Part shown: one piece after another, positions 1-64,000 of the stretch
Position numbering within the stretch: position 1 is the stretch's first letter
Layout of the letters: every line of letters starts with the position of its first letter
NCBI GenBank assembly: GCA_001724265.1
Contig: MEDY01000660.1
Coordinates: 62,001 to 126,000, forward strand
Length of the DNA: 64,000 nucleotides
Reading direction: 5' to 3'
DNA from: Rhizaria sp. SCN 62-66
Lineage: Eukaryota
Notes under the pieces: model-generated
What the model was told of the DNA's origin: nothing
What the model saw: only the letters and a program-made list of their open reading frames with translations
Databases searched by the model: none
Program-made: the position numbers and the translations under genes

Positions 1-3000
1 TCGTTCAGGCGTTCTCGGTCCCCGCTCTTCGGTGTCACAACCACCGAAGAAGAGGTACGCCCCCCTTGGTACGTCTTCTATCTTTATAAATGTTCCCCAA
101 TTGCTCTACTCGTCGCGATAACCACCGTTCCCGTGCCTTTCCTGGCTCTTCGAATCGCACGCACGCCACCCCTCGAATCTTCTCTCGGCACAAACGCACA
201 GCCACATCGCCGCCCAAAGCATGCATGTTTTTCTCACACCTCACCGTTTGCGCCTGTTTTTTATCTTTCCGTAAACTTGTTTTTCTCGCCCCACAGCAAA
301 TCCAACCGCTCTATATCCCGCCATTGTGTGACGTCACGTCGCCCCCAATCTTCACCCATCCAACCCCACTCACCATTCGCCCTCACTATCAATTTCCCTC
401 ACTTGTTCACTCCCCGCACAGCCGCAAGCAGATTATTGCGCAGAAGCTCGAGCGCTCCGACGAGGGTTCCGCGGACCTGATCGACTGGTACGGCCACGAG
501 TACGACGTCGACCTGGAGCGCGTACGCTACCTCATCCCCACCTTCGTCGACTCGGAGGCGCAGGAGGAGGCCATCTGGGCCGTCGCCAACACGCCCAGCA
601 TCATGGGCGCGCCTCGCGGCGACCACACGGCCGACGACCCCTTCTGGGCCTTCAAGCTCATGTCCGTGGCGTCGCCGCCGCCGCCCGCGCCTCCCTGCCC
701 GCCCCCCAAGATCGAGGTTCCCGCCTCGTCCTCCGCCTTCTCAGCAGCGCATGGCAGCGGCTCGCGGCCCCAGTCGAGGTCGGGTTCCCCCGCGCGCGGC
801 CGCTCGCCCGCCCGCGCTCCCGCCGCCGCCGCGGCGACTACTGCTGCCGCGGCCCGCAGCTCGCGACCCAGCTCGCGCAACCCCTCTCAATCGCGCAACA
901 GCAACAATAACAATAACACGCATGCGCACGCGAATGCGAATGTGAACGCTGCCCACGCTGCGGCGGGCACTGGCGCTGCGAAAGTCGCGTCTGCGGCCGC
1001 CTCCCCCAGTCCCGCCCGCACCGGCGGTAGCAACCCAACTACTGCCTCTGCCTCTGCCACTGCTGTTGCTGGTGCCCCGAGCCCGAGCGCCCCGCTGTTC
1101 TCGCTGCTCCGCGGCAGCGACGCCGCCAGCACGGGCGCCGCCGCTAGCAGCAGCAGCAGCAGCAGCAGCAGCGCCGATGCGGCCGAGTCTGGCCACGATA
1201 GCGCCGCCGAGGCTGTGACATCCGAGCTCGCATCGCTGTCCTTGTCGCTGGACGCCTCGGCCTCGATCCCCGCACTGCCACTGCCGCTGCCGCTGCCCAT
1301 GCCCGCCGCCGCCGCCTCGGTCTCCGTCTCTGACGCTGCGATTGTTTCGCTGGCGACGGTGACTGTGACGGGGCCCTCAGGCGCGCCTGTGAGCGCCCCC
1401 CTGGGGTCCGGCTCCTCGGGCGCGAGCGTCAAGGCGATCGTGGCCAAGGAGGCGCTCGAGGCGCGGGGCGAGATCCCTGAGGACGAGGACGAGCTCGACG
1501 AGGATGAGGACGAGGACGAGGATGAGGACGAAGATGAGGATGAGGACGATGAAGTGGACGACGACGATGACGCGCTGTCAGGCAGCAGCAGCAGTAGCAG
1601 TAGCAGTAGCAGCAGCAGCAGCAGCAGCAGCAGCTCTGAGGAAGACGATGACGAGGCGCGCGCCGCCGCCCGCGCCGCTCGCCACGCTGCCAAGGCGGAG
1701 AAGAAGGACAAGAAGGACAAAAAGGACAAGAAGAGCGACAAGGCCGACAAAAAGGACAAAAAGGACAAGAAGTCCGACAAGAAGGACAAAAAGGACAAAA
1801 AAGACAAGAAGGACAAGCCCTTGCACAAGCGCCGCCACCGCCGCCCGCGCACTGCAGGCAACCTCGCGCTCACAAACCAGGAGCTGGACAACGACCCTGA
1901 CCGCGACAACGAGCTTTACCTCGACTACGATGGCGCTACTACAGGCACGGACAGCGCTGGCGCTGTCAGCGCGAAGACAGTGAACATCTTCGCGCAGTGG
2001 GAGCAACGCCGCCAGGATCGCGCCGCCCGCGCCCGCGCGCGGGCCGAGAAGAAGGCCGCGGCCGCCGCAGCGCGCCACGGCGTCAGCGCAGGCTTCACCG
2101 ACCACCGCTCGCCGGGCGGCGACGAGACGCCCGGCGCGGCGTTCCTGCCGCCGGAGCAGATCGCGCGGATCCCGCCCGCGCTGCGGCCGCGGCGGCCGCG
2201 CGGCGTGCTCTACCTAGGCGGCTGGCGCGCCTCGGGCGAGGAGTGGGTGTGCAAACACCGCGTGGGGCTCATCGTCAATGCCGCGCTCGTGCCCGACATC
2301 CTCGAGGCCGGGTCCGCGGCGCGCATGGGGCGTTGGGAGCGCGAGAGTGCGCGACTCGACGCCATGGGCGTTAAGTACCACCGCATCCCGTGGGCGGACG
2401 TCGAGACGCAGCATTTCTACCGGCAGACGCCGTGGGATGACATCGCCGCCGCGGTGCGCGCCGTGCACGCCGCGCTGAGCAGGGGCACCAATGTACTCGT
2501 GCACTGCCGCAAGGGCCGCTCACGCTCCGGCTCCGTCGTCATCGCGTACACGATGGCGAGGCGGGGGCTCTCGGCCGCAGACGCGCTGGCGTTTGTGCAA
2601 GAGCGCCGCCCGTCGGTGCTGCCCAACTTCGGCTTTCTGCAGCAGCTCAAGGTGTTCGACTCGAGCGCCGAGATGGCTGCGCTGCGCATCAGCTGCGGCC
2701 TGCCCTACGTGCAGGAGAAGGCTAAGGTGCAGCTGGCGGCGCTCGCGGCGCCCGCGCACGGCTCCGGCCACGGCCACGGCCACGGCAGCGGCGGTGCTCA
2801 AGGCGCCAAGAGCCCCGTGGTAATCGTGACCAGCGCGCAGGCCAACGCCGCGGGCGCCAAGGTGGCCGCGGTGGCAGCTGCGGTTGCGAAGATTGCCAAG
2901 AGTGTGGACACTGCTGTTGCAGCCGCCGCTGTTGCTGCTGATCCTAAAGCCAGTGTTAGTAGTGATAACAACGCTAGCGCTGCCACTGCGACCGTCAGTG

Positions 3001-3086
3001 CCAACTCCGTGACTGAGAATGCGGCTGAGAATGCCGAGACGGAGGCCAAGAAGACTGTGGCTGGTGAAGTGTCACCGGCGGCTTAA
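1..3086 (+). CDS. Dual-specificity protein phosphatase with long low-complexity N-terminal region (5' end outside window); exons <1..54, 432..3086
   Basis: C-terminal DSP domain: LYLGG, WADVE acid loop, VLVHCRKGRSRS (CX5R), IAYTM, RPSVLPNFGFLQQL. GTACGC donor at 55 and CAG acceptor at 431 join in phase 0 (acceptor choice less certain). Acidic, poly-S and KKDKKD tracts. TAA stop. Confidence 0.8.
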
Positions 3087-3822
3087 TATCGATGTATTGC
3101 GCTGTTCTACAAGGCTTGAAGCATGAGACGACCCAATAACAAAGTGTTCTGTCGCTGTCTAGCTTCTCTGTGTGTGACGTGAGAACTCAAATGAAGACGC
3201 TCTAAAAAGGTGAGATGATCCAGGGAGGATAATGAAGTGATGTGAATGGATCATAAGAAAAACCAGTGTAAAGCTGAGCATATCATATGCGTGCAGTAAT
3301 GAACTACAACTAATATTATTTTTTAACCAATACTCCCAACAACCCTATTTACACAACCCAAACCAATATCAATAGAAACTACCGAAATTCTGTGGCTGAC
3401 GGTGATGACATGTGCAAGGAGTTGTAATTTAAGTAACTAATGTATTGTGGTTGTTGAAATTCAATATCTGCTATTTGTTTTGAAATCTGTGATTTTGTTC
3501 TTTCATTACTGCTTTGCAATTTGTTGTTCACGTTACGGTATGCTGTGTTCTGCGCTGCACTCAGACACGATTGTGGTGTATCAATACTGCACGTGTATGC
3601 AGCTCTTTAACCGCGTGTGGTTTGTGTGTGACACCATCGCATGTGTACTCACTCTGTAACTTTGTCATCGCTGTCGAACATCAGTCAGTCGCAACTGCTC
3701 CAATATGCAGCTGCGGTGACGACGGAACGAAAAACAAACCGACGGCGCTTTAGCCACTCAGTCATGTCAGCAACTGCACAGCCAAGTGTTCTGTGCCCCA
3801 CTCGGCACGACGGGCGGGCTAT

Positions 3823-4538
3823 TTAGACGCGGAGCGCGAAGACGGTGACGATCGAGTGCATGGTGTTGTTGTCCCAGCGCACGCAGCACTGCGAGTCCGT
3901 GCGCGGGTTAGAGAACGACGCAGACGCCGTGTGCAGGCCCGCGCCGCAGCGCTGCATAATCACGCACGTCACTAAGGGCGGCAGCAGCAACGGCAGGAGC
4001 GGCGGGATAAGGTAAGAATTAAAGAAACGACGACAAAGAATATGCATGTAAGCACAAAATGAAGACGCACATGATGAACGTGAAGCACTTATGAGCGCAA
4101 AAGAACGCAAAACATCATAAAGCAAATAAGATGTCGTTGCAACACAGAAGTGCTACGTACCGACGTATTTGAAGGGCTTGTTGGCCGCGGCGAGGTTCTT
4201 GAGGGTGCCATCGATGATGGCCTGGGCCCAGTCGTTGACCTTCTTGGCGTCGTAGGTGTTGTTGGCCAGGATGGGTTCGATGACCTTGTCAACCATGCGC
4301 TTGACCTCCTTCACATCAAAGATGGGCTATGAAAGTTGATAGAAACATGGTGTGTAACGTGTAGATGTGAGTAAACAAGAAGCATAAGAGAAGTGAGTGT
4401 TGAGCGTTGTGCGACTGAATAAAGCGAAAGAAGCAGTGACTAAACCACGCGGTAGGAAACGATAATAAGGACCTGTGGAGAGATACATGCTATAAATAGA
4501 CGTACGGGGCCGTTTTCGTTGTAGTCTTCACCGTCCAT
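3823..4538 (-). CDS. DYNLT: Tctex-1 family dynein light chain, 115 aa; exons 4538..4506, 4326..4161, 3971..3823
   Basis: Spliced product MDGEDYNENGPPIFDVKEV...YDAKKVNDWAQAIIDGTLKNL...[23 protein letters not shown]...VRWDNNTMHSIVTVFAL matches Tctex-1 motifs. Both introns are GTACGT..TAG with consistent phases. TAA stop. Confidence 0.92.
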
Positions 4539-5078
4539 CTGGGAGAAGAGTTAAGACAGGAGAGAGCAGGACGATGCAAGGGGGAGAAGTGAGTGTGGAA
4601 GACGAAAACGATCGCGTCGTCGAGCAAGGAGGAATGCAACATCAAGAAGCGCACAATTCAAACTTTAATTGGAACGAATGGGCCAAAAGCACGTATCACG
4701 TCCGAAACATTTCCCAACATTTCAAAGCGCGGTGAGATGAACGCACGGCGGTTATCACGAATGGAGCTGTCGTTTCTGTTTTGTTCTTGTGGCAGCAACT
4801 AGCTTGGTCGAGCTGCGGTGGACCGAAAAAATTGGACTACTTCTGTCAGCATGAGTCGATCTTTCGAAGAACTTTTAGACCCATTTTGATCGATCATTAA
4901 CTAGAAGCGTTTGCCGTTGATGTGCCTCAGACCCTTGTTCATGACATCCCGCTTTTACTTTTTCTCCCCGAACACGCCTTGCCCCCCAGGTCGTACCTCA
5001 CTAGGGGTCCACAAACAGAGTCACACCTGGCCACTTCGTCACGACTCTTTCCCCGGCCGGAGACCGCCTCGCGTCACT

Positions 5079-6435
5079 ATGGCGACGCCAAGCATCAGCC
5101 CAACATTTCGCACCGACTGTCCTATTGTTGGGAAGTACGTCATTTTTCCAACCACGCCTTTCTCTGTCCTTCTATGTCGCGAATTCGTTCCCTTCTCTCC
5201 GCCCGGGCTCTCTTAGACCGCCCTCGTCCCCTAACTCCCTACGCCTCTAACTCGTCGCCACGGTCACCTCTTACCATATCCGTCTGTTATATCATATTTC
5301 GCGCTCTTTAGGACTTACCGCGTGGGCGAAAAGCTCGGCGGTGGCTCTTTCGGTGATATTTATCTCGGTCACTCCATCAACCACCATGAGAGGGTCGCCA
5401 TCAAAGTCGTACGTCCTATTAACGCAACCTAACCGAATAAGTCCAACTCAGTGTGCCTTCAAACCACACTAACATCGTGTACACCCTTGTTTTTTAAATT
5501 TATGCATTATATTTCTTCAAAAATAACAACATATACGTCCCCCAACTCACCTCCCCGCACTTGCTTCACTCGCACCCTCACCGTCTCATTGTCAACACGT
5601 GCTCTCGCTCTCGCGCTGCTGTGTCGTCGCCGCACGCCCCGGCGCAGGAGCCGCTGAACGCCAAGTACCCGCAGCTGCACGACGAGTACTGGTCGTACCA
5701 GTCGATCCCGCCCGCCGAAGGCATCCCGCGCATCCGCATGTTCGGGCAGCAGGGCGCGTACCTGGTCCTCGTGATGGAGCTCCTGGGCGACTCGCTCGAG
5801 ACGCTCTACGTCAAGTGCAACCGACGCTTCTCGCTCAAGACGGTCGTCATGGTTGCGATCCAGATGCTGCACCGGCTGGAGCATCTGCACTCGCAGGGCC
5901 TGCTGCACCGCGACATCAAGCCCGACAACTTCCTGGTGGGCGTCGCGCCGAACTCGCACATCGTGCACGTCGTCGACCTGGGGCTGTGCAAGCGTTTCAT
6001 CGACCCTGACACGGGCCGCCACATCCCGCCGCGCACAAACCGCAAGATGATCGGTACGCCGCGCTACGCGTCGATCAACACCCACCTGGGGTTGGAGCAG
6101 TCGCGCCGCGACGACCTCGAGGCCGTGGGCTACGTGCTCATCTACCTGCTGCAGGGCAAGCTCCCGTGGCAGGGGTTGCGCGCCGCAACCAAACAGGCCA
6201 AGTACGAATGCATCGCCGAGGCCAAGCGCAAGGTCTCGGTCGCCGATCTCACGCGCGGACTGCCCCACGAGTTCCGGCGCCTGCTTGAGTACGCGCGCTC
6301 GCTCCAGTTCGAGGAAACGCCCAACTACAAGCTGCTGCGCGAGCTCTTCTACGGGCTCTTTACGCGCTCCGGCTTTGCGGACGACTGTCTATACGACTGG
6401 CACTTCCTCGGCACGGTCAACCCTAACTTTCCTCC

Positions 6436-6480
<45 letters not shown>

Positions 6481-7087
6481 GCAGCAGCAGACGAACAACA
6501 ATGGCATTAACCATGGCCAGAACAACACTAACGGCGCCGTCATCATCCACGTAAACAACGCCGCTGTGGGCAATCATAATAGCAACAGCAACGGCTATCC
6601 CGGCGCGAATCCCCATAGTAACACGGCGGGGGCCGCGGGCGGGCCGGGGTCGCCGCTGCTGCTCCACCAGCCGCCCGGGGGCCTGGGCGGGCCCGCGGGT
6701 GGGCAGCAGCTGCTGCAGCAACAGCTGTACCAGCAGCAGCAGCACCACCACCAGCAGCAACAGCAGCAGCAACAGCAGCAGCAACAGCAAATATACCAGC
6801 AGCAGCAACAGCAACAGCAGCAGCAACTGCAGTTGCAGCTCCAGCTAGGTGGCCAACAGCAGCAAGGCCAGTTCCAGTCTCCGCCGTACTATCCTCAGCA
6901 GCAACAACAGCAGCAGCACGCACAGCAGCAGCAGCAGCAGCAAGTGTTGCTGCAGCTGCCGCATTACGCCTACCCGGCCCCCGGAACAAACGGAACCCAT
7001 GCTGCCCACGGTCACTCGGCCGCGGGGGCCGGGGGGCCGCCCCTGACGCTGGGCCTGGGGCCATCCGCCCCCAGCCAGAGCCAGAGC

Positions 7088-7135
<48 letters not shown>

Positions 7136-7458
7136 GGGCAGGGCCAGACTGTGCTAGGCCAGACCCCGTCGCGCTTCGCGGGCTCGATGCTGGGGCTGCC
7201 CCCCGGCGCCGCCGCCTCGGCCTCGGCCTCGGCCCACGGTCACTCTGCCCACGGTCTCCGGGAGCCGCCGCTGACGCCGTTGCACGCGCCGCTGCGGCTC
7301 GCGGCTCAGCAGCAGACGCAGCAACATGCGCAGCAACAGGGACTGCAACCGCAGCAGGGACAGGGCCATGGCCAAGGGCAGCTGATGATGTTGCCGCTGC
7401 CACTGCCCCCGCATCAGCAGCAGCAGCAGCAGGTGTCGGGCCAACATCATCTCAGCTT

Positions 7459-7490
<32 letters not shown>

Positions 7491-9353
7491 CTACTCAGAC
7501 GCAGACTCATGCTCAGGGCATGCCCGTGCCGCTGTCTCCCGCCGGCGGGCCCAACGGACCGCCTGGGGCCCACGGTCACTCTGCCGCTCACGGTCACTCC
7601 GCAGCCCACGGTCACTCTGCCCACGGTCAGGGGCCGGGCTCGCCCAGCTTCCTCGCAAACGGACAGCAGCAGCAGTTTAACTACAATGTCTATCACCAAC
7701 AGCAGCCGCAGCAGCCGCCGGGCTCTGGCTATATGCCCTACCACCCCAGCGCGACCCCGATCCCCGGCGCCAGCGCGGGCGGCGCCGGCCGCGCTCTGGC
7801 CCCCGTGTCGGCAGCCGCGGCAGCCAGCGCCAACGGCACGGGCCGGCAGCATCAGCGCCGGCTGCAGCTCGACACCGCCGCCGCCGCCACCGCCGCCGCG
7901 ACGGCCACGGCCGCGGCGGCCAACATCAACACCGTCAGCAACGTCGGCCATGCGGCCTCGGGCTCCGCAACGGGGGCGGCCGCGGCTGCTGCTGCTGGCA
8001 CTGGTGCTGGCGCTGCTGGCGCGGTGGTGCCGATCGCGGGCGCGCCGCTGCAGAGCCCGACGCTGCAGAGCACCTCGCTGCAGGCCATCGTGCTGCATAG
8101 CCCCGGCGCGGGCCCTCACGGCGCGGGCGCGGGCGCTCAGGCGTCGGCAGCCGGTGCTGCTGGTGGTGCCGCTGCCGCTGCTGCTGCTGGTCAGACTTCA
8201 GGCGTGGCCGCAGGCCCGCTCGATAGCCAAGGCGACACCCCCAGTGGCCAACATCCGCAGCAACAGCAGCATCAGCAGCAACATGGGAGCAACGAGGTGC
8301 CCGCCGCCGCTGGCGCCGCTGGCACTGCCCACGGTCACTCTGCCCACGGCCACTTGCCGCTGCCGCTGCTCGGGCTGCACCCGGCCGCGGCCCACAGTCA
8401 CCCCGCCCACGGTCACCCTGCCCACGCCCACGCCCACGCCCACGCCCACGCCCACGGGGGGCCGCCGCTGCGGACATCGCAGTCAGTGCTCATGTCGCCG
8501 CTGGTCGGTCCGCTTTCGACCTCGGCATCGGCATCGGCCTCAGCGGCCGTCGTCGCAGCGCTCGCGGCCGCCGCCTCATCCTCCGGCCCCGGCACTAGCG
8601 CTGCCAACGGCAACGGCAACGGCCCGCTCGGCAGCCCTGCGATGGGCGCGCTGGCCTCCCCGCTGGGCTTCACCGCGCTCGCCCCCACGCCCACGCCCGC
8701 GGCCGCTGCCGCCGCCGCCGCCGCAGCCGTCCCCGGCGCTAGTCCCGGGCAGGCGCACGCGACGCTGGCGCTGGGCGCGTACAACAGCGGCGGCAACAAC
8801 CACAGCCAGATGCTGATGATGCACCAGCAGCAGCAGCAGTACGGCGCTGGTGGTGGCAACGGTCAGCCGCAGTCGAGCCAGGCCGCGGCCGCCGCGGCCG
8901 CCGTGCTGGCCGCCGCGGCCTTCAACAACCACCCCAGCAGCCCGGGCTACACGGCCATGCCAGGCACCGGTATGTTCACCTCCACCCTCTCCAGCCCCGG
9001 CACCAACAACAACAACAGCAACAACGCCAACGCCAACACCACTGCGAACATTAGCAGCAGCGGCGGCGGCGGCGGTGCTGCGGGCAGCGTGCTTAACGGC
9101 GCCAACGCGGCGTTCATCGCCTCACTCTTCACGGCCATGCTGGGCGACCCGCGGTTGAGCGCGCCCGTGGAGGCGTTTGTGCAGCGGCATATGGGAGCGG
9201 CCACCCAGCAGCAGCAGCAGCAGATGCAGATGCAGATTCAGAGTCCTCAGCAGCAACAACAGCAGATGCAGCAACAGCAGCAGCAGATGCAGATGCAGCA
9301 GATGCAGTTGCAGCAGCCTCTGCTGGCCCGCGCGCCCTCCAGCGGCCTCAGTC

Positions 9354-9402
<49 letters not shown>

Positions 9403-10774
9403 CCAGCAGCAGCAACAGCAACAGCAGCAGCAGCACGGAGACGTTTCCCTTGCGCCTCTGCTGTCGACCGCAAATCCTGCGCTGAACAACAACAGCAGTA
9501 GCAGCGCCGCTCCAGACAACAGCAACGCTCTCGTTGCTGTGCCCGCCTCTGCCTCCGCCTCCGCGTCTGCGACAGCAATGGCTGCGGTAGTGGTCGCCGT
9601 GGCCAGCAAAAGCTCGCCGGTCTTCACCTTCACGCGCTCCCACCACAGCGTTGGCAACAACAACGGCAACCCGAATCAGCAGCAGCAGCAGCAGCTGGGT
9701 GGTGGCGGCGACAGCGCTGAGGGCCCGATGCCAGCCGTCGCCCGCGGCAGCTCCAACGACGCCTTTGCCCCGGGCAACGCCGGCGCTGGCTCTGGCAACG
9801 GCACCGGGATCGGCAACGGCAACGGCAACGGCACCGGGAAGGTCATCGCGCCCATCGTGATTCCCACCACCGCCACGGGCGTCCTGTCGGCCAGCCAGAG
9901 CCTCGGCCAATCCGCCTCCGCCTCTGGCACTGGCGCTGGCGCTGGCACTGCCTCTGGAGCCGGCACTGCTCACCCGGCGCCGCTGCCGCTGCCGCTGCCG
10001 TACCCCCAGCAACCACAATCGCAGCAGGCGCAGACTCAGGCGCAGTCTCTGCACGGCCCCGCAGCTGCCGGCGCGCAGCCCTGGCAGGCTCCCGGCGCTC
10101 CCCTCGCCTCCGTCTCAGGCAGCGGCAACGGCAACGTCAACGGCTACCACAGTGGGTATGGCTACGGATACGGCGCGATTGGCCCCCACGGCTCCCCCGC
10201 GCAGGTCCACTCCAGCGCCCTTAGTCACAGTCACGGCCACGGCCACGGCGCGCTCGGTGCGCTGGGCGGCGGGGGCGGGGGCGTGGCGTTTTCGCCGCGC
10301 ATTACGCCGCGCGCGCTGCCTCAAGGGGCTGTGACGCCGGCGGCGGCCGCGGCCGCGGTTGCTGCGGCGGCTGCGGCCGCGGCGGCGGCCACGGGTGGCC
10401 AAAGCGCAAATGCAGTCAGCGCCGCAAACGCTCACACTGGCGCTGGCGCCGGTGTGGCTGGGCAGGGGGGTCTCTTTGTGCTGCGCGCGGGCTCAGTGCC
10501 GCCGACGCCCGCCGTGGGCTCCCCCGCGCTGCTTCCGCTCTCGGCGTCCTACTCGCACCACCACCCCGGCGCCCACGGTCACTCGGCCGCCCACGGCCAC
10601 CCGCAGGCGCCGCACGGCTCGGGCGGCGACCTGCCCCACAGCCCGTATACCTACTACGTAACGCTGCCGACAGTCCCCGCCTCGGTCCCTGCCGCTGGCA
10701 ATGTTAACGCTGGAACTGTTACGAGCGCCGCTGCTCTGGCGGCACCAGCGCTGCAGCAGCAGCCGTCGGCGTCA

Positions 10775-10812
<38 letters not shown>

Positions 10813-13800
10813 AACAAATGCCGCCAGTGCCGCCTCTAACGCTGGCGCTGGCGCCGCAGCGGACAGGAGCTCCCCCGTGGCCGCGCCGACACCGACGCCC
10901 GCGCCCGCTGCAGCTACAGCCAATCCGGCAACAACTGCGCCCCCTTTTAGTCCCGCGGTCGCCGCCGCCAACGCCGCGGCCGCTGCGACCTCCGCTGTGA
11001 ACAACAGTGCGAGTGCGGCTGCGGCGCCGGCGCCGACGAGGTTCGTGGCCGTGGACGCGCCCTTGGCGACATTGCGCGCGCTTGACCACCTGCTCGTGTC
11101 GGTGCACGCGCAAAAGGAGCTCGTCGCCGCCGCCGCGGACCTCGCGGCCGCCGCGGGCGCGATGCTCGCCCACTCCGCCGCTACCACTGCCAGTGCCAGT
11201 GCTGCCGCAGCCTCCGCGACGGCGACGGGGCCCAGAGTGAAGACCGCGCCCGGCTCCGCTGCGCCGGTCAGCACCTGTGCCGCGGCCGTGGGTTCTGTGG
11301 CGAGAGCTCTGGTCAAGGTCGAAAAGCCGGCCGTCGTCGCGAGCGGTGTGGCCGCGGGCGACGGCGCGGCGCCGGTCGCGGCGGCGGCGGCCACGGGCGG
11401 CGCGGACGTCGCTGCAGCCGACACGTGCAACGCCGAGGCAGGCAAGAACATGACTGACGTCGATGCTTCTGCTGACGCTGCTAACGCTGTGGCTGCTGCT
11501 GCTGTGGCCACCGCGGCGCCCCTGGGCCCGACCATCGCCACCGCCGCGGACAGCAACAACGCAGCCGCACCGCCGGCCACTGCCACGGCGACGGCGACGG
11601 CGACGGCGACGGGCGTGCCGATGACGGACGACTCCACTGCAGCGGCAGGCTCAGCTGCAGCGAATGCAACCGCGAGTGCGAGCGCGGGCGCGGGCGCGGG
11701 CACTGTTTCTGTCAAGAAGCAGCCCCCGAGCGACGCAGAGGCCGCCCTGGCGCGCGCGCTCGCCAACATCCTCCCTCTGCTCACCAGCGCCAACGCCTAC
11801 GCACACGGCAACGGCCACAGCGCCGGTGCGGGCGCGGGCGCTGCGCTGGCGGGGGCGCGCGGGCTCGCCTCGCCGACCAGCGCGGCCCTCAACGCCTCCG
11901 CAGCAAGCGCGGTGGCCGGCGCTGCGATCGCGCCCACGCAGGCGACGCCCGCGCTGGCCCCGGCCGCGGCGCCCTCCGGCGCGCTGCCGTCACTCCCGGC
12001 CGCCACGCCGCGCTTGGCGCCGCTGTCAGCCGCCGCCGCCGCCTCGGCCGCCTCCGCGCTCTCGCACCACCACCCCCACACCGGCGCTGTGAACAGCAAC
12101 GGCCTCGGCGGCGGCAGCGGCGTGGGCGCGGCGCGCAGCGTGTACGACGTGCTCAAGGCGCTGTACATCGACGGCATCCGCGGCGCGCGCTCCATGGTGA
12201 CGGCGCACCTGCTCCCGCCAAGAGATGAGCGCACGGTTGTGTCCGCGGCCGCCAAGGACGCGTTCCGGCTTGCCAAGGACGCCCTTGACGGGCTCGACGG
12301 CGTCCACGCGCGCGCCGCCGCCGCGTTGGCCCCCGCAGCCGCCGCGGTCGCCGCGCTCGCGCTAGCGCACGGCGGGCCGAGCGCCCACAGTTACGGTCAC
12401 GGACACGCTCCCGGCTATGCGTACGGGCACGGTCTCAGCAACGGCTATAGTCACGGCTACGGTCAGGCGGCGGCCCGCGGCGGCGCTCTCAGGCAGCAGG
12501 GCGCGGCCGTGTCGCCGCTGCTGGTGCCACCGCCGGGACCGTCGTCACCCGCGCTCGCCACCGCCGCCGCGCTCCCCGGCGCCGCCGCCGCGGCGACCGC
12601 GTCTGGCGCGAAAGGCGCGAGCGCCAACTCCGCGAGTCCCACCGGCGCTGCGACGACCGGTGTGGACGCGAGCCCTGTCACCGGCTGCAGTGACAACAGT
12701 AGCAGCCCCAACGCCGCCCTCAACGGCGCGGGCGCGGGCGTGGGCGCCGCGGACCCCGCTCTCGCTGCCGCCGCGACAGTCACGGCTGCGGTGTTCGCAG
12801 CCAGAGCGGCAGCCAAAGCGGCGGCCGCGAGAGCGAACCCGAGCACGGGCGACGCGGGCATGGCCAGCGCCGCGGGCGCCGCCGCGCGGTCCGTCGAGCT
12901 GCCCGCAACCACGGCCGCCGCGGCCGCCGCCGCCGACGCCGCGGCCGCCGCAGCAGTCGCGGCCACTGCGACCGGGGTCGGCGCCGTCGCTGCTGACGGC
13001 GTGGCGTTGGTACCGATGCCGCTGCCGACGCCGCCGGCCCCCGCGGCCGTGGCCATCTCGTACCCGCTCGCGCCCTCTGTCCCCGCCGCTGCCGGCGCGA
13101 CAGGCGCTGCGACAGCATCGGCATTGGCGTCGGCGTCGGCATCGGCGACCCCCACGCCTGCGCGCGGGCTGTCGTCGGGCGCCTTTTCCCCGCGCGGGCC
13201 GCAGGGTCTCGGCGCGGGCAACCTTACCGCCAGCGGCCACAGCGTCAGCGTCAGTGGGCGCACACTCGGGCTCGTCGCCGCCGTCGCCGCGGCCGCTGGG
13301 GTCAGCGTCAACGTGAACACAACGACTGCGGCGGGCGTGGCGACGTCGAGGCAGAAGCGGCCGCGCGCGGGACTCATGCTGGCCGCAGTCAACTTGCCCC
13401 CGCCGACCGGCTCCGGCTCCGCCTCTGCGTCCGGCTCCGGCTCCAACTCGGCCTCGGCCTCCGTGTCCGCTGCTGCCGCTGTCTCCGCGTCGAACGATCC
13501 CTCGGACGGCAATGGCCACGGCAGCGCCAGCGCCAGTGCAGCGACGCTGTCGCCCGGGCAGGCCACGCGCGGCAGTCGCGGCAGGGCCAGCGCGCGCCTC
13601 GCGGGCAGCACCGCCGCCGCAGCAGCAGCCGCCGCAGCCGCCGCGACCGCCAGCGGCGCCGCCAGCAACAGTGGCAGCGGCGAGGGCAGCCCTGCAGCGA
13701 GCGACGACAGCGAGGACGCCGCGGCCGCCGCGCTCGCCCAGGCCCGCGGGCCGCACAGCAACGCGGGCACCGCGAGCAGCAACAACAACAGCAACAGCGA

Positions 13801-15445
13801 CAACTGCGATGACGGCGACGGCGACGGCGACGGGCTCGACCAGGGCGAGCGCGCGGGCAAGGTGCGCCGCCTCTCGGGCCGCTCCGCGTCTCCCACCGCG
13901 CCCGGCCAGCTCCGCCGCGGCCGCTCCGCGCGCGTCAACGGCAACAGCAACAGCAACAGCAACAGTAATGGCAATGGCAATGGCAGTGTCAACAACAACT
14001 CGGCTGGGAATGCGAACGCGGTGTACCGCAGCAACAGCGGCTCGAGCGCTGCAACCGGGGCTGCCGCGGACGCGGGCGCCGCGGAGACCGAGGCCGACGC
14101 ATTCCTCGGCGAGCGTAGCCCGGCCACCGCGTTCGCTGCTGCCAACACCGCTGCCGCTGCCGCTTCAACTGCGGGTGGCATCGGCGTCGGCGTGAGCGCC
14201 GAGTGCTCGAGCGAGAGCTTTTCGCTGCCCGCGCCCGCGCCCGTGTCGGCATCGGTGTCGGCCTCGGGCTCGGCGTCAGCGCACTTCTCGGCCGATAGTG
14301 ACGGCAGCGTCCGCGGCGTCAGCATGGCCTGCGGCGCCGAGGGCGACGACGACGCGCCGCCCGGGCTGGAGGCCGTGAACGCACACCAGGTTCATGGGCA
14401 TGCGGAGCTGTAGTCGCAGTCGTCGCGGCACATTGTGGCCGGTCACGGCAACAGCCACAGTCAGAGCCGGGGCGCGCCGCAGGGCGTGAGCATGGAGGCT
14501 TCGCTGGCCACCACGGAGCCCGTGCCGCGCGGCTCGCTTTCCCTCTCTGCCTCGGCGGCCGGGGCAGCCGCGTCTGCCAGTACCGGCGTCGGTGCTGGCG
14601 CTGGCGTCGCGATGTGTGACAGCGACGATGCCAACAAGAGCCGTGCTGATCATGCAACAAGCGGCGCTGCGCCGCGGACGTTCCCCACGGCCGCGCTGCC
14701 TGCGACTCAAACCGCCCTGCAGTCGCCGCAGTTTCAGCCGACGCAGATCCCCTCAACGCAGATCCAGTCAACCCATGTTCAGTCGACACAGGTGCACTCT
14801 ACTCAGGGCACGCTGCAGTCGACGCAGGGCACGATGCAGTCGATGCAGCCGACCGTGGTGGTAACTGCGACCAACTCGCCCGCGCCGATGCAGCAGCCCG
14901 CGCGCGCGGTGCCACCCACCACGGGCAAGGCCGCGCCCGCGCCCCCCGGCGGCCGCCGCGCGCGCCTCGTCGCCGCGGCCGCTGCGGCCGGCAACGGCGG
15001 TGGCGGCGCGGGCTCGGACGGCAGCAGCGCGGCGGGCACGGTAGACCGCGACGCGGTGCGGCTTCTCCTGGGCAAGAACAGCAGCGACTCGAGCGCCGCC
15101 TCCTGGGCGGGCGCCGGCGCCGCCGCCAACGGAGCCGCCGCGGCTGGGCATATCGCGAACGCGGAGACTGAGGCCGACGCCGAGGCGGAGGCCAAGATGC
15201 CGTCCGCCGACGACCGCGAGCACGAGCAGAAGCAGCAGCTGTCGCAGCAGCACTACCAGCAGCAGCCGCAACAGCAGCAGCATGAGTAGGAGCAAATGCT
15301 GCTGGGTGCGCTGCAGCGTGACCGCGGTGGGTCACCCGGCTCTGCAGCGGCGCTGGACGAAGCCCGTGAACGTGAAAAGGCTGCGGCTGCGAGCCAGGGA
15401 CAAAGCGAAGCAATTAGCTCCAGCACAGAGCTTAGCGCACAGTAA
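5079..15445 (+). CDS. CK1: Casein kinase 1 with giant Q/A/G/H-rich tail; exons 5079..5134, 5312..5408, 5648..14413 (standard code) or ..15445 if TAG is read as sense
   Basis: [69 protein letters not shown]. Introns are GTACGT..AG. In-frame TAG at 14411-14413 and 15287-15289, TAA at 15443-15445. Kinase identity is secure; the 3' end is uncertain. Confidence 0.88.
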
Positions 15446-15823
15446 TTATAACGCACGATGTGACAACTGAGCACCAGTGACAATTTGAACGACGTGATAT
15501 GTGACACACTTTTTTGTGATTGATGTATTACACCGACTGTATAGTAGTATGCTTTTTTAAAAAGATCAACTTTGATCAACTTTGAATCGATATTTAGATG
15601 AAACTAATCATATAGAGGCTTTCTACCATAGCATGTACCTGTCCACTCAACAGCCGACAAAGGTCGGCAACAATTCCTCTCTCGTCCACCACTGCTGTGA
15701 TGGTCGACGGATTGAGAGGAAATACACGTGTTTTCCATTTTCTACAAAAGATGAATACATAATTATTCACATTTTTTATTCTAATAGTTCAAACTCTTAA
15801 CATAATCCTGGTTTACAAAAATC

Positions 15824-18800
15824 TCATACTGTGTTTGCTTCGTATGCATCGAGTCGAAGCCGCAACAGCAACTCCTTTAAGGTGTCTGCGGCCCCATCAT
15901 GATTTGCTATGCGCACAAGCACCGCAGCCAATGCAGTCATGTTTTTGACCCCCGCTGCGTCTGCAAGCGCATCCATCTCGTCGTCCCCAAGCTCCACCGC
16001 AACTGCAGGAGCCACCGCGCTGCGTCTGCCAAAGCCACCTAGCACAACGACGCAGCAGAGTGTACAGTTGCAGGCGCCAAGTGCATTGTACACTGCGGCG
16101 CGGTCCCGGGCGTCTTGCTGTAACGCATAGCGCAACGCTCTATCCCTCCGCACGCTGCTGCCCGCTTGACGCAGCTGTGGGCTAGACGCCACTGCGCGAG
16201 AGATCGCGAGCATCAGCGGCCAGTACTCTGGCACACGGCGCACGCGCGGTTGCGGCATAGCTAGCATTGTGGCTAGCACCACAAGCGTGTTCTCATTTCC
16301 AGCGCAACTTGAGGCGTGAAGCGGACTCGCGCTGCGCCGCGGCGTCGAAGCTGCGGCGCGCGGCGACCGCGGTGTTGCAGCTGCATTACTGTCACTATGC
16401 ACTGCAGATGGCAGATGCGCTGCGAGTAACAGAAGACTGCGCGTAAGTGCATCACGTGTCTCGTTCGCGCCCCGCGGCAACACGCGCGCTGCGGGCTCAC
16501 CGGGCCGCAGCAGCTCGCGCGCACGGGCCCACAGCCGCGCAGCCGCGAATAGCCCCCACGCGCCGCCGGGCAGCACGGCCGCCAGCGCCGCCCAGTGGCC
16601 CGGCGCCGCACAGGCGCGCGCTGCGCCGTCGGTAGCCGTGGCGAGCTCGTCGAGTGCGAGCTGCCGCGCCAGTCCGGCAGCGTTGGCGGCGTCACCAGCA
16701 TTACGCTGCAGTGACTGCCACAGCGACTGCAGCGACGCCAGCACATCGTCCACCGCGGTTTCAGCCTCGGTTCGTGGCAGCGCTGCCACGCACTGCAGCT
16801 CGCTGTTTGCGCCGACACTAGTGCCGATATCAGCATTGCGCGGTGACATTGTGCAGTTCTGTGCGGTTGCGAGTGTGGGGCGCGTGGTGCTGCTGTTGCG
16901 GCGCGTGCCAGGCCATACGAACCCGCTGGGCGACGCTGCGCGGTGCAGAGACAGCGGCGACATCGGCAACCGCGGTGTGAGCGCGGAGCCCGATGAGAGA
17001 ACAGACTGCGGCGACAGCGCCGAGTGCGGGGAAAGCGCCTCCGCGCGCACTGCTGCCCCGGCGCTTGCCGTCGTTGTCGTGCTCGCGGGCGCCAGCGAGC
17101 GCGCGCTGCGGGGCGGCAGCGGGCCGCGCGCTGCAGTCGGCGTCGTCGTCGGCAGTGGCGCCAATCGCGGCGACACCGACACGAACAAGTGCGGGGGCAA
17201 CCGCAGCGCCGGCCCGGTCGCGGACGAAGGAGACTGAACGTGCCGCGGCGACTGGGCGTACACAGGGGATACCGCCTCTGCGCAAACGTTCTCCACGGCA
17301 ATTGCGAGGTGCTTTACAGCAACTCCTGAGGCAGGCGCCGCCGCTGATGAAGCAGCGGTTGCGGTGTCTGCTTGAGTGTGCACTGTCTTAACGGCGGTGC
17401 GCGAGTTGGGCTCACATTCGCTCTCGGCTAGAACCGGCAGCAGCGCCAACGGTCGCGGAGTCGCTCCCGCCCGCGCTGCCGAGGACGCGCTCCTGGGCGT
17501 GACTGCAGCGGAGACCGCGGGGGACTCTGTGCTCTGCACGTCGCGGCCGCTGAGCAGCCCGCGCTCGGAATCGAGATCGTACTCGCGGCCCAGTTGCTGC
17601 CACTGCTGCTGCGGCTGCCACCGCCACTGTGACTGGTGATAGCTTTCTGAGTCGAGCGGAGAACCGGTGGCAGCGTCTATCTCGCCGCCGCTGTCATTCT
17701 CTTTGTCGCTATCATTGTTGCTTCTAACATCATCCTCATCGTTGTCAGTGCGTGAGTGCAGCAGTCGCTGGTTGTTGCCGCGCGTGCGCAGGTGCACGAG
17801 CTCCACGGTGCAGTAGTCGCCCGAGCTCGCGGTGCCCGGGCTCTGTGCGAAGCTCGGACTGAACGCCGGCGACGGAGACAGACACGGGCTGCGCTGCGTG
17901 GCGGTGCACGGGGGACTGCGGTGCTGGGGTCGGAGCCGGGGACTGCGGCCTGAGAGGGCAGCAACCAGACTTGACGACGGCACCAACATTGGGCACGGCT
18001 GCTCGTGCTGAGAGTTGTCATGTGTTTCTGCCGTTGTCGCCGCTGTCTGTTCAGCGACACCGTCACCGCCCGCATCCGCCACCTGTGCCTGGCCGGCGTG
18101 CGGCGTCGACACACTACTGGCCAGCGCGTGTGAGCCTGCCTGTGACTCACCGTGCAATGACGACAGCACCACCGACGGCGCCGCAGCCTGGGAGCCCGAG
18201 ACCGAGACCGACACCGCCGGTCCCTGGGAGGGGTCTTGTGACAGCGGCTGCGAGAGCGAGCGCGAGAGCGAGTACGCGAGAAACGGCGGCAGCAGAGTGT
18301 GGCTTGAGGCTCCAGTGCCCGCTGCAGCGGAAGCGGAGGATGTGGAGGAGCTTACGTAGCTCGAGTCGCGCTTGAGACTGTTGTTGTCGCCATGGTGGCT
18401 GATGCCCTTGTTGACTCCGGCGTGTACAGCTGTGCCGGTGTTTGGAAGCACGACGCACGGCGCGGGCGCGGCTGCAACAAGAATGCACACTGAGCTAGCC
18501 TCCATAGACTCCACACGAGCGATTTCGTGTGCGTCGAACGCAGCGTCCGGGCTGTTGCAGCCACTGCTGCTGCTGCTAATGCCCACGCTGTTCATGTTGT
18601 CACAGGAGCGGGAGAGCAGCGGCACGTGTGTGCCTGCAGTCGCGTCCATGCTGATTTCACCAGAGTCGATTGCGTCAGCACGGGGGCGATGATGGCTCGG
18701 CTTAGAGACGGTGTGACGCTTGCAATCAGCCTCGTTGTCGTTGCCCTGAGCCTCACCGAGGTTCAGCGCGTCAAAGCTGCTCGAGCACAGCGCCATCATC

Positions 18801-21800
18801 CGCTCCACTCCCGTCGCGCAGTTATCTTTATCGACATCGCCGTCGTACGAGTCAGTCCGCGCGCTGTGCCCCGAGCTTCCCAGGTCGGGCCACACGCGCC
18901 ACCGCTGCCGCCCGCGCTCCGCCACCGTCGCCGCCGTCGCCGCCATCGCCGCAGCGGCGGCGTCCTCCGTGGCCATGGAGCTGACCACGGCGGCTGCGGC
19001 GGCGGTTGCACTGCTGCGGGTGGCGCTGCGCGTGGCCGCGGAGAATGCGGCGGGGGCAGCGACGCCGGAGGCGGCCTGGAAGGGCGAGCGGAAGCGCGGC
19101 GACAAAGAGGATATTGACGCGGGGCGGCCGCTCGCGGAGTACTGGAGCTGCTGCACCCGCTGCTGCAGCTGCGACAGCGGCTGTTGTTGTGGCTGCTGCT
19201 GGCTGTGGCTGTGGCCGTGGTCCGAGTGGTCTTGCTGCGGGTGCGACTGTTGCAGCTGCCGTGACTCGTGGTGCCCGTGGGTAGATGCGGAGTGGCCGCG
19301 AGCAGCCGTCGAATGAGCGCCATGTTGACTGGAATGGTGACTGTGGCCGCCGTGGTGACCGTGACCGCTGTGGTGCGCCCCGCCGTGATGACGGTGGTTT
19401 TGGCTGTGGCTGCTGTGCTGACTCACATTGCGGTTGTACGCGACTCGCAGCGGCAGTGCGCTGTGGTGCGCGTAGTGGTTATAATCGTCACCATCATCGT
19501 CGTCATCGTAGCGGTTGTGAGCCTTGTTTCTGTGGCTGTGGCTAAGGTTGTGGTAAGTGTCGTCCCGCGGGCCAAGCGACAGCGCAGCCAGCGCAGCCAG
19601 CGGTGAGTCAGTGCACGCAGTGACGCGGCAGCGGCGCGCACTGCACTGACGCGTCCTGCTGAGCTGCTCACAATCCCGCTCAGAGTCACCGTGGCGCTCG
19701 CAGTCGCAGGGGCCGTCGCAGGCGCGCTCGCTGCTCGCGTCGCTGCCGATGTGCCCGTAGCCGCGGCTGTTCGCAGCGTTGGTGGCGCCACTGCAGTCGC
19801 ACCCGCAGTCGCTGAGCCTGCAGTTGTGGTTGTGGCTGTAGTTCTGACTGTGACTGAGACCGTGGCTGTGGTCGTGGTTGTAGTTCTGACTGTGGCTCCA
19901 GACCCCGACGCCCAGCGCGGCCACTGCTATGGAGGCCGCGGCGCTGGGCTGGCGGCGGGCGCGCGCGGGGCCAGGCGTCTCAACACCGGCCACTTCCTCG
20001 TCCACAGTCAAAGCGGTGAGAGTTGCCTCAGCAGCTGGGTCGCATTTGAGCGAAGGAACACGCGTTGTGTTTTTAACGCCCACGCGACTAGCAGCTTGGA
20101 CTGCAACAGCTGTGTTGACCGTTGGAGCAGCAGACGAAGCAGTGGCAGCGCGCGCCTCCTGCTCCGCGGTCGCGTCGCTCACGGCAACAACGGCAGCGCC
20201 AGCGTACGTGCCGGTGCGGGCGTCTCTGTCCACAGGCCAGTCGCCGGACGTGCCGACAACGGGGTGCGCGAGCGCGAGGCTGTCGCTGGCGGCGCTCTCC
20301 GCTGCTGCGCTGGCGAACGGCAGCGGCGAATCGCCGTCGCGCTCTCGCGCAAACACACCCGGCCGCGGCGGCTGTTGCTGTTGCTGGTGCTGGTGCTGGA
20401 GACCGATGCTACTACCGTCGGCTGAGTGGGCTGGAGCGCGCGCGCGGCGCTCTTCGGCAGACAGCATCGCCCAGTCGACTGCGCCATCAACGTTGGCATG
20501 CGTGTTCTTAGATAAACTGACACGGCCTATCCCGTCAGCGTTCGAATTCAATGTGCCTGTTTGTGCGTTGCTAGTTGTGTTCACGTTGCCGACGTTGTTG
20601 GTCTTGTTTGTCGCAAGGCGAGCAGCAAACGAGCCCACAAGACTGCGCAGCAACGGGGTGCGCGGAGACAACAGCAACTGCTGGTGTTGATGCTGCAGTG
20701 ACTTCTGTGCCCCTGCGTCGCGGCCAGTCGCTGTCGGTGCGTTGGGTGACACTGCAGAGGCAAAGGACGCCGTCGCGGCAGTGGGGCTGAACACGTCGGG
20801 AAACACCGGCAACAGCGACTGCGGCGCTAGTTGCGCTTGGGAAGCCGCTGCGGCAGCCGCGGAAAACCCGGACAGACTGCTCGCAACGGTGGCATCCGTG
20901 ATTGCGGTGATTGCGGTGATCGCACTAAACGTTCCGGAGGCGTCAAATCCATTCTGCTCAGGGGAAAGAATGAACCCTGGGCGTGTCATGTGAGTCGGCA
21001 AATTCGCACTAAGCTTTGAGTGGCTGTGCAGATGAGATGGCATTGCACTGGCAAGCTGGGTCAGGACGCGGCTTCTCTCGCGCCGCTGCGCAGTGTCCCC
21101 GCCGCCGACCGCGCTGTCCCTCGTGTGGCTGTGGCTGCGGGTAAAGCTGTAGCGCGAGCCGCCGCAGCCGCTGTACTCGTCGGTGTTGGTGTTGGCGCCA
21201 CTGTCGTCCTGCGTGTCGCCGTCGCAGTCGTCGTTGGTGTAGTCAGTGCCGGCGTGGCCGTCGCCCAGGCTCCATTGAAGACGGCCCCACGCGCCGCTGT
21301 GGCTGTGCGCGACGCCGTGCTCTGGACTGGACGTGAGCCCGCGCAGTGCTGTGCGCTCGGGAGCAAGTGCCGTGTCATTGTGTGCACTGTGCTCAGCACT
21401 TGCATTAGGTGCATTATGAGCCTTGTGCGGCAGTTCATTAGCGTCGTTTTCGCGGTCGCCCGCGCTGCTCTGCTCACGGCCGCGGCCGCGCTCACGGTCC
21501 AGTTTGTCGCCCGGCAGCGGGGTGTGCAGCGCGAGACTGGGTGCCAAGCTAGACGCGTAGAACGCCGCAAACGGGTCCGACGCGGGGAGCGCGCATGGTG
21601 GGGCGGCGGGGGGCTCGTTCTCGTTGTTCTCGTCGGAGGCATCATTGCAGTCGCTCTCGGCACTGCCAATGAAATGGTGAGTTGCAGTGATGTTATCAGA
21701 AGGAACGTAGCAGTGCTGCCGCGCCAGGCATGCGCCTGAGTCATCCGCGCCTGTTGTCCTGTCCGCACAGGGCCTCAGATCGACATCACTGGCGGTTGTG

Positions 21801-24800
21801 ATGGCAACCACGGCCGTTGTACTGGGTGAGACTGTGACGCTTGGCTGTGGGGCCGGCAGAGAGTCGAGCTCGTCATCACCGTCATCGTTAGCACAGTTTC
21901 TCACTGCATCTGCGGCAACTCCGGTGCCGACGCTAGCAGTGAAGGCGTCTGCAACACTGTTGTCAACAGCCTCTACGGCAGTGCTCGTGTCAGTTTCGTC
22001 ACTGCGATTACTAACACTCGCGAGCAAGCGAGTGCTGTCGGTGCCGATGCGAGTCTGAGAGCCGTTGTCGTGGTAAGCGCGCGTGCACGAGTTTGCCGCG
22101 ACGACGCCCGCCAGCAAGAGGCGGAAGCGCGACTCAAGAGACAGCGGCTGTAGCCTGACCAGCGGGCCTGCTCCTAATGACTGCGGTTGCGCCTGTGAGA
22201 CTGACTGCGAGACTGACTGCGAGACTGACTGTGACCGGGAGAGTGAAGTTGGGACTGCGGCGCGCTCTTGTGACCGTGGGCAATTCCTGTGCTCGCTGCC
22301 GATGCCCCACGCGCCGCACACACAGCCATCGCAGGCATCGCGGCCAGCGTCACCTGCGGCTGCGCTCGTCTCGGCCGTGCTCTCAGTCCCATCCGCAGTG
22401 CTCGCTGTGGCGGCAACAGCGCCGGCGCAGTCCTGCTTGGCCCGCCGCGCCCGCAGTAGCGCCCGCGCCGCGGCGGGCTCCAGCGCGCCAGGGTGGCGGC
22501 CCAGCCACGCAACCAGCCGCGCGGCCGCGGGCCGCTCTTGCGCCTGCAGGTCCAGCGGCGGCGCGTGCTGGAGATGTTGGTGCTGCGGGTCTGGTGTGGG
22601 GAGCTTTGCGAGGCGGATGTGCGTGGCAGCGGCGAGCAGCGCGGTGAGCTGCAGCAGCGTCGCGCGCGGCAGTAGTCGGTGCAGCGCGGCGTTGGCGCGC
22701 ATGCCGTCGCCGCACAGCACCGGCGCGCCCTTGCCTTCGCTGTTGCTGCTGGCCGCATTTGCACTGGCGCGGGTGGTTGCCACAGCGTCAGTCAGTGGGG
22801 CTGCAGCTGCCGCGAGTCCGGGGACGTAGCCGTTGCCCGCGCTTTCGGCGCCGCTCAGACTGCTGCTGACCGTAGTGGCAACGGGGGGGCTGTGCGCGTG
22901 CGCGTGCGCGTGTTGCGAGAGCAGCAGCAGCGGCGCCAGCGTCTGCACCGCCGCGGCGGCCGCAGCGGCGCAGGGCGGCGCGGCACCGCACAGCAGCAGG
23001 GCCGCGAGCACCAGCGCCGCGGCGGCGGACCGCGATGGCGCGGGGCCGCCGCAGCCGCTCACAAAGCACGGCTCAGCAGTCTCGGGGGCAGCCACAGCCT
23101 CTGGCACCGAGCCGTCGCTTACAGCGTGACTGTGACTCCTGCTGCGGTTTGTCTCAAGACAGGCCGGCGCGGCGAGCACCAGCGCGTCCCGCAGCTCCGG
23201 CGCTGCGCATAGCGACTGCAGCGCCTCGCGCTCCTGTGGCAGCAGCAGGGCCACTAGCCGCGGCAACAGAATGGTCGCCGCGTCTCCCTGGCAGTCTTGC
23301 AGCTCGCTTCTGCTGATCGCCGCAGTGCTATTGCCGGCAGTGCTGTTGTTGTTGCTGCTGTTGCTGTTGTTTGTGGCGATAGCGGCAACTGTGGCGACAA
23401 AGCCCGGAATGCCGCGCGCCCGCGCAGCGACGCCGGCCAGCTCGGCCAAGCGCACCGCGGCGGCCGAAGCTGTCCAAGCAGATGACGCAGCAGAGTGACT
23501 GTCAGGAGAATGGCCATGAGCGTCGGCGGCTGGGAGCCACAGTGTTTGGAGGCGTTCAATGTGGCGCAGGCTCCAGACCAGACAGTGCGCCAGCATAGAG
23601 CCTGGAGTGACGGGCACTGACGCGGACACAAAAACAGCCGTGTCATCTACATCAGTGCGATAAACATCAGCGGCGTCACCAGCGATTGGCTGCGCTTTCT
23701 GATTCACAGCGTTATGTTGTGTCGCGGCTCGAATTGCACAAACGCTGTGGTGGTCACTATAGCCGTCAGTCTGGACCGCGAATCCAGTGGTTGTGCGGCC
23801 CTCTGCAGCACTACCGAGCAGCCTTGTGCGCGACTGCGCAACTGACTCCGCGTGTGACTGCGAACGCATACGCATACGCATGCTAGAGTTGGAGTTAGAA
23901 CAGCTCGGAGGGCTCAACATATTATTGGCGTGAGCCACTTGTTCACGCTGCTGAACACTATTGTGCTGATCGTGCTCTGTGCATTCAATGCGCTCAGCGA
24001 CCGACGGCACAGAGGCGGTCGAGGGCGGAGACATGAACGGCGCGCGTCCCGCCGCCGCTGACCGCACACTGACGCTGGCGGCGCAGACGCTGACGACACT
24101 GGCGGTCGCACTGGCGCGGGCGCCGATATGAGCGCTCGCACTCGCGTTTGCGCTGGACTGGTAGCGACTGCGGCTTCGGCTACGGCTACGACTGTGCTGG
24201 TGAGAGTCTTGAACAGGACTAGGGCTGCGACTACCACTGATGTTGCTGCTTCTGCTGCTGCTGTTGTTGCTGCTGCTGCGGGTGCTGCAAACACGCAGAC
24301 GTGAGCGCGAGCGCACAGCCCCATCTGCCGCAGTCACACGCACCGTCGCCGGAGCGATCTGGTCGCATGGCAGCTTTGACTGCGATCGCGGCCGCGACTG
24401 CACCTGTGGCGGCGCTCTTGTTGCGTCGTCTGCAGACAGCTTGCCGCTGCTCACCCTCACCTTCACGCTGCCGGTAGCATGCGTGGTTACGTTCGTGGCC
24501 ACGGTGCTTGCGGAGCTACTGCGGCCTCGGCCCGTAACGAGTGTCAGCTTTTGTGTTTGATGCTGTGTTGACGCCTGCGAGCGCGAATGCAACAGTAGCA
24601 TCGGCGGCGCCGGCGACCGCGACTGCAACTTCGACGGGGGCTGCGTCGCGGTGAAACAACTGTCGCGGTAGTAGCTGTTGTCCGCGTGAGTCTGACCTTG
24701 TCCGTGGATGTGTCCGTGGCTGTTACCGCTCGTAAAGCTGCTGCTGTTGCTGCTGCTACACACGTCCGCGTGTCTAGCCAACACTCCAATCAGCATTGCA

Positions 24801-26614
24801 CCCGCCGCCTGTTGACACCCCGTCGCCGTGGCCGCAGTCGACTGCGTGTGGCTTGCAGCCCCAAAGCCTGCGATCGCATTGCCAGTGGGCGTGGAACTCG
24901 TCGACGCAGCGCTGGCCGCCGCGACGAAGGCCTCAAACCGCGGCTGCCGCGCCCAGCGCCCGCTCGTGGCCCGCTGTAGCGCCGCGGCGGCCGCGGTCGT
25001 CGTCGCGGGTGCGCGGGGACGCGAGCGCGGCGGCCGCTGCTGCTGCTGCTGTTGCTGCTTGTGCTGGTGCTGGTGATGTCGGGAGAGGCGCGGGCGCGGG
25101 GCGCCGCCGCCGTGGGCCGTCAGAGTTGCTGCAGCATTCAGTGTGATGCTGCTCTCGTTACAGGTGTTGTTGTGGATATTGCTATTGAGTGCGACTGTGC
25201 GTGTGTGTGCGTTATACGTGCTGGCGCTGACTGCAGCCGCGGCGGAGACCGAGACGGGGGACGACTCAAGGCTGGTGTTGTTGCTGCTGTAGTTCGAGTG
25301 GTCGTTGCGGCTCGTGTGGCGGCTGCTGCCGTTGCTGTGGCCGCTGCTGCTGTTGTTGTACAGCAGCGTCGGCTGCGACCAGGTGCGGTGGTCGAGCCCG
25401 AGGCGCCGCACAGGCACGGACAGCGGCACAACCTCGGTCTCGGCCACAGGGTCTTGCTCAGCTGCAACTGTTACGGTTGCAGCCTCTAGCATTGCGGGAT
25501 CGAGCTCTGCGGCGCCTGCTGCGGACAGCGGATTAGGATCCGTTGTCACCTCTGTCTTGGCTACAGCTAGACCGGGAGCTTCCGCAGCCACTGGTGCAAT
25601 TGCCGCTGCGGTCTCTGGGTCGGGAACGGTGACACTCAGAACAGGCTGCCTGCAAGCTTCGACTGCAGCCCCAGTCACCGTCGTTGACTGCGGTCCGAGC
25701 AGCGTCGCCGCATTGGGGTCCACCGTGGTGCTGTACGCGGTCACGCCGTAAGACAACGCACTGTGCGCTCCGGTGCTGTTTGCAGTGGTGCTGTTTGCAA
25801 TGGCGCTGTTCGCAGTGGTGCTGTGCGGCGGCAGCGGGGGCACACCGGCGCCGGCGTTGATGGCGACAGTGTAGCTGCTACTGCTGTAGCTGCTGCTGTG
25901 GAAGTACACAGAGTGCCGTGAGCCCGATGACGGCAACGCTGACGCAGAGGCTGACCCAGCCACGCTCGCATTAGCGCGGGCGCCTGCGGCAGTCAGCATT
26001 GCGGGGGCCAGACTGACAGTCGAAGCCGGCTGCGCGGTTGTGACCGAGACAGCGTCAGCGGCAAAGTGCACCGCTCGACTAGCGTATGCAGCGCTCGCGG
26101 TGCTTGAAAGCGCAGCAACTGCGGCAGCGTTTGTGGTTGAGGGCGGCAGCGAGAGCGCGGGGATCTGTCGCAGCCCGCGTCCGCTGCTGCTGCTGCTGAT
26201 GTTGGCGCTGTTGCTGCTGATGTTGCTGTGGCGGCTGCCGCTGTAGCTGTGCGGAGACGGCGCGCGACTGGTCACTAGCGTGCGGTGGGCAGTCACAGTG
26301 CGCGGCTGTGGAACTGGGTGCAATGGCTTGACAGTGCGGTGCGAACCTGCACCTGCAGAAGCAGCAGCGGCGGCAGCGGTGACTGGAGGCAGTCCGGTCG
26401 AGTTGGCTGAGATCGAGTTGCTGCGGGAGTTGCGGCCCGCGGGACCATTGTTCTCTTTGTCGTCGTGGTCTACAGTGTCGGAAACGTCAGCATCACCGTG
26501 TGCAGCAAGAATGTCAGCCACATCGTCGTTTACACGTACGGAGAGGCGATTCCGGTGCACGAAGCCGTCGAGGGCGGAGTGCGACTGCACGGGTGGCGTG
26601 CTGCGGGCGTCCAT
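15824..26614 (-). CDS. Uncharacterised 3,596-aa single-exon protein, mostly low complexity (A/S/H/Q-rich)
   Basis: 10.8-kb stop-free frame from ATG to TGA, bounded by AT-rich DNA on both sides. Internal repeats have periods that are multiples of 3. No domain recognised. Confidence 0.7.
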   Translation of the reverse strand: MDARSTPPVQSHSALDGFVHRNRLSVRVNDDVADILAAHGDADVSDTVDHDDKENNGPAGRNSRSNSISANSTGLPPVTAAAAAASAGAGSHRTVKPLHPVPQPRTVTAHRTLVTSRAPSPHSYSGSRHSNISSNSANISSSSSGRGLRQIPALSLPPSTTNAAAVAALSSTASAAYASRAVHFAADAVSVTTAQPASTVSLAPAMLTAAGARANASVAGSASASALPSSGSRHSVYFHSSSYSSSSYTVAINAGAGVPPLPPHSTTANSAIANSTTANSTGAHSALSYGVTAYSTTVDPNAATLLGPQSTTVTGAAVEACRQPVLSVTVPDPETAAAIAPVAAEAPGLAVAKTEVTTDPNPLSAAGAAELDPAMLEAATVTVAAEQDPVAETEVVPLSVPVRRLGLDHRTWSQPTLLYNNSSSGHSNGSSRHTSRNDHSNYSSNNTSLESSPVSVSAAAAVSASTYNAHTRTVALNSNIHNNTCNESSITLNAAATLTAHGGGAPRPRLSRHHQHQHKQQQQQQQRPPRSRPRAPATTTAAAAALQRATSGRWARQPRFEAFVAAASAASTSSTPTGNAIAGFGAASHTQSTAATATGCQQAAGAMLIGVLARHADVCSSSNSSSFTSGNSHGHIHGQGQTHADNSYYRDSCFTATQPPSKLQSRSPAPPMLLLHSRSQASTQHQTQKLTLVTGRGRSSSASTVATNVTTHATGSVKVRVSSGKLSADDATRAPPQVQSRPRSQSKLPCDQIAPATVRVTAADGAVRSRSRLRVCSTRSSSNNSSSRSSNISGSRSPSPVQDSHQHSRSRSRSRSRYQSSANASASAHIGARASATASVVSVCAASVSVRSAAAGRAPFMSPPSTASVPSVAERIECTEHDQHNSVQQREQVAHANNMLSPPSCSNSNSSMRMRMRSQSHAESVAQSRTRLLGSAAEGRTTTGFAVQTDGYSDHHSVCAIRAATQHNAVNQKAQPIAGDAADVYRTDVDDTAVFVSASVPVTPGSMLAHCLVWSLRHIERLQTLWLPAADAHGHSPDSHSAASSAWTASAAAVRLAELAGVAARARGIPGFVATVAAIATNNSNSSNNNSTAGNSTAAISRSELQDCQGDAATILLPRLVALLLPQEREALQSLCAAPELRDALVLAAPACLETNRSRSHSHAVSDGSVPEAVAAPETAEPCFVSGCGGPAPSRSAAAALVLAALLLCGAAPPCAAAAAAAVQTLAPLLLLSQHAHAHAHSPPVATTVSSSLSGAESAGNGYVPGLAAAAAPLTDAVATTRASANAASSNSEGKGAPVLCGDGMRANAALHRLLPRATLLQLTALLAAATHIRLAKLPTPDPQHQHLQHAPPLDLQAQERPAAARLVAWLGRHPGALEPAAARALLRARRAKQDCAGAVAATASTADGTESTAETSAAAGDAGRDACDGCVCGAWGIGSEHRNCPRSQERAAVPTSLSRSQSVSQSVSQSVSQAQPQSLGAGPLVRLQPLSLESRFRLLLAGVVAANSCTRAYHDNGSQTRIGTDSTRLLASVSNRSDETDTSTAVEAVDNSVADAFTASVGTGVAADAVRNCANDDGDDELDSLPAPQPSVTVSPSTTAVVAITTASDVDLRPCADRTTGADDSGACLARQHCYVPSDNITATHHFIGSAESDCNDASDENNENEPPAAPPCALPASDPFAAFYASSLAPSLALHTPLPGDKLDRERGRGREQSSAGDRENDANELPHKAHNAPNASAEHSAHNDTALAPERTALRGLTSSPEHGVAHSHSGAWGRLQWSLGDGHAGTDYTNDDCDGDTQDDSGANTNTDEYSGCGGSRYSFTRSHSHTRDSAVGGGDTAQRRERSRVLTQLASAMPSHLHSHSKLSANLPTHMTRPGFILSPEQNGFDASGTFSAITAITAITDATVASSLSGFSAAAAAASQAQLAPQSLLPVFPDVFSPTAATASFASAVSPNAPTATGRDAGAQKSLQHQHQQLLLSPRTPLLRSLVGSFAARLATNKTNNVGNVNTTSNAQTGTLNSNADGIGRVSLSKNTHANVDGAVDWAMLSAEERRARAPAHSADGSSIGLQHQHQQQQQPPRPGVFARERDGDSPLPFASAAAESAASDSLALAHPVVGTSGDWPVDRDARTGTYAGAAVVAVSDATAEQEARAATASSAAPTVNTAVAVQAASRVGVKNTTRVPSLKCDPAAEATLTALTVDEEVAGVETPGPARARRQPSAAASIAVAALGVGVWSHSQNYNHDHSHGLSHSQNYSHNHNCRLSDCGCDCSGATNAANSRGYGHIGSDASSERACDGPCDCERHGDSERDCEQLSRTRQCSARRCRVTACTDSPLAALAALSLGPRDDTYHNLSHSHRNKAHNRYDDDDDGDDYNHYAHHSALPLRVAYNRNVSQHSSHSQNHRHHGGAHHSGHGHHGGHSHHSSQHGAHSTAARGHSASTHGHHESRQLQQSHPQQDHSDHGHSHSQQQPQQQPLSQLQQRVQQLQYSASGRPASISSLSPRFRSPFQAASGVAAPAAFSAATRSATRSSATAAAAAVVSSMATEDAAAAAMAATAATVAERGRQRWRVWPDLGSSGHSARTDSYDGDVDKDNCATGVERMMALCSSSFDALNLGEAQGNDNEADCKRHTVSKPSHHRPRADAIDSGEISMDATAGTHVPLLSRSCDNMNSVGISSSSSGCNSPDAAFDAHEIARVESMEASSVCILVAAAPAPCVVLPNTGTAVHAGVNKGISHHGDNNSLKRDSSYVSSSTSSASAAAGTGASSHTLLPPFLAYSLSRSLSQPLSQDPSQGPAVSVSVSGSQAAAPSVVLSSLHGESQAGSHALASSVSTPHAGQAQVADAGGDGVAEQTAATTAETHDNSQHEQPCPMLVPSSSLVAALSGRSPRLRPQHRSPPCTATQRSPCLSPSPAFSPSFAQSPGTASSGDYCTVELVHLRTRGNNQRLLHSRTDNDEDDVRSNNDSDKENDSGGEIDAATGSPLDSESYHQSQWRWQPQQQWQQLGREYDLDSERGLLSGRDVQSTESPAVSAAVTPRSASSAARAGATPRPLALLPVLAESECEPNSRTAVKTVHTQADTATAASSAAAPASGVAVKHLAIAVENVCAEAVSPVYAQSPRHVQSPSSATGPALRLPPHLFVSVSPRLAPLPTTTPTAARGPLPPRSARSLAPASTTTTASAGAAVRAEALSPHSALSPQSVLSSGSALTPRLPMSPLSLHRAASPSGFVWPGTRRNSSTTRPTLATAQNCTMSPRNADIGTSVGANSELQCVAALPRTEAETAVDDVLASLQSLWQSLQRNAGDAANAAGLARQLALDELATATDGAARACAAPGHWAALAAVLPGGAWGLFAAARLWARARELLRPGEPAARVLPRGANETRDALTRSLLLLAAHLPSAVHSDSNAAATPRSPRAAASTPRRSASPLHASSCAGNENTLVVLATMLAMPQPRVRRVPEYWPLMLAISRAVASSPQLRQAGSSVRRDRALRYALQQDARDRAAVYNALGACNCTLCCVVVLGGFGRRSAVAPAVAVELGDDEMDALADAAGVKNMTALAAVLVRIANHDGAADTLKELLLRLRLDAYEANTV

Positions 26615-26937
26615 AATGAGCTTGTCAACAAAATGTGCGCCCTAACGCAAGAAACGAAATTAAATTTCGGGAAGTGTAAGATTTGGCAATTAGAGATTTA
26701 TCGATACTTTTTCGAAATACCGAATGAAATTCGTTGTATACACTCCTTTAGTTGATCTCAGTGTTAGTTTGCAACTTGAAAAATAATTCACGCCCACCGC
26801 AACTTAAACTTGTGGTCGATTCAAACATGAATCACATATGCAAGCTTAGATAGGTCAATTAAAGTTGTGTATATGTCTCTACAAATAAAGAGTGAGAAAA
26901 TTAGGTATCGTCAAGTATTAAAGTATCTCAGTGTTGT

Positions 26938-29900
26938 TTAGGTCAGGAAGTCGTCGAAACTCATCGCCGCGGGCGCCGGCTTCTTCGGGCCTCCATTGAC
27001 ACCAGGCTTCTTCCGACCACCGATGCTGTTGCTCTCTGCAACCGGGGCAACCTCAGAGGCAGCAAAAGCAGCAGGGACAACGGGCGCGGGCGCAGACCCA
27101 CTCGGCTTGCCCTCAAACGCCTGTTGCTGCTGAAGCTGTTGCGCTCCGCGACCACCACGGCCGCCGCTGCCACCACCGCGCCCGCTGCCGCCGCGGCCTG
27201 CGCCACTAGCGTTGCCATTGCGCGCAGACTCTGCCTCACTTGCAGCCGAGAAGTTATATTGGTCAGTCGTTGGCGCAGCCGTAGTCGGCGTAGTCACATA
27301 AACCTTCTTTGGGCCGCCACCGCCTTGTGCAGGTTCTTGCTGTTGTCCCCGATTGTTCGTGGCAAAGCCTTTGCTGCTGCGATTGTTATTATTGCTGTTG
27401 TTGCCGGTATTGTCGCTATTGTTGTTGTTGCTCTTGTTGTTGCTGCTGCTGTTGTTGTTGTTGCTGTTGTTAAATTTGTTCCCAGCACCACGACGGTTCG
27501 CGTTTACAGTTGCCGTCGACGTCGCTGTGACTGCCGTTGGCGATGTCACGGTGTTGTCGTACGCGTCCAAGTCCTCGTCATACATGCCGTACACGCCGTC
27601 CTCAGCCGCAAACATCGGCGCTGCATCATCGGGCTCCAGTCCGCCAAACTCAATCTCACCAGCGGCAGCGGGCACCGACAGCAGCAGCGACAGTGCAGCG
27701 TCATCAACGCCACGGCCCTTCGCTGCAGCTGCAGTTAAACCCGCGTCTGCGTTGGGACCTACATTCGCGCTCGAGCCAGAAACGATATCTAGCGTCTTCG
27801 CTTGCGCTTGTGCTTGTGCTTGCATGCGTGCAGCAACAGCTTTGGCCCGCTCCTCGCGCGTCTTCGCGTCGGCGGCCCGCATGCGCTCCTGTTCGGCCCG
27901 CTGCGCGCGCAGCCTCGCGGCGCCCTCCTCGGTTTCGGCCTCAAACAACGCCGCAGTAACCGCGACGGCCTTCTCTGACACGGCCGCCAGGTCCAGCTCG
28001 GGCTGCTCGATTTTCTGACGCAGCAGCCTGTGCAGCAGCGCGCGGAGGTTTTTGAATAGCACGGCCACGCGCGGCCGCGTGCGCAGGTCGGCCCAGCGGT
28101 CCACGGTGGCCAGACCGGCGGCGTGCGCAACCTCGACCGTGTTGCCAAAGAGCAGCAGCGCGTACGGCGAGCATGGCGACAGGTCGCGAAGGTACGTCTT
28201 GCCCGTCTTCATCTTCTGCTGGAACACGAAGTAGCTCCCCGGCAGGTTGAGCTGGCCGAAGACCGCCGACGTCGGGTGCAGCGCCAGCTCGCCGTCGCGC
28301 TGCGTCATGAAGCGCAGCACGCTCGCCGCAGTCGCGGGCTCGAAGATCTTCTGCGCGCCCGACGTCACGGGCGCCGTCAGAGCAGCGTTAACTTCGTCGG
28401 CAACAGCCTTAGCAGCTGCGGCGGCTGCGGCGGTGGCAGTTGCGGCGTCAAGAGTGCCACTGTTGGTCGATGCCGCTGCGTTGCTGTTGTTAAAGAGGTT
28501 GTTGCTATTGGCGCGGGGCGCGAGAAGCTTCGCGAGACGCGGGTCCTGCTTGAGTGCGCCGAGCCCTTCAACACGCACAAGGTTGGGATACAGCCCAGCG
28601 ACGATGACGGCCTGCACGAGCGAGTAGTTGTCGCTGTTAGCGTTGAGCGTCGCGCCCGTAGCCTCGCGCACGCCGTCGCTGCCGGCGCCGCCGCGCGCCG
28701 CCGCGCGGGCGACGCTGCGCGCGGTCACGCCCGGCGGCGCGAACTTGATCGACGACAGCAGCTCCGCGAACTGGCGCTTCATGTCGCGCATCGTCTGCAG
28801 CGTGGGCACCGAGAGGAAGTATTTGGTCTTGTAGATGCCCTCGTCGCCGCGCGCGCGCGCCCGCAGCCAGCCCTCGTAGGCGTGCAGCAGCGTGAGGTGG
28901 TCGGACGCCTCGTGCGTGAACCGCCGGCGCGCGTCGTCCGCGGCGTCGCGCCTGTCAAGGGGGGCGTAGAACGGGCTGCGCAGCGACATGCCCGCGGCGA
29001 CCGTAAGCACAGGGTCAAGACAGCGGAAGATCGCGCCGTAGAGCATCATCTTGCCAAGGCGCACGTCGACAGGCAGCGACGCCAGGTGGTAGCCCAGCGG
29101 CGTGAGCGTCTCGTGCCCACGGTCCTGTTCCAGCGCGCGGATCGACTTGAGGCCGAGCAGCGTGTGGCGCAGCGCGGACCGCGCGGGCGGCTCGAGGGCC
29201 TTGGACAGGAACTGCTCGACGTTGGCGTGGCCGAGGATCTTGACATGCAGACACAGCGCCTCGAGCGGGGCGCGGAGCATCTCGGGCAGCTGCTGCGGGG
29301 GAAACTCGCGCTCGTAGCGGGCCTTGGTGAAGAGGTGGTAGCAGAGACCGGGGCGCACGCGGCCGGCACGGCCGGCGCGCTGCTTCGCGTTGGCCTGGGT
29401 CACCCTGTGATAGCGCAAACACAATGTCAAGAGAAAGTATGTGACTGGCGATGTGAGAATAACATCAAATGAAATTGACAAGCGGAACAACAAAAATGAT
29501 ATCAAAAGCGCAAAAAGCGTAAATATATGAAAACTAGTTGTTCTTAAAACGTACCATGTAGTGACGAGTGAGGACATCGCCGACCTCGGGTCATAGCGCA
29601 TCTCCTTCATCTTGCCTGCGTCAATCACCACTGTGATGTCGTCGATCGTCAGCGACGTCTCGGCCACGTTGGTCGAGACGACAACCTTGACCGTGCCGCG
29701 GGGCGCCTTGACGAAGCACTTGTGTTGGTCCTCCGAAGAGAGTGCGGAATGAAGCGGGATCATGAGCAGCGTGCCCTGTTTGCCCAGCAGCCTGTCCTGC
29801 TGCATGTACTTCATGCAGTCCATGATCTCGGCCAGTCCGGGCACAAATACCAGCACGGCGCCGTCGTCGCCCTGCAGCCCGTTGCGCACAACGTGAGCGA

Positions 29901-32900
29901 CCAGCGCGGCGATGCACTCGAAGTTGACCTTCTCCTCGTCCATCGCGGCGATGGTGCGCATCGTCTTAGGGCGGAACGTGCGGCCGCTTTCGCTCAGCGC
30001 GCCCGCGGCGGCCGCAGCGTCGAGCTCGGCCTGGTCCTCGGCCACCTCGCGCATCTCCGCCGCCGCCACGCGCCCGTACCGCCCGCCGAGCGACTGTGCA
30101 AGCGGGTTATTCCGGCCCGCGACCGCGCCGTCGGCGCTGCCGTGGGTCTCGGGCGCGTACTGCGGGGGCCGGCGCGCGCCGCCGCGGCGGAGAAAAGGGG
30201 AGCCGTCGGAGATCTCGTAGTTGCAGTCCTCGATGGCGTCCTCGAGGTAAAAGCGCTGGACGGGGAAAGTGCGGCCGGGGACGTCAATGACACCGCAAAT
30301 CTAAGCAAGACGGAAACAGAATATGCAAGAAATTATTCGTAAAACATGAGTTTAATGTGGATAAAAGAGTGAATACAATACGCTCTTTTCGAAATTTGTA
30401 ATGTGAACAACGCGTACCTCAGGTCCGCCGAAATACCTCACGAAAAGCTCCGCATCGATGGTGGCAGACATGAGTACAAGCTTGACATCAGCCCTGCGCT
30501 TGAGCAAGTCCCTGAGCAGGATGAGCAGAAAGTCCGAGTCAATCGACCGCTCGTGCACCTCATCAATCACAACGTGCGACACGCCCTCGAGCAGCGGGTC
30601 TCCCTCAAGCTGCCGGATGAGGATGCCGTGGGTGCAGAATAGCAGCTTGGTCTGCGCGCTGCGCTTCGCCTCGAGCCGGATCTGGTACCCGACCTCGCTG
30701 CCCACGGTTACCGCGCGCTCGGCCGCCACGCGTTCCGCCACAGCGGTCGCGGCCAGACGCCGGGGCTGTGTGCAGACGACATTGGCAAGCCCGCCGCGAC
30801 CGCTCTCGAGCAGCGCATCTAACAAGAACTGCGGCACTTGCGTGCTCTTGCCGCAGCCAGTCGCGCCTGCCACGACGACAACGCGGTGGTTCGCCACCAG
30901 CGCGTCGATCTCGCCGCGCATCGCCATCGACGGTAACGGCGCGCGCGCCTTGAGCATCTTTTGGTACGCTGGCGTCGCCTGCCGCTTGCGGTGCTGCTCC
31001 AGCGCCTTCGCGCCCGCGGCTTTGACAGCGGGGTCCGCGAGCTGGGCCTCGTAGCGCGCCGCTGAAGCCGCATAGGACGCCGCGTCGGCCGCAGCCTGTT
31101 CCTCGGGGCTGAGCACCTTAGCGCGCGCCAGCACCGCTGCGCTGCTGCTAGACGCAGCACTGTTGGGGTCGACGTCGGCGGGCACTGCGCCGTCCCACAG
31201 CGCGGCATCGAACGGATCGCCGGAGGCGTCCTTAGAGTCGCCATCCAGCGCGTCCTCGTCGTCCTGGCCGTCGCTCTGGACGTCAGCGCCATCGTCGCCG
31301 TCCTGGACATCGCCGTGTGCGCGCGCCTCGGCCCTCTCAGCCGCGCGCGCGGCGGTCTCGCGCTCCGTGTGCAGCGCCAGCGCAGCCGTCGCCGCTGGCG
31401 TCAGCGACAGGAACACGCGCATCAGCTCCGCGTTCTCCGTCCGGATGCGTGCGACGGCGGCGCGGTGGTGCGACTGCGCGCGGGCAAACTCCTCGGCGGC
31501 CTTGGCGGCGGCGGCCGCAGCGGCTGCGGCCGCAGTGGTGCTCTCAACGTGCGGGTCGCGGCCGATGGGGACTGCGGCGGAAGAGCTGCCGGTCGTCGAC
31601 TTAAAGATGGCTGCGTAGTCATCCTCTTCTTTGTCGCCAACGTCCCCGTCGTCGTTACTGTCGTCGTCGTCGCTTTGCTCAGGAACATCAGAAGAAACTG
31701 ATTTCTTGCTCTTCTTGTCCTTTTTCTCTTTCTTGTCCTTTTTGTCTTTCTTATCCTTCTTATCCTTCTTGTCAACAGCGGCGGCGGCAGCGATTAAGTC
31801 ATGCGGCCGCGGCGGCGCCGGCTCCCGCTGCCACATGGCCTCTGCCCTAAGCAGCGCCGCACGCAGCTCCAGCTCCTTCCCAGCGTCCCCCAGCGCGCCC
31901 GCGAGCCTTGCGTTCTCGATGGTGTCGTTGAGCGCGAGCAGCCGCGTCACGCGCGCGCGCTGCTCGCGCAGCTCGCGCTCCTCCTCACCGTCAGCGCCCC
32001 ACGCCTCGCCGGCCCCGCCCGCGGCCGCTGCGCCCAGCGCGCCGCCGCCGGCGCTCTCGCGCGCAAGCTTGGCCTTGACGGCCGCGCGGGCCGCCGCCTC
32101 GACCGTAGCCTCGGCCTTTTCCTTGGCCTTGGCCTTGGCCGCGGCGGCGTCCTCGGCGCGCTTTTTGGCCTCCTGCGCGGCCGTGGGCGGCGCCGCGACG
32201 GGTCCCGCGCCGCCGCCAACGCGGAAAGCGTCCTCGACGCGGCCTAGAGCGGCGTCGGCATTCAGCGGGGCGCGCACGGCGGCGGCGGCCGCGGCGGAGC
32301 GCAGCGCCTCCGAGAGCTCGAACACAGCGCCGGCGCCCGCGGAGGCCAGCGGGGTGGTCGCGGTCCAGAGCAGGCGCGTGAGCTCGTACTTAGCCGTCGC
32401 GGAGAGGTACTTAGACTTAACCAGCACTACGGGGCGCGAGTGCGGGTAGTCACAGCGCAGCAACAGCGGGCGCTCAGTCGCCGTATCACCTGTGCCTGAT
32501 GCCGTCGTGTCGGCTGCGCTCTGTGGCACACGCGGGGGCGGGAGCGCTGCCTCGGGCTCGGCCTCCGCGGCGGCCTCAGCCTCAGCAATCGCGTCCTCCG
32601 TGGTGTCCAGTGCGGCCCGCGCGGCGACGCCCGTGGCGGAGCCCTTGCGGTACCCGTGAGCCTCGCGTCCCCAGACCTCCATAGTAACACCCCGGGGGTC
32701 GTCCTCGCCCCGGGCCGCGGCGCGCGCGGCAGCCTCGCCCCAGTTGTCGCGGTTGTCATCCTTGTCTTTGTCGGTCTTAGCCACGTACAGAGCCTTGAGG
32801 TCCAGCTTGTCGCTGCCGCGCACCGGCTTCATGGCCGGCGCCTTCGGCTTACTACTGCTTGAGCTCGGTTTGCTGTCTGTGTCTGTGTTGGTGGACTTGT

Positions 32901-34659
32901 TCGTTTTGAATGCGTCGGGCATCGCGATCTTGAGCTCGTGCAGCCCGAACGCCACGACGGTGGCGCCCCACTCGTTCTTGCCCACCGTGCCGGGAAACGT
33001 CGACGCCAGCACAATATCCTCGTCGGCCACGGTCTCCGCCCAGTCGGGTGCCCAGAGGCCCTTGGACTTGGACTTCGCCGACTTCGACGTCGCCCTCGTG
33101 CCAGAGGCAGCGTCTTTACTACCCCCGTCGCTGCTGCTGCTACACGTGCTCTCTGTGAGCTCCTGTGCGTACTGATACGTCGGCAGCAGCCGCGGCCGCT
33201 GCCCCTTGACCGCCGCGCCGCCCAACGCAGCCTCGCGAGCCGCGGCCTCGGCCTCACTGCCGTTGCTGCTTCCACTGTTATTGTTGATCGCAAACCAGTG
33301 GTAAAGCGTGTGCAGCGCGGGGAACACGTCCCAGCCGCTGGCCTGCAGCGCCTCAGCGACCTCGCGCCGCGGGAACCCCGCCTGCGCGAGCGAATCCACG
33401 AGCGCCATCCGCCGTAGAGCGCCGGACTGGCCGCTGCCACCGAGCGCCGCGGCCTCGCTGCTATCAGCCAGACCGCCATCGGCTTTGTCGTCAGCAAGGT
33501 TAAAGCTGAGCATCTCGAGCCCGCCCTGTTTGGAGCCCATAAACCGCTCCGGCAGCGCGGCCTCAGGCACGTGCAGACATAACCAGTCCAGGCACTGCGT
33601 CACGCGTGCCGCGGCGAAGCCCTCGAGCGCGCCCGCGTCGCCCAGCGCGCCCGCGGCGGCGCGCAGCTCCTGAAGGAACTGGCGGTGCGCGGCGACCAAT
33701 GCGGCGGGCGAGGGCGGCGCCGCGGCGGCCAGGGCGGCGGCGACGTGCGCGGGGCGAAAGCCGAGGCGTGAGAGCCCGGCCGACACGCGCGCCGTGATCT
33801 CGGCCTGCCAGCGCTCGGCCGCGGCCACGCGCGCGGGCGGAATGCCGGCAAGGTCCGCCGTCGGCGCAGGGGCGGCGCTACTCGCGCTAAGGTTAGCGCT
33901 AGTCGTTGGAGTGCTCGGCTTGTTATCGTTGCCGTCATCATTGTCGCTGTTGGCGTTGTCATTGTCATTGTCAGAGTCGGAGTCGGAGTCGCCGAAAAGC
34001 GGTTTGGCCTCTGTCGTCTGCCCCGTGGTCAGCGCCTGCTGCTCCGCGAGGCGGGACTCCTCCGCGCTAGCAATCACCTCGAGCACGAGCTGCTCGCTGG
34101 CGGCAGACATAAACACGGCCTCGGCCGCGCTCAGCCGGGCCGCGGCGGCGGCGGCGGCGGCCTGCCGGGCCTCGTACGCCGCCGCGGAGCCGGGGATGGC
34201 CGCCAAAGAGCCCCTTAACTGCTGCTGGGGGCGCCTGCTGTTGTTGTTGTTGTTGCTGTTGCTGCCGGTTGCGGTGAGGGCGGGCATGGCGTTAGTGAAA
34301 GGGTCGTTCTCGTCCTCGCCCCAGTACACGCGCTGGCGCGACGACACAACGGGGGCCTGCTGCATCCGCTGCTGCTGCACAAGTCTGTGGAGAAGTGCGG
34401 CAGAGCGCAGCAAGGGCGCAGGGGCACGCAGCAGAGAGGAGAGAGGATGCGCAGTGGTGGCGTTGATGGGCGATATGGGAAGTGACAGGGACAGATAAAG
34501 AAAAGAAAAGTAGGGACAGTGAGTCGTGGACAGGGAGTTAAGTCGGACGCTTGAAAATACAGAGATATAAATGTGTGCTATAAGATATGGCACGTACTTT
34601 TTCTCCTCTTTGAGTTTGCGTGCAGCCTCGCCGCCGCCTTTATTGAAGCGGGGAGGCAT
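26938..34659 (-). CDS. DEAH-box RNA helicase of the DHX57/DHX29/DHX36 group, ~2,413 aa; exons 34659..34598, 34384..30418, 30300..29555, 29404..26938
   Basis: GATGCGKSTQVPQFLL, CTQPRRLAA, DEVHER, MSAT, PGRTFPV, STNVAETSLTIDD, QRAGRAGR, HA2 (LTPLGYHLASLPVD) and OB-like C-terminus. UBA-like (LDWLCLHVPE) and RWD-like (DYPHSRP) segments N-terminally. Three GTACG..AG introns in consistent phase. TAA stop. Confidence 0.9.
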
Positions 34660-35115
34660 CTGTGTGGTGAGGTCTGTGACAGGACGATGTTGGAAAAGAT
34701 AGTTAGAAAGATGAAAATAGGTTTTCATATGCCACCTAATTAATGGTATAGAGAAAATTACGTCATAAATTTAGAATCAAAGTCTTGTGTTAACAGACGG
34801 ATACTTCGTGGCACATGATACACTTAAAGTTTACGAGTCACGCACCTGCCCTCTCGCCGCAGAACCCCACCGTCCGACATTGAGTTGAAATTTCATCAAT
34901 ACCGACACATATAAACACTCCGTTACGCATATAACTTACTAAACTAATGTATCTCACTAATTTATCCCAGAATCTTGTTGTATAATTGATCTCACTTGAA
35001 CAAACAACTCTCTACGCCTAAATTCTCACAACCTCCCATTCTCCACGTGCTTTCCATCCCGTATCCCCGCCCGTCGCTCGCGTCCCCCTGCCCTTGCTCT
35101 ACGCAGCGCGTTCGC

Positions 35116-37549
35116 ATGCCCCAGACGAAGCGTCCGGCGTCTCCGTCGCCCGCTGCGTCCTCTGCGCTGCACGACGACCTGCTGTCGTGCACCGTGGACG
35201 CGGAGAACCCCCTGCACGTGGAGGTCGCGTCCGAGGGTCACTTCATCGGCGTCCAACCACGCGGTAACCTCCTCCTCTCCGACTCCGGTCGCAACGACCG
35301 CAACACGGGCCTGGGCGCGCTGGCCGCGCTGTCGGACCAGACACTTCTCGAGACTCTGTTGCCGTTTCTCTGCGGCCGCTCGCTCGCGTGCTTGGCTGGC
35401 ACCAACAAGGCCTTCTACGGCTTCATCTACGCCGCCGACACGGAGCTGTGGCGCCCGCTGGTCATGGACATGTGCGGCGGGTACTTTGCCTTCCAGTGGT
35501 GGTGGCGCGTGACGTTCGCGGAGGAGTACAAATGGCGTCGCGCATGGCAGGACAAGCAGGACGGCACCGAGCCTGGGTCAGGTACGTTGTATATACGCAC
35601 ACATGACGATTGCTCTCGTTTCAACGTAATTTCACTGTGCATTGCACTTTTTTTGTTTCTATTTTGCATAATGATGATCTCAGTCACACACTCTCATTTT
35701 TTATTCTGTCTTTTATAACGTTTTTTTGTGCACCTTAAACTGCTGTATCGACCTTGTAACAGGCCGCCCGCGTCTGCCTCTGCGTCCCGCGGCCCGCCAC
35801 GCGCCGTCGCGCAACCCCGCGACGAGCGCGCAGTCCATGTCCGCCATTGACAGCCATGGCGTGAGCTCTACGGCTAACACTAGCGACAGCTGCAATGCCG
35901 CCAGTGCTGTCGCCATGGTGTCTGCGGCCGCCCCCGCCGCTCCTGCGTCGACGCTGTCTGACGTGTACTACCCGCCCCCGCCGGCGGACTGGCCGTTCGC
36001 GGCCCTCGCGGCGCTGTACCCGACGCGCCCGGCGCCGCCCGTGGTGCTGACCGACTTCTACTCGGACACGTTGTTCCAGCCCTGGTACTGCGCCAGCGCC
36101 ATCATGGCCAACCGCGAGATGTGGGAACACTCTGAGCACAACGCAGAGCGCGTCGACGCGCGCACGCTCACCGTGGAGGAGTTTCGGGAACGCTACGAGC
36201 GGACTAGCAAGCCCGTGGTGATCGAGAACGCTGTCCAGCAGTGGCCGCTTTGGAAGGAAAACAGGTACGACTCGATAATAGTCGCAAATTCAGTAACTCA
36301 GTTCAACTGTTTAATTTCTCTCACATATTCCTAAATTACTGATGTTACTGTGCGCTTATCTGATATAAAACCTAATTTTTGCATATTTTTATCTTGTCCT
36401 CGCATTTGCTCGTCGTCTCGCTACAGGTGGGCCATGGACGCGTTACTCGCAAACTCCACCCTGGAGCCCATGGCGTTCGCGTGTGGCCTCGTGGACATCC
36501 CGCTTAAGGCCTACAACCTCTACGCCTCACGCGTGCTCCACGACGAGTCCCCGCTCTATCTCTTCGACCGCCGCTTCGGCGAGCGCGCGCCCTCGCTGCT
36601 CGACGACTACACTGTGCCCAAGTACTTTGCCGAGGACTTCTACCAGCTCCCACAGAAGCAGCAGGAACAGGCGCAGGAACAGGCGCAGGAGCAGAAAGCG
36701 CAGACTGGTGACGCCACTTCTGCTGCGCCGTACGTGCGGCCATCGTACCGCTGGTGGCTGGTTGGGCCGGCACGTTCGGGCTCGTCGTTCCACAAGGACC
36801 CGCTGTACACCAACGCCTGGAACGGGCTCGCGTACGGCAAGAAGAAGTGGATTTTGTACCCGCCGCACTTGATTCCGCCCGGAATCAAGGCCTCGAGCGA
36901 CCACTTGCAGGTTGCAGCGCCCATCTCGGTTGCCGAGTGGTATCTCAACTTCTACCACGAGACGCGCGTGAGCGCCAAGAGCTGGAAGAACAAACCGGAC
37001 TCAATCAACTGCGACGCGAGCGTTAATGGTGGCAGCGATGCGGCGAGCGACGTGGTTAAGTACGACCACATCCGCGACTTCCCGCGCCGGTGCGGCAGCA
37101 GCAGCGAGTACCGCCCCGTGGAGATCGTGCAGCGCGCGGGGGACCTCGTTTTTATTCCGTCGCAGTGGTGGCACACGGCGCTCAACTTCGAGTTCTCCGT
37201 CGCAGTCACGCAAAACTACCTCCACGAGTCCAACTACTTGGACGGCGTCAAGTTCCTCGGAAAGATCCAGCAGCCCGCGCTGCGCGACGCCGTGGCGGCC
37301 GCCGTCGAGGCCACGCACCCGGGGCTTGCCGCGCGCCTCGACGCCGAGCGCGCGGCCCAGCGCACTAAGGCCGCTGAGGCCGAGCTGAAGCGGGCCGGCG
37401 CGCGCACAGTGAGTACCCACGTGTCCGCGGAGATGCTGCAGGCGTTCAAGCGCAGCAAGCCCAGTGGGGCGATTGCGGGCGCTGGTGAGGGCGCGGCTGC
37501 GGCGACGCCGGCAAAGTTCTCGTTTGGCTTTGCAGCGCCGCCGCAGTGA
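35116..37549 (+). CDS. F-box + JmjC domain protein (JMJD6-like Fe(II)/2-oxoglutarate oxygenase); exons 35116..35581, 35763..36264, 36427..37549
   Basis: GVQPRGN...GLGALAALSDQTLL...LWR F-box-like N-terminus. JmjC motifs PLYLFD, YRWWLVGPARSGSSFHKDP (H-x-D), KKWILYPP, FIPSQWWH, VAVTQNY. GTACG..CAG introns. TGA stop. Confidence 0.88.
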
Positions 37550-38373
37550 ATAAATCGTGTTGAATGTGGAAAACGACTGTGTACAGCTTTATGCAGTCAC
37601 GGAATGAACACATTCGCGAGTAAAGCGCTGCTCTTTGTTAATTATTGTGGAATGCAACGATTATATTATTAAACTCTTTGTCAGAGAGAACTATGCTCAT
37701 ATCAGGGCCAACTGTGCGTGCGTAATGGACGATGCCTGGATTGAATACAAACTAATCGCCTTCGCTGACGAACTCAGCAAAATTGTTGAGAGACAAACAT
37801 TTGATGTATTCTCATTGTTATTGAACTAATTGTAATTCGTGTAACGCTGAAACAACAGATTTTACAACGATTTGATTATAATATAAGCTGAATATATGAA
37901 GCTAACCGATGACTTTCTTTGTCTCTGTGTGTTCCCAGTGTGCGCGTCGCGTGTTTCGTGGTATTGATACTGGTGCGTTGCAGTGTTGGATCTATTGCTT
38001 AATTGCATGCTTCGTTGTCGTGCCACTCTAGCGCAAGGTGGGCGAAAGCAGGACAAAATAGCAAACAAGCGAACAAGCGAATCAAAACTAACAAACGCGG
38101 AAACCTAAAAAGACTGAGACAGACGAGACAAGACGATAACAAGTTCAAATACAAGCAACGAGTGTGTGAAAGCAAGCAGAAACAGAAGTAGACAACTAAA
38201 GCATATGCTGCCGCAGTATGCAGCTGTATCAACAAGATCTAATCGACTTCTTCACAAACGGAGTGGCGTCAAAGAGAAAGCTAGTGACGGAAGGATGAAA
38301 CAAAAAACTAAAACAAAAAACTATGAACACAAAACACGCGCATACAACGCACAATCAAAGACAAAACGCACAC

Positions 38374-38375
<2 letters not shown>

Positions 38376-38423
<48 letters not shown>
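38376..38423. repeat. Poly(A) tract, ~48 nt (poly-U in the probable 3' UTR of the minus-strand receptor gene)
   Basis: Directly visible homopolymer. Confidence 0.9.
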
Positions 38424-38424
<1 letters not shown>

Positions 38425-38822
38425 ACGCGAGCGCTACCCCCAACTCTAACTCAAACACAAAAAGGGACAAGCACTCGCACGAGCCTTGCATTAGAGCATG
38501 TGTCACACTCTTGAGTCTGAGCACGAGCGTACACATCGTCACACGCAGAACCATGAGATACTGCGCACAAATCGCGAAGTACTGCATCAAATCATACGTA
38601 ACGATGTGTTAATACTTATGATAACAACACTCTCGTAATTCTTATATGGCTAGGAGCAGGCCGCTGACGTTCGCAACTATAATAAGTAACTTGAACCGGT
38701 GCAACCACAGAAACACAAACAGAAATACAAACAGGAACACAGAACAGTCACACAAGACGGCACAAACAGGAATAGAACAAACTGAAGATGATATCCGACA
38801 TCGGAGTAACCGGCAATAACAT

Positions 38823-38864
38823 GGCTCGGACGTAGCTCCCATAGGCTTGGACGTAGCTCCCATA
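38823..38864. repeat. 21-nt tandem duplication (GGCTYGGACGTAGCTCCCATA x2)
   Basis: Two adjacent copies with one mismatch, ~90 nt downstream of the receptor stop codon. Confidence 0.85.
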
Positions 38865-38954
38865 GTTCCCTCGGTTCACATTGCTACTTCGTTCAGATCC
38901 TTTTATCACTCCTGAGTCAGACACCATAGTTGTCCCGAATCACGTAGCATCCTC

Positions 38955-41900
38955 TCAGAGATTGGTGTTGTCCCTGCGCATGCCGATCGTCTGGCCGGCC
39001 GGCTTGGACAGCAGACGCCGCTGGTTGTTGGTTGACCCGCGGCCCACGCCGTTCTGCGCGTACGGATTCACCACGGCGCCAGCGCCCCCCGCGCCGCCCG
39101 CTCCTTCTCCAGCGCCAGCGCCGGCGCCGCCCGAGGCCGCAGCGGCGGCCTGCACGGCAGCGCGGCGCTCGGCCTCGATCTCCTGCTGGCGCGCGTGCTC
39201 GGCGCGCGCGGCCGCCGAGGCGCGCTTGTCCTGGTCGTACTTGCTCACCATGGCCTCGTAGCCCATGGGCTGGGACTTGTAGATGCTGTCATTGTTGCTG
39301 TTGCTGCCATTGGCATTGTTGTTGGTGTTCATGTTGCTGTGGGACATGTCGCGTTCGCCGCTGGCGTTGCCGTAGGTGCTGCTGCTGTTGTACAGCGAGT
39401 TGCCGAGCTGGTCCGTGCTCTGGTGCATGGCGGCCATCTCGACGTCACCCGCCGTGCCACCGCCGCCGCCGTACATGCCCGCAGCGGCCGCGTCGTCGCC
39501 GCCGGAGCCGACGTAGGAGCCCTGCGAGGCCGCGTTCATCTGGCTGCCGGGCTGCGAGCCGTAGCGCGCGTTGGAGCGGCCGAACATGCCGCCCGCGCCG
39601 CTGGAGCTGCCCTGCAGCCCGCCCTGGCCGCCCGCGGTGGCCGCGGCAGGGTTAGCCGCGGAGGCGGCGGGCGCGGCGCCGCGGGGGCCGCCCGCGGTGG
39701 GCAGCGGCGGGCGTGGCGGCACGGGGAGCGAGTTGGAGGTGAGTTCCTGCTCCAGCTTGCGGATGTGGCCGAGGAAAGCCATGATCTCGGCAGGGGCGAG
39801 CGAGTTGACGGAGGTGCCGCCGGTGACGGTGACCTCTGAGGGCATGTCGCTGGCCTGCTTGAGGCGGAAGAAGCGCGGGATATAGACCACGAGCACGGTA
39901 AAGATGACGACGTAGATCACGGCGACGGCCTGGACAATCTTGACGCCCGTCGGGATGCGCTCATTGAGGCTGAAGATGATGGCGAGCGCGATGATGGCGA
40001 CGAACGTGCAGTTATAGACGGCGAGGCCGATGTACGAGGACTCGTTGAAGTTGGACTCGACGCCACGGGTGCGGACGACGAGGTAGATGCCCCAGACCAG
40101 GAGCGCGGCGTTGAAGACGATGAGCACGATCAGGAACGTGGTGTCGTCGGACTGGCACTTGAGCTGGGCCTCGAACACGTCAGTCAGCATCAGCGCGCGG
40201 CGGTACTGGGGGTCCATAGCCTAGACAAAGTGTTGTAAGCGGAATATATGACACAGTGAATGAAAACTTAGAAAATGGATTCAAAGAAAAATACTCGTAA
40301 ATTGGTAAGTGTGCATACGTACTTGGAAGACGATCATGATAGCGAGGTTGACCAGCGCGATGAGGCCGAGCCTCTTCAGCAGGTTGAAGTCGGAGAAGGC
40401 GCCCTTGGACAGCGCGTGGAGCGTCTGTGAGTTAAAGATGGCGTGGATGCGGTACGTGCGGATAAAGAGCGAGCCGAACATGAGGACGTAGCCGAAGACC
40501 ATGAGCCACATCGGCGCCATGCACGGCACGGCGTCTTCGGGGATGACCGTGAGCAAGGCGGCCAGCGAGCAGCACACGCCGCCGAGACAGATGAGGTAGC
40601 CAAAGTTGGGCGACGTCGCGCGCACGGCACGCTCATTGCGCTTGATAAAGATCATGATGCCGATGGTGATGCACACAAGCAGCGCGATAGCCGACAGCAC
40701 GTAGATGGCGATGCGGCCGCCCTCGGACAGCTCCCAGATCTGGAGCGCCTCGCCGCAGCCGGCGCCGCGGAGCACCTCGAGCCCCTTGAATGGGCCCTCG
40801 GTCGGCACGGCGCACGTGCACAGGCGCAGGAAGCAGGTGCCGAGGCCGGAGCACGAGTTGCACTGCGTGATGTTGGGACTGAGGTGGAACAAGTCGGCGA
40901 AGTTGGTGGGCGGCGAGAGGCAGATGTCGAGGTGGGTGTTGCACAGCGCGGCCTCTGACGCAGTCAGGTTCGACAGCACAACGCGGCAAGACTGCGCAGC
41001 CATCGTCTCAAGCGGGACCTCGTTTTGGAGGCAGCTGGCCATCTCCTCCTCGGACGCACCTGCCAACGGCGAGTTCTGTCGGATGTGGTCGATGAGCAGG
41101 TCCGTGTCGACCGAGGTCGCGACGTTGCTCAGCGCGGCTTCGAACATGGTGTAGCCGTTGCCGCCCTGGTACAGGAACTGGTTAGTGGCGACAGTGTAGA
41201 TAGCCGTGCTGTCGAGCGGGCCCACCACACCCGTGGTGGGGTGCGCGATGCGCGTGTCGACGAGCTGCTGGCCGATGTCCAGGTTCGTGTTGCGCGAGCG
41301 CGCGTAGACGATGTTGGTCTGGCCGAAGCCACCGTCGTTGGGCAGCCCGATAGACGTCTGCAGGACCGCAATGAGCTGCTCGCCGGTCATGCGCAGCACG
41401 AAGACGGTGTTGCGGAACGAAAGAACGGACATGACGTTGGCCATGGTGATCTCGCCGGCGGGCAGCGGCGCGCGGAGCGAGCCGGAGTTGATAAAAGCGA
41501 CGTTGCAGAGCGTGTTGTACAGCGACAGGCACGCGCGGCGGTACGCGTCGACGACGACGCGGCCCAGCGCGCAGTCGAAGTTTCGGCAGCCAATAGTTGT
41601 CAAAGACGGGTAGTCTGGCAAGGACGCGTTGCCGCGGGCGTCAGAGTGCTCCAGCAGCGCGCTGCCGATGACGGACTTGTACTGTTCCTCGATGACGCTC
41701 GTCGCGTTCAGCATCATATTCCAGGTCGCGGAGACAGAGGACATGTCGTCCGACGCGGACAGCGTGGTGATGATGTTTTGCGACGGGTTCGAGGCGTTGA
41801 TGGCGATCGACGCCGTTTTGGCCACAGTGTCCCAGTCGAGTCTAAATGAGCCGATGGTCTCGCCGTTGCTGTCGATCGTTGCCATGTACACCGTCTTGTC

Positions 41901-42740
41901 ATACAGAGAAGTGACTCTCGTGACACCAAAGGCTTCACCGTCGCCGTGGAAAAATAGGTTGATGCCGTCGACCTCCTGGGCAATGCGCCTCGCGTCACTA
42001 GGCGGCAAATCGGACACGACTACGACAACGTCTGCGTTGGGGTGCGCAGCGCGGGCGCGGAAGACGTTAATACGGATGCGGAAATCGTCCGACAAACCTG
42101 TTTCAACCGTGGGTGCAATACCCTTGGTGGAGGGGAACGTGAAGGCGTTGGCAGGGACAAGGCCGACAAAAACAACCTCGACGCCTGCAATCGTGCGCAC
42201 CACCCACGGCGTGACGAGCCCGTCGGGGTAAGCCGCGCTGAGGGGGACGCGCCGCTCGGACAGCTTGATATCATTCTGGTAGTCGATGTTGGATGACAGA
42301 ATATCCGTGGTGCTGTTGATCAAAGTGAGGAATGCCGCGAGGTCGCTTGTGCCGGCAAACATGTCGGCGTAGCCAAGAGAGATGATGTCGTAACGGGCGT
42401 TGTTGATGCACTTGGCCATGGTGGCGTAGGACTGGAGCGACCCCCACCACGAGGAGCCTGTATCCAGCACCACCGAGTTGGCGGTCGAGTGCGTCTCACG
42501 GAACTCCTCGATGAACATCTGGCGCTGCGCGCAACCACCGTGGCAGAGGTTACTGGATGCGGGACTGATGGAGGCGTCCGCGATAGAGCAAGCGGCGCCC
42601 GACGCGCGGGGCATGACGCCACCGCGGATGGAGCCGGTGTAGGCGAACCAGAGCTGTTTGATATCGGCGACGGCGACGGAACTGAGCTGCGACAACGCGA
42701 GAAGCGCCATCAGCAGCACTGAAAGCCGCACAAAACCCAT
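38955..42740 (-). CDS. Class C (GABA-B-like, 7tm_3) GPCR with degenerate 5'-nucleotidase ectodomain and EGF-like linker, ~1,227 aa; exons 42740..40323, 40220..38955
   Basis: Signal peptide MGFVRLSVLLMALLALSQLSSVAVA. 5'-nucleotidase-like motifs CHGG, VLDTG, LSSNI, NSGSLR, LSFRNT, TNQFLYQGGNGYTMF. CSGLGTC..CTC..GAGC linker. 7TM motifs VRATSPNFGYLICLG, LMFGSLFIRTYRIHAIF, FNESSYIGLAVYN. One 102-nt GTACGT..TAG intron. TGA stop. Confidence 0.85.
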
Positions 42741-43558
42741 CGTTGCAAAAGGGATTGATACGGTGCGGCACCGAAAAGAAAGTTCTGTTCGCGTGACGAG
42801 TGGTGCCGAGGCGCGAGTGCGAGCCCGAGTGCGGTAAGAGGAAGAAGAAAGGGGCTGCGTACACGCGCGCGAATGACGTAAAAAAGGATAAAAATTCGGA
42901 AGAAGTGAGAATATAATGAGAGAGGCAATACCAAAAAGCAACATAAAGTAAGCGCAAAGCTAGAGACGCGTCCTGGGCGCCGCATGAAGCCATGAGGTGC
43001 GCCCATGCTAACGACGCCCCAAACCGCGAAATTTTGCCGGCGCATACCACAGCTTAGACCCTCATGGTGCTAACATAAAAGAAGAACAAGATGATTGATG
43101 CAGCGCTGTATCCGGGCAGCAAATAAATATCAACTTGACGACAAAGAGGGCCTCCAAACACGCTGTAAAGCACGCTACATACTCCGTTCAAACTCCGACA
43201 GCTAGTCTCCTTTGAGTCTGAGCGGCGGGCTCGAGAGAGCGCGAGACAAAGAATTGGGGACACATAAGAGGCGTTTCAGGAGGCTATTTCACATGATATG
43301 CAAGTGCAAGAGAATAGAGAACATATATGGTTATGTATAAAATGTCTGGTGTATGCGTGCGTGTCTAAAAAACACATCAACATCAACTTTTACAACAGCA
43401 AGCAAGCAGCGACTCTTACCAGCCTGTCACTGAGCCACCCGCCGAGGGGATTTGACACCACTGCAGCGTTTACCGGTTAAGGTAGTGACGACTGTGACTT
43501 GATAGGCGAGAGCTGAGAGGGCTCCTGCCATACTGGGGTTCCGGTTGGGCTGATTTGC

Positions 43559-44262
43559 TTACTCGACGGTGGTGGAGCCAGAGGCGATGTGCTTCTCGAT
43601 GACAGCACGGGCCTCGGAGTCAACGCCCCACTCGCGGATGACGGCGCAGGAGCAGCCGATGAGCTTGGCGGGGGTGCCGTCGGGCTTCAGGCGGGCAAGG
43701 CCGCACCACTCGCCGAGGACCTTGCCGTCAGCGACAGTGATGCAGGGGATCTTGTGCTCCTTGCAGAGGGCGGTGATGAGGGCCTTGTAGGCGTTCTCAT
43801 TGCACGCGGTGGAGAGGATGGCGACGTGAGCAGTGCCGCGGTCAAGAGCCTTGACGGACTCCTGGAGACCACGGGCAAGACCCTCGTTGAAAAGGGAGTT
43901 GCGGATGACCTGCTTAAGGGCCTCCTTGGGGGTCATGGCAACGACGGGGGCGACCTCGACGGCGACGGTGGTGGACTCGCTAAGCCAGAGTAAAGACGGG
44001 GGGAAAAGCGGCACAAACGAGCAAAGAGACACAAGTGAGCAATGTGGACGGGAAGAACAAGCAGTAAAAAGCCATGACAAGAGCGAGAATGATTCAAAAT
44101 ACGCGAAAGAGAAGCTACGCAAAAGCAAATATGAATGGCAATCGGGACAGAGCTCGGGGCGGTAGCGAAATAGGACAGGTCATTGCAGCGCGACACAACG
44201 GGCAAAAGGTATGAAGGAGATGAAAGAAAAATAGAATGGTAGTTGACGTACACCTCAGACAT
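43559..44262 (-). CDS. RPS12: 40S ribosomal protein S12 (eS12), 143 aa; exons 44262..44252, 43979..43559
   Basis: ALKQV...GLARGLQESVKALD...YKALITALCKEHKIP...LGEWCGL...GCSCAVIREWG. Phase-2 GTACGT..TAG intron. TAA stop. Confidence 0.95.
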
Positions 44263-44744
44263 ATTTGATAGTGACTTCCTCGCGGTTTAAACGCTCAGTT
44301 ACTGCAACTTTCTCCGGCTCACGATGCGCCCCTCGAGACGGCCGCCAGGCTCGGTTGGCAGACTGGGACCAGTCCGCAGACCGGCGACAGACTGTCCCGA
44401 AAGTCAAGCCGCCGCTCTAATTAAAGGGCGACCGCAAATTTGTCCGGGTCCTAATTTAGGACAGACAGAGCGGCCCCCTATCCCTCGGTCGAATCTGAGT
44501 CATCATGCGGCGACGCACCCATTTCGTGTTGATCGCATTAGGGATTGCGCTACAGCTGATTCTAGAGTACGTCTTATATCCAGACATTGCATAGTCGATA
44601 TGCTATACTATTTTTCTTTGCTGCACTCGCTCGGGGAGGCAGTGATATCCTCTGATTTAAGGGGAGAAACGCCCAGCCTCACCCATGCGAATCGATCCAA
44701 AGTGGGCCTCCTTTGTGTGTGCTCTCCCCATTGAGTGCTTTGTG

Positions 44745-46428
44745 ATGCAACGTTATGCCAATGGTTCGTCTTGTAGTACACTACCTATCACTTGTGCTCA
44801 CGCCCGCATTCTCTTGTGCTTCCGCTTTGTGTGCCACAGTGCGTGTTCTTCACCTGATCAAGCCGGTGGTGGGCATCCTCCCCGAGGTTGAGTCCCCCAC
44901 CCACCGCCCCACCTTCAAGGAGCAGGCGTTCTGGACTATCTTCACTCTCTTCATCTTCCTCGTCTGCTGCCAGATCCCCCTCTACGGCATCAAGAACACC
45001 AACTCTTCCGACCCTTTCTACTGGATTCGTATCATTCTCGCTTCGAACCGCGGCACCCTGATGGAGCTCGGTATCTCGCCTGTCGTCACTTCCGGCCTCG
45101 TCATGCAACTCCTTGCAGGCTCAAAGATCATCCACGTTGATCAGAGCGTCAAGGAAGACCGCATGCTGTTCCAATCGGCGCAGAAGCTTCTCGGTATTGT
45201 CATCACTGTCGGTCAGGCTGTCGCCTACGTGCTCTCTGGCATGTACGGTGATGTCCGCGAGATCGGTGCCACCAACTCCATCCTCATCATCGTTCAGCTC
45301 TTCTTTGCCGGTATCGTCGTCATCATCCTCGACGAGCTGATGCAGAAGGGCTACGGTCTTGGCTCCGGTATCTCCCTCTTCATCGCCACCAACATCTGCG
45401 AGACGATTGTCTGGAAGGCCTTCTCTCCTGTCACAGTCAACTCTGGCCGTGGCACTGAGTTCGAGGGCGCTGTTATCGCCTTCTTCCACCTCCTCCTGAC
45501 TCGTCCCAACAAGTTCCGTGCGCTCTATGAGGCTTTCTTCCGCTCTAATCTCCCTAACCTCTCGGCCCTCATTGCCACCGTCCTCATCTTCCTCGTGGCC
45601 ATCTACTTCCAGGTACGAACTCAAAGGACCCCATACTCGTTCCTGTTCAAAAATATCACTTTTTATTGTCATACTGTTTACTTTCATGCGTTTATTCATT
45701 TTGGTTTCATACTATCATCTCACAACATCAATTTTTTTGCTTTCTCGTAACTCGTGACCTGAAACGCACTATGTTCTCCATTTCGTTGTTCGATTCCCTA
45801 GGGCTTCCGCGTTGACCTCCCTATCCAGATGGCCAACATGCGTGGCCAGACCTCGACGTTCCCCATCAAGCTGTTCTACACCTCGAACATCCCCATCATC
45901 CTCCAGACTGCCCTCGTGTCCAACCTCTACTTCTTCTCCCAGCTCCTCTACAAGCGCTACTCCAACAACCTCCTCGTCCAGCTTCTCGGCGTGTGGGAGG
46001 ACGTCGAGGGCGGCGTCACCATCCCCAAGGGCGGCCTCGCGTACTACGTCTCGCCCCCCACCTCGCTCATCAACGTGCTCTACGATCCCATCCACGCCGT
46101 CATCTACATCGTCTTCATCCTCGGCTCCTGCGCGCTCTTCGCCAAGACCTGGATCGAGGTCTCCGGCTCCTCCCCGCGCGACGTCGCCAAGCAGCTCCGC
46201 GACCAGGACAAGACCATCCGCGGCTTCCGTCCCTCCGCCACGTACAAGATCCTCGAGCACTACATCCCCACGGCGGCCGCTTTCGGTGGCATGTGCGTTG
46301 GCGCGCTCACCATCATCGCCGACTTCATGGGCGCCATCGGCTCCGGCACCGGTATCCTGCTCGCTGTCACCATCATCTACCAGTACATCGAGATCTTCGT
46401 CAAGCAGCAGCAGGAGACCGCGTTCTAA
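44745..46428 (+). CDS. SEC61A: Protein transport protein Sec61 subunit alpha; exons 44745..44763 (tentative), 44840..45612, 45802..46428
   Basis: [85 protein letters not shown]. The first exon is inferred from a GTTCGT donor and phase. TAA stop. Confidence 0.95.
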
Positions 46429-47300
46429 AGGCCGCGTCAGCGGACTCTCGAGCGCGACTCTTGTGAGTCGACGAAGCACTCTCTAAGTACCTCCCTTAGA
46501 GTAGACGGAGAGCGTGACCCGCTCAGCCTCGCCTTCACTCTTTGAGAGAGTGAAGAGAATGAGCGGGCTCTGCGAAGCCATCCTCTCCGCGACTGGCAGA
46601 CAATGATGATCCCTTTGTTTGTTTTAAGAAAAATAAATTTTAAGCCTATTTTGTCCATGTCCATCTCTACTTGTATGATGCATCGCTAACGCTTGTGAAT
46701 AACTTGAATTTCTAAAAACTGTTATATATGGATCAAAAGGTGTGCGGTATCCCCTTACAAAGTGCTCATAACAGCGGCCGCTTCAAAGCAGAGAAGCTCG
46801 ATATGGGTTTGCAGCCAGAAGTGCGGTAGGTACAAAACGGTGGGTTTGTTTGAAACGGGCTGTGCGGTGCATGTGGACGTGCAGGCAACGCCAGATTTCA
46901 CCTAAAGATGAAATACTATTTTTATATTTTTGTTACACTTGTGTCTTTTGAATAAAAGGCGGTAATCACTCGCGATGTGTGCATTTTCTTCCTCTTAACT
47001 CGACCCTCCACACTCACGTTGTTTTCCCTGCTTGCTCCTTCTGCCTCGCTCTTCCACAGCCTAGGCCGTCTGTTTTCTCTTGCATACGTCTTTTGTGCAT
47101 ATTTTCCTACGCAGCGAGCAGCCTCCGCCCCCGTCGCCGGCCCGCTCCGCCGCCGCGCCGCCCCGCAACCGTTCTTGCCAGTCGCGGCCAGTCCCATTCT
47201 CAAGAACCCCGATCACTCTTTCACTCTCTTTCCCCATCTGTGCGCACGCGGGTCTCTTTCCCTCGCCACCTGACTCCATCACCGCGTTGCCCCAGTCGAG

Positions 47301-47932
47301 ATGAACCCTAACGACTCGACGGACCTCATCGACGACGACATGCTGCAGGCCGCGGCCACCGCGGGCCACACAGCGGCCGCCAAAGACCACCACCACCATA
47401 ACAACAGTAACGGTGCGTACAGCCACAGCGGCAGCTACCCGACCCGCAACGACCGTAACAGTTTGGCCAACAGCGCCATTCTTGCCGCCGCGGGCGCCAG
47501 CTTCAACGCCGCCGCCGCCGCCGCCGCCGCCGCAGGCTCGTCATCGGCGTCGTCGTCATCAGCGTCCTACGCCGGCGAGCCCCCTGTCGACGAAGACAAC
47601 ATGATGCGTCTGCAGATGCGCCGCAACTCGATCACCTCGCGCCTCCAGGACCAGTATCTTTCCTCAGGCTCCGGCTCCAGTCGCGTCGCCAACAACAACA
47701 ACAACAACAACACCACCACCACCACCTCGCCCCCGCTCGTCTCCCGGCTTGCGCACCAGAGCTCTCAGCAACTGCAACAGCAACAGCAGCTCGGTGGCGG
47801 CGGCGGACAGCAGCAGGCCGCCGCCGCGCTGGCGGCGCTGCACCGCGGCACGTCCATGGCCAGCCTCGGCGGCAGCGCCAACATCAACACCGCCGGCTCT
47901 GGGCAGTTCAACGCTGCTGCTGCAGGTATTAC

Positions 47933-47963
<31 letters not shown>

Positions 47964-48394
47964 TCGCTGCACCACAACGCCTCGCCCAGCATGGCGTACC
48001 GCAGCGCGCACCTCAAGGCGTTCATGGTGGGGCCCCCGGCGCCCGGCGCGGCGCACGCTGTCAGCCCCGCCACCGCTACCACTAGTGGAAGTGGCTTGAA
48101 CGCGTTTTCATCGTCGTCGTCATCGCGCTCGCTGCCGGCGGTCGGCAAGGTGCCCGCCCCCGGCCAGCAACAGCAGCTGCAGCAGCAGCAGCAGCCCAAG
48201 TCACAGTCCCCGCCTCAGCACTATGCCTACAACAGCACGAGAGCGGCCAACGCCAACGCCGCCGCCGCCGCCGCGGGCTCGTCGAGCAAGTTCGCCTCTG
48301 TCCCCATCGCCCTGTCGCCGCCCCTCAGCACCGGCGCGGGAGGCATGCCGCCGCTGGCGCCCTCAGGCGGCGGCGCGACCGGTCTGCCCGTGAC

Positions 48395-48446
<52 letters not shown>

Positions 48447-51400
48447 AGGCCGCCCGTGCTGAGCTACACCGGCAGCGCGGGCGCGCACATCCACAACAGC
48501 CCGCCGCTGGCCGCCTCCGTCGCAGTTACAGGCCCCCCGGTCGCGGGCGCGGTCGGTGCCGGCGCCGGAGGCAGCCCGCAGTCGCAGACGTCGCAGGCGC
48601 TGTCTCTGTCGTCGGCCTCGCAGTCGCGCGCGGCCCCGCTGTCGGCCACAGTGGCCACGGGCGCGGCCGCGGTCGCCGCCACGGCCACCGCGACCGCGGG
48701 CTTTGCGCCCAGCAGCGCCACAACGCTCTCGCACTCGGGTAGCACCGCCAGCGGCTCGCTCTCGCAGTCGTTCACGCAGTCGCAACATGCGCCCGCGCCG
48801 GGGCTGGGACTGGCGCAGGGCCAGACGCTGGCGCAGGGCCAGGGCCAGCACCTGTCTCCACCGAGCGCGAGTGTGGCCCTGGGCGCGAGCCCGGCCGGGA
48901 GCGTGGGGCAACTGCGCAGCGGCGGCGGCGGCAGCATTGCCAGCAGCCGCGGCTCCGGCTCAGGCTCTCTCAGCGTCAGCGTCAGCGCCCATAACACCAG
49001 CGGCGGCGGCGGCGGCGGCGCGCTTGCCGCGGCCAGAGGGCTGTCACCGCTCACGGGCAGCGTCAACGCTGCCAGCGCGAGTGCGAGCGCGAACAGTACG
49101 ATGCCGCCGCGGCCGCCGTATCTGGTGACGTCGCCGACCAACGCTAACTACAACCTTGCCTACACCAGCAGCAGCAGCAGCGGCGGCGCGGGGGCCGGGT
49201 TGGCGGGCGCGAGCGGGAGCCCCATCGGCGCGCTCAACATCACCGCTGGCGCCATGGGCAGCAACAACGCCAACAACAACGCCAACGCCGTGAACCCCGC
49301 CGTGGCGGCGGCGGCCACCAGAGGCGCCGGCCCCAGCTCGCCCGGCGTCGGCGCCGGCGGCAGCACGGGCTCCGGAAGCACCCAGAGCCTCAACCTCAGC
49401 CTCGGCGGCATGCCGCATCCGCTGGGCTCGGCGTCCAACCCCAGCAACAACAACAGCACGAGTAGTCTTCCCAATACAAACAGCCTGCCCAACGGCGGCA
49501 GCCTCCCCAATGCCGCGAGCGGCGGCGGCGGCGGCAGTCCTCCGAGTCTGGTGAGCCCCTTCAGCATCATGGCAGGCGTGCCCTCGGCAGCCGCCGTCTC
49601 CGCCGCCAACGCCGCGAGTGGCACTGGCTTCGCCCCGCAGCAGGGGCTAGGGCTAGGGTTCACCGCGAGCGGCGGCAGCGGCAGCGGCGGCGGCGGCGCG
49701 CAGTTCCCGGACCTGGGGGCGCCGCAGGGCTTCGCGTCACAGCAGCCCGGAGCGGGGGGGCTCCAGCAGCAGTCGCTGCAGCGCCAGTCGAGCATGCAGT
49801 ACTACGCGGGCCCGAACGGGCTCAGCCCCTCGGGCCTGGGCATGGGCTCCGTCGGCTCCGTCGGCGGCGGCCTGGGCTCCCCGCTGGGCCGCATGTCACC
49901 CGACCCCGTCTACGCCTCGGCCGCCGCGGTGACGACAGTGCTGGGGCCGTCAATGTCGGTCTCCCGCCGCCCGCACTCGCGCACGGGCTCCACAGCCTCG
50001 GCCGCCACGCTCGCGGGCTCGGCCGTGGGGCTGGCCGGCGACCCCGCGCTGCTGTTGTCGCCGCGCGACGCCGCCTTTGCGCTCCACGGCAACACAGGAT
50101 ACATGGTCGCGGCCGGCGCCAACGGGGGCGGGCCGATGATGCTCAACGGCCGCGCGTCGCGGGGGACCTCCCCGGGACAGGCGCTTCACTACGCGTCGCT
50201 CACGGCCGCGGGCGGCGCGGGCGGGCCAGGGCCGCTGCAGATGCAGATGCAGATGCCGGGCTCGGTCACCGCGCTGGGGCAGCCGGGCTCTGTGGGCGCG
50301 ATGAACCAGACTGGCAGCATGGTGATGATGCAGATGCCGCTCAACGCCTACCCGCCGGGCTCCCAAGCCCAGGCCCAGGCCCAGGCGCAACTGCAGGCGC
50401 AGATGCAGATGATGACACCGCAGCAGATGTATGCCAACAGCGGGATCGCCGTCGGCAACATGAGCGACCAGGCGGCCGCGCAGGCGCAGGTCGCGGCGCA
50501 CCAGCGGCACATGCACCTGCAGATGATGCACATGAACCAGGTCCACGCCGCGCAGGCGCAGGCGCACGCACAGGCCCAGGCCCAGGTCCAGGCGCAGGCG
50601 GGGCTGCTGCGGTCCGGCAGCCCCAAGACGGTGCTCAACAACAGCGGCGACGCGGCTGGTACCACGGCGGGGGGCAACGTGACGACGCAGCTGGCCAAGA
50701 CCAGCAGCAGCCACAGCAGCATGAACGGCAGCACCGGCAGCGGCCCGGGCTCAGGCTCCGGCGCCGGCGCTGGCAAGGGCATCACCAAGACGCCCTCGTC
50801 CCTGTCGCAGGCGCAGCTGGTCATGTCCCCGCCCAAGGCGCTCTCGATGCTGCCGCCGGGCGCCGCGGCTCCGGCCCCGGTGGTCGTGACGCTGCCCTCT
50901 GCCGCGGCGGCCGCGGCCTCGGGCACCGCGCCGCCTGTGTCGCTGCCGCTGGGCCCCACGCCCTCGGCGGCCGCTCTGACCGCGGGCGGCGTCGAAGCGG
51001 CGGCGCACCGCGCGTCGGCGCTAGCCGCGGCGGTGGCGAGCCAGGACGCCGCGGCCGCCTCGGCGCAGCAGAACTACGCGCGCCGCGGCAGCACCACGCA
51101 CAGCCTCGCGCTCGAGGCGCTTTCAGCCGAGGGCGCCGCGGCCTCGGCGGCGGCGGCGGCGGCGGCGGCCGTGTCGCGCGTGCTGATCCAGCAGCAGGCC
51201 GACGCCGTGGCCTCCGGAGACCCCGTCGCGATCGCCGCGGCAGACGCGGCGGCGGCCTCGGGGGCGGCTGCCGCGGCCGCCGCGGCCGAAGTCGCGGTCT
51301 CGGCCGCCGCCGCCGTCGCGGCTGCCACGGCGGCCGACGCGGCCGAGGGCAAGAGCAACTCGGACAGCGCGGCCGAAGCTGCGCCCGCGGGGTCCGGCGC

Positions 51401-53543
51401 CGGCTCCACCTTGGGCGGGGCCAACATCCCGCCCGGCGGGCTCTCGGCCGCCGTGCTCACGCGGCTGGGCTCGACGGACGCGGTGATCCGCGCGACGATG
51501 ACGCCCCGCACGCGCGCGGCGACGGCGGCGGACCACACCAAGGCGCTCGAGGCGCGCAAGGAGCAACTGCAGCGCGAGGAGGAGGCCGCTGAGGAGGAGG
51601 AACGCGTGACGCTCGCGCTCTTCAAGGAGCTTGCGGACACGGCCAAGGAGGACGTTACGGGCGGGTTCAACAAGTACACACGCACCATGGCGCTGGCGGG
51701 CCGGCACTCGTTCTGCACGCCGGGCGACCTGTACAACCTCATTATGATCCCCCACGACGGGCTGCTCATGGCGCACATCGCCAAGCCGCTGCTGCGCATC
51801 GTCGACTGCCGCCGCAGGGAGGAGTACCTCGTCGAGCACATCCGCGGCGCCATCCACCTCACCGAGTGCACCACGGGCGCGGCGCGCAACGCGCTTAACA
51901 CGACGCCGCTGTTCGAGCAGCGCGCGGCGGCGTTGGACCCGCGCAACTCGATCGTCTTCTACGGCGCCGAGGAGGTCGAGGAAGCGGGCCCCACGAACCC
52001 GTTGGCCAGCCCGGCCACCGGTGCCGGCGGGGCCACCGAGAGAGGTGGCGCCGCGGGCGCTGCGGGCGCGGGCGCAGGCGACACGGGCGGCAAGAAGGTG
52101 CGCTACACGAAGCTGCACGCGAAGCTGGTGCAGGTGCTTGCAATGGTTGACGACGGCGTGTCGCGCCTGCTCACGCTGCGCGGCGGGCTACGGCAGTTCA
52201 AGAAACAATTCCCGTTTCTCGTGTGCAACATCCCGCACGACGTGGTGCCCGACCTGGAGGGCATGCAGCAGCAGCAGAACAGCGAGGCCGGCAACTACAG
52301 CGGCGGCGGCGGCGGCTACGAAGGGTCCGAGTACGGCGGCTACAACAATGCGCCGTCGATCGCAGGCAGCTGGCAGTCGCTGAACCACCTGCAGTCGGGC
52401 GCTTTTTCCCCGGCATCGCCCAGCCGCAAGCGCTCGCCGTCGCGGCGGCGCGACTTCTCGGACCGCGCGGCCAAGAAGCAGAGCGCGATCAACAACAGCG
52501 CCGCCAAGGCGGACCGGCACAACGCGGCAGCGCTCGCGGCGCAGCACGGCGCGCGCGGCCACCACGGCCACCACGGCAACAGCCAGAACACGCCTGCGAC
52601 CAACGCCCAGTGGGGCGCCTCGCCGGGCCACAGCGGCGGCGGCAGCGCCAACACGCAGCGCGGGCGCGGGCGCGGGACGCCGGCGATTCCGGGCGTGACG
52701 ACCGCGGGCGTGATGAACGGGCTCACTGAGGACCAGCAGCGCTACGGGCGCGACTACAAGGGCCCGCCGATTGCGCGCGCGCTCGCAATGGGGTACTTGG
52801 CGCCCGTGCGCGGCCGCCACGCTGTGTACTTCTGCTCGTTCCAGATTCCGCGGTCCGAGGTTGCGTTCCTCCGCATGCTGCACCTGTGCCAGGGCGACGG
52901 CGCGGTCGACGAGGCTGAGTTCGCGGGCTCGCTCCAGAACGGACACAAGATCCCCGGCACGTCGGCACTTGAGTTCGACGCAGACCTCAACGTGTATCCC
53001 AACTTGATTCTCGATCCGTGGCTGTTTTTGGGTGACCAGCGGTGCTCGTGGTCGCTGGCGTCGCTGCTGGACCTGCAAATCACGCATATTATCAACATTT
53101 CGACCGATATCTGCAACTACTTCGAAGACCACCCCGCGGCTCGACTGGCAAACGACAAGACGATCAAGTACCTCACGATCCGCATGCACGACGATCAGAA
53201 CTCTGACATCCTGTCCCAGTTCGCGATGGTGTTCAATTTCATCGACATGGCTAAGAAGACTGATCAGAACGCCAAGATCATGGTGCACTGCCAGATGGGC
53301 ATTTCGCGCTCCGCCTCGCTTATCATCGCCTACATCATGCACCTCACGCGTCAGTCGCTGCAGGACACCTTTTACTACGTCAAGATGCGCCGCTACATCG
53401 TGCAGCCCAACCGCGGCTTCTGGGTCCAGCTGGGCGCAGTCGAGCGCCAGCTGCGCGGCGGCCTCACCACCGTCTACGACATCCTCGAGGCAGGCATGCG
53501 GCGCGAGGAAACCAGCGCCTGCAACTGTTGCACCATCGCGTAA
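47301..53543 (+). CDS. MAP-kinase-phosphatase-like protein (rhodanese + dual-specificity phosphatase), 2,080 aa, single exon, C-terminal CaaX
   Basis: Rhodanese-like IVDCRRREEYLVEHIRGAIHL...LRGGLRQFKKQFP. DSP motifs YPNLILDPWLFLG, MHDD acid loop, VHCQMGISRSASLIIAYIM, RYIVQPNRGFWVQL. Ends CNCCTIA-TAA. Confidence 0.88.
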
Positions 53544-53566
53544 GTCGCGACAGTGATCGAGTTATG

Positions 53567-53570
<4 letters not shown>

Positions 53571-53604
<34 letters not shown>
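53571..53604. repeat. (GT)17 microsatellite just downstream of the phosphatase stop
   Basis: Directly visible. Confidence 0.9.
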
Positions 53605-53609
<5 letters not shown>

Positions 53610-55637
53610 ACAAGTTAAGACGTGCTTTTTCTTGATTGCAGTGTTGGGCTGTGTGTAAGAGATTTAGTGGAGTCGTTTTCTGACCGTGCTACTGCACCTT
53701 TTTTTGCAGCGCCACGTGTTAGTTTTGTCGCATTCTGAGACTGTGACATCTCGAGTTATTGTGTGGTGTTTTTTTGGTGTAGCTCTAACTCACGGATAAC
53801 AATGTCATCTTCACTTTAAATGATGTTGTTGTTCCTCTGTAAACAAAGCAACCAGAATAATCAACTACTCGCATTGATTCGATGTGAGCACATCTCTCCA
53901 CTGCTTACTTTCTGTTCTTGTATTCGTACAACACGTTCACTCACTCGCTCGCACGCGCGTACACGCCTGATTACGCGTACAAACTGGTGCTGCTGCGGTT
54001 TGCCGTCGCTATCATTGTCGTTGTTACTGTCTCACAGTCTGTATCTTTGTCATTGCTCCTCCAGTCTTGTTTTACCCTTCCGACAGTTTTAGCTACACTC
54101 ACTGTCGTTGTCACCCACTTGTATCTCCTTTCTTTTTCCTGTCGCGCTCTCAGTCAGCTGCTGTTGCGCTCGCTCGCATTCCCCTTTTTATTGCAGTCAT
54201 TGTCTGTCGGCTCAGTTACTGTCACGTGCAAAGTGGTGCGACTTTCGCAACTCTCTTTTGTACAACAAGAATAGTGTGACGTAACGTTCAAGCTCAGTGT
54301 CTGTGTTGTCTTACATATGAATATCGTCATGTGTCTCGTTCGTCACTCATGTCGATTATTATTTGAGTTGCACTCACAAGTTTTTTTTAAAATGAATGTC
54401 TGATTTGTTATTTATTATGTTCTTGAGTTGTTGTTTTTTCTTTGTTTTTTCTTTTGCTATCACAGCTGTTCTCTCTCTCTCCCTCCTTCGCTGCAATTAA
54501 TAACGCTCTCGCAGCAGAGACTGAGACTGGGACTGAGACGGAGATGAGCCAAATTGAGAGTGTCACAACAGCGTTTTGTTATTGTCGTTGTTGTATTTTC
54601 TCTCATGTTCGTCGTAGTGTGTCACTATTTCAACGACGACGGTGCTTCATTCAAAGCCCGCCGTTAATAACCTTTAATGTCACCCATATCTACACAACAA
54701 ACGTCATCATCTTTGGCTCTCGTTTTTCTATCTCGTCCTCGTGGTTATCGCTGTCTCGCTCTCGCCCTTAATCACAACACACACACTCTCTTTATCTCTC
54801 TCTTAGTGTTGCGAGCTCAGACACGTTACCTCGACCTCTTCAATGATCTAACACTCGCGCGCTCACGCACTTACTCAACACGCTGTCAGCTATCGCTGTC
54901 CCCTTTGCTGCTCTTCCTTTACACACTCGCTCCGTCTGCCTTCAATCTCTGTTTCTCCCAGACACTCCATAATATGTTACTCCACCTATCCTAAATTATT
55001 CGTTTCGTTCCTTAGTTCGCTGCATTCGCTTGGGTCGTACACGTAACACTCCTAATATTAATAGTTAGTATGCGTACGCGTCTCCGATCCGTGCCTCCCA
55101 TTAACTTCATACACACTCATTAACTGATTTTTTCAATAATAATAATAATGCCTTCCTAAACAACACCTTCTTTCATACATGAAAACCATATCCAAACCTC
55201 AATATACCTTTCTTCTCAATTACATCTTCTTTGTTTCATGAATGTCGGCATGAAGCAGTCGTTTCTGCTGGCGGGCGGGCTGAGCCAGCTGGACGGTCAG
55301 TCCAGAAGTGACCGTGAGCTGATGGGTAAGCCGTACTTAGCCTGAGATACTAAGGGGCCTGACTCTCACCCTAAGATTTCTTTCTGATGCATGAAATCAA
55401 TCTAGCTGTCGAAGATCTAAAGGAATCAGTAAGAAATAGTAACCTTTCTTAAGTTCTACTGTATTTCCTGCATGCTACTTCAGAGATGTTTACAGCCTGA
55501 AAAACGCACCCACGAAAGGCATGCGATCATCTGGTCAGCTGCATCTCGATCGCCTTCTTAACCCGATTTCTCGGCACTGTTGCTCACCCTGCTTCTGTTT
55601 TTAATTCGTACTTCTTCTCCACAGCAACTCTTTCCAC

Positions 55638-56248
55638 ATGTCTTGGTCCGCCTACACTGACAAGCTCGTCAACGACTCCCCCGCTGACATGGCTGCCTTC
55701 GTCTCCCTCGAGAACAAGGCCATCTGGGCCCAGACCGGCGTCACCATGACCGCCGACGAGGCTGCCAAGCTCGTCGCCCTCGTCAACGGCGATGCTGCTG
55801 CCCAGGGTGCTGCTGCTGCTGTACGTATTTCTTTTTAAGAAATTTGTAAACCCCCTCATCTATCCCGCCATATCTTCTCTTGAGATAGCTGGCACGCGCC
55901 CCACGCCCCATCAAGCTCTAAATCCCTAACAGAACCTTATCGCTCACTTCCTTGTTTGCAATCTTTATTTTATTTCTTTCCCCGTTTTGCCTGTATCTTT
56001 CTCTTCTTTCTCGTTCCCTTTTTATGCTACAGTCCGGTGTCTTCATCGGCGGCGAGAAGTACATGTTCGTCAACGTCCTCGACAACACTGTTAACCTCAA
56101 GAAGGGCACCGGTGGCGCTGTTATCGTCAAGTCCAAGCAGCTCGCGATCCTCCTCGCCTACAAGCCCAACGACAAGGCCATCTCCAACTCCCAGATCCTC
56201 ACCTACGCCTCCAAGTGCGCCGCCACCATGGCCTCCAAGGGCTACTAA
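55638..56248 (+). CDS. PFN: Profilin, 132 aa; exons 55638..55820, 56033..56248
   Basis: MSWSAYTDKL...AIWAQ...GVFIGGEKYM...KKGTGGAVIVKSKQ...SKGY. Phase-0 GTACGT..CAG intron. TAA stop. Confidence 0.92.
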
Positions 56249-56762
56249 GCAACTCGTCCGTTATCTCGGATGTCTGTCGCTTCCGCTTCACTCTGACCCG
56301 ACCCCTCATCTCGTTCACCCTCTTCTCTCTTGTGCATTGAGTCAGTCACCGCGGGCGCTGTCTGCGTCATTCCTCTCGCGCACGCTTTTGCGCTCGGGGA
56401 ATGGCGCGCAGTGACTGCAGCTGGTTGACTCCATGTGTAAAAGGAAGCGGGTGACTGCCGTCGGGCGCAGTGGCGCTTATCAACTCTACCTGTAATACAA
56501 TTCTCTATTAACAACCTCCAGCACACGCACACAGAACAACAACACCTGCTACGAATCGCTTCATAACTCGTTCAACTGCTGCTTGAGTCGCTTTCTAAAA
56601 TGACTCGTCAACATGACACAGCTTCTGCTTTGCTGTGACTTGGGCTCCAAACAAAAGTGTTCATCTGGCACATCTCATAATTAACGTCACGTACTACTCA
56701 GAGAATGCCAATGTGTCATCATTTCGTAAGTCAGTGTCCTGTTAAGCAAGAAGTCACTAGTC

Positions 56763-56789
56763 AAAAAAAAAAAAAAAAAAAAAAAAAAA
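56763..56789. repeat. Poly(A) tract, ~27 nt, between the convergent profilin and ArfGAP 3' ends
   Basis: Directly visible homopolymer. Confidence 0.9.
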
Positions 56790-57330
56790 GTAGTAACTAC
56801 AAGCATTGTTTGTGTATTATGCGTGATAAAAAGTTACTTTTAAAACAAACAAAACAGCAACAAAATAAACATTATTACTCTTGATACTCCATAGTATTCT
56901 TACTCCGACAGAATCTACGACAAATCTGTTAAGCTGTGTTGTAACGCAGATTACATGGCATACATCATCACAAGACAACACCGAGACAAGTGATGACGCA
57001 GAGCGGACAATGCAGAAAAAAAACATAATACTTGGATACATAACATGGTGGTTTGAAAAAACTTCATTAATAATGTCAGATAGAGCATGCGCTGTGATTG
57101 AGAGAATAAAACAATCGAATACAGAACGAAAAATCACGGTAGAACGAAAAGGAAAGAAACAAAAAAAAAAATCACAACAACAACTGCGGCACAAAAGCAT
57201 CTTACTTCGCTGACCTTCCGATACAGATACCAGCAGCACTCAAAAGTAGCTTGTCAAACGAAACTACTCCCGAGTCCCTCAGAGTAGAGATGTGCTGAAA
57301 GTCAGGCCGCGGCCTATCACCTCCGCGCGC

Positions 57331-57689
57331 TCAGAAAGAGCCCAGGTCGGCAAAGGCCTTGTCGGCGGCCTGCTGCGCGGCAGTGCGCTGCGGCTGCTGC
57401 TGAGGCTGCTGCTGAGGCTGCTGCTGCTGCATCATACCCATGCCGCCCATGCCGCCCATGGCGCCGCCGTAGCCGCCCATCTGACCGCCCATGCCGCCCA
57501 TCATGTTGTTGTTGTAGGCCATCTGAACGCCCATGCCGCCCATTTGGCCGCCCATGCCGCCCATCTGGTTGTTATAGCCCATCTGGCCGCCCATTTGGCC
57601 GTTGTAGCCCATGCCGCCCATGCCGCCCATGCCGGGACCCATCTGGCCGCCCATTTGCATCATGCGCTGTTGCTGCTGCATCATCATCA

Positions 57690-57721
<32 letters not shown>

Positions 57722-57794
57722 GGGGTCATCATCATGTTCATGCCGTTGTTGCCCATCATGTTGTTGTTGTTCATGGTGGTGCCACCCATCATCA

Positions 57795-57837
<43 letters not shown>

Positions 57838-59889
57838 GCCCACTCTGGGAGCAGTGCCAAAGGGATCGCTATTGTCGCTGAAACCCGCTCTAGAGCCAGC
57901 GCCAACCCCGCTGCCGCTGCCGCCCAGGCCGCCGCTAAAGCTGACGTTGCCCAGGGCATCGCCTCTGGGCGCAATGTCCGCAAACGGGTCGTCGTTCGCA
58001 GAGCTAGTGTTACTCTTGGCATTGCTCGCGACAGACGCAGTGGCGGCGGCGGCGGGCGCGGGCGCGGCGGCGTTGGAGCGCGCGGGCTTGTTGTTGGCGG
58101 TGGCCATGGCGGCGCCAAACACGTCGTCGTCGTCATCGTCGCCGGCGTCGGCCACGACGGCCGCAGCGGCAGCGGCAGCGGCGGGCGCGTTGGCGAACGG
58201 GTCGCTGCCGCCGAAGCCGTCATCGTGGCCGTGGCCGTGGCCGGCGGAGGCGGAGTGGCCTAAGTCAAACACGGACGACACGGACGCGGAGCCGGTGCCG
58301 GCGGGGGCGGGGGCGGGCGCGGGCGCGTGGGCCGCCAGCGACGAGGCCGAGGGCGCCATGCCGAACACGTCGTCGGTCGTGTCGACGCGGCCGAACGCAG
58401 GCATCGCCCCCGCCCCCGTGCCCGCGGGGGACGCGGTGATGGCGGGCACGCTGGAAGCGCCGGCGCCGACCGGGGCGGCGGCGAAGGCGGGCGAGGAATG
58501 CTCGCGCTGCGCCTTGGCCTGCGCGGTCAGCTGCGCGGCGGTGCCCACGGCGGCGGCGAACTGGCCCGCCGAGAGTCCGTGCGCGAGGACCGCGGCCGCC
58601 ATCGCCGTGGAGATGTCGCGCACCGCGCCTGCCAACGCCGCGTCCAGCGACGACGCCGGCAGCGCGTAGGGGAAAGAGACGTGCGCGAACAGCCGCGGCA
58701 GCGCACCAGCGCCAGCGACAGCGCCAGCAGTCGCAGTGGCAGTGGCAGCGGAGACGGGCAGGGGCAGGGGGGCAGTGAGGCTGTGGCCGTGGCCGTGAGC
58801 GTGAGCAGCAGCAGCAGGAGCGGCGGCGGCGGCGGAGGGCGCGGCACCAAAGACGTCGGCGTCAGGGTCCTCGTCCTTAAAGGTGAAGACGTCGTCGTCG
58901 TCGTCGTCACCGCCCGCAACAGCGCCGGCGGGGACCTGCGTCGGTGTCGCGAAGACGTCGAACGCGTGCGCGGGCGCGGGGGACGCGGGAGCCTCGCTGA
59001 GGAAGTCGGGGAAGATGTTGGCCGTGTTGCCCGAGGCCGAGATGGACTTGGAGGCGGGGCGCGCGCCCGCGGGCACGGGCGGCGCGCGGCGACCGCCCTG
59101 CGCGGTCGCGGGGGAGCCGGAGCCGGTGCCCGCGGAAGCGGCGGCGGCGGCCGCAGCGGAGGCCGGGCTGGACTGCGTGACGAGCGAGCCGCGGCGCGCG
59201 GGCACGCGCGGCAGCACGGCCGGGATCACACCGCCAGCGGCAGCTGCAGAGGAAGTCTTGGCTTCGGGGCTGAAGGGGTCGTGGCTCTTGTTGTTGCTGT
59301 TGTTCACGTTGCCGGAAGCGGCCTTCCAGCGCTCGTCGACGAAGCACTCGCGGATGAAGCGCGTGACGACGTCGGCGGGGGAGGTGTTAGTGGGGCGCTC
59401 GCCGGTGAAGCTGGCCAGGTACACCGACGCGACCTGCTTGTTACCGTGCGCCTCGAGCAGCGAAACCTGCCTCTCGGAGAAGTCAGTCATGTTGATCGTG
59501 TTGACCTGGTGGTTAGAGAACTGGCGGTGGCGACCGGCGCAGGGCGTGCAAATGAAGATGCCGAAAGGGAAGCAGACGTTCGACTGCAGGCCGGAGTGGC
59601 GGCAGTTGAAGCACTCCTGCGCGGGCGAGTAGTACAAGCATTAAAAGCGCGAAAGAAAATAAAACAGACGTTTAAAGTTAGCTAAACAGTCATAGTACTG
59701 TGGCATTAAAGTTACATTCCGAATAGACTCGATTACAAGACGTTGTAGAAGAAGAAAGGAGTAGACAGCACCGAGTCATGTTCGGCGCGTGGCGAGGAGA
59801 TAAGAGGGAGACAAAGGGGGGAATAAACGAACCTTGTTGCTGGCCAGGCGCTGGAGATGGCGCACACGCTCTTCAAGCTTCTTGCTCAT
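57331..59889 (-). CDS. ArfGAP-domain protein (AGFG/SMAP-like) with DPF motifs and Met/Gly-rich tail, ~780 aa; exons 59889..59833, 59616..57331
   Basis: NKECFNC-x17-CTPCAGRHR zinc finger with arginine finger, GNKQVASVYL, FIRECFVDERW. Repeated DPF/DVF motifs. GTTCGT..CAG intron in phase 0. TGA stop. Confidence 0.87.
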
Positions 59890-60631
59890 TCTAACTAGAA
59901 GAGCTGTGCTCGCTGTAGCCGGGCAAAAAGGGGTCGGGAAGGTGACACCAGCAGCGTCAGTGGAGAGAGACAGACCGGAGAATGAGGGCGGGGAAAGAAG
60001 CGTGTATACCCGCGCAGGCGAGGTTACTACAGTGATATTATAATAAAATACGAAAATAAAAACACCTAATATATCCCAAGCAGTTGCTCGAGTCGTTTTG
60101 CGCGATGCCACTTTGCCACGGTAGACTCACCCAATAAAATTTGCTTCTCGTCTAGGTACCCACTGGTCGGGATTGAACGAACTCATTTTTGGCCATGATG
60201 TGGACGATTTTGGACAGACCGTGGGGTCCTGGTGTCAGCGGTCGGTGGTCCTACTCAGAGCGGGGCGAGCGGGAGCGAGATCGAAATCTAGAGTCAATGT
60301 GGACCTTGATCAACGTGATTGCGAAAGTTTTTTTGATTTCGAAACTGCCCGAGCGATGGGGAGTATTCACTCAAATGCATCGTCTCTAACGCTATCATAT
60401 TGCGTCTATACAGAAGCATTGGTGCCAAGTCGTGAGCCCCTGTGTGCATCGTGAGGAGCCGCCTGTGCCCCGACCTCTGTACCGCTGTGTAATCTCGGTG
60501 TTTTCGTGTGCCCATCCAACCCTGCATGGTACTCCTCCTGATCTTGCTCTCACGCTATTTGTCCACGCGACTGAATGTATCTTCACCGCGTTTCTCGCCT
60601 TGTTTGTGCTCTGCTGCAGAAGTAAGAAATA

Positions 60632-62369
60632 ATGCTTCGTGGTCTTGCCCGCGCCTCCGCGCTTGGTGCCCGCCTCGCGTCCCGCTCCGCTCCCCGCGTC
60701 GTCGCTGCCGCGCCCGCCGCCAAGTTTTCCTCCGTTATGGACCGCGAGATCGACGCCATCTCCGGCCTCACTGAGGAGCAGCAGCAGGTACGTCCTTCAG
60801 TCACACACCTCTCAAGCTCGGTGTTTCTTGTCATTAGTTGCTCTCTTACGCGCTCTCTGGTGCCAATAACGAACGCAAATCCTGGTGGCACTCCTTTTTA
60901 CTACTTCTGATGCCATCTCTTTCATATATATACTCGTTTTAATGCTACTTCTCCTCTCTATCCTGACCTATTTCTCGCTCTTTACCTCATCCTTCTTGAC
61001 TTTTTCCACTTGCCTCGTCCTTGTCTTCGACTACCTCGTCTTGGCTGCTTTCCTCTTTCTTAGCTCCGCGCCGCCGTGCGCCAGTTCGCGCAGTCCGAGC
61101 TCGCGCCCATCGCGGACAAGGTCGACAAGACGAACGAGTTCCCGATGGAGATGTGGGGCAAGCTCGGCGACATGGGCTTCCTGGGCCCCACCGCGCCCGA
61201 GGAGTTCGGCGGCCTCGGCCTGGGCTACTTCGAGCACACGATCATCATGGAGGAGCTTTCCCGCGCCTCCGGCTCCGTCGCGCTGTCGTACGGTGCGCAC
61301 TCGAACCTGTGCGTGAACCAGCTGCGCCTCAACGGCACCGCGGCGCAGAAGGCCAAGTACCTGCCCGACCTCATCGCCGGCCGCAAGATCGGCGCGCTGG
61401 CCATGTCCGAGACGACCTCGGGCTCGGACGTTGTGTCGCTGAAGCTGCGCGCGGAGAAGAAGGGCGACCATTACGTGCTCAACGGCACCAAGATGTGGAT
61501 CACCAACGGGCCTGACGCGCACACGCTCGTCGTCTACGCTAAGACCAACCCCGACGCCGGCAGCAAGGGCATCACCGCCTTCATCATCGAGCGCGGCTTC
61601 AAGGGTTTCTCCTCGGGCAAGAAGCTCGACAAGCTTGGTATGCGCGGCTCCAACACGGCCGAGCTCATCTTCGACAACTGCATCGTTCCGGCCGAGAACG
61701 TGCTGGGCGAGGAGGGCAAGGGCGTCAAGGTCCTCATGTCCGGGCTCGACTCGGAGCGCCTCGTCCTCTCCGGCGGCCCGCTCGGGCTGATGCAGGCCGC
61801 GCTGGACCTCACGCTGCCCTACGTCGCCGAGCGCAAGCAGTTCGGCCAGCCCATCGGCAACTTCCAGCTCATGCAGGGCAAGATCGCCGACATGTACACC
61901 AAGCTGCAGGCCTCGCGCGGCTACGTCTACTCCGTCGCGCGCGCCGTTGACCGCGGACAGGTCTCCCGCAAGGACTGCGCCGGCGTCATCCTCTACGCCG
62001 CCGAGAACGCCACCCAGGTCGCCCTCGACGCCATCCAGGTACGCTTCGGAACAATTCGATATATCTCAGCCATATCTTTGTTGCGTGGCATTATCTTTAT
62101 CTTGTGTGTTTATTTATTGTTTTCACGTCTGTGTCTTTAATTTTATTGCAATACGCTCACATATATGCTATTTTTTATGTTTTGTGTGTTCTGCGCTTTC
62201 CTCTTCCTCTTCCGACTGACAACAGGCGCTCGGTGGCAACGGCTTCATCAACGACTTCCCGGCCGGCCGCCTGGTGCGTGACGCGAAGCTGTACGAGATC
62301 GGCGCCGGCACCTCTGAGATCCGCCGCTGGCTCATCGGCCGCGAGATCATGAACGAGTACACCGCGTAA
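60632..62369 (+). CDS. IVD: Isovaleryl-CoA dehydrogenase, mitochondrial precursor, 424 aa; exons 60632..60787, 61064..62038, 62226..62369
   Basis: Arg/Ala/Ser-rich presequence. [70 protein letters not shown] stop. Confidence 0.95.
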
Positions 62370-62819
62370 GTTGCTTGACTTGTTCCCTTGTACTGTTAAG
62401 TCCTTTAACACAGCAAAGCAAGACTATTTAAGCTCAGCATAACGCAACACAAACAGTATCATGTATATTCTCGTGTGTGGTGTGTGGTATTGAGCTTTAA
62501 CGAGGTGTATTAGTGATGATTTCTTGTGTTATACGCTGTCTCCATGGATGACATGAACTAACAGTGTCATGTGTGTTGCTGCGTGTGAACGAGTGAGATA
62601 CGCATTATTTTCTTTCTTCTTCTTTCAAACAAAAATAAAAACCAAATATTATTTAATAGATAGTTTCAATCTGTATTGTTGTTCATCTATGTAACAAAAG
62701 TTCGTTGTGGCTCAACATGTAAACGCCACTTTCTGGCTCTGCTGTGCTGCGCGATATCATTGAAGTGGCAACATCGGCCTGGTGTTGCAGACTAGGCCCG
62801 TACTGCCCAAACTGCACAC

Positions 62820-63659
62820 TCACTGCCCGTCGCCACAGTCCCCCACGGCGTCGCGGACCTCGTCCACCGCCTCGTTGATGGCCGCGACGACAGTGTGCAG
62901 GTGGGTGCGGAGCGCGCGGCTGGCCTCGGTGTAGCCCTCGTCGAAGCCGTCGTCCTTGAGCACGATGTAGCGCGCGTGCAGCATGTGCAGCTGCGCGGTC
63001 TACGGGGGTGCAGAGAGGGGGAACGAAGCATACAGCAAAGAGAGGAAGTGTGGGAGAGCGTTAGAGGAACATAAGAGCGATTGTGGTGAGATACTCTTAG
63101 TGAGACTTGAGGTGTAATAGTAGAGTTAAATCTAGATTAAACAGTAAATGTGGAAAAATCACTACGTTTTCCTTATCATATCAAGATATTACACGAATGC
63201 GTAACGATATAAAGCACGTACAGCGTTGAGTTTTTCCCTCTCATTGTTCTGGAGCGCCCTGATGACCCCGGCCCAGCGCAACTGCCCGCGCAACCGCACA
63301 TCTGCATCGCTCTGCGCGGCACTCTCCCGCCCGTCAGCGCCAGCACCGGCCTCAGCTTTAGCGCCGTCCGCAGCCGGCTTCAGCGGCACCCCGGTCTTGA
63401 AGGCGTCCTCAACAGCGCGGACGCGCGCGCTGAGGGCCTGGAACTCCCCGGTCATCGCGCCGCACAGCGCCTGATACGCGACGACGTCCTTGCTGCGCTG
63501 GAAGATGCGAAAGCCTTCCTCCCAGGTCCGGTATGTGTGCGCGCGCGACGCCTGCAGCGTCAGCAGCTCAGATAGCAGCGCGTGGGTCGAGCTCGGGGGA
63601 AGCAGCGCAGGCGTAGGCGCGGGGGCGGCGCCGCTGGCGGCCACAGTCTCAGTGCTCAT
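62820..63659 (-). CDS. REX1-B (required for excision 1-B) domain protein, 205 aa; exons 63659..63222, 62999..62820
   Basis: LQASRAHTYRTWEEGF...YQALCGAMTGEFQALSARVRAVE...IRALQNNEREKLNATAQLH...VAAINEAVDEVR resembles the REX1B family as I recall it. GTACGT..TAG intron. TGA stop. Confidence 0.7.
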
Positions 63660-64000
63660 CGGTGTTAAATAGATATAGTAGATAAAACCTCTAATAAATC
63701 AGGAATTTGCTCAAAAATGTGCGCTTAAAGCCTCGTACAAGCTATATAGCGTGCAAAAGTGGCTCGGGTCATGGCCACCAGTCAAGTCTGAGAGTGGGCG
63801 ACTCGACGCAGGACTTCTGCCACTACTTTCGCATCCAATTCGGCATAACACGGCCGACAAAGTGGCATTTTTGCACATTTAACTGAAGTTTTTCTTAGCT
63901 TTGCGTTTGTTTCCTTATTTATGCACCTCAAATTGATCTATAAGTGTGTCATTTCCGCCTTTTTCTCCTCTCAGCTGCCCTTCAAGAAGTAACGCCTCAT

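Follow-up and report, generated by a model that had tools for sequence, protein, structure and literature searches.

A class C GPCR with a predicted catalytically dead 5'-nucleotidase ectodomain, a candidate receptor for nucleotides or nucleosides

A gene on the minus strand of the 64-kb window (the whole stretch of DNA analyzed here) encodes a class C GPCR in which a signal peptide precedes a 5'-nucleotidase fold of two lobes; after the fold come a linker containing 10 Cys, a GABA-B-like 7TM of class C and a low-complexity tail. Judged from its sequence, the ectodomain is a pseudoenzyme that has lost the catalytic His-Asp pair along with every one of the six dimetal ligands, and hydrolysis is predicted to be absent. 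Loss of the catalytic site with retention of the pocket is seen in the aligned sequences of a family that covers several eukaryotic supergroups. We give about even chances to the proposal that the protein is a cell-surface GABA-B-like class C GPCR whose flytrap has been replaced by a dead two-lobed ecto-5'-nucleotidase, sensing a nucleotide or nucleoside by closure. The initial annotation of this DNA had described a signal peptide, both nucleotidase lobes, a Cys-rich linker and a GABA-B-like 7TM, a composition confirmed here by Pfam, Foldseek, hydropathy and PDB sequence matches.

The coding region (1,227 aa plus stop) occupies 38955..42740 in two exons and starts with the ATG at 42740; this and all features below lie on the minus strand. 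Exon 1 (40323..42740, aa 1-806, P0001) encodes the signal peptide, both nucleotidase lobes, the Cys-rich linker and TM1-TM4. Exon 2 (38955..40220, aa 807-1227 plus stop, the 421-aa P0002; coding 40220..38958, stop codon 38957..38955) encodes TM5-TM7 and the cytoplasmic tail. They are separated by a 102-nt intron (40221..40322, GTACGT...CTAG) with an in-frame stop inside, and read-through of the intron reaches a stop 13 codons on, giving the 819-aa unspliced form P0003. Aligned against P0004 (a 1,248-aa homolog, 59% identical), the splice junction is colinear and gap-free. Splicing of the transcript rests on the GT..AG sites, on the 7tm_3 profile extending across both exons and on this colinearity. 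The 1,227-aa spliced product described earlier was reproduced (806 aa from exon 1, 421 aa from exon 2), with an unbroken reading frame across 1,227 codons. The fusion had also been said to be independent of the splice model, which holds because exon 1 alone encodes 5_nucleotid_C and the first part of 7tm_3 (profile positions 4-136).

Three identical contigs of the polyA metatranscriptome run X1 lie over 38847-39386, 42215-42421 and 42479-42773, and none of the X1 contigs at the locus crosses the intron. A contig of run X2 (kind unrecorded) covers 39718-42451 with zero differences and with the intron present, and is probably DNA; a search of run X3 for the locus returned no matching contig. Inside the 64-kb window no second copy of the receptor gene was found by local tblastn, and no Rfam match occurs anywhere on it. 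Strand switches in the gene order, together with the intron, speak against a trypanosomatid source in spite of the long, GC-rich ORFs; a stramenopile, going by the nearest named relatives, would be no more than a guess.

In the Pfam analysis, 5_nucleotid_C is matched at aa 384-534 in exon 1 (E 6.5e-24; 85.3 bits, cut-off 23.6), and 7tm_3 is matched in both exons (77.1 bits in exon 1; 60.9 bits in exon 2, profile positions 153-250; curated cut-off 33.5 bits). The E-values obtained are far beyond chance. The initial annotation expected a metallophosphoesterase-like domain together with these two; the latter were found, and Metallophos was not. A search of the query for the ANF/PBP1 (Venus-flytrap) domain gave no Pfam match at E up to 1.

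The signal peptide (approximately aa 1-25, 42666..42740) is recognized by hydropathy (hydrophobic core aa 6-24), and the structure model has a helix at aa 3-17. Between the C-terminal lobe and TM1 lies the Cys-rich linker (aa 570-668, 40737..41033), whose 99 residues match no Pfam family in the query; among the 31 family members described below, one matches NCD3G and two match Ephrin_rec_like. Apart from the N-terminal hydrophobic segment, the hydropathy peaks are grouped into seven helices (approximately aa 681-919), comprising TM1-TM4 (aa 669-806, 40323..40736) and TM5-TM7 (aa 807-921, 39876..40220, aligned to GABA-B2). The top 7TM matches in the PDB are to GABA-B2 (1.1e-9 and 9.1e-8), ahead of mGluR, GPR158 and GPR179, which agrees with the earlier description of the 7TM as GABA-B-like; the PDB entries 7she and 8d1b, of the GPR158/GPR179 group, are among the weaker sequence matches. 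The cytoplasmic tail (approximately aa 922-1227, 38958..39875) is rich in Ala, Gly and Ser and has short blocks in common with P0004. When exon 2 is compared with P0004, phmmer aligns TM5-7 (E 2e-52) and BLASTP aligns the tail blocks only.

The ectodomain consists of an N-terminal lobe (aa 26-333, 41742..42665) with a metallophosphoesterase fold that lacks the metal and catalytic residues, as judged from the structure model and motif alignment, a long inter-lobe helix (aa 334-354, 41679..41741, from the secondary structure of the model), and a C-terminal lobe (aa 355-569, 41034..41678) containing 5_nucleotid_C and the pocket residues R386, N418, R423, F442, F522 and N528. PDB sequence matches of the ectodomain include the Thermus 5'-nucleotidase 2z1a (2.7e-14) and CD73. 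The N-lobe was identified by structure alone, a Metallophos sequence match being absent in Pfam. Foldseek matches the AlphaFold model (pLDDT 86.5, pTM 0.80) to 2z1a with E 2.1e-42 and TM 0.76 on target, over approximately 600 aligned columns against whole enzymes of 507-529 residues. Both lobes superpose on CD73 and the Thermus enzyme, the outcome that the initial annotation anticipated from such a superposition. Closed CD73 forms fit the model better (TM 0.72-0.76) than open ones (0.53-0.57), a preference that may merely echo AlphaFold's learning from many closed CD73 entries.

A word-index homolog search returned only P0003 (the unspliced self) and P0004, and the wider family was seen by an exhaustive HMMER search. 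The earlier suggestion to look for the same architecture elsewhere was fruitful, as it occurs in 30 of the 149 best library matches, giving 31 members including the query, and both 5_nucleotid_C and 7tm_3 are matched by Pfam in 31/31 aligned members. Named members comprise one stramenopile, one amoebozoan and one green alga, and diatom sequences make up most of one cluster. In the ESM Atlas, 72 eukaryotic proteins form a cluster that likewise combines PF00003 and PF02872. In some relatives (P0029, P0031, P0034, P0046 and P0091) the linker and 7TM are present but no nucleotidase is detected; these may be fragments. In a tree of 45 rows, a single branch (SH-aLRT 96) parts the fused from the canonical proteins; the tree is a quick search on 22 hand-picked canonical rows, with 8 fragmentary fused rows dropped and the motif columns kept in.

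The catalytic motifs were compared in a MAFFT alignment with 22 canonical 5'-nucleotidases, hand-picked from the matches. Eight positions were scored: the motif I Asp and His, motif II Asp, motif III Asn, motif IV His and motif V His, the dimetal ligands of CD73 and UshA, and the motif III His and Asp, the catalytic pair of these enzymes. The query retains 0/8, whereas each position is retained in 19-22 of the 22 canonical enzymes. In motif I (aa 34-39, 42624..42641), HTNDxH is replaced by YTGSIR, with R39 at the metal-ligand His; in motif II (aa 93-96, 42453..42464), DAGD is replaced by DTGS; and in motif III (aa 123-128, 42357..42374), GNHEFD is replaced by GYADMF, with loss of the catalytic His and Asp. 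Further along, the motif IV His is D244 and the motif V GGHxH is HGDGE. Every motif replacement listed in the initial annotation, including those of the later His motifs, was recovered in this alignment, and the degeneration of motifs II and III is independently visible in HMMER alignments to PDB enzymes.

No fused relative retains more than 3/8 of these positions, the highest being P0070 with 3/8, followed by P0010 with 2/8 (DAGD included). The motif III Asn, motif IV His and motif V His are absent from every fused protein aligned. A Metallophos match is found in 0/31 fused proteins versus 21/22 canonical enzymes, and Arg takes the place of the motif I His in 15/23 fused proteins versus 0/22 canonical enzymes.

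In the C-terminal lobe, the query keeps the motifs GCR, NSGSLR, LSFRN and NQFLYQGGNGY. The substrate motifs that had been reported as kept, with both base-stacking Phe, are indeed present: F442 and F522, which from active enzymes we take to be the base-stacking aromatics, and R386, N418 and R423, presumably the pocket Arg/Asn residues. R386 is conserved in 24/28 fused proteins, N418 in 29/30 and R423 in 27/30. Position 442 is Phe in 28/31 and Tyr in 3/31, and position 522 is Phe in 16, Tyr in 13 and Trp in 2 of the 31. The query deviates at two pocket motifs, with SF for PF in PF.N and GGNGY for GGDGY; the latter places Asn at position 528, which is Asp in 27/31 fused proteins. The two Cys that flank the first pocket Arg (CR..C), conserved in CD73-type enzymes, are present in the query. 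Features particular to the family include a second Cys pair (C404 in 22/28, C412 in 22/30) and a new basic residue, R394, in 14/29. The motifs N.GG.R, PF.N and GGDGY may be kept for folding too, and for this reason conservation of the C-lobe is by itself no proof of a nucleotide ligand.

A survey of GPCRs in choanoflagellates and other close animal relatives (eLife 2025, PMC12716839; preprint 10.1101/2025.04.15.649019) lists, in the sections available, 5_nucleotid_C on Glutamate-family (class C) GPCRs and also notes Ephrin_rec_like domains. Those sections report domain presence only, in opisthokont relatives, without an N-terminal lobe, catalytic loss, ligand or function. The novelty suggested for the architecture in the initial annotation is therefore weakened, since both PMC12716839 and the ESM Atlas cluster already contain it, and the catalytic loss and ligand proposal are absent from the available sections. 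The gene is another member of a 5_nucleotid_C plus 7tm_3 architecture already in print and in databases. The available part of a 2013 paper on diatom GPCRs (PMC3727952) does not mention a nucleotidase domain. A pennate-diatom preprint mentions a 5'-nucleotidase gene, which is unrelated to the receptor. Our literature search found no functional study of a nucleotidase-type class C GPCR, and the family-wide pattern (loss of the catalytic site, a preserved pocket and an Arg where a metal was once bound) was not found in print. To our knowledge, class C GPCRs bearing a nucleotidase-type ectodomain have no known ligand, and outside animals, plants and Dictyostelium we are aware of little on the sensing of extracellular nucleotides by protists.

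In the proposed mechanism, a nucleotide, possibly a nucleoside, would sit between F442 and F522 of the C-lobe pocket, close to R386 and R423, and the dead N-lobe would close over the bound ligand. R39, the Arg particular to the family where active enzymes have a metal ligand, could touch the phosphate and stand in for the metal ions. The closed state is proposed to last because the ligand would stay unhydrolyzed, and closure would, as with the flytraps of other class C receptors, be relayed via the Cys-rich linker to the 7TM and from there to a G protein. We infer binding of AMP, ADP, ATP or adenosine, opening and closing of the lobes, and G-protein signaling; the predicted ligand, closure and signaling are somewhat strengthened by the family-wide conservation of the pocket and by the Arg at the motif I His in 15/23 aligned proteins. 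Counting against a nucleotide is the fact that phosphate in active 5'-nucleotidases is held largely by the metals, whose ligands the query has lost.

This loss of every phosphate-holding metal ligand also speaks for another reading, possible but on the unlikely side, in which the receptor is real and the dead nucleotidase senses some other ligand (phosphate, polyphosphate, a sugar-phosphate or an organic anion) or acts as a protein-protein or adhesion module, its C-lobe residues being kept for folding. The new basic residues common in the family, R39 and R394, would suit any anionic ligand, the C404/C412 pair and other changes reveal a remodeled domain, and the query's own pocket departures (SF, GGNGY) point the same way. 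However, both stacking positions are aromatic in 31/31 fused proteins, and the pocket Arg/Asn residues are conserved approximately as in active enzymes, above the expectation for the fold only. We think it improbable that the ectodomain binds no ligand itself and serves as a constitutive dimerization or scaffold module or a tethered modulator, with the 7TM activated otherwise (for example through a ligand within the transmembrane bundle or, in the manner of GABA-B2, through a partner subunit). The 7TM is matched best by GABA-B2, whose subunit has no part in agonist binding, and the relatives lacking a detectable nucleotidase would be consistent with such a role, although they may be fragments; a spacer is nevertheless hard to explain because the two-lobed domain and its pocket residues have been upheld across very distant eukaryotes.

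There is little to recommend the view that the ectodomain is still a hydrolase through other residues, destroying or converting a nucleotide signal at the receptor or making an agonist locally. The partial sites of P0070 and P0010 speak for it, but the query has none of the eight positions, three of them are found in no fused protein, and the Metallophos profile matches none of the 31; moreover, the mechanism of calcineurin-like phosphoesterases requires a dimetal centre. Least credible of all is an artefactual fusion, whether through mis-assembly or in a decaying pseudogene. The window apparently comes from an environmental assembly and no X1 RNA contig crosses the intron, but the nucleotidase, linker and TM1-4 share one unbroken 806-codon exon, the DNA-like X2 contig spans 39718..42451 without a difference, the architecture is common to thirty independent clusters from several sources, and the frame is intact over its 1,227 codons.

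Taking the nucleotide-sensing reading to the family as a whole, we suggest tentatively, and at somewhat less than even confidence, a class of purinergic GPCRs that is ancient, widespread and separate from the animal receptors, in which the dead nucleotidase would be a non-hydrolyzing clamshell sensor of extracellular nucleotides and Arg, chiefly that of motif I, would grip the phosphate instead of metals. Protists (stramenopiles, amoebae, green algae and choanoflagellates) might use such receptors to sense lysed cells, prey or dissolved organic phosphorus. Should the dead enzyme be the sensor, a pseudoenzyme would clearly have been recruited as a receptor module, class C receptors would have a second flytrap replacement besides that of the Cache-domain receptors, and there would be a testable handle on nucleotide or organic-phosphorus sensing in groups of ecological importance such as diatoms, other stramenopiles and green picoalgae. 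The family pattern of lost site, kept pocket and Arg at the metal site makes the idea concretely testable by binding and mutagenesis. If the ligand is something else, the gene would be one more member of a database-listed architecture.

The closest known systems in domain content are the choanoflagellate-type receptors, which in the available sections of PMC12716839 have the same Pfam pair, with 5_nucleotid_C N-terminal to 7tm_3; Ephrin_rec_like, which the paper also notes, is found here in 2/31 family members. The receptors described there belong to opisthokont relatives, whereas the named relatives of the present protein are one each from the stramenopiles, the amoebozoans and the green algae. 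In fold, the ectodomain resembles CD73 (4h2i), UshA (1ush) and the Thermus 5'-nucleotidase (2z1a), with which it has in common the two-lobed fold, the inter-lobe helix and the pocket positions. Unlike these enzymes, it lacks the metal ligands, the catalytic His-Asp pair and a Metallophos match, and has the extra Cys pair C404/C412 and a Cys-rich linker; it is anchored via the 7TM, in contrast to the GPI or periplasmic location of the CD73/UshA type.

GABA-B and other flytrap class C GPCRs have the same topology, with a large N-terminal bilobed sensor followed by the 7TM, and clamshell closure is by analogy a plausible trigger common to both. Their sensor is an ANF/PBP1 domain, to which the fold of the present sensor is unrelated. 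A Cys-rich NCD3G domain between sensor and 7TM is a class C feature that GABA-B lacks. Class C GPCRs act as dimers and couple to heterotrimeric G proteins. In mGlyR (GPR158) and GPR179, according to the available part of PMC12716839, a Cache domain stands in place of the flytrap. These two provide a precedent for a non-flytrap sensor and an EGF-like or Cys-rich spacer before a class C 7TM, but their sensor fold differs from that of the present protein and they occur in animals only.

Known nucleotide and nucleoside receptors include the animal P2Y and adenosine GPCRs, the P2X channels, plant P2K1/DORN1 and Dictyostelium cAR1, whose ligand sites are located, depending on the receptor, in a 7TM bundle, lectin domain or channel ectodomain. 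We know of none among them that senses through a nucleotidase fold. What the receptor described here may have in common with them is a function, the sensing of extracellular nucleotides.

The receptor is encoded on the minus strand by a two-exon coding region (38955..42740) with a single 102-nt intron. Exon 1 extends from the ATG at 42740 to 40323, encodes 806 residues and ends in CAA/GTACGT (slash, exon end), and exon 2 starts at 40220, directly after ...CTTTGTCTAG, and encodes 421 residues up to the stop codon at 38957..38955. The joined exons contain one stop, which is terminal, and give a product of 1,227 residues (806 + 421), the length proposed in the initial annotation. The intron contains an in-frame stop, and read-through produces a protein ending 13 residues on, which is the 819-aa P0003 (the unspliced form of the query). 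The splice is supported by canonical GT..AG sites, by the 7tm_3 profile, whose match to exon 1 closes at position 136 and which continues in exon 2, close to its start, from position 153, and by the 1,248-aa homolog P0004 (59% identical), which is colinear and matches the junction residue for residue (...IVFQ/AMDPQ... in the query, ...IVFQ-VMDPQ... in P0004). The polyA metatranscriptome run yielded no intron-spanning contig, its identical contigs covering both gene ends only, and a public contig that retains the intron comes from a run of unrecorded kind and is probably DNA. The only public runs found to contain 38700..43100 (X1-X3) come from a single study with the label activated sludge metagenome, so the organism is probably an uncultured protist, represented solely by an environmental assembly.

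The neighbors of the receptor gene on both strands encode dual-specificity phosphatases, a protein kinase, a DEAH-type helicase, a JmjC protein, an L7Ae/S12e-family ribosomal protein, Sec61-alpha and an ArfGAP. These are ordinary eukaryotic nuclear genes, and none points to an operon-like association with the receptor. Two large plus-strand proteins (90..3086 and 47274..53543) contain dual-specificity phosphatase domains, the latter with the Rhodanese + DSPc layout of MAP-kinase phosphatases. Two adjacent long minus-strand ORFs (26938..30300 and 30352..34770) together resemble one DEAH/DHX-type RNA helicase, with DEAD and UBA_DHX29 in the upstream ORF and Helicase_C, HA2_C and OB_NTP_bind in the downstream ORF, and the gene is probably divided by a short intron or frame change. 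A very GC-rich minus-strand open frame of 3,605 codons (15824..26641), without a Pfam match at E <= 1e-5, may encode a giant low-complexity protein. About 530 nt downstream of the receptor stop codon, CA-rich intergenic sequence contains 48 consecutive A (38376..38423, plus strand; T on the gene strand). Rfam gave no family matches anywhere in the 64-kb window.

Pfam detects 5_nucleotid_C at aa 384-534 (E 6.5e-24) and 7tm_3 at aa 672-805 of exon 1 and aa 17-115 of exon 2, but not the metallophosphoesterase-like domain that had also been expected; Metallophos, ANF and NCD3G are without a match in the query at E up to 1. Among PDB sequences, the C-lobe matches the Thermus 5'-nucleotidase 2z1a (2.7e-14), snake-venom 5'-nucleotidases, CD73, NadN and UshA, and the best match of the 7TM is GABA-B2 (TM1-4, 1.1e-9; TM5-7, 9.1e-8). 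In a hydropathy scan, aa 6-24 form a signal-like segment at the N-terminus, and seven helices lie within aa 681-919. The ectodomain has 18 Cys, of which the linker (aa 570-662) accounts for 10, and 6 N-x-S/T sequons. The C-terminal 292 residues are enriched in Ala, Gly and Ser. Within this low-complexity cytoplasmic tail (38958..39875), short blocks are conserved with P0004, among them IYK..P....MVS..Q.K with a charged helical stretch after it, VVNPYA, and R+L..KP.G.T.G.RR at the C-terminus; such blocks are candidates for docking or trafficking motifs.

The structure of the ectodomain (aa 1-672) was predicted from an alignment of 49 sequences, with a mean pLDDT of 86.5 and a pTM of 0.80, and the model contains a long inter-lobe helix (aa 334-354). 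A Foldseek search of this model against the PDB returned 83 matches at E <= 0.001, headed by 2z1a (E 2.1e-42, target-normalized TM 0.76) and followed by many CD73 entries. The alignments span ~600 columns and the enzymes have 507-529 residues, which means that both lobes are covered, in agreement with the proposed 5'-nucleotidase fold. TM values are 0.72-0.76 for PDB entries titled 'closed' and 0.53-0.57 for those titled 'open'. Since the N-lobe is matched by Foldseek and lacks a Metallophos match, it is, by its modelled structure, a metallophosphoesterase fold beyond the reach of sequence profiles.

The catalytic site was compared in a MAFFT L-INS-i alignment of the query ectodomain, 30 ectodomains of the same architecture and 22 canonical single-domain hits (Metallophos in 21/22, 5_nucleotid_C in 22/22). 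Eight positions were scored, comprising the dimetal ligands and the catalytic His-Asp pair, with roles that we take from the CD73 and UshA literature. The expected residue is present in 19-22 of the 22 canonical enzymes at each position, and in the query at none of the eight (S37, R39, S96, Y124, A125, F128, D244 and D267). HMMER alignments to PDB enzymes independently give DAGD/DTGS and GNHEFD/GYADMF. Residues kept in the C-lobe include R386 (GCRNFDC), N418 and R423 (NSGSLR), F442 (LSFRN) and F522 (NQFLYQGGNGY), and the Asp of GGDGY is replaced by Asn528. The alignment thus shows that the motifs, replaced and retained, had all been read correctly in the initial annotation.

Exhaustive searching of 1.84 billion representatives with HMMER gave 4,944 proteins at E <= 0.001, of which 25 reach E <= 1e-30. 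The best 149 of these, the unspliced self left out, were searched with segments of the query, and in 30 of them a nucleotidase C-lobe precedes a class C 7TM. In the resulting 31-member family, Pfam detects 7tm_3 and 5_nucleotid_C in 31/31 and Metallophos in 0/31, with Ephrin_rec_like in two members and NCD3G and a TNFR-like domain in one each. In 8/31 members, some of them clearly fragments, nothing aligns at motif I, so the N-lobe counts have denominators of 23-26. At most three of the eight catalytic residues are kept (three in P0070, two in P0010), and the motif III Asn, motif IV His and motif V His occur in no family member in the alignment. The motif I His is replaced by Arg in 15/23 fused versus 0/22 canonical proteins, and the catalytic Asp by Phe or Tyr in 22/25. 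Pocket positions are kept at about the level seen in the enzymes: Arg in 24/28 at R386, Asn in 29/30 at N418, Arg in 27/30 at R423, Phe in 28/31 (Tyr in 3) at F442, Phe in 16, Tyr in 13 and Trp in 2 of 31 at F522, and Asp in 27/31 at N528. Features specific to the family also include a Cys pair (position 404, 22/28; position 412, 22/30) and frequent Arg at position 394 (14/29 fused proteins; Asn in 15/22 enzymes). In the alignment, the catalytic site is missing from the whole family, with the pocket kept.

In a quick maximum-likelihood tree (45 rows, 534 columns, 8 fragmentary fused rows dropped), the 23 fused and the 22 canonical rows fall without exception on opposite sides of a single branch (SH-aLRT 96). 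This is compatible with, though no proof of, a single origin of the fused proteins in a tree that is unrooted, uses a small hand-picked canonical sample, includes the motif columns and has several long branches. Members with a named source come from Platysulcus tardus (P0010), Pyxidicula operculata (P0056) and Chloroparvula japonica (P0067), which we take to be a stramenopile, an amoebozoan and a green alga, respectively, and P0066 comes from an MMETSP transcriptome. A cluster of 72 eukaryotic proteins in the ESM Atlas, with both Pfam families and most commonly labelled diatoms, is only a lead (match scored 0.82). The JGI automatic name of several members, '2',3'-cyclic-nucleotide 2'-phosphodiesterase (5'-nucleotidase family)', is misleading, since these proteins lack the catalytic site. 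Many other hits, including P0016 and P0028 (four copies each), P0023 and P0030 (two each) and P0051, contain two to four tandem nucleotidase C-lobes without a 7TM, an architecture different from that of the receptor family. P0029, P0031, P0034, P0046 and P0091 contain the same Cys-rich linker and 7TM without a detected nucleotidase lobe; they may represent a sensor-less subfamily, or be fragments.

The accessible part of a recent paper (PMC12716839, eLife 2025) reports 5_nucleotid_C and Ephrin_rec_like in Glutamate-family receptors of choanoflagellates and other close animal relatives, and their absence from those of animals; this part gives no function for 5_nucleotid_C and does not mention catalytic residues. 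Literature searches with the Pfam name and '7tm 3' or 'GPCR' returned only the preprint of the same work, and nothing relevant was found describing 5_nucleotid_C class C receptors functionally or as pseudoenzymes. The accessible part of a 2013 diatom GPCR survey does not mention a nucleotidase domain. The suggested novelty therefore does not extend to the architecture, which is in print and in domain databases, making the receptor gene an added member of a known, uncharacterized kind. Three points were not found in print: the presence of a whole nucleotidase, beyond its C-lobe; family-wide loss of the catalytic site with the pocket kept; and the spread of the architecture to stramenopiles, amoebozoans and green algae.

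The receptor has the topology of a cell-surface protein. Its nucleotidase fold is bilobed with a dead metal site, and its nucleoside pocket has been conserved over the long term. To this extent the proposed sensor of nucleotides or nucleosides stands, and its ligand and lobe closure we infer; we put the chance that it is such a sensor at about even. An artefactual fusion is scarcely credible: the signal peptide, both nucleotidase lobes, the linker and TM1-4 share one 806-codon exon, so the fusion is independent of the splice, as originally argued. A residual hydrolase is very improbable for an ectodomain that has the enzyme fold and none of the eight catalytic residues. Of two further readings, that the nucleotidase domain is only a scaffold is unlikely, and that the receptor senses another ligand, or a protein partner, is a possible but doubtful alternative.

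For a nucleotide or nucleoside sensor, we hypothesize a phosphorylated ligand rather than a bare nucleoside, since in the alignment Arg has been gained where the metal site used to be, and another Arg is frequent close to the first Arg of the pocket. 5'-Nucleotidases occur in open and closed states (both in PDB titles), related by a large rotation of the lobes. In the proposed mechanism, the nucleotide or nucleoside would bind the C-lobe pocket and the N-lobe would shut over it, the bound ligand would stay unhydrolyzed, and the shape change would travel via the Cys-rich linker to the 7TM. Such lobe closure would parallel the flytrap closure of other class C receptors.
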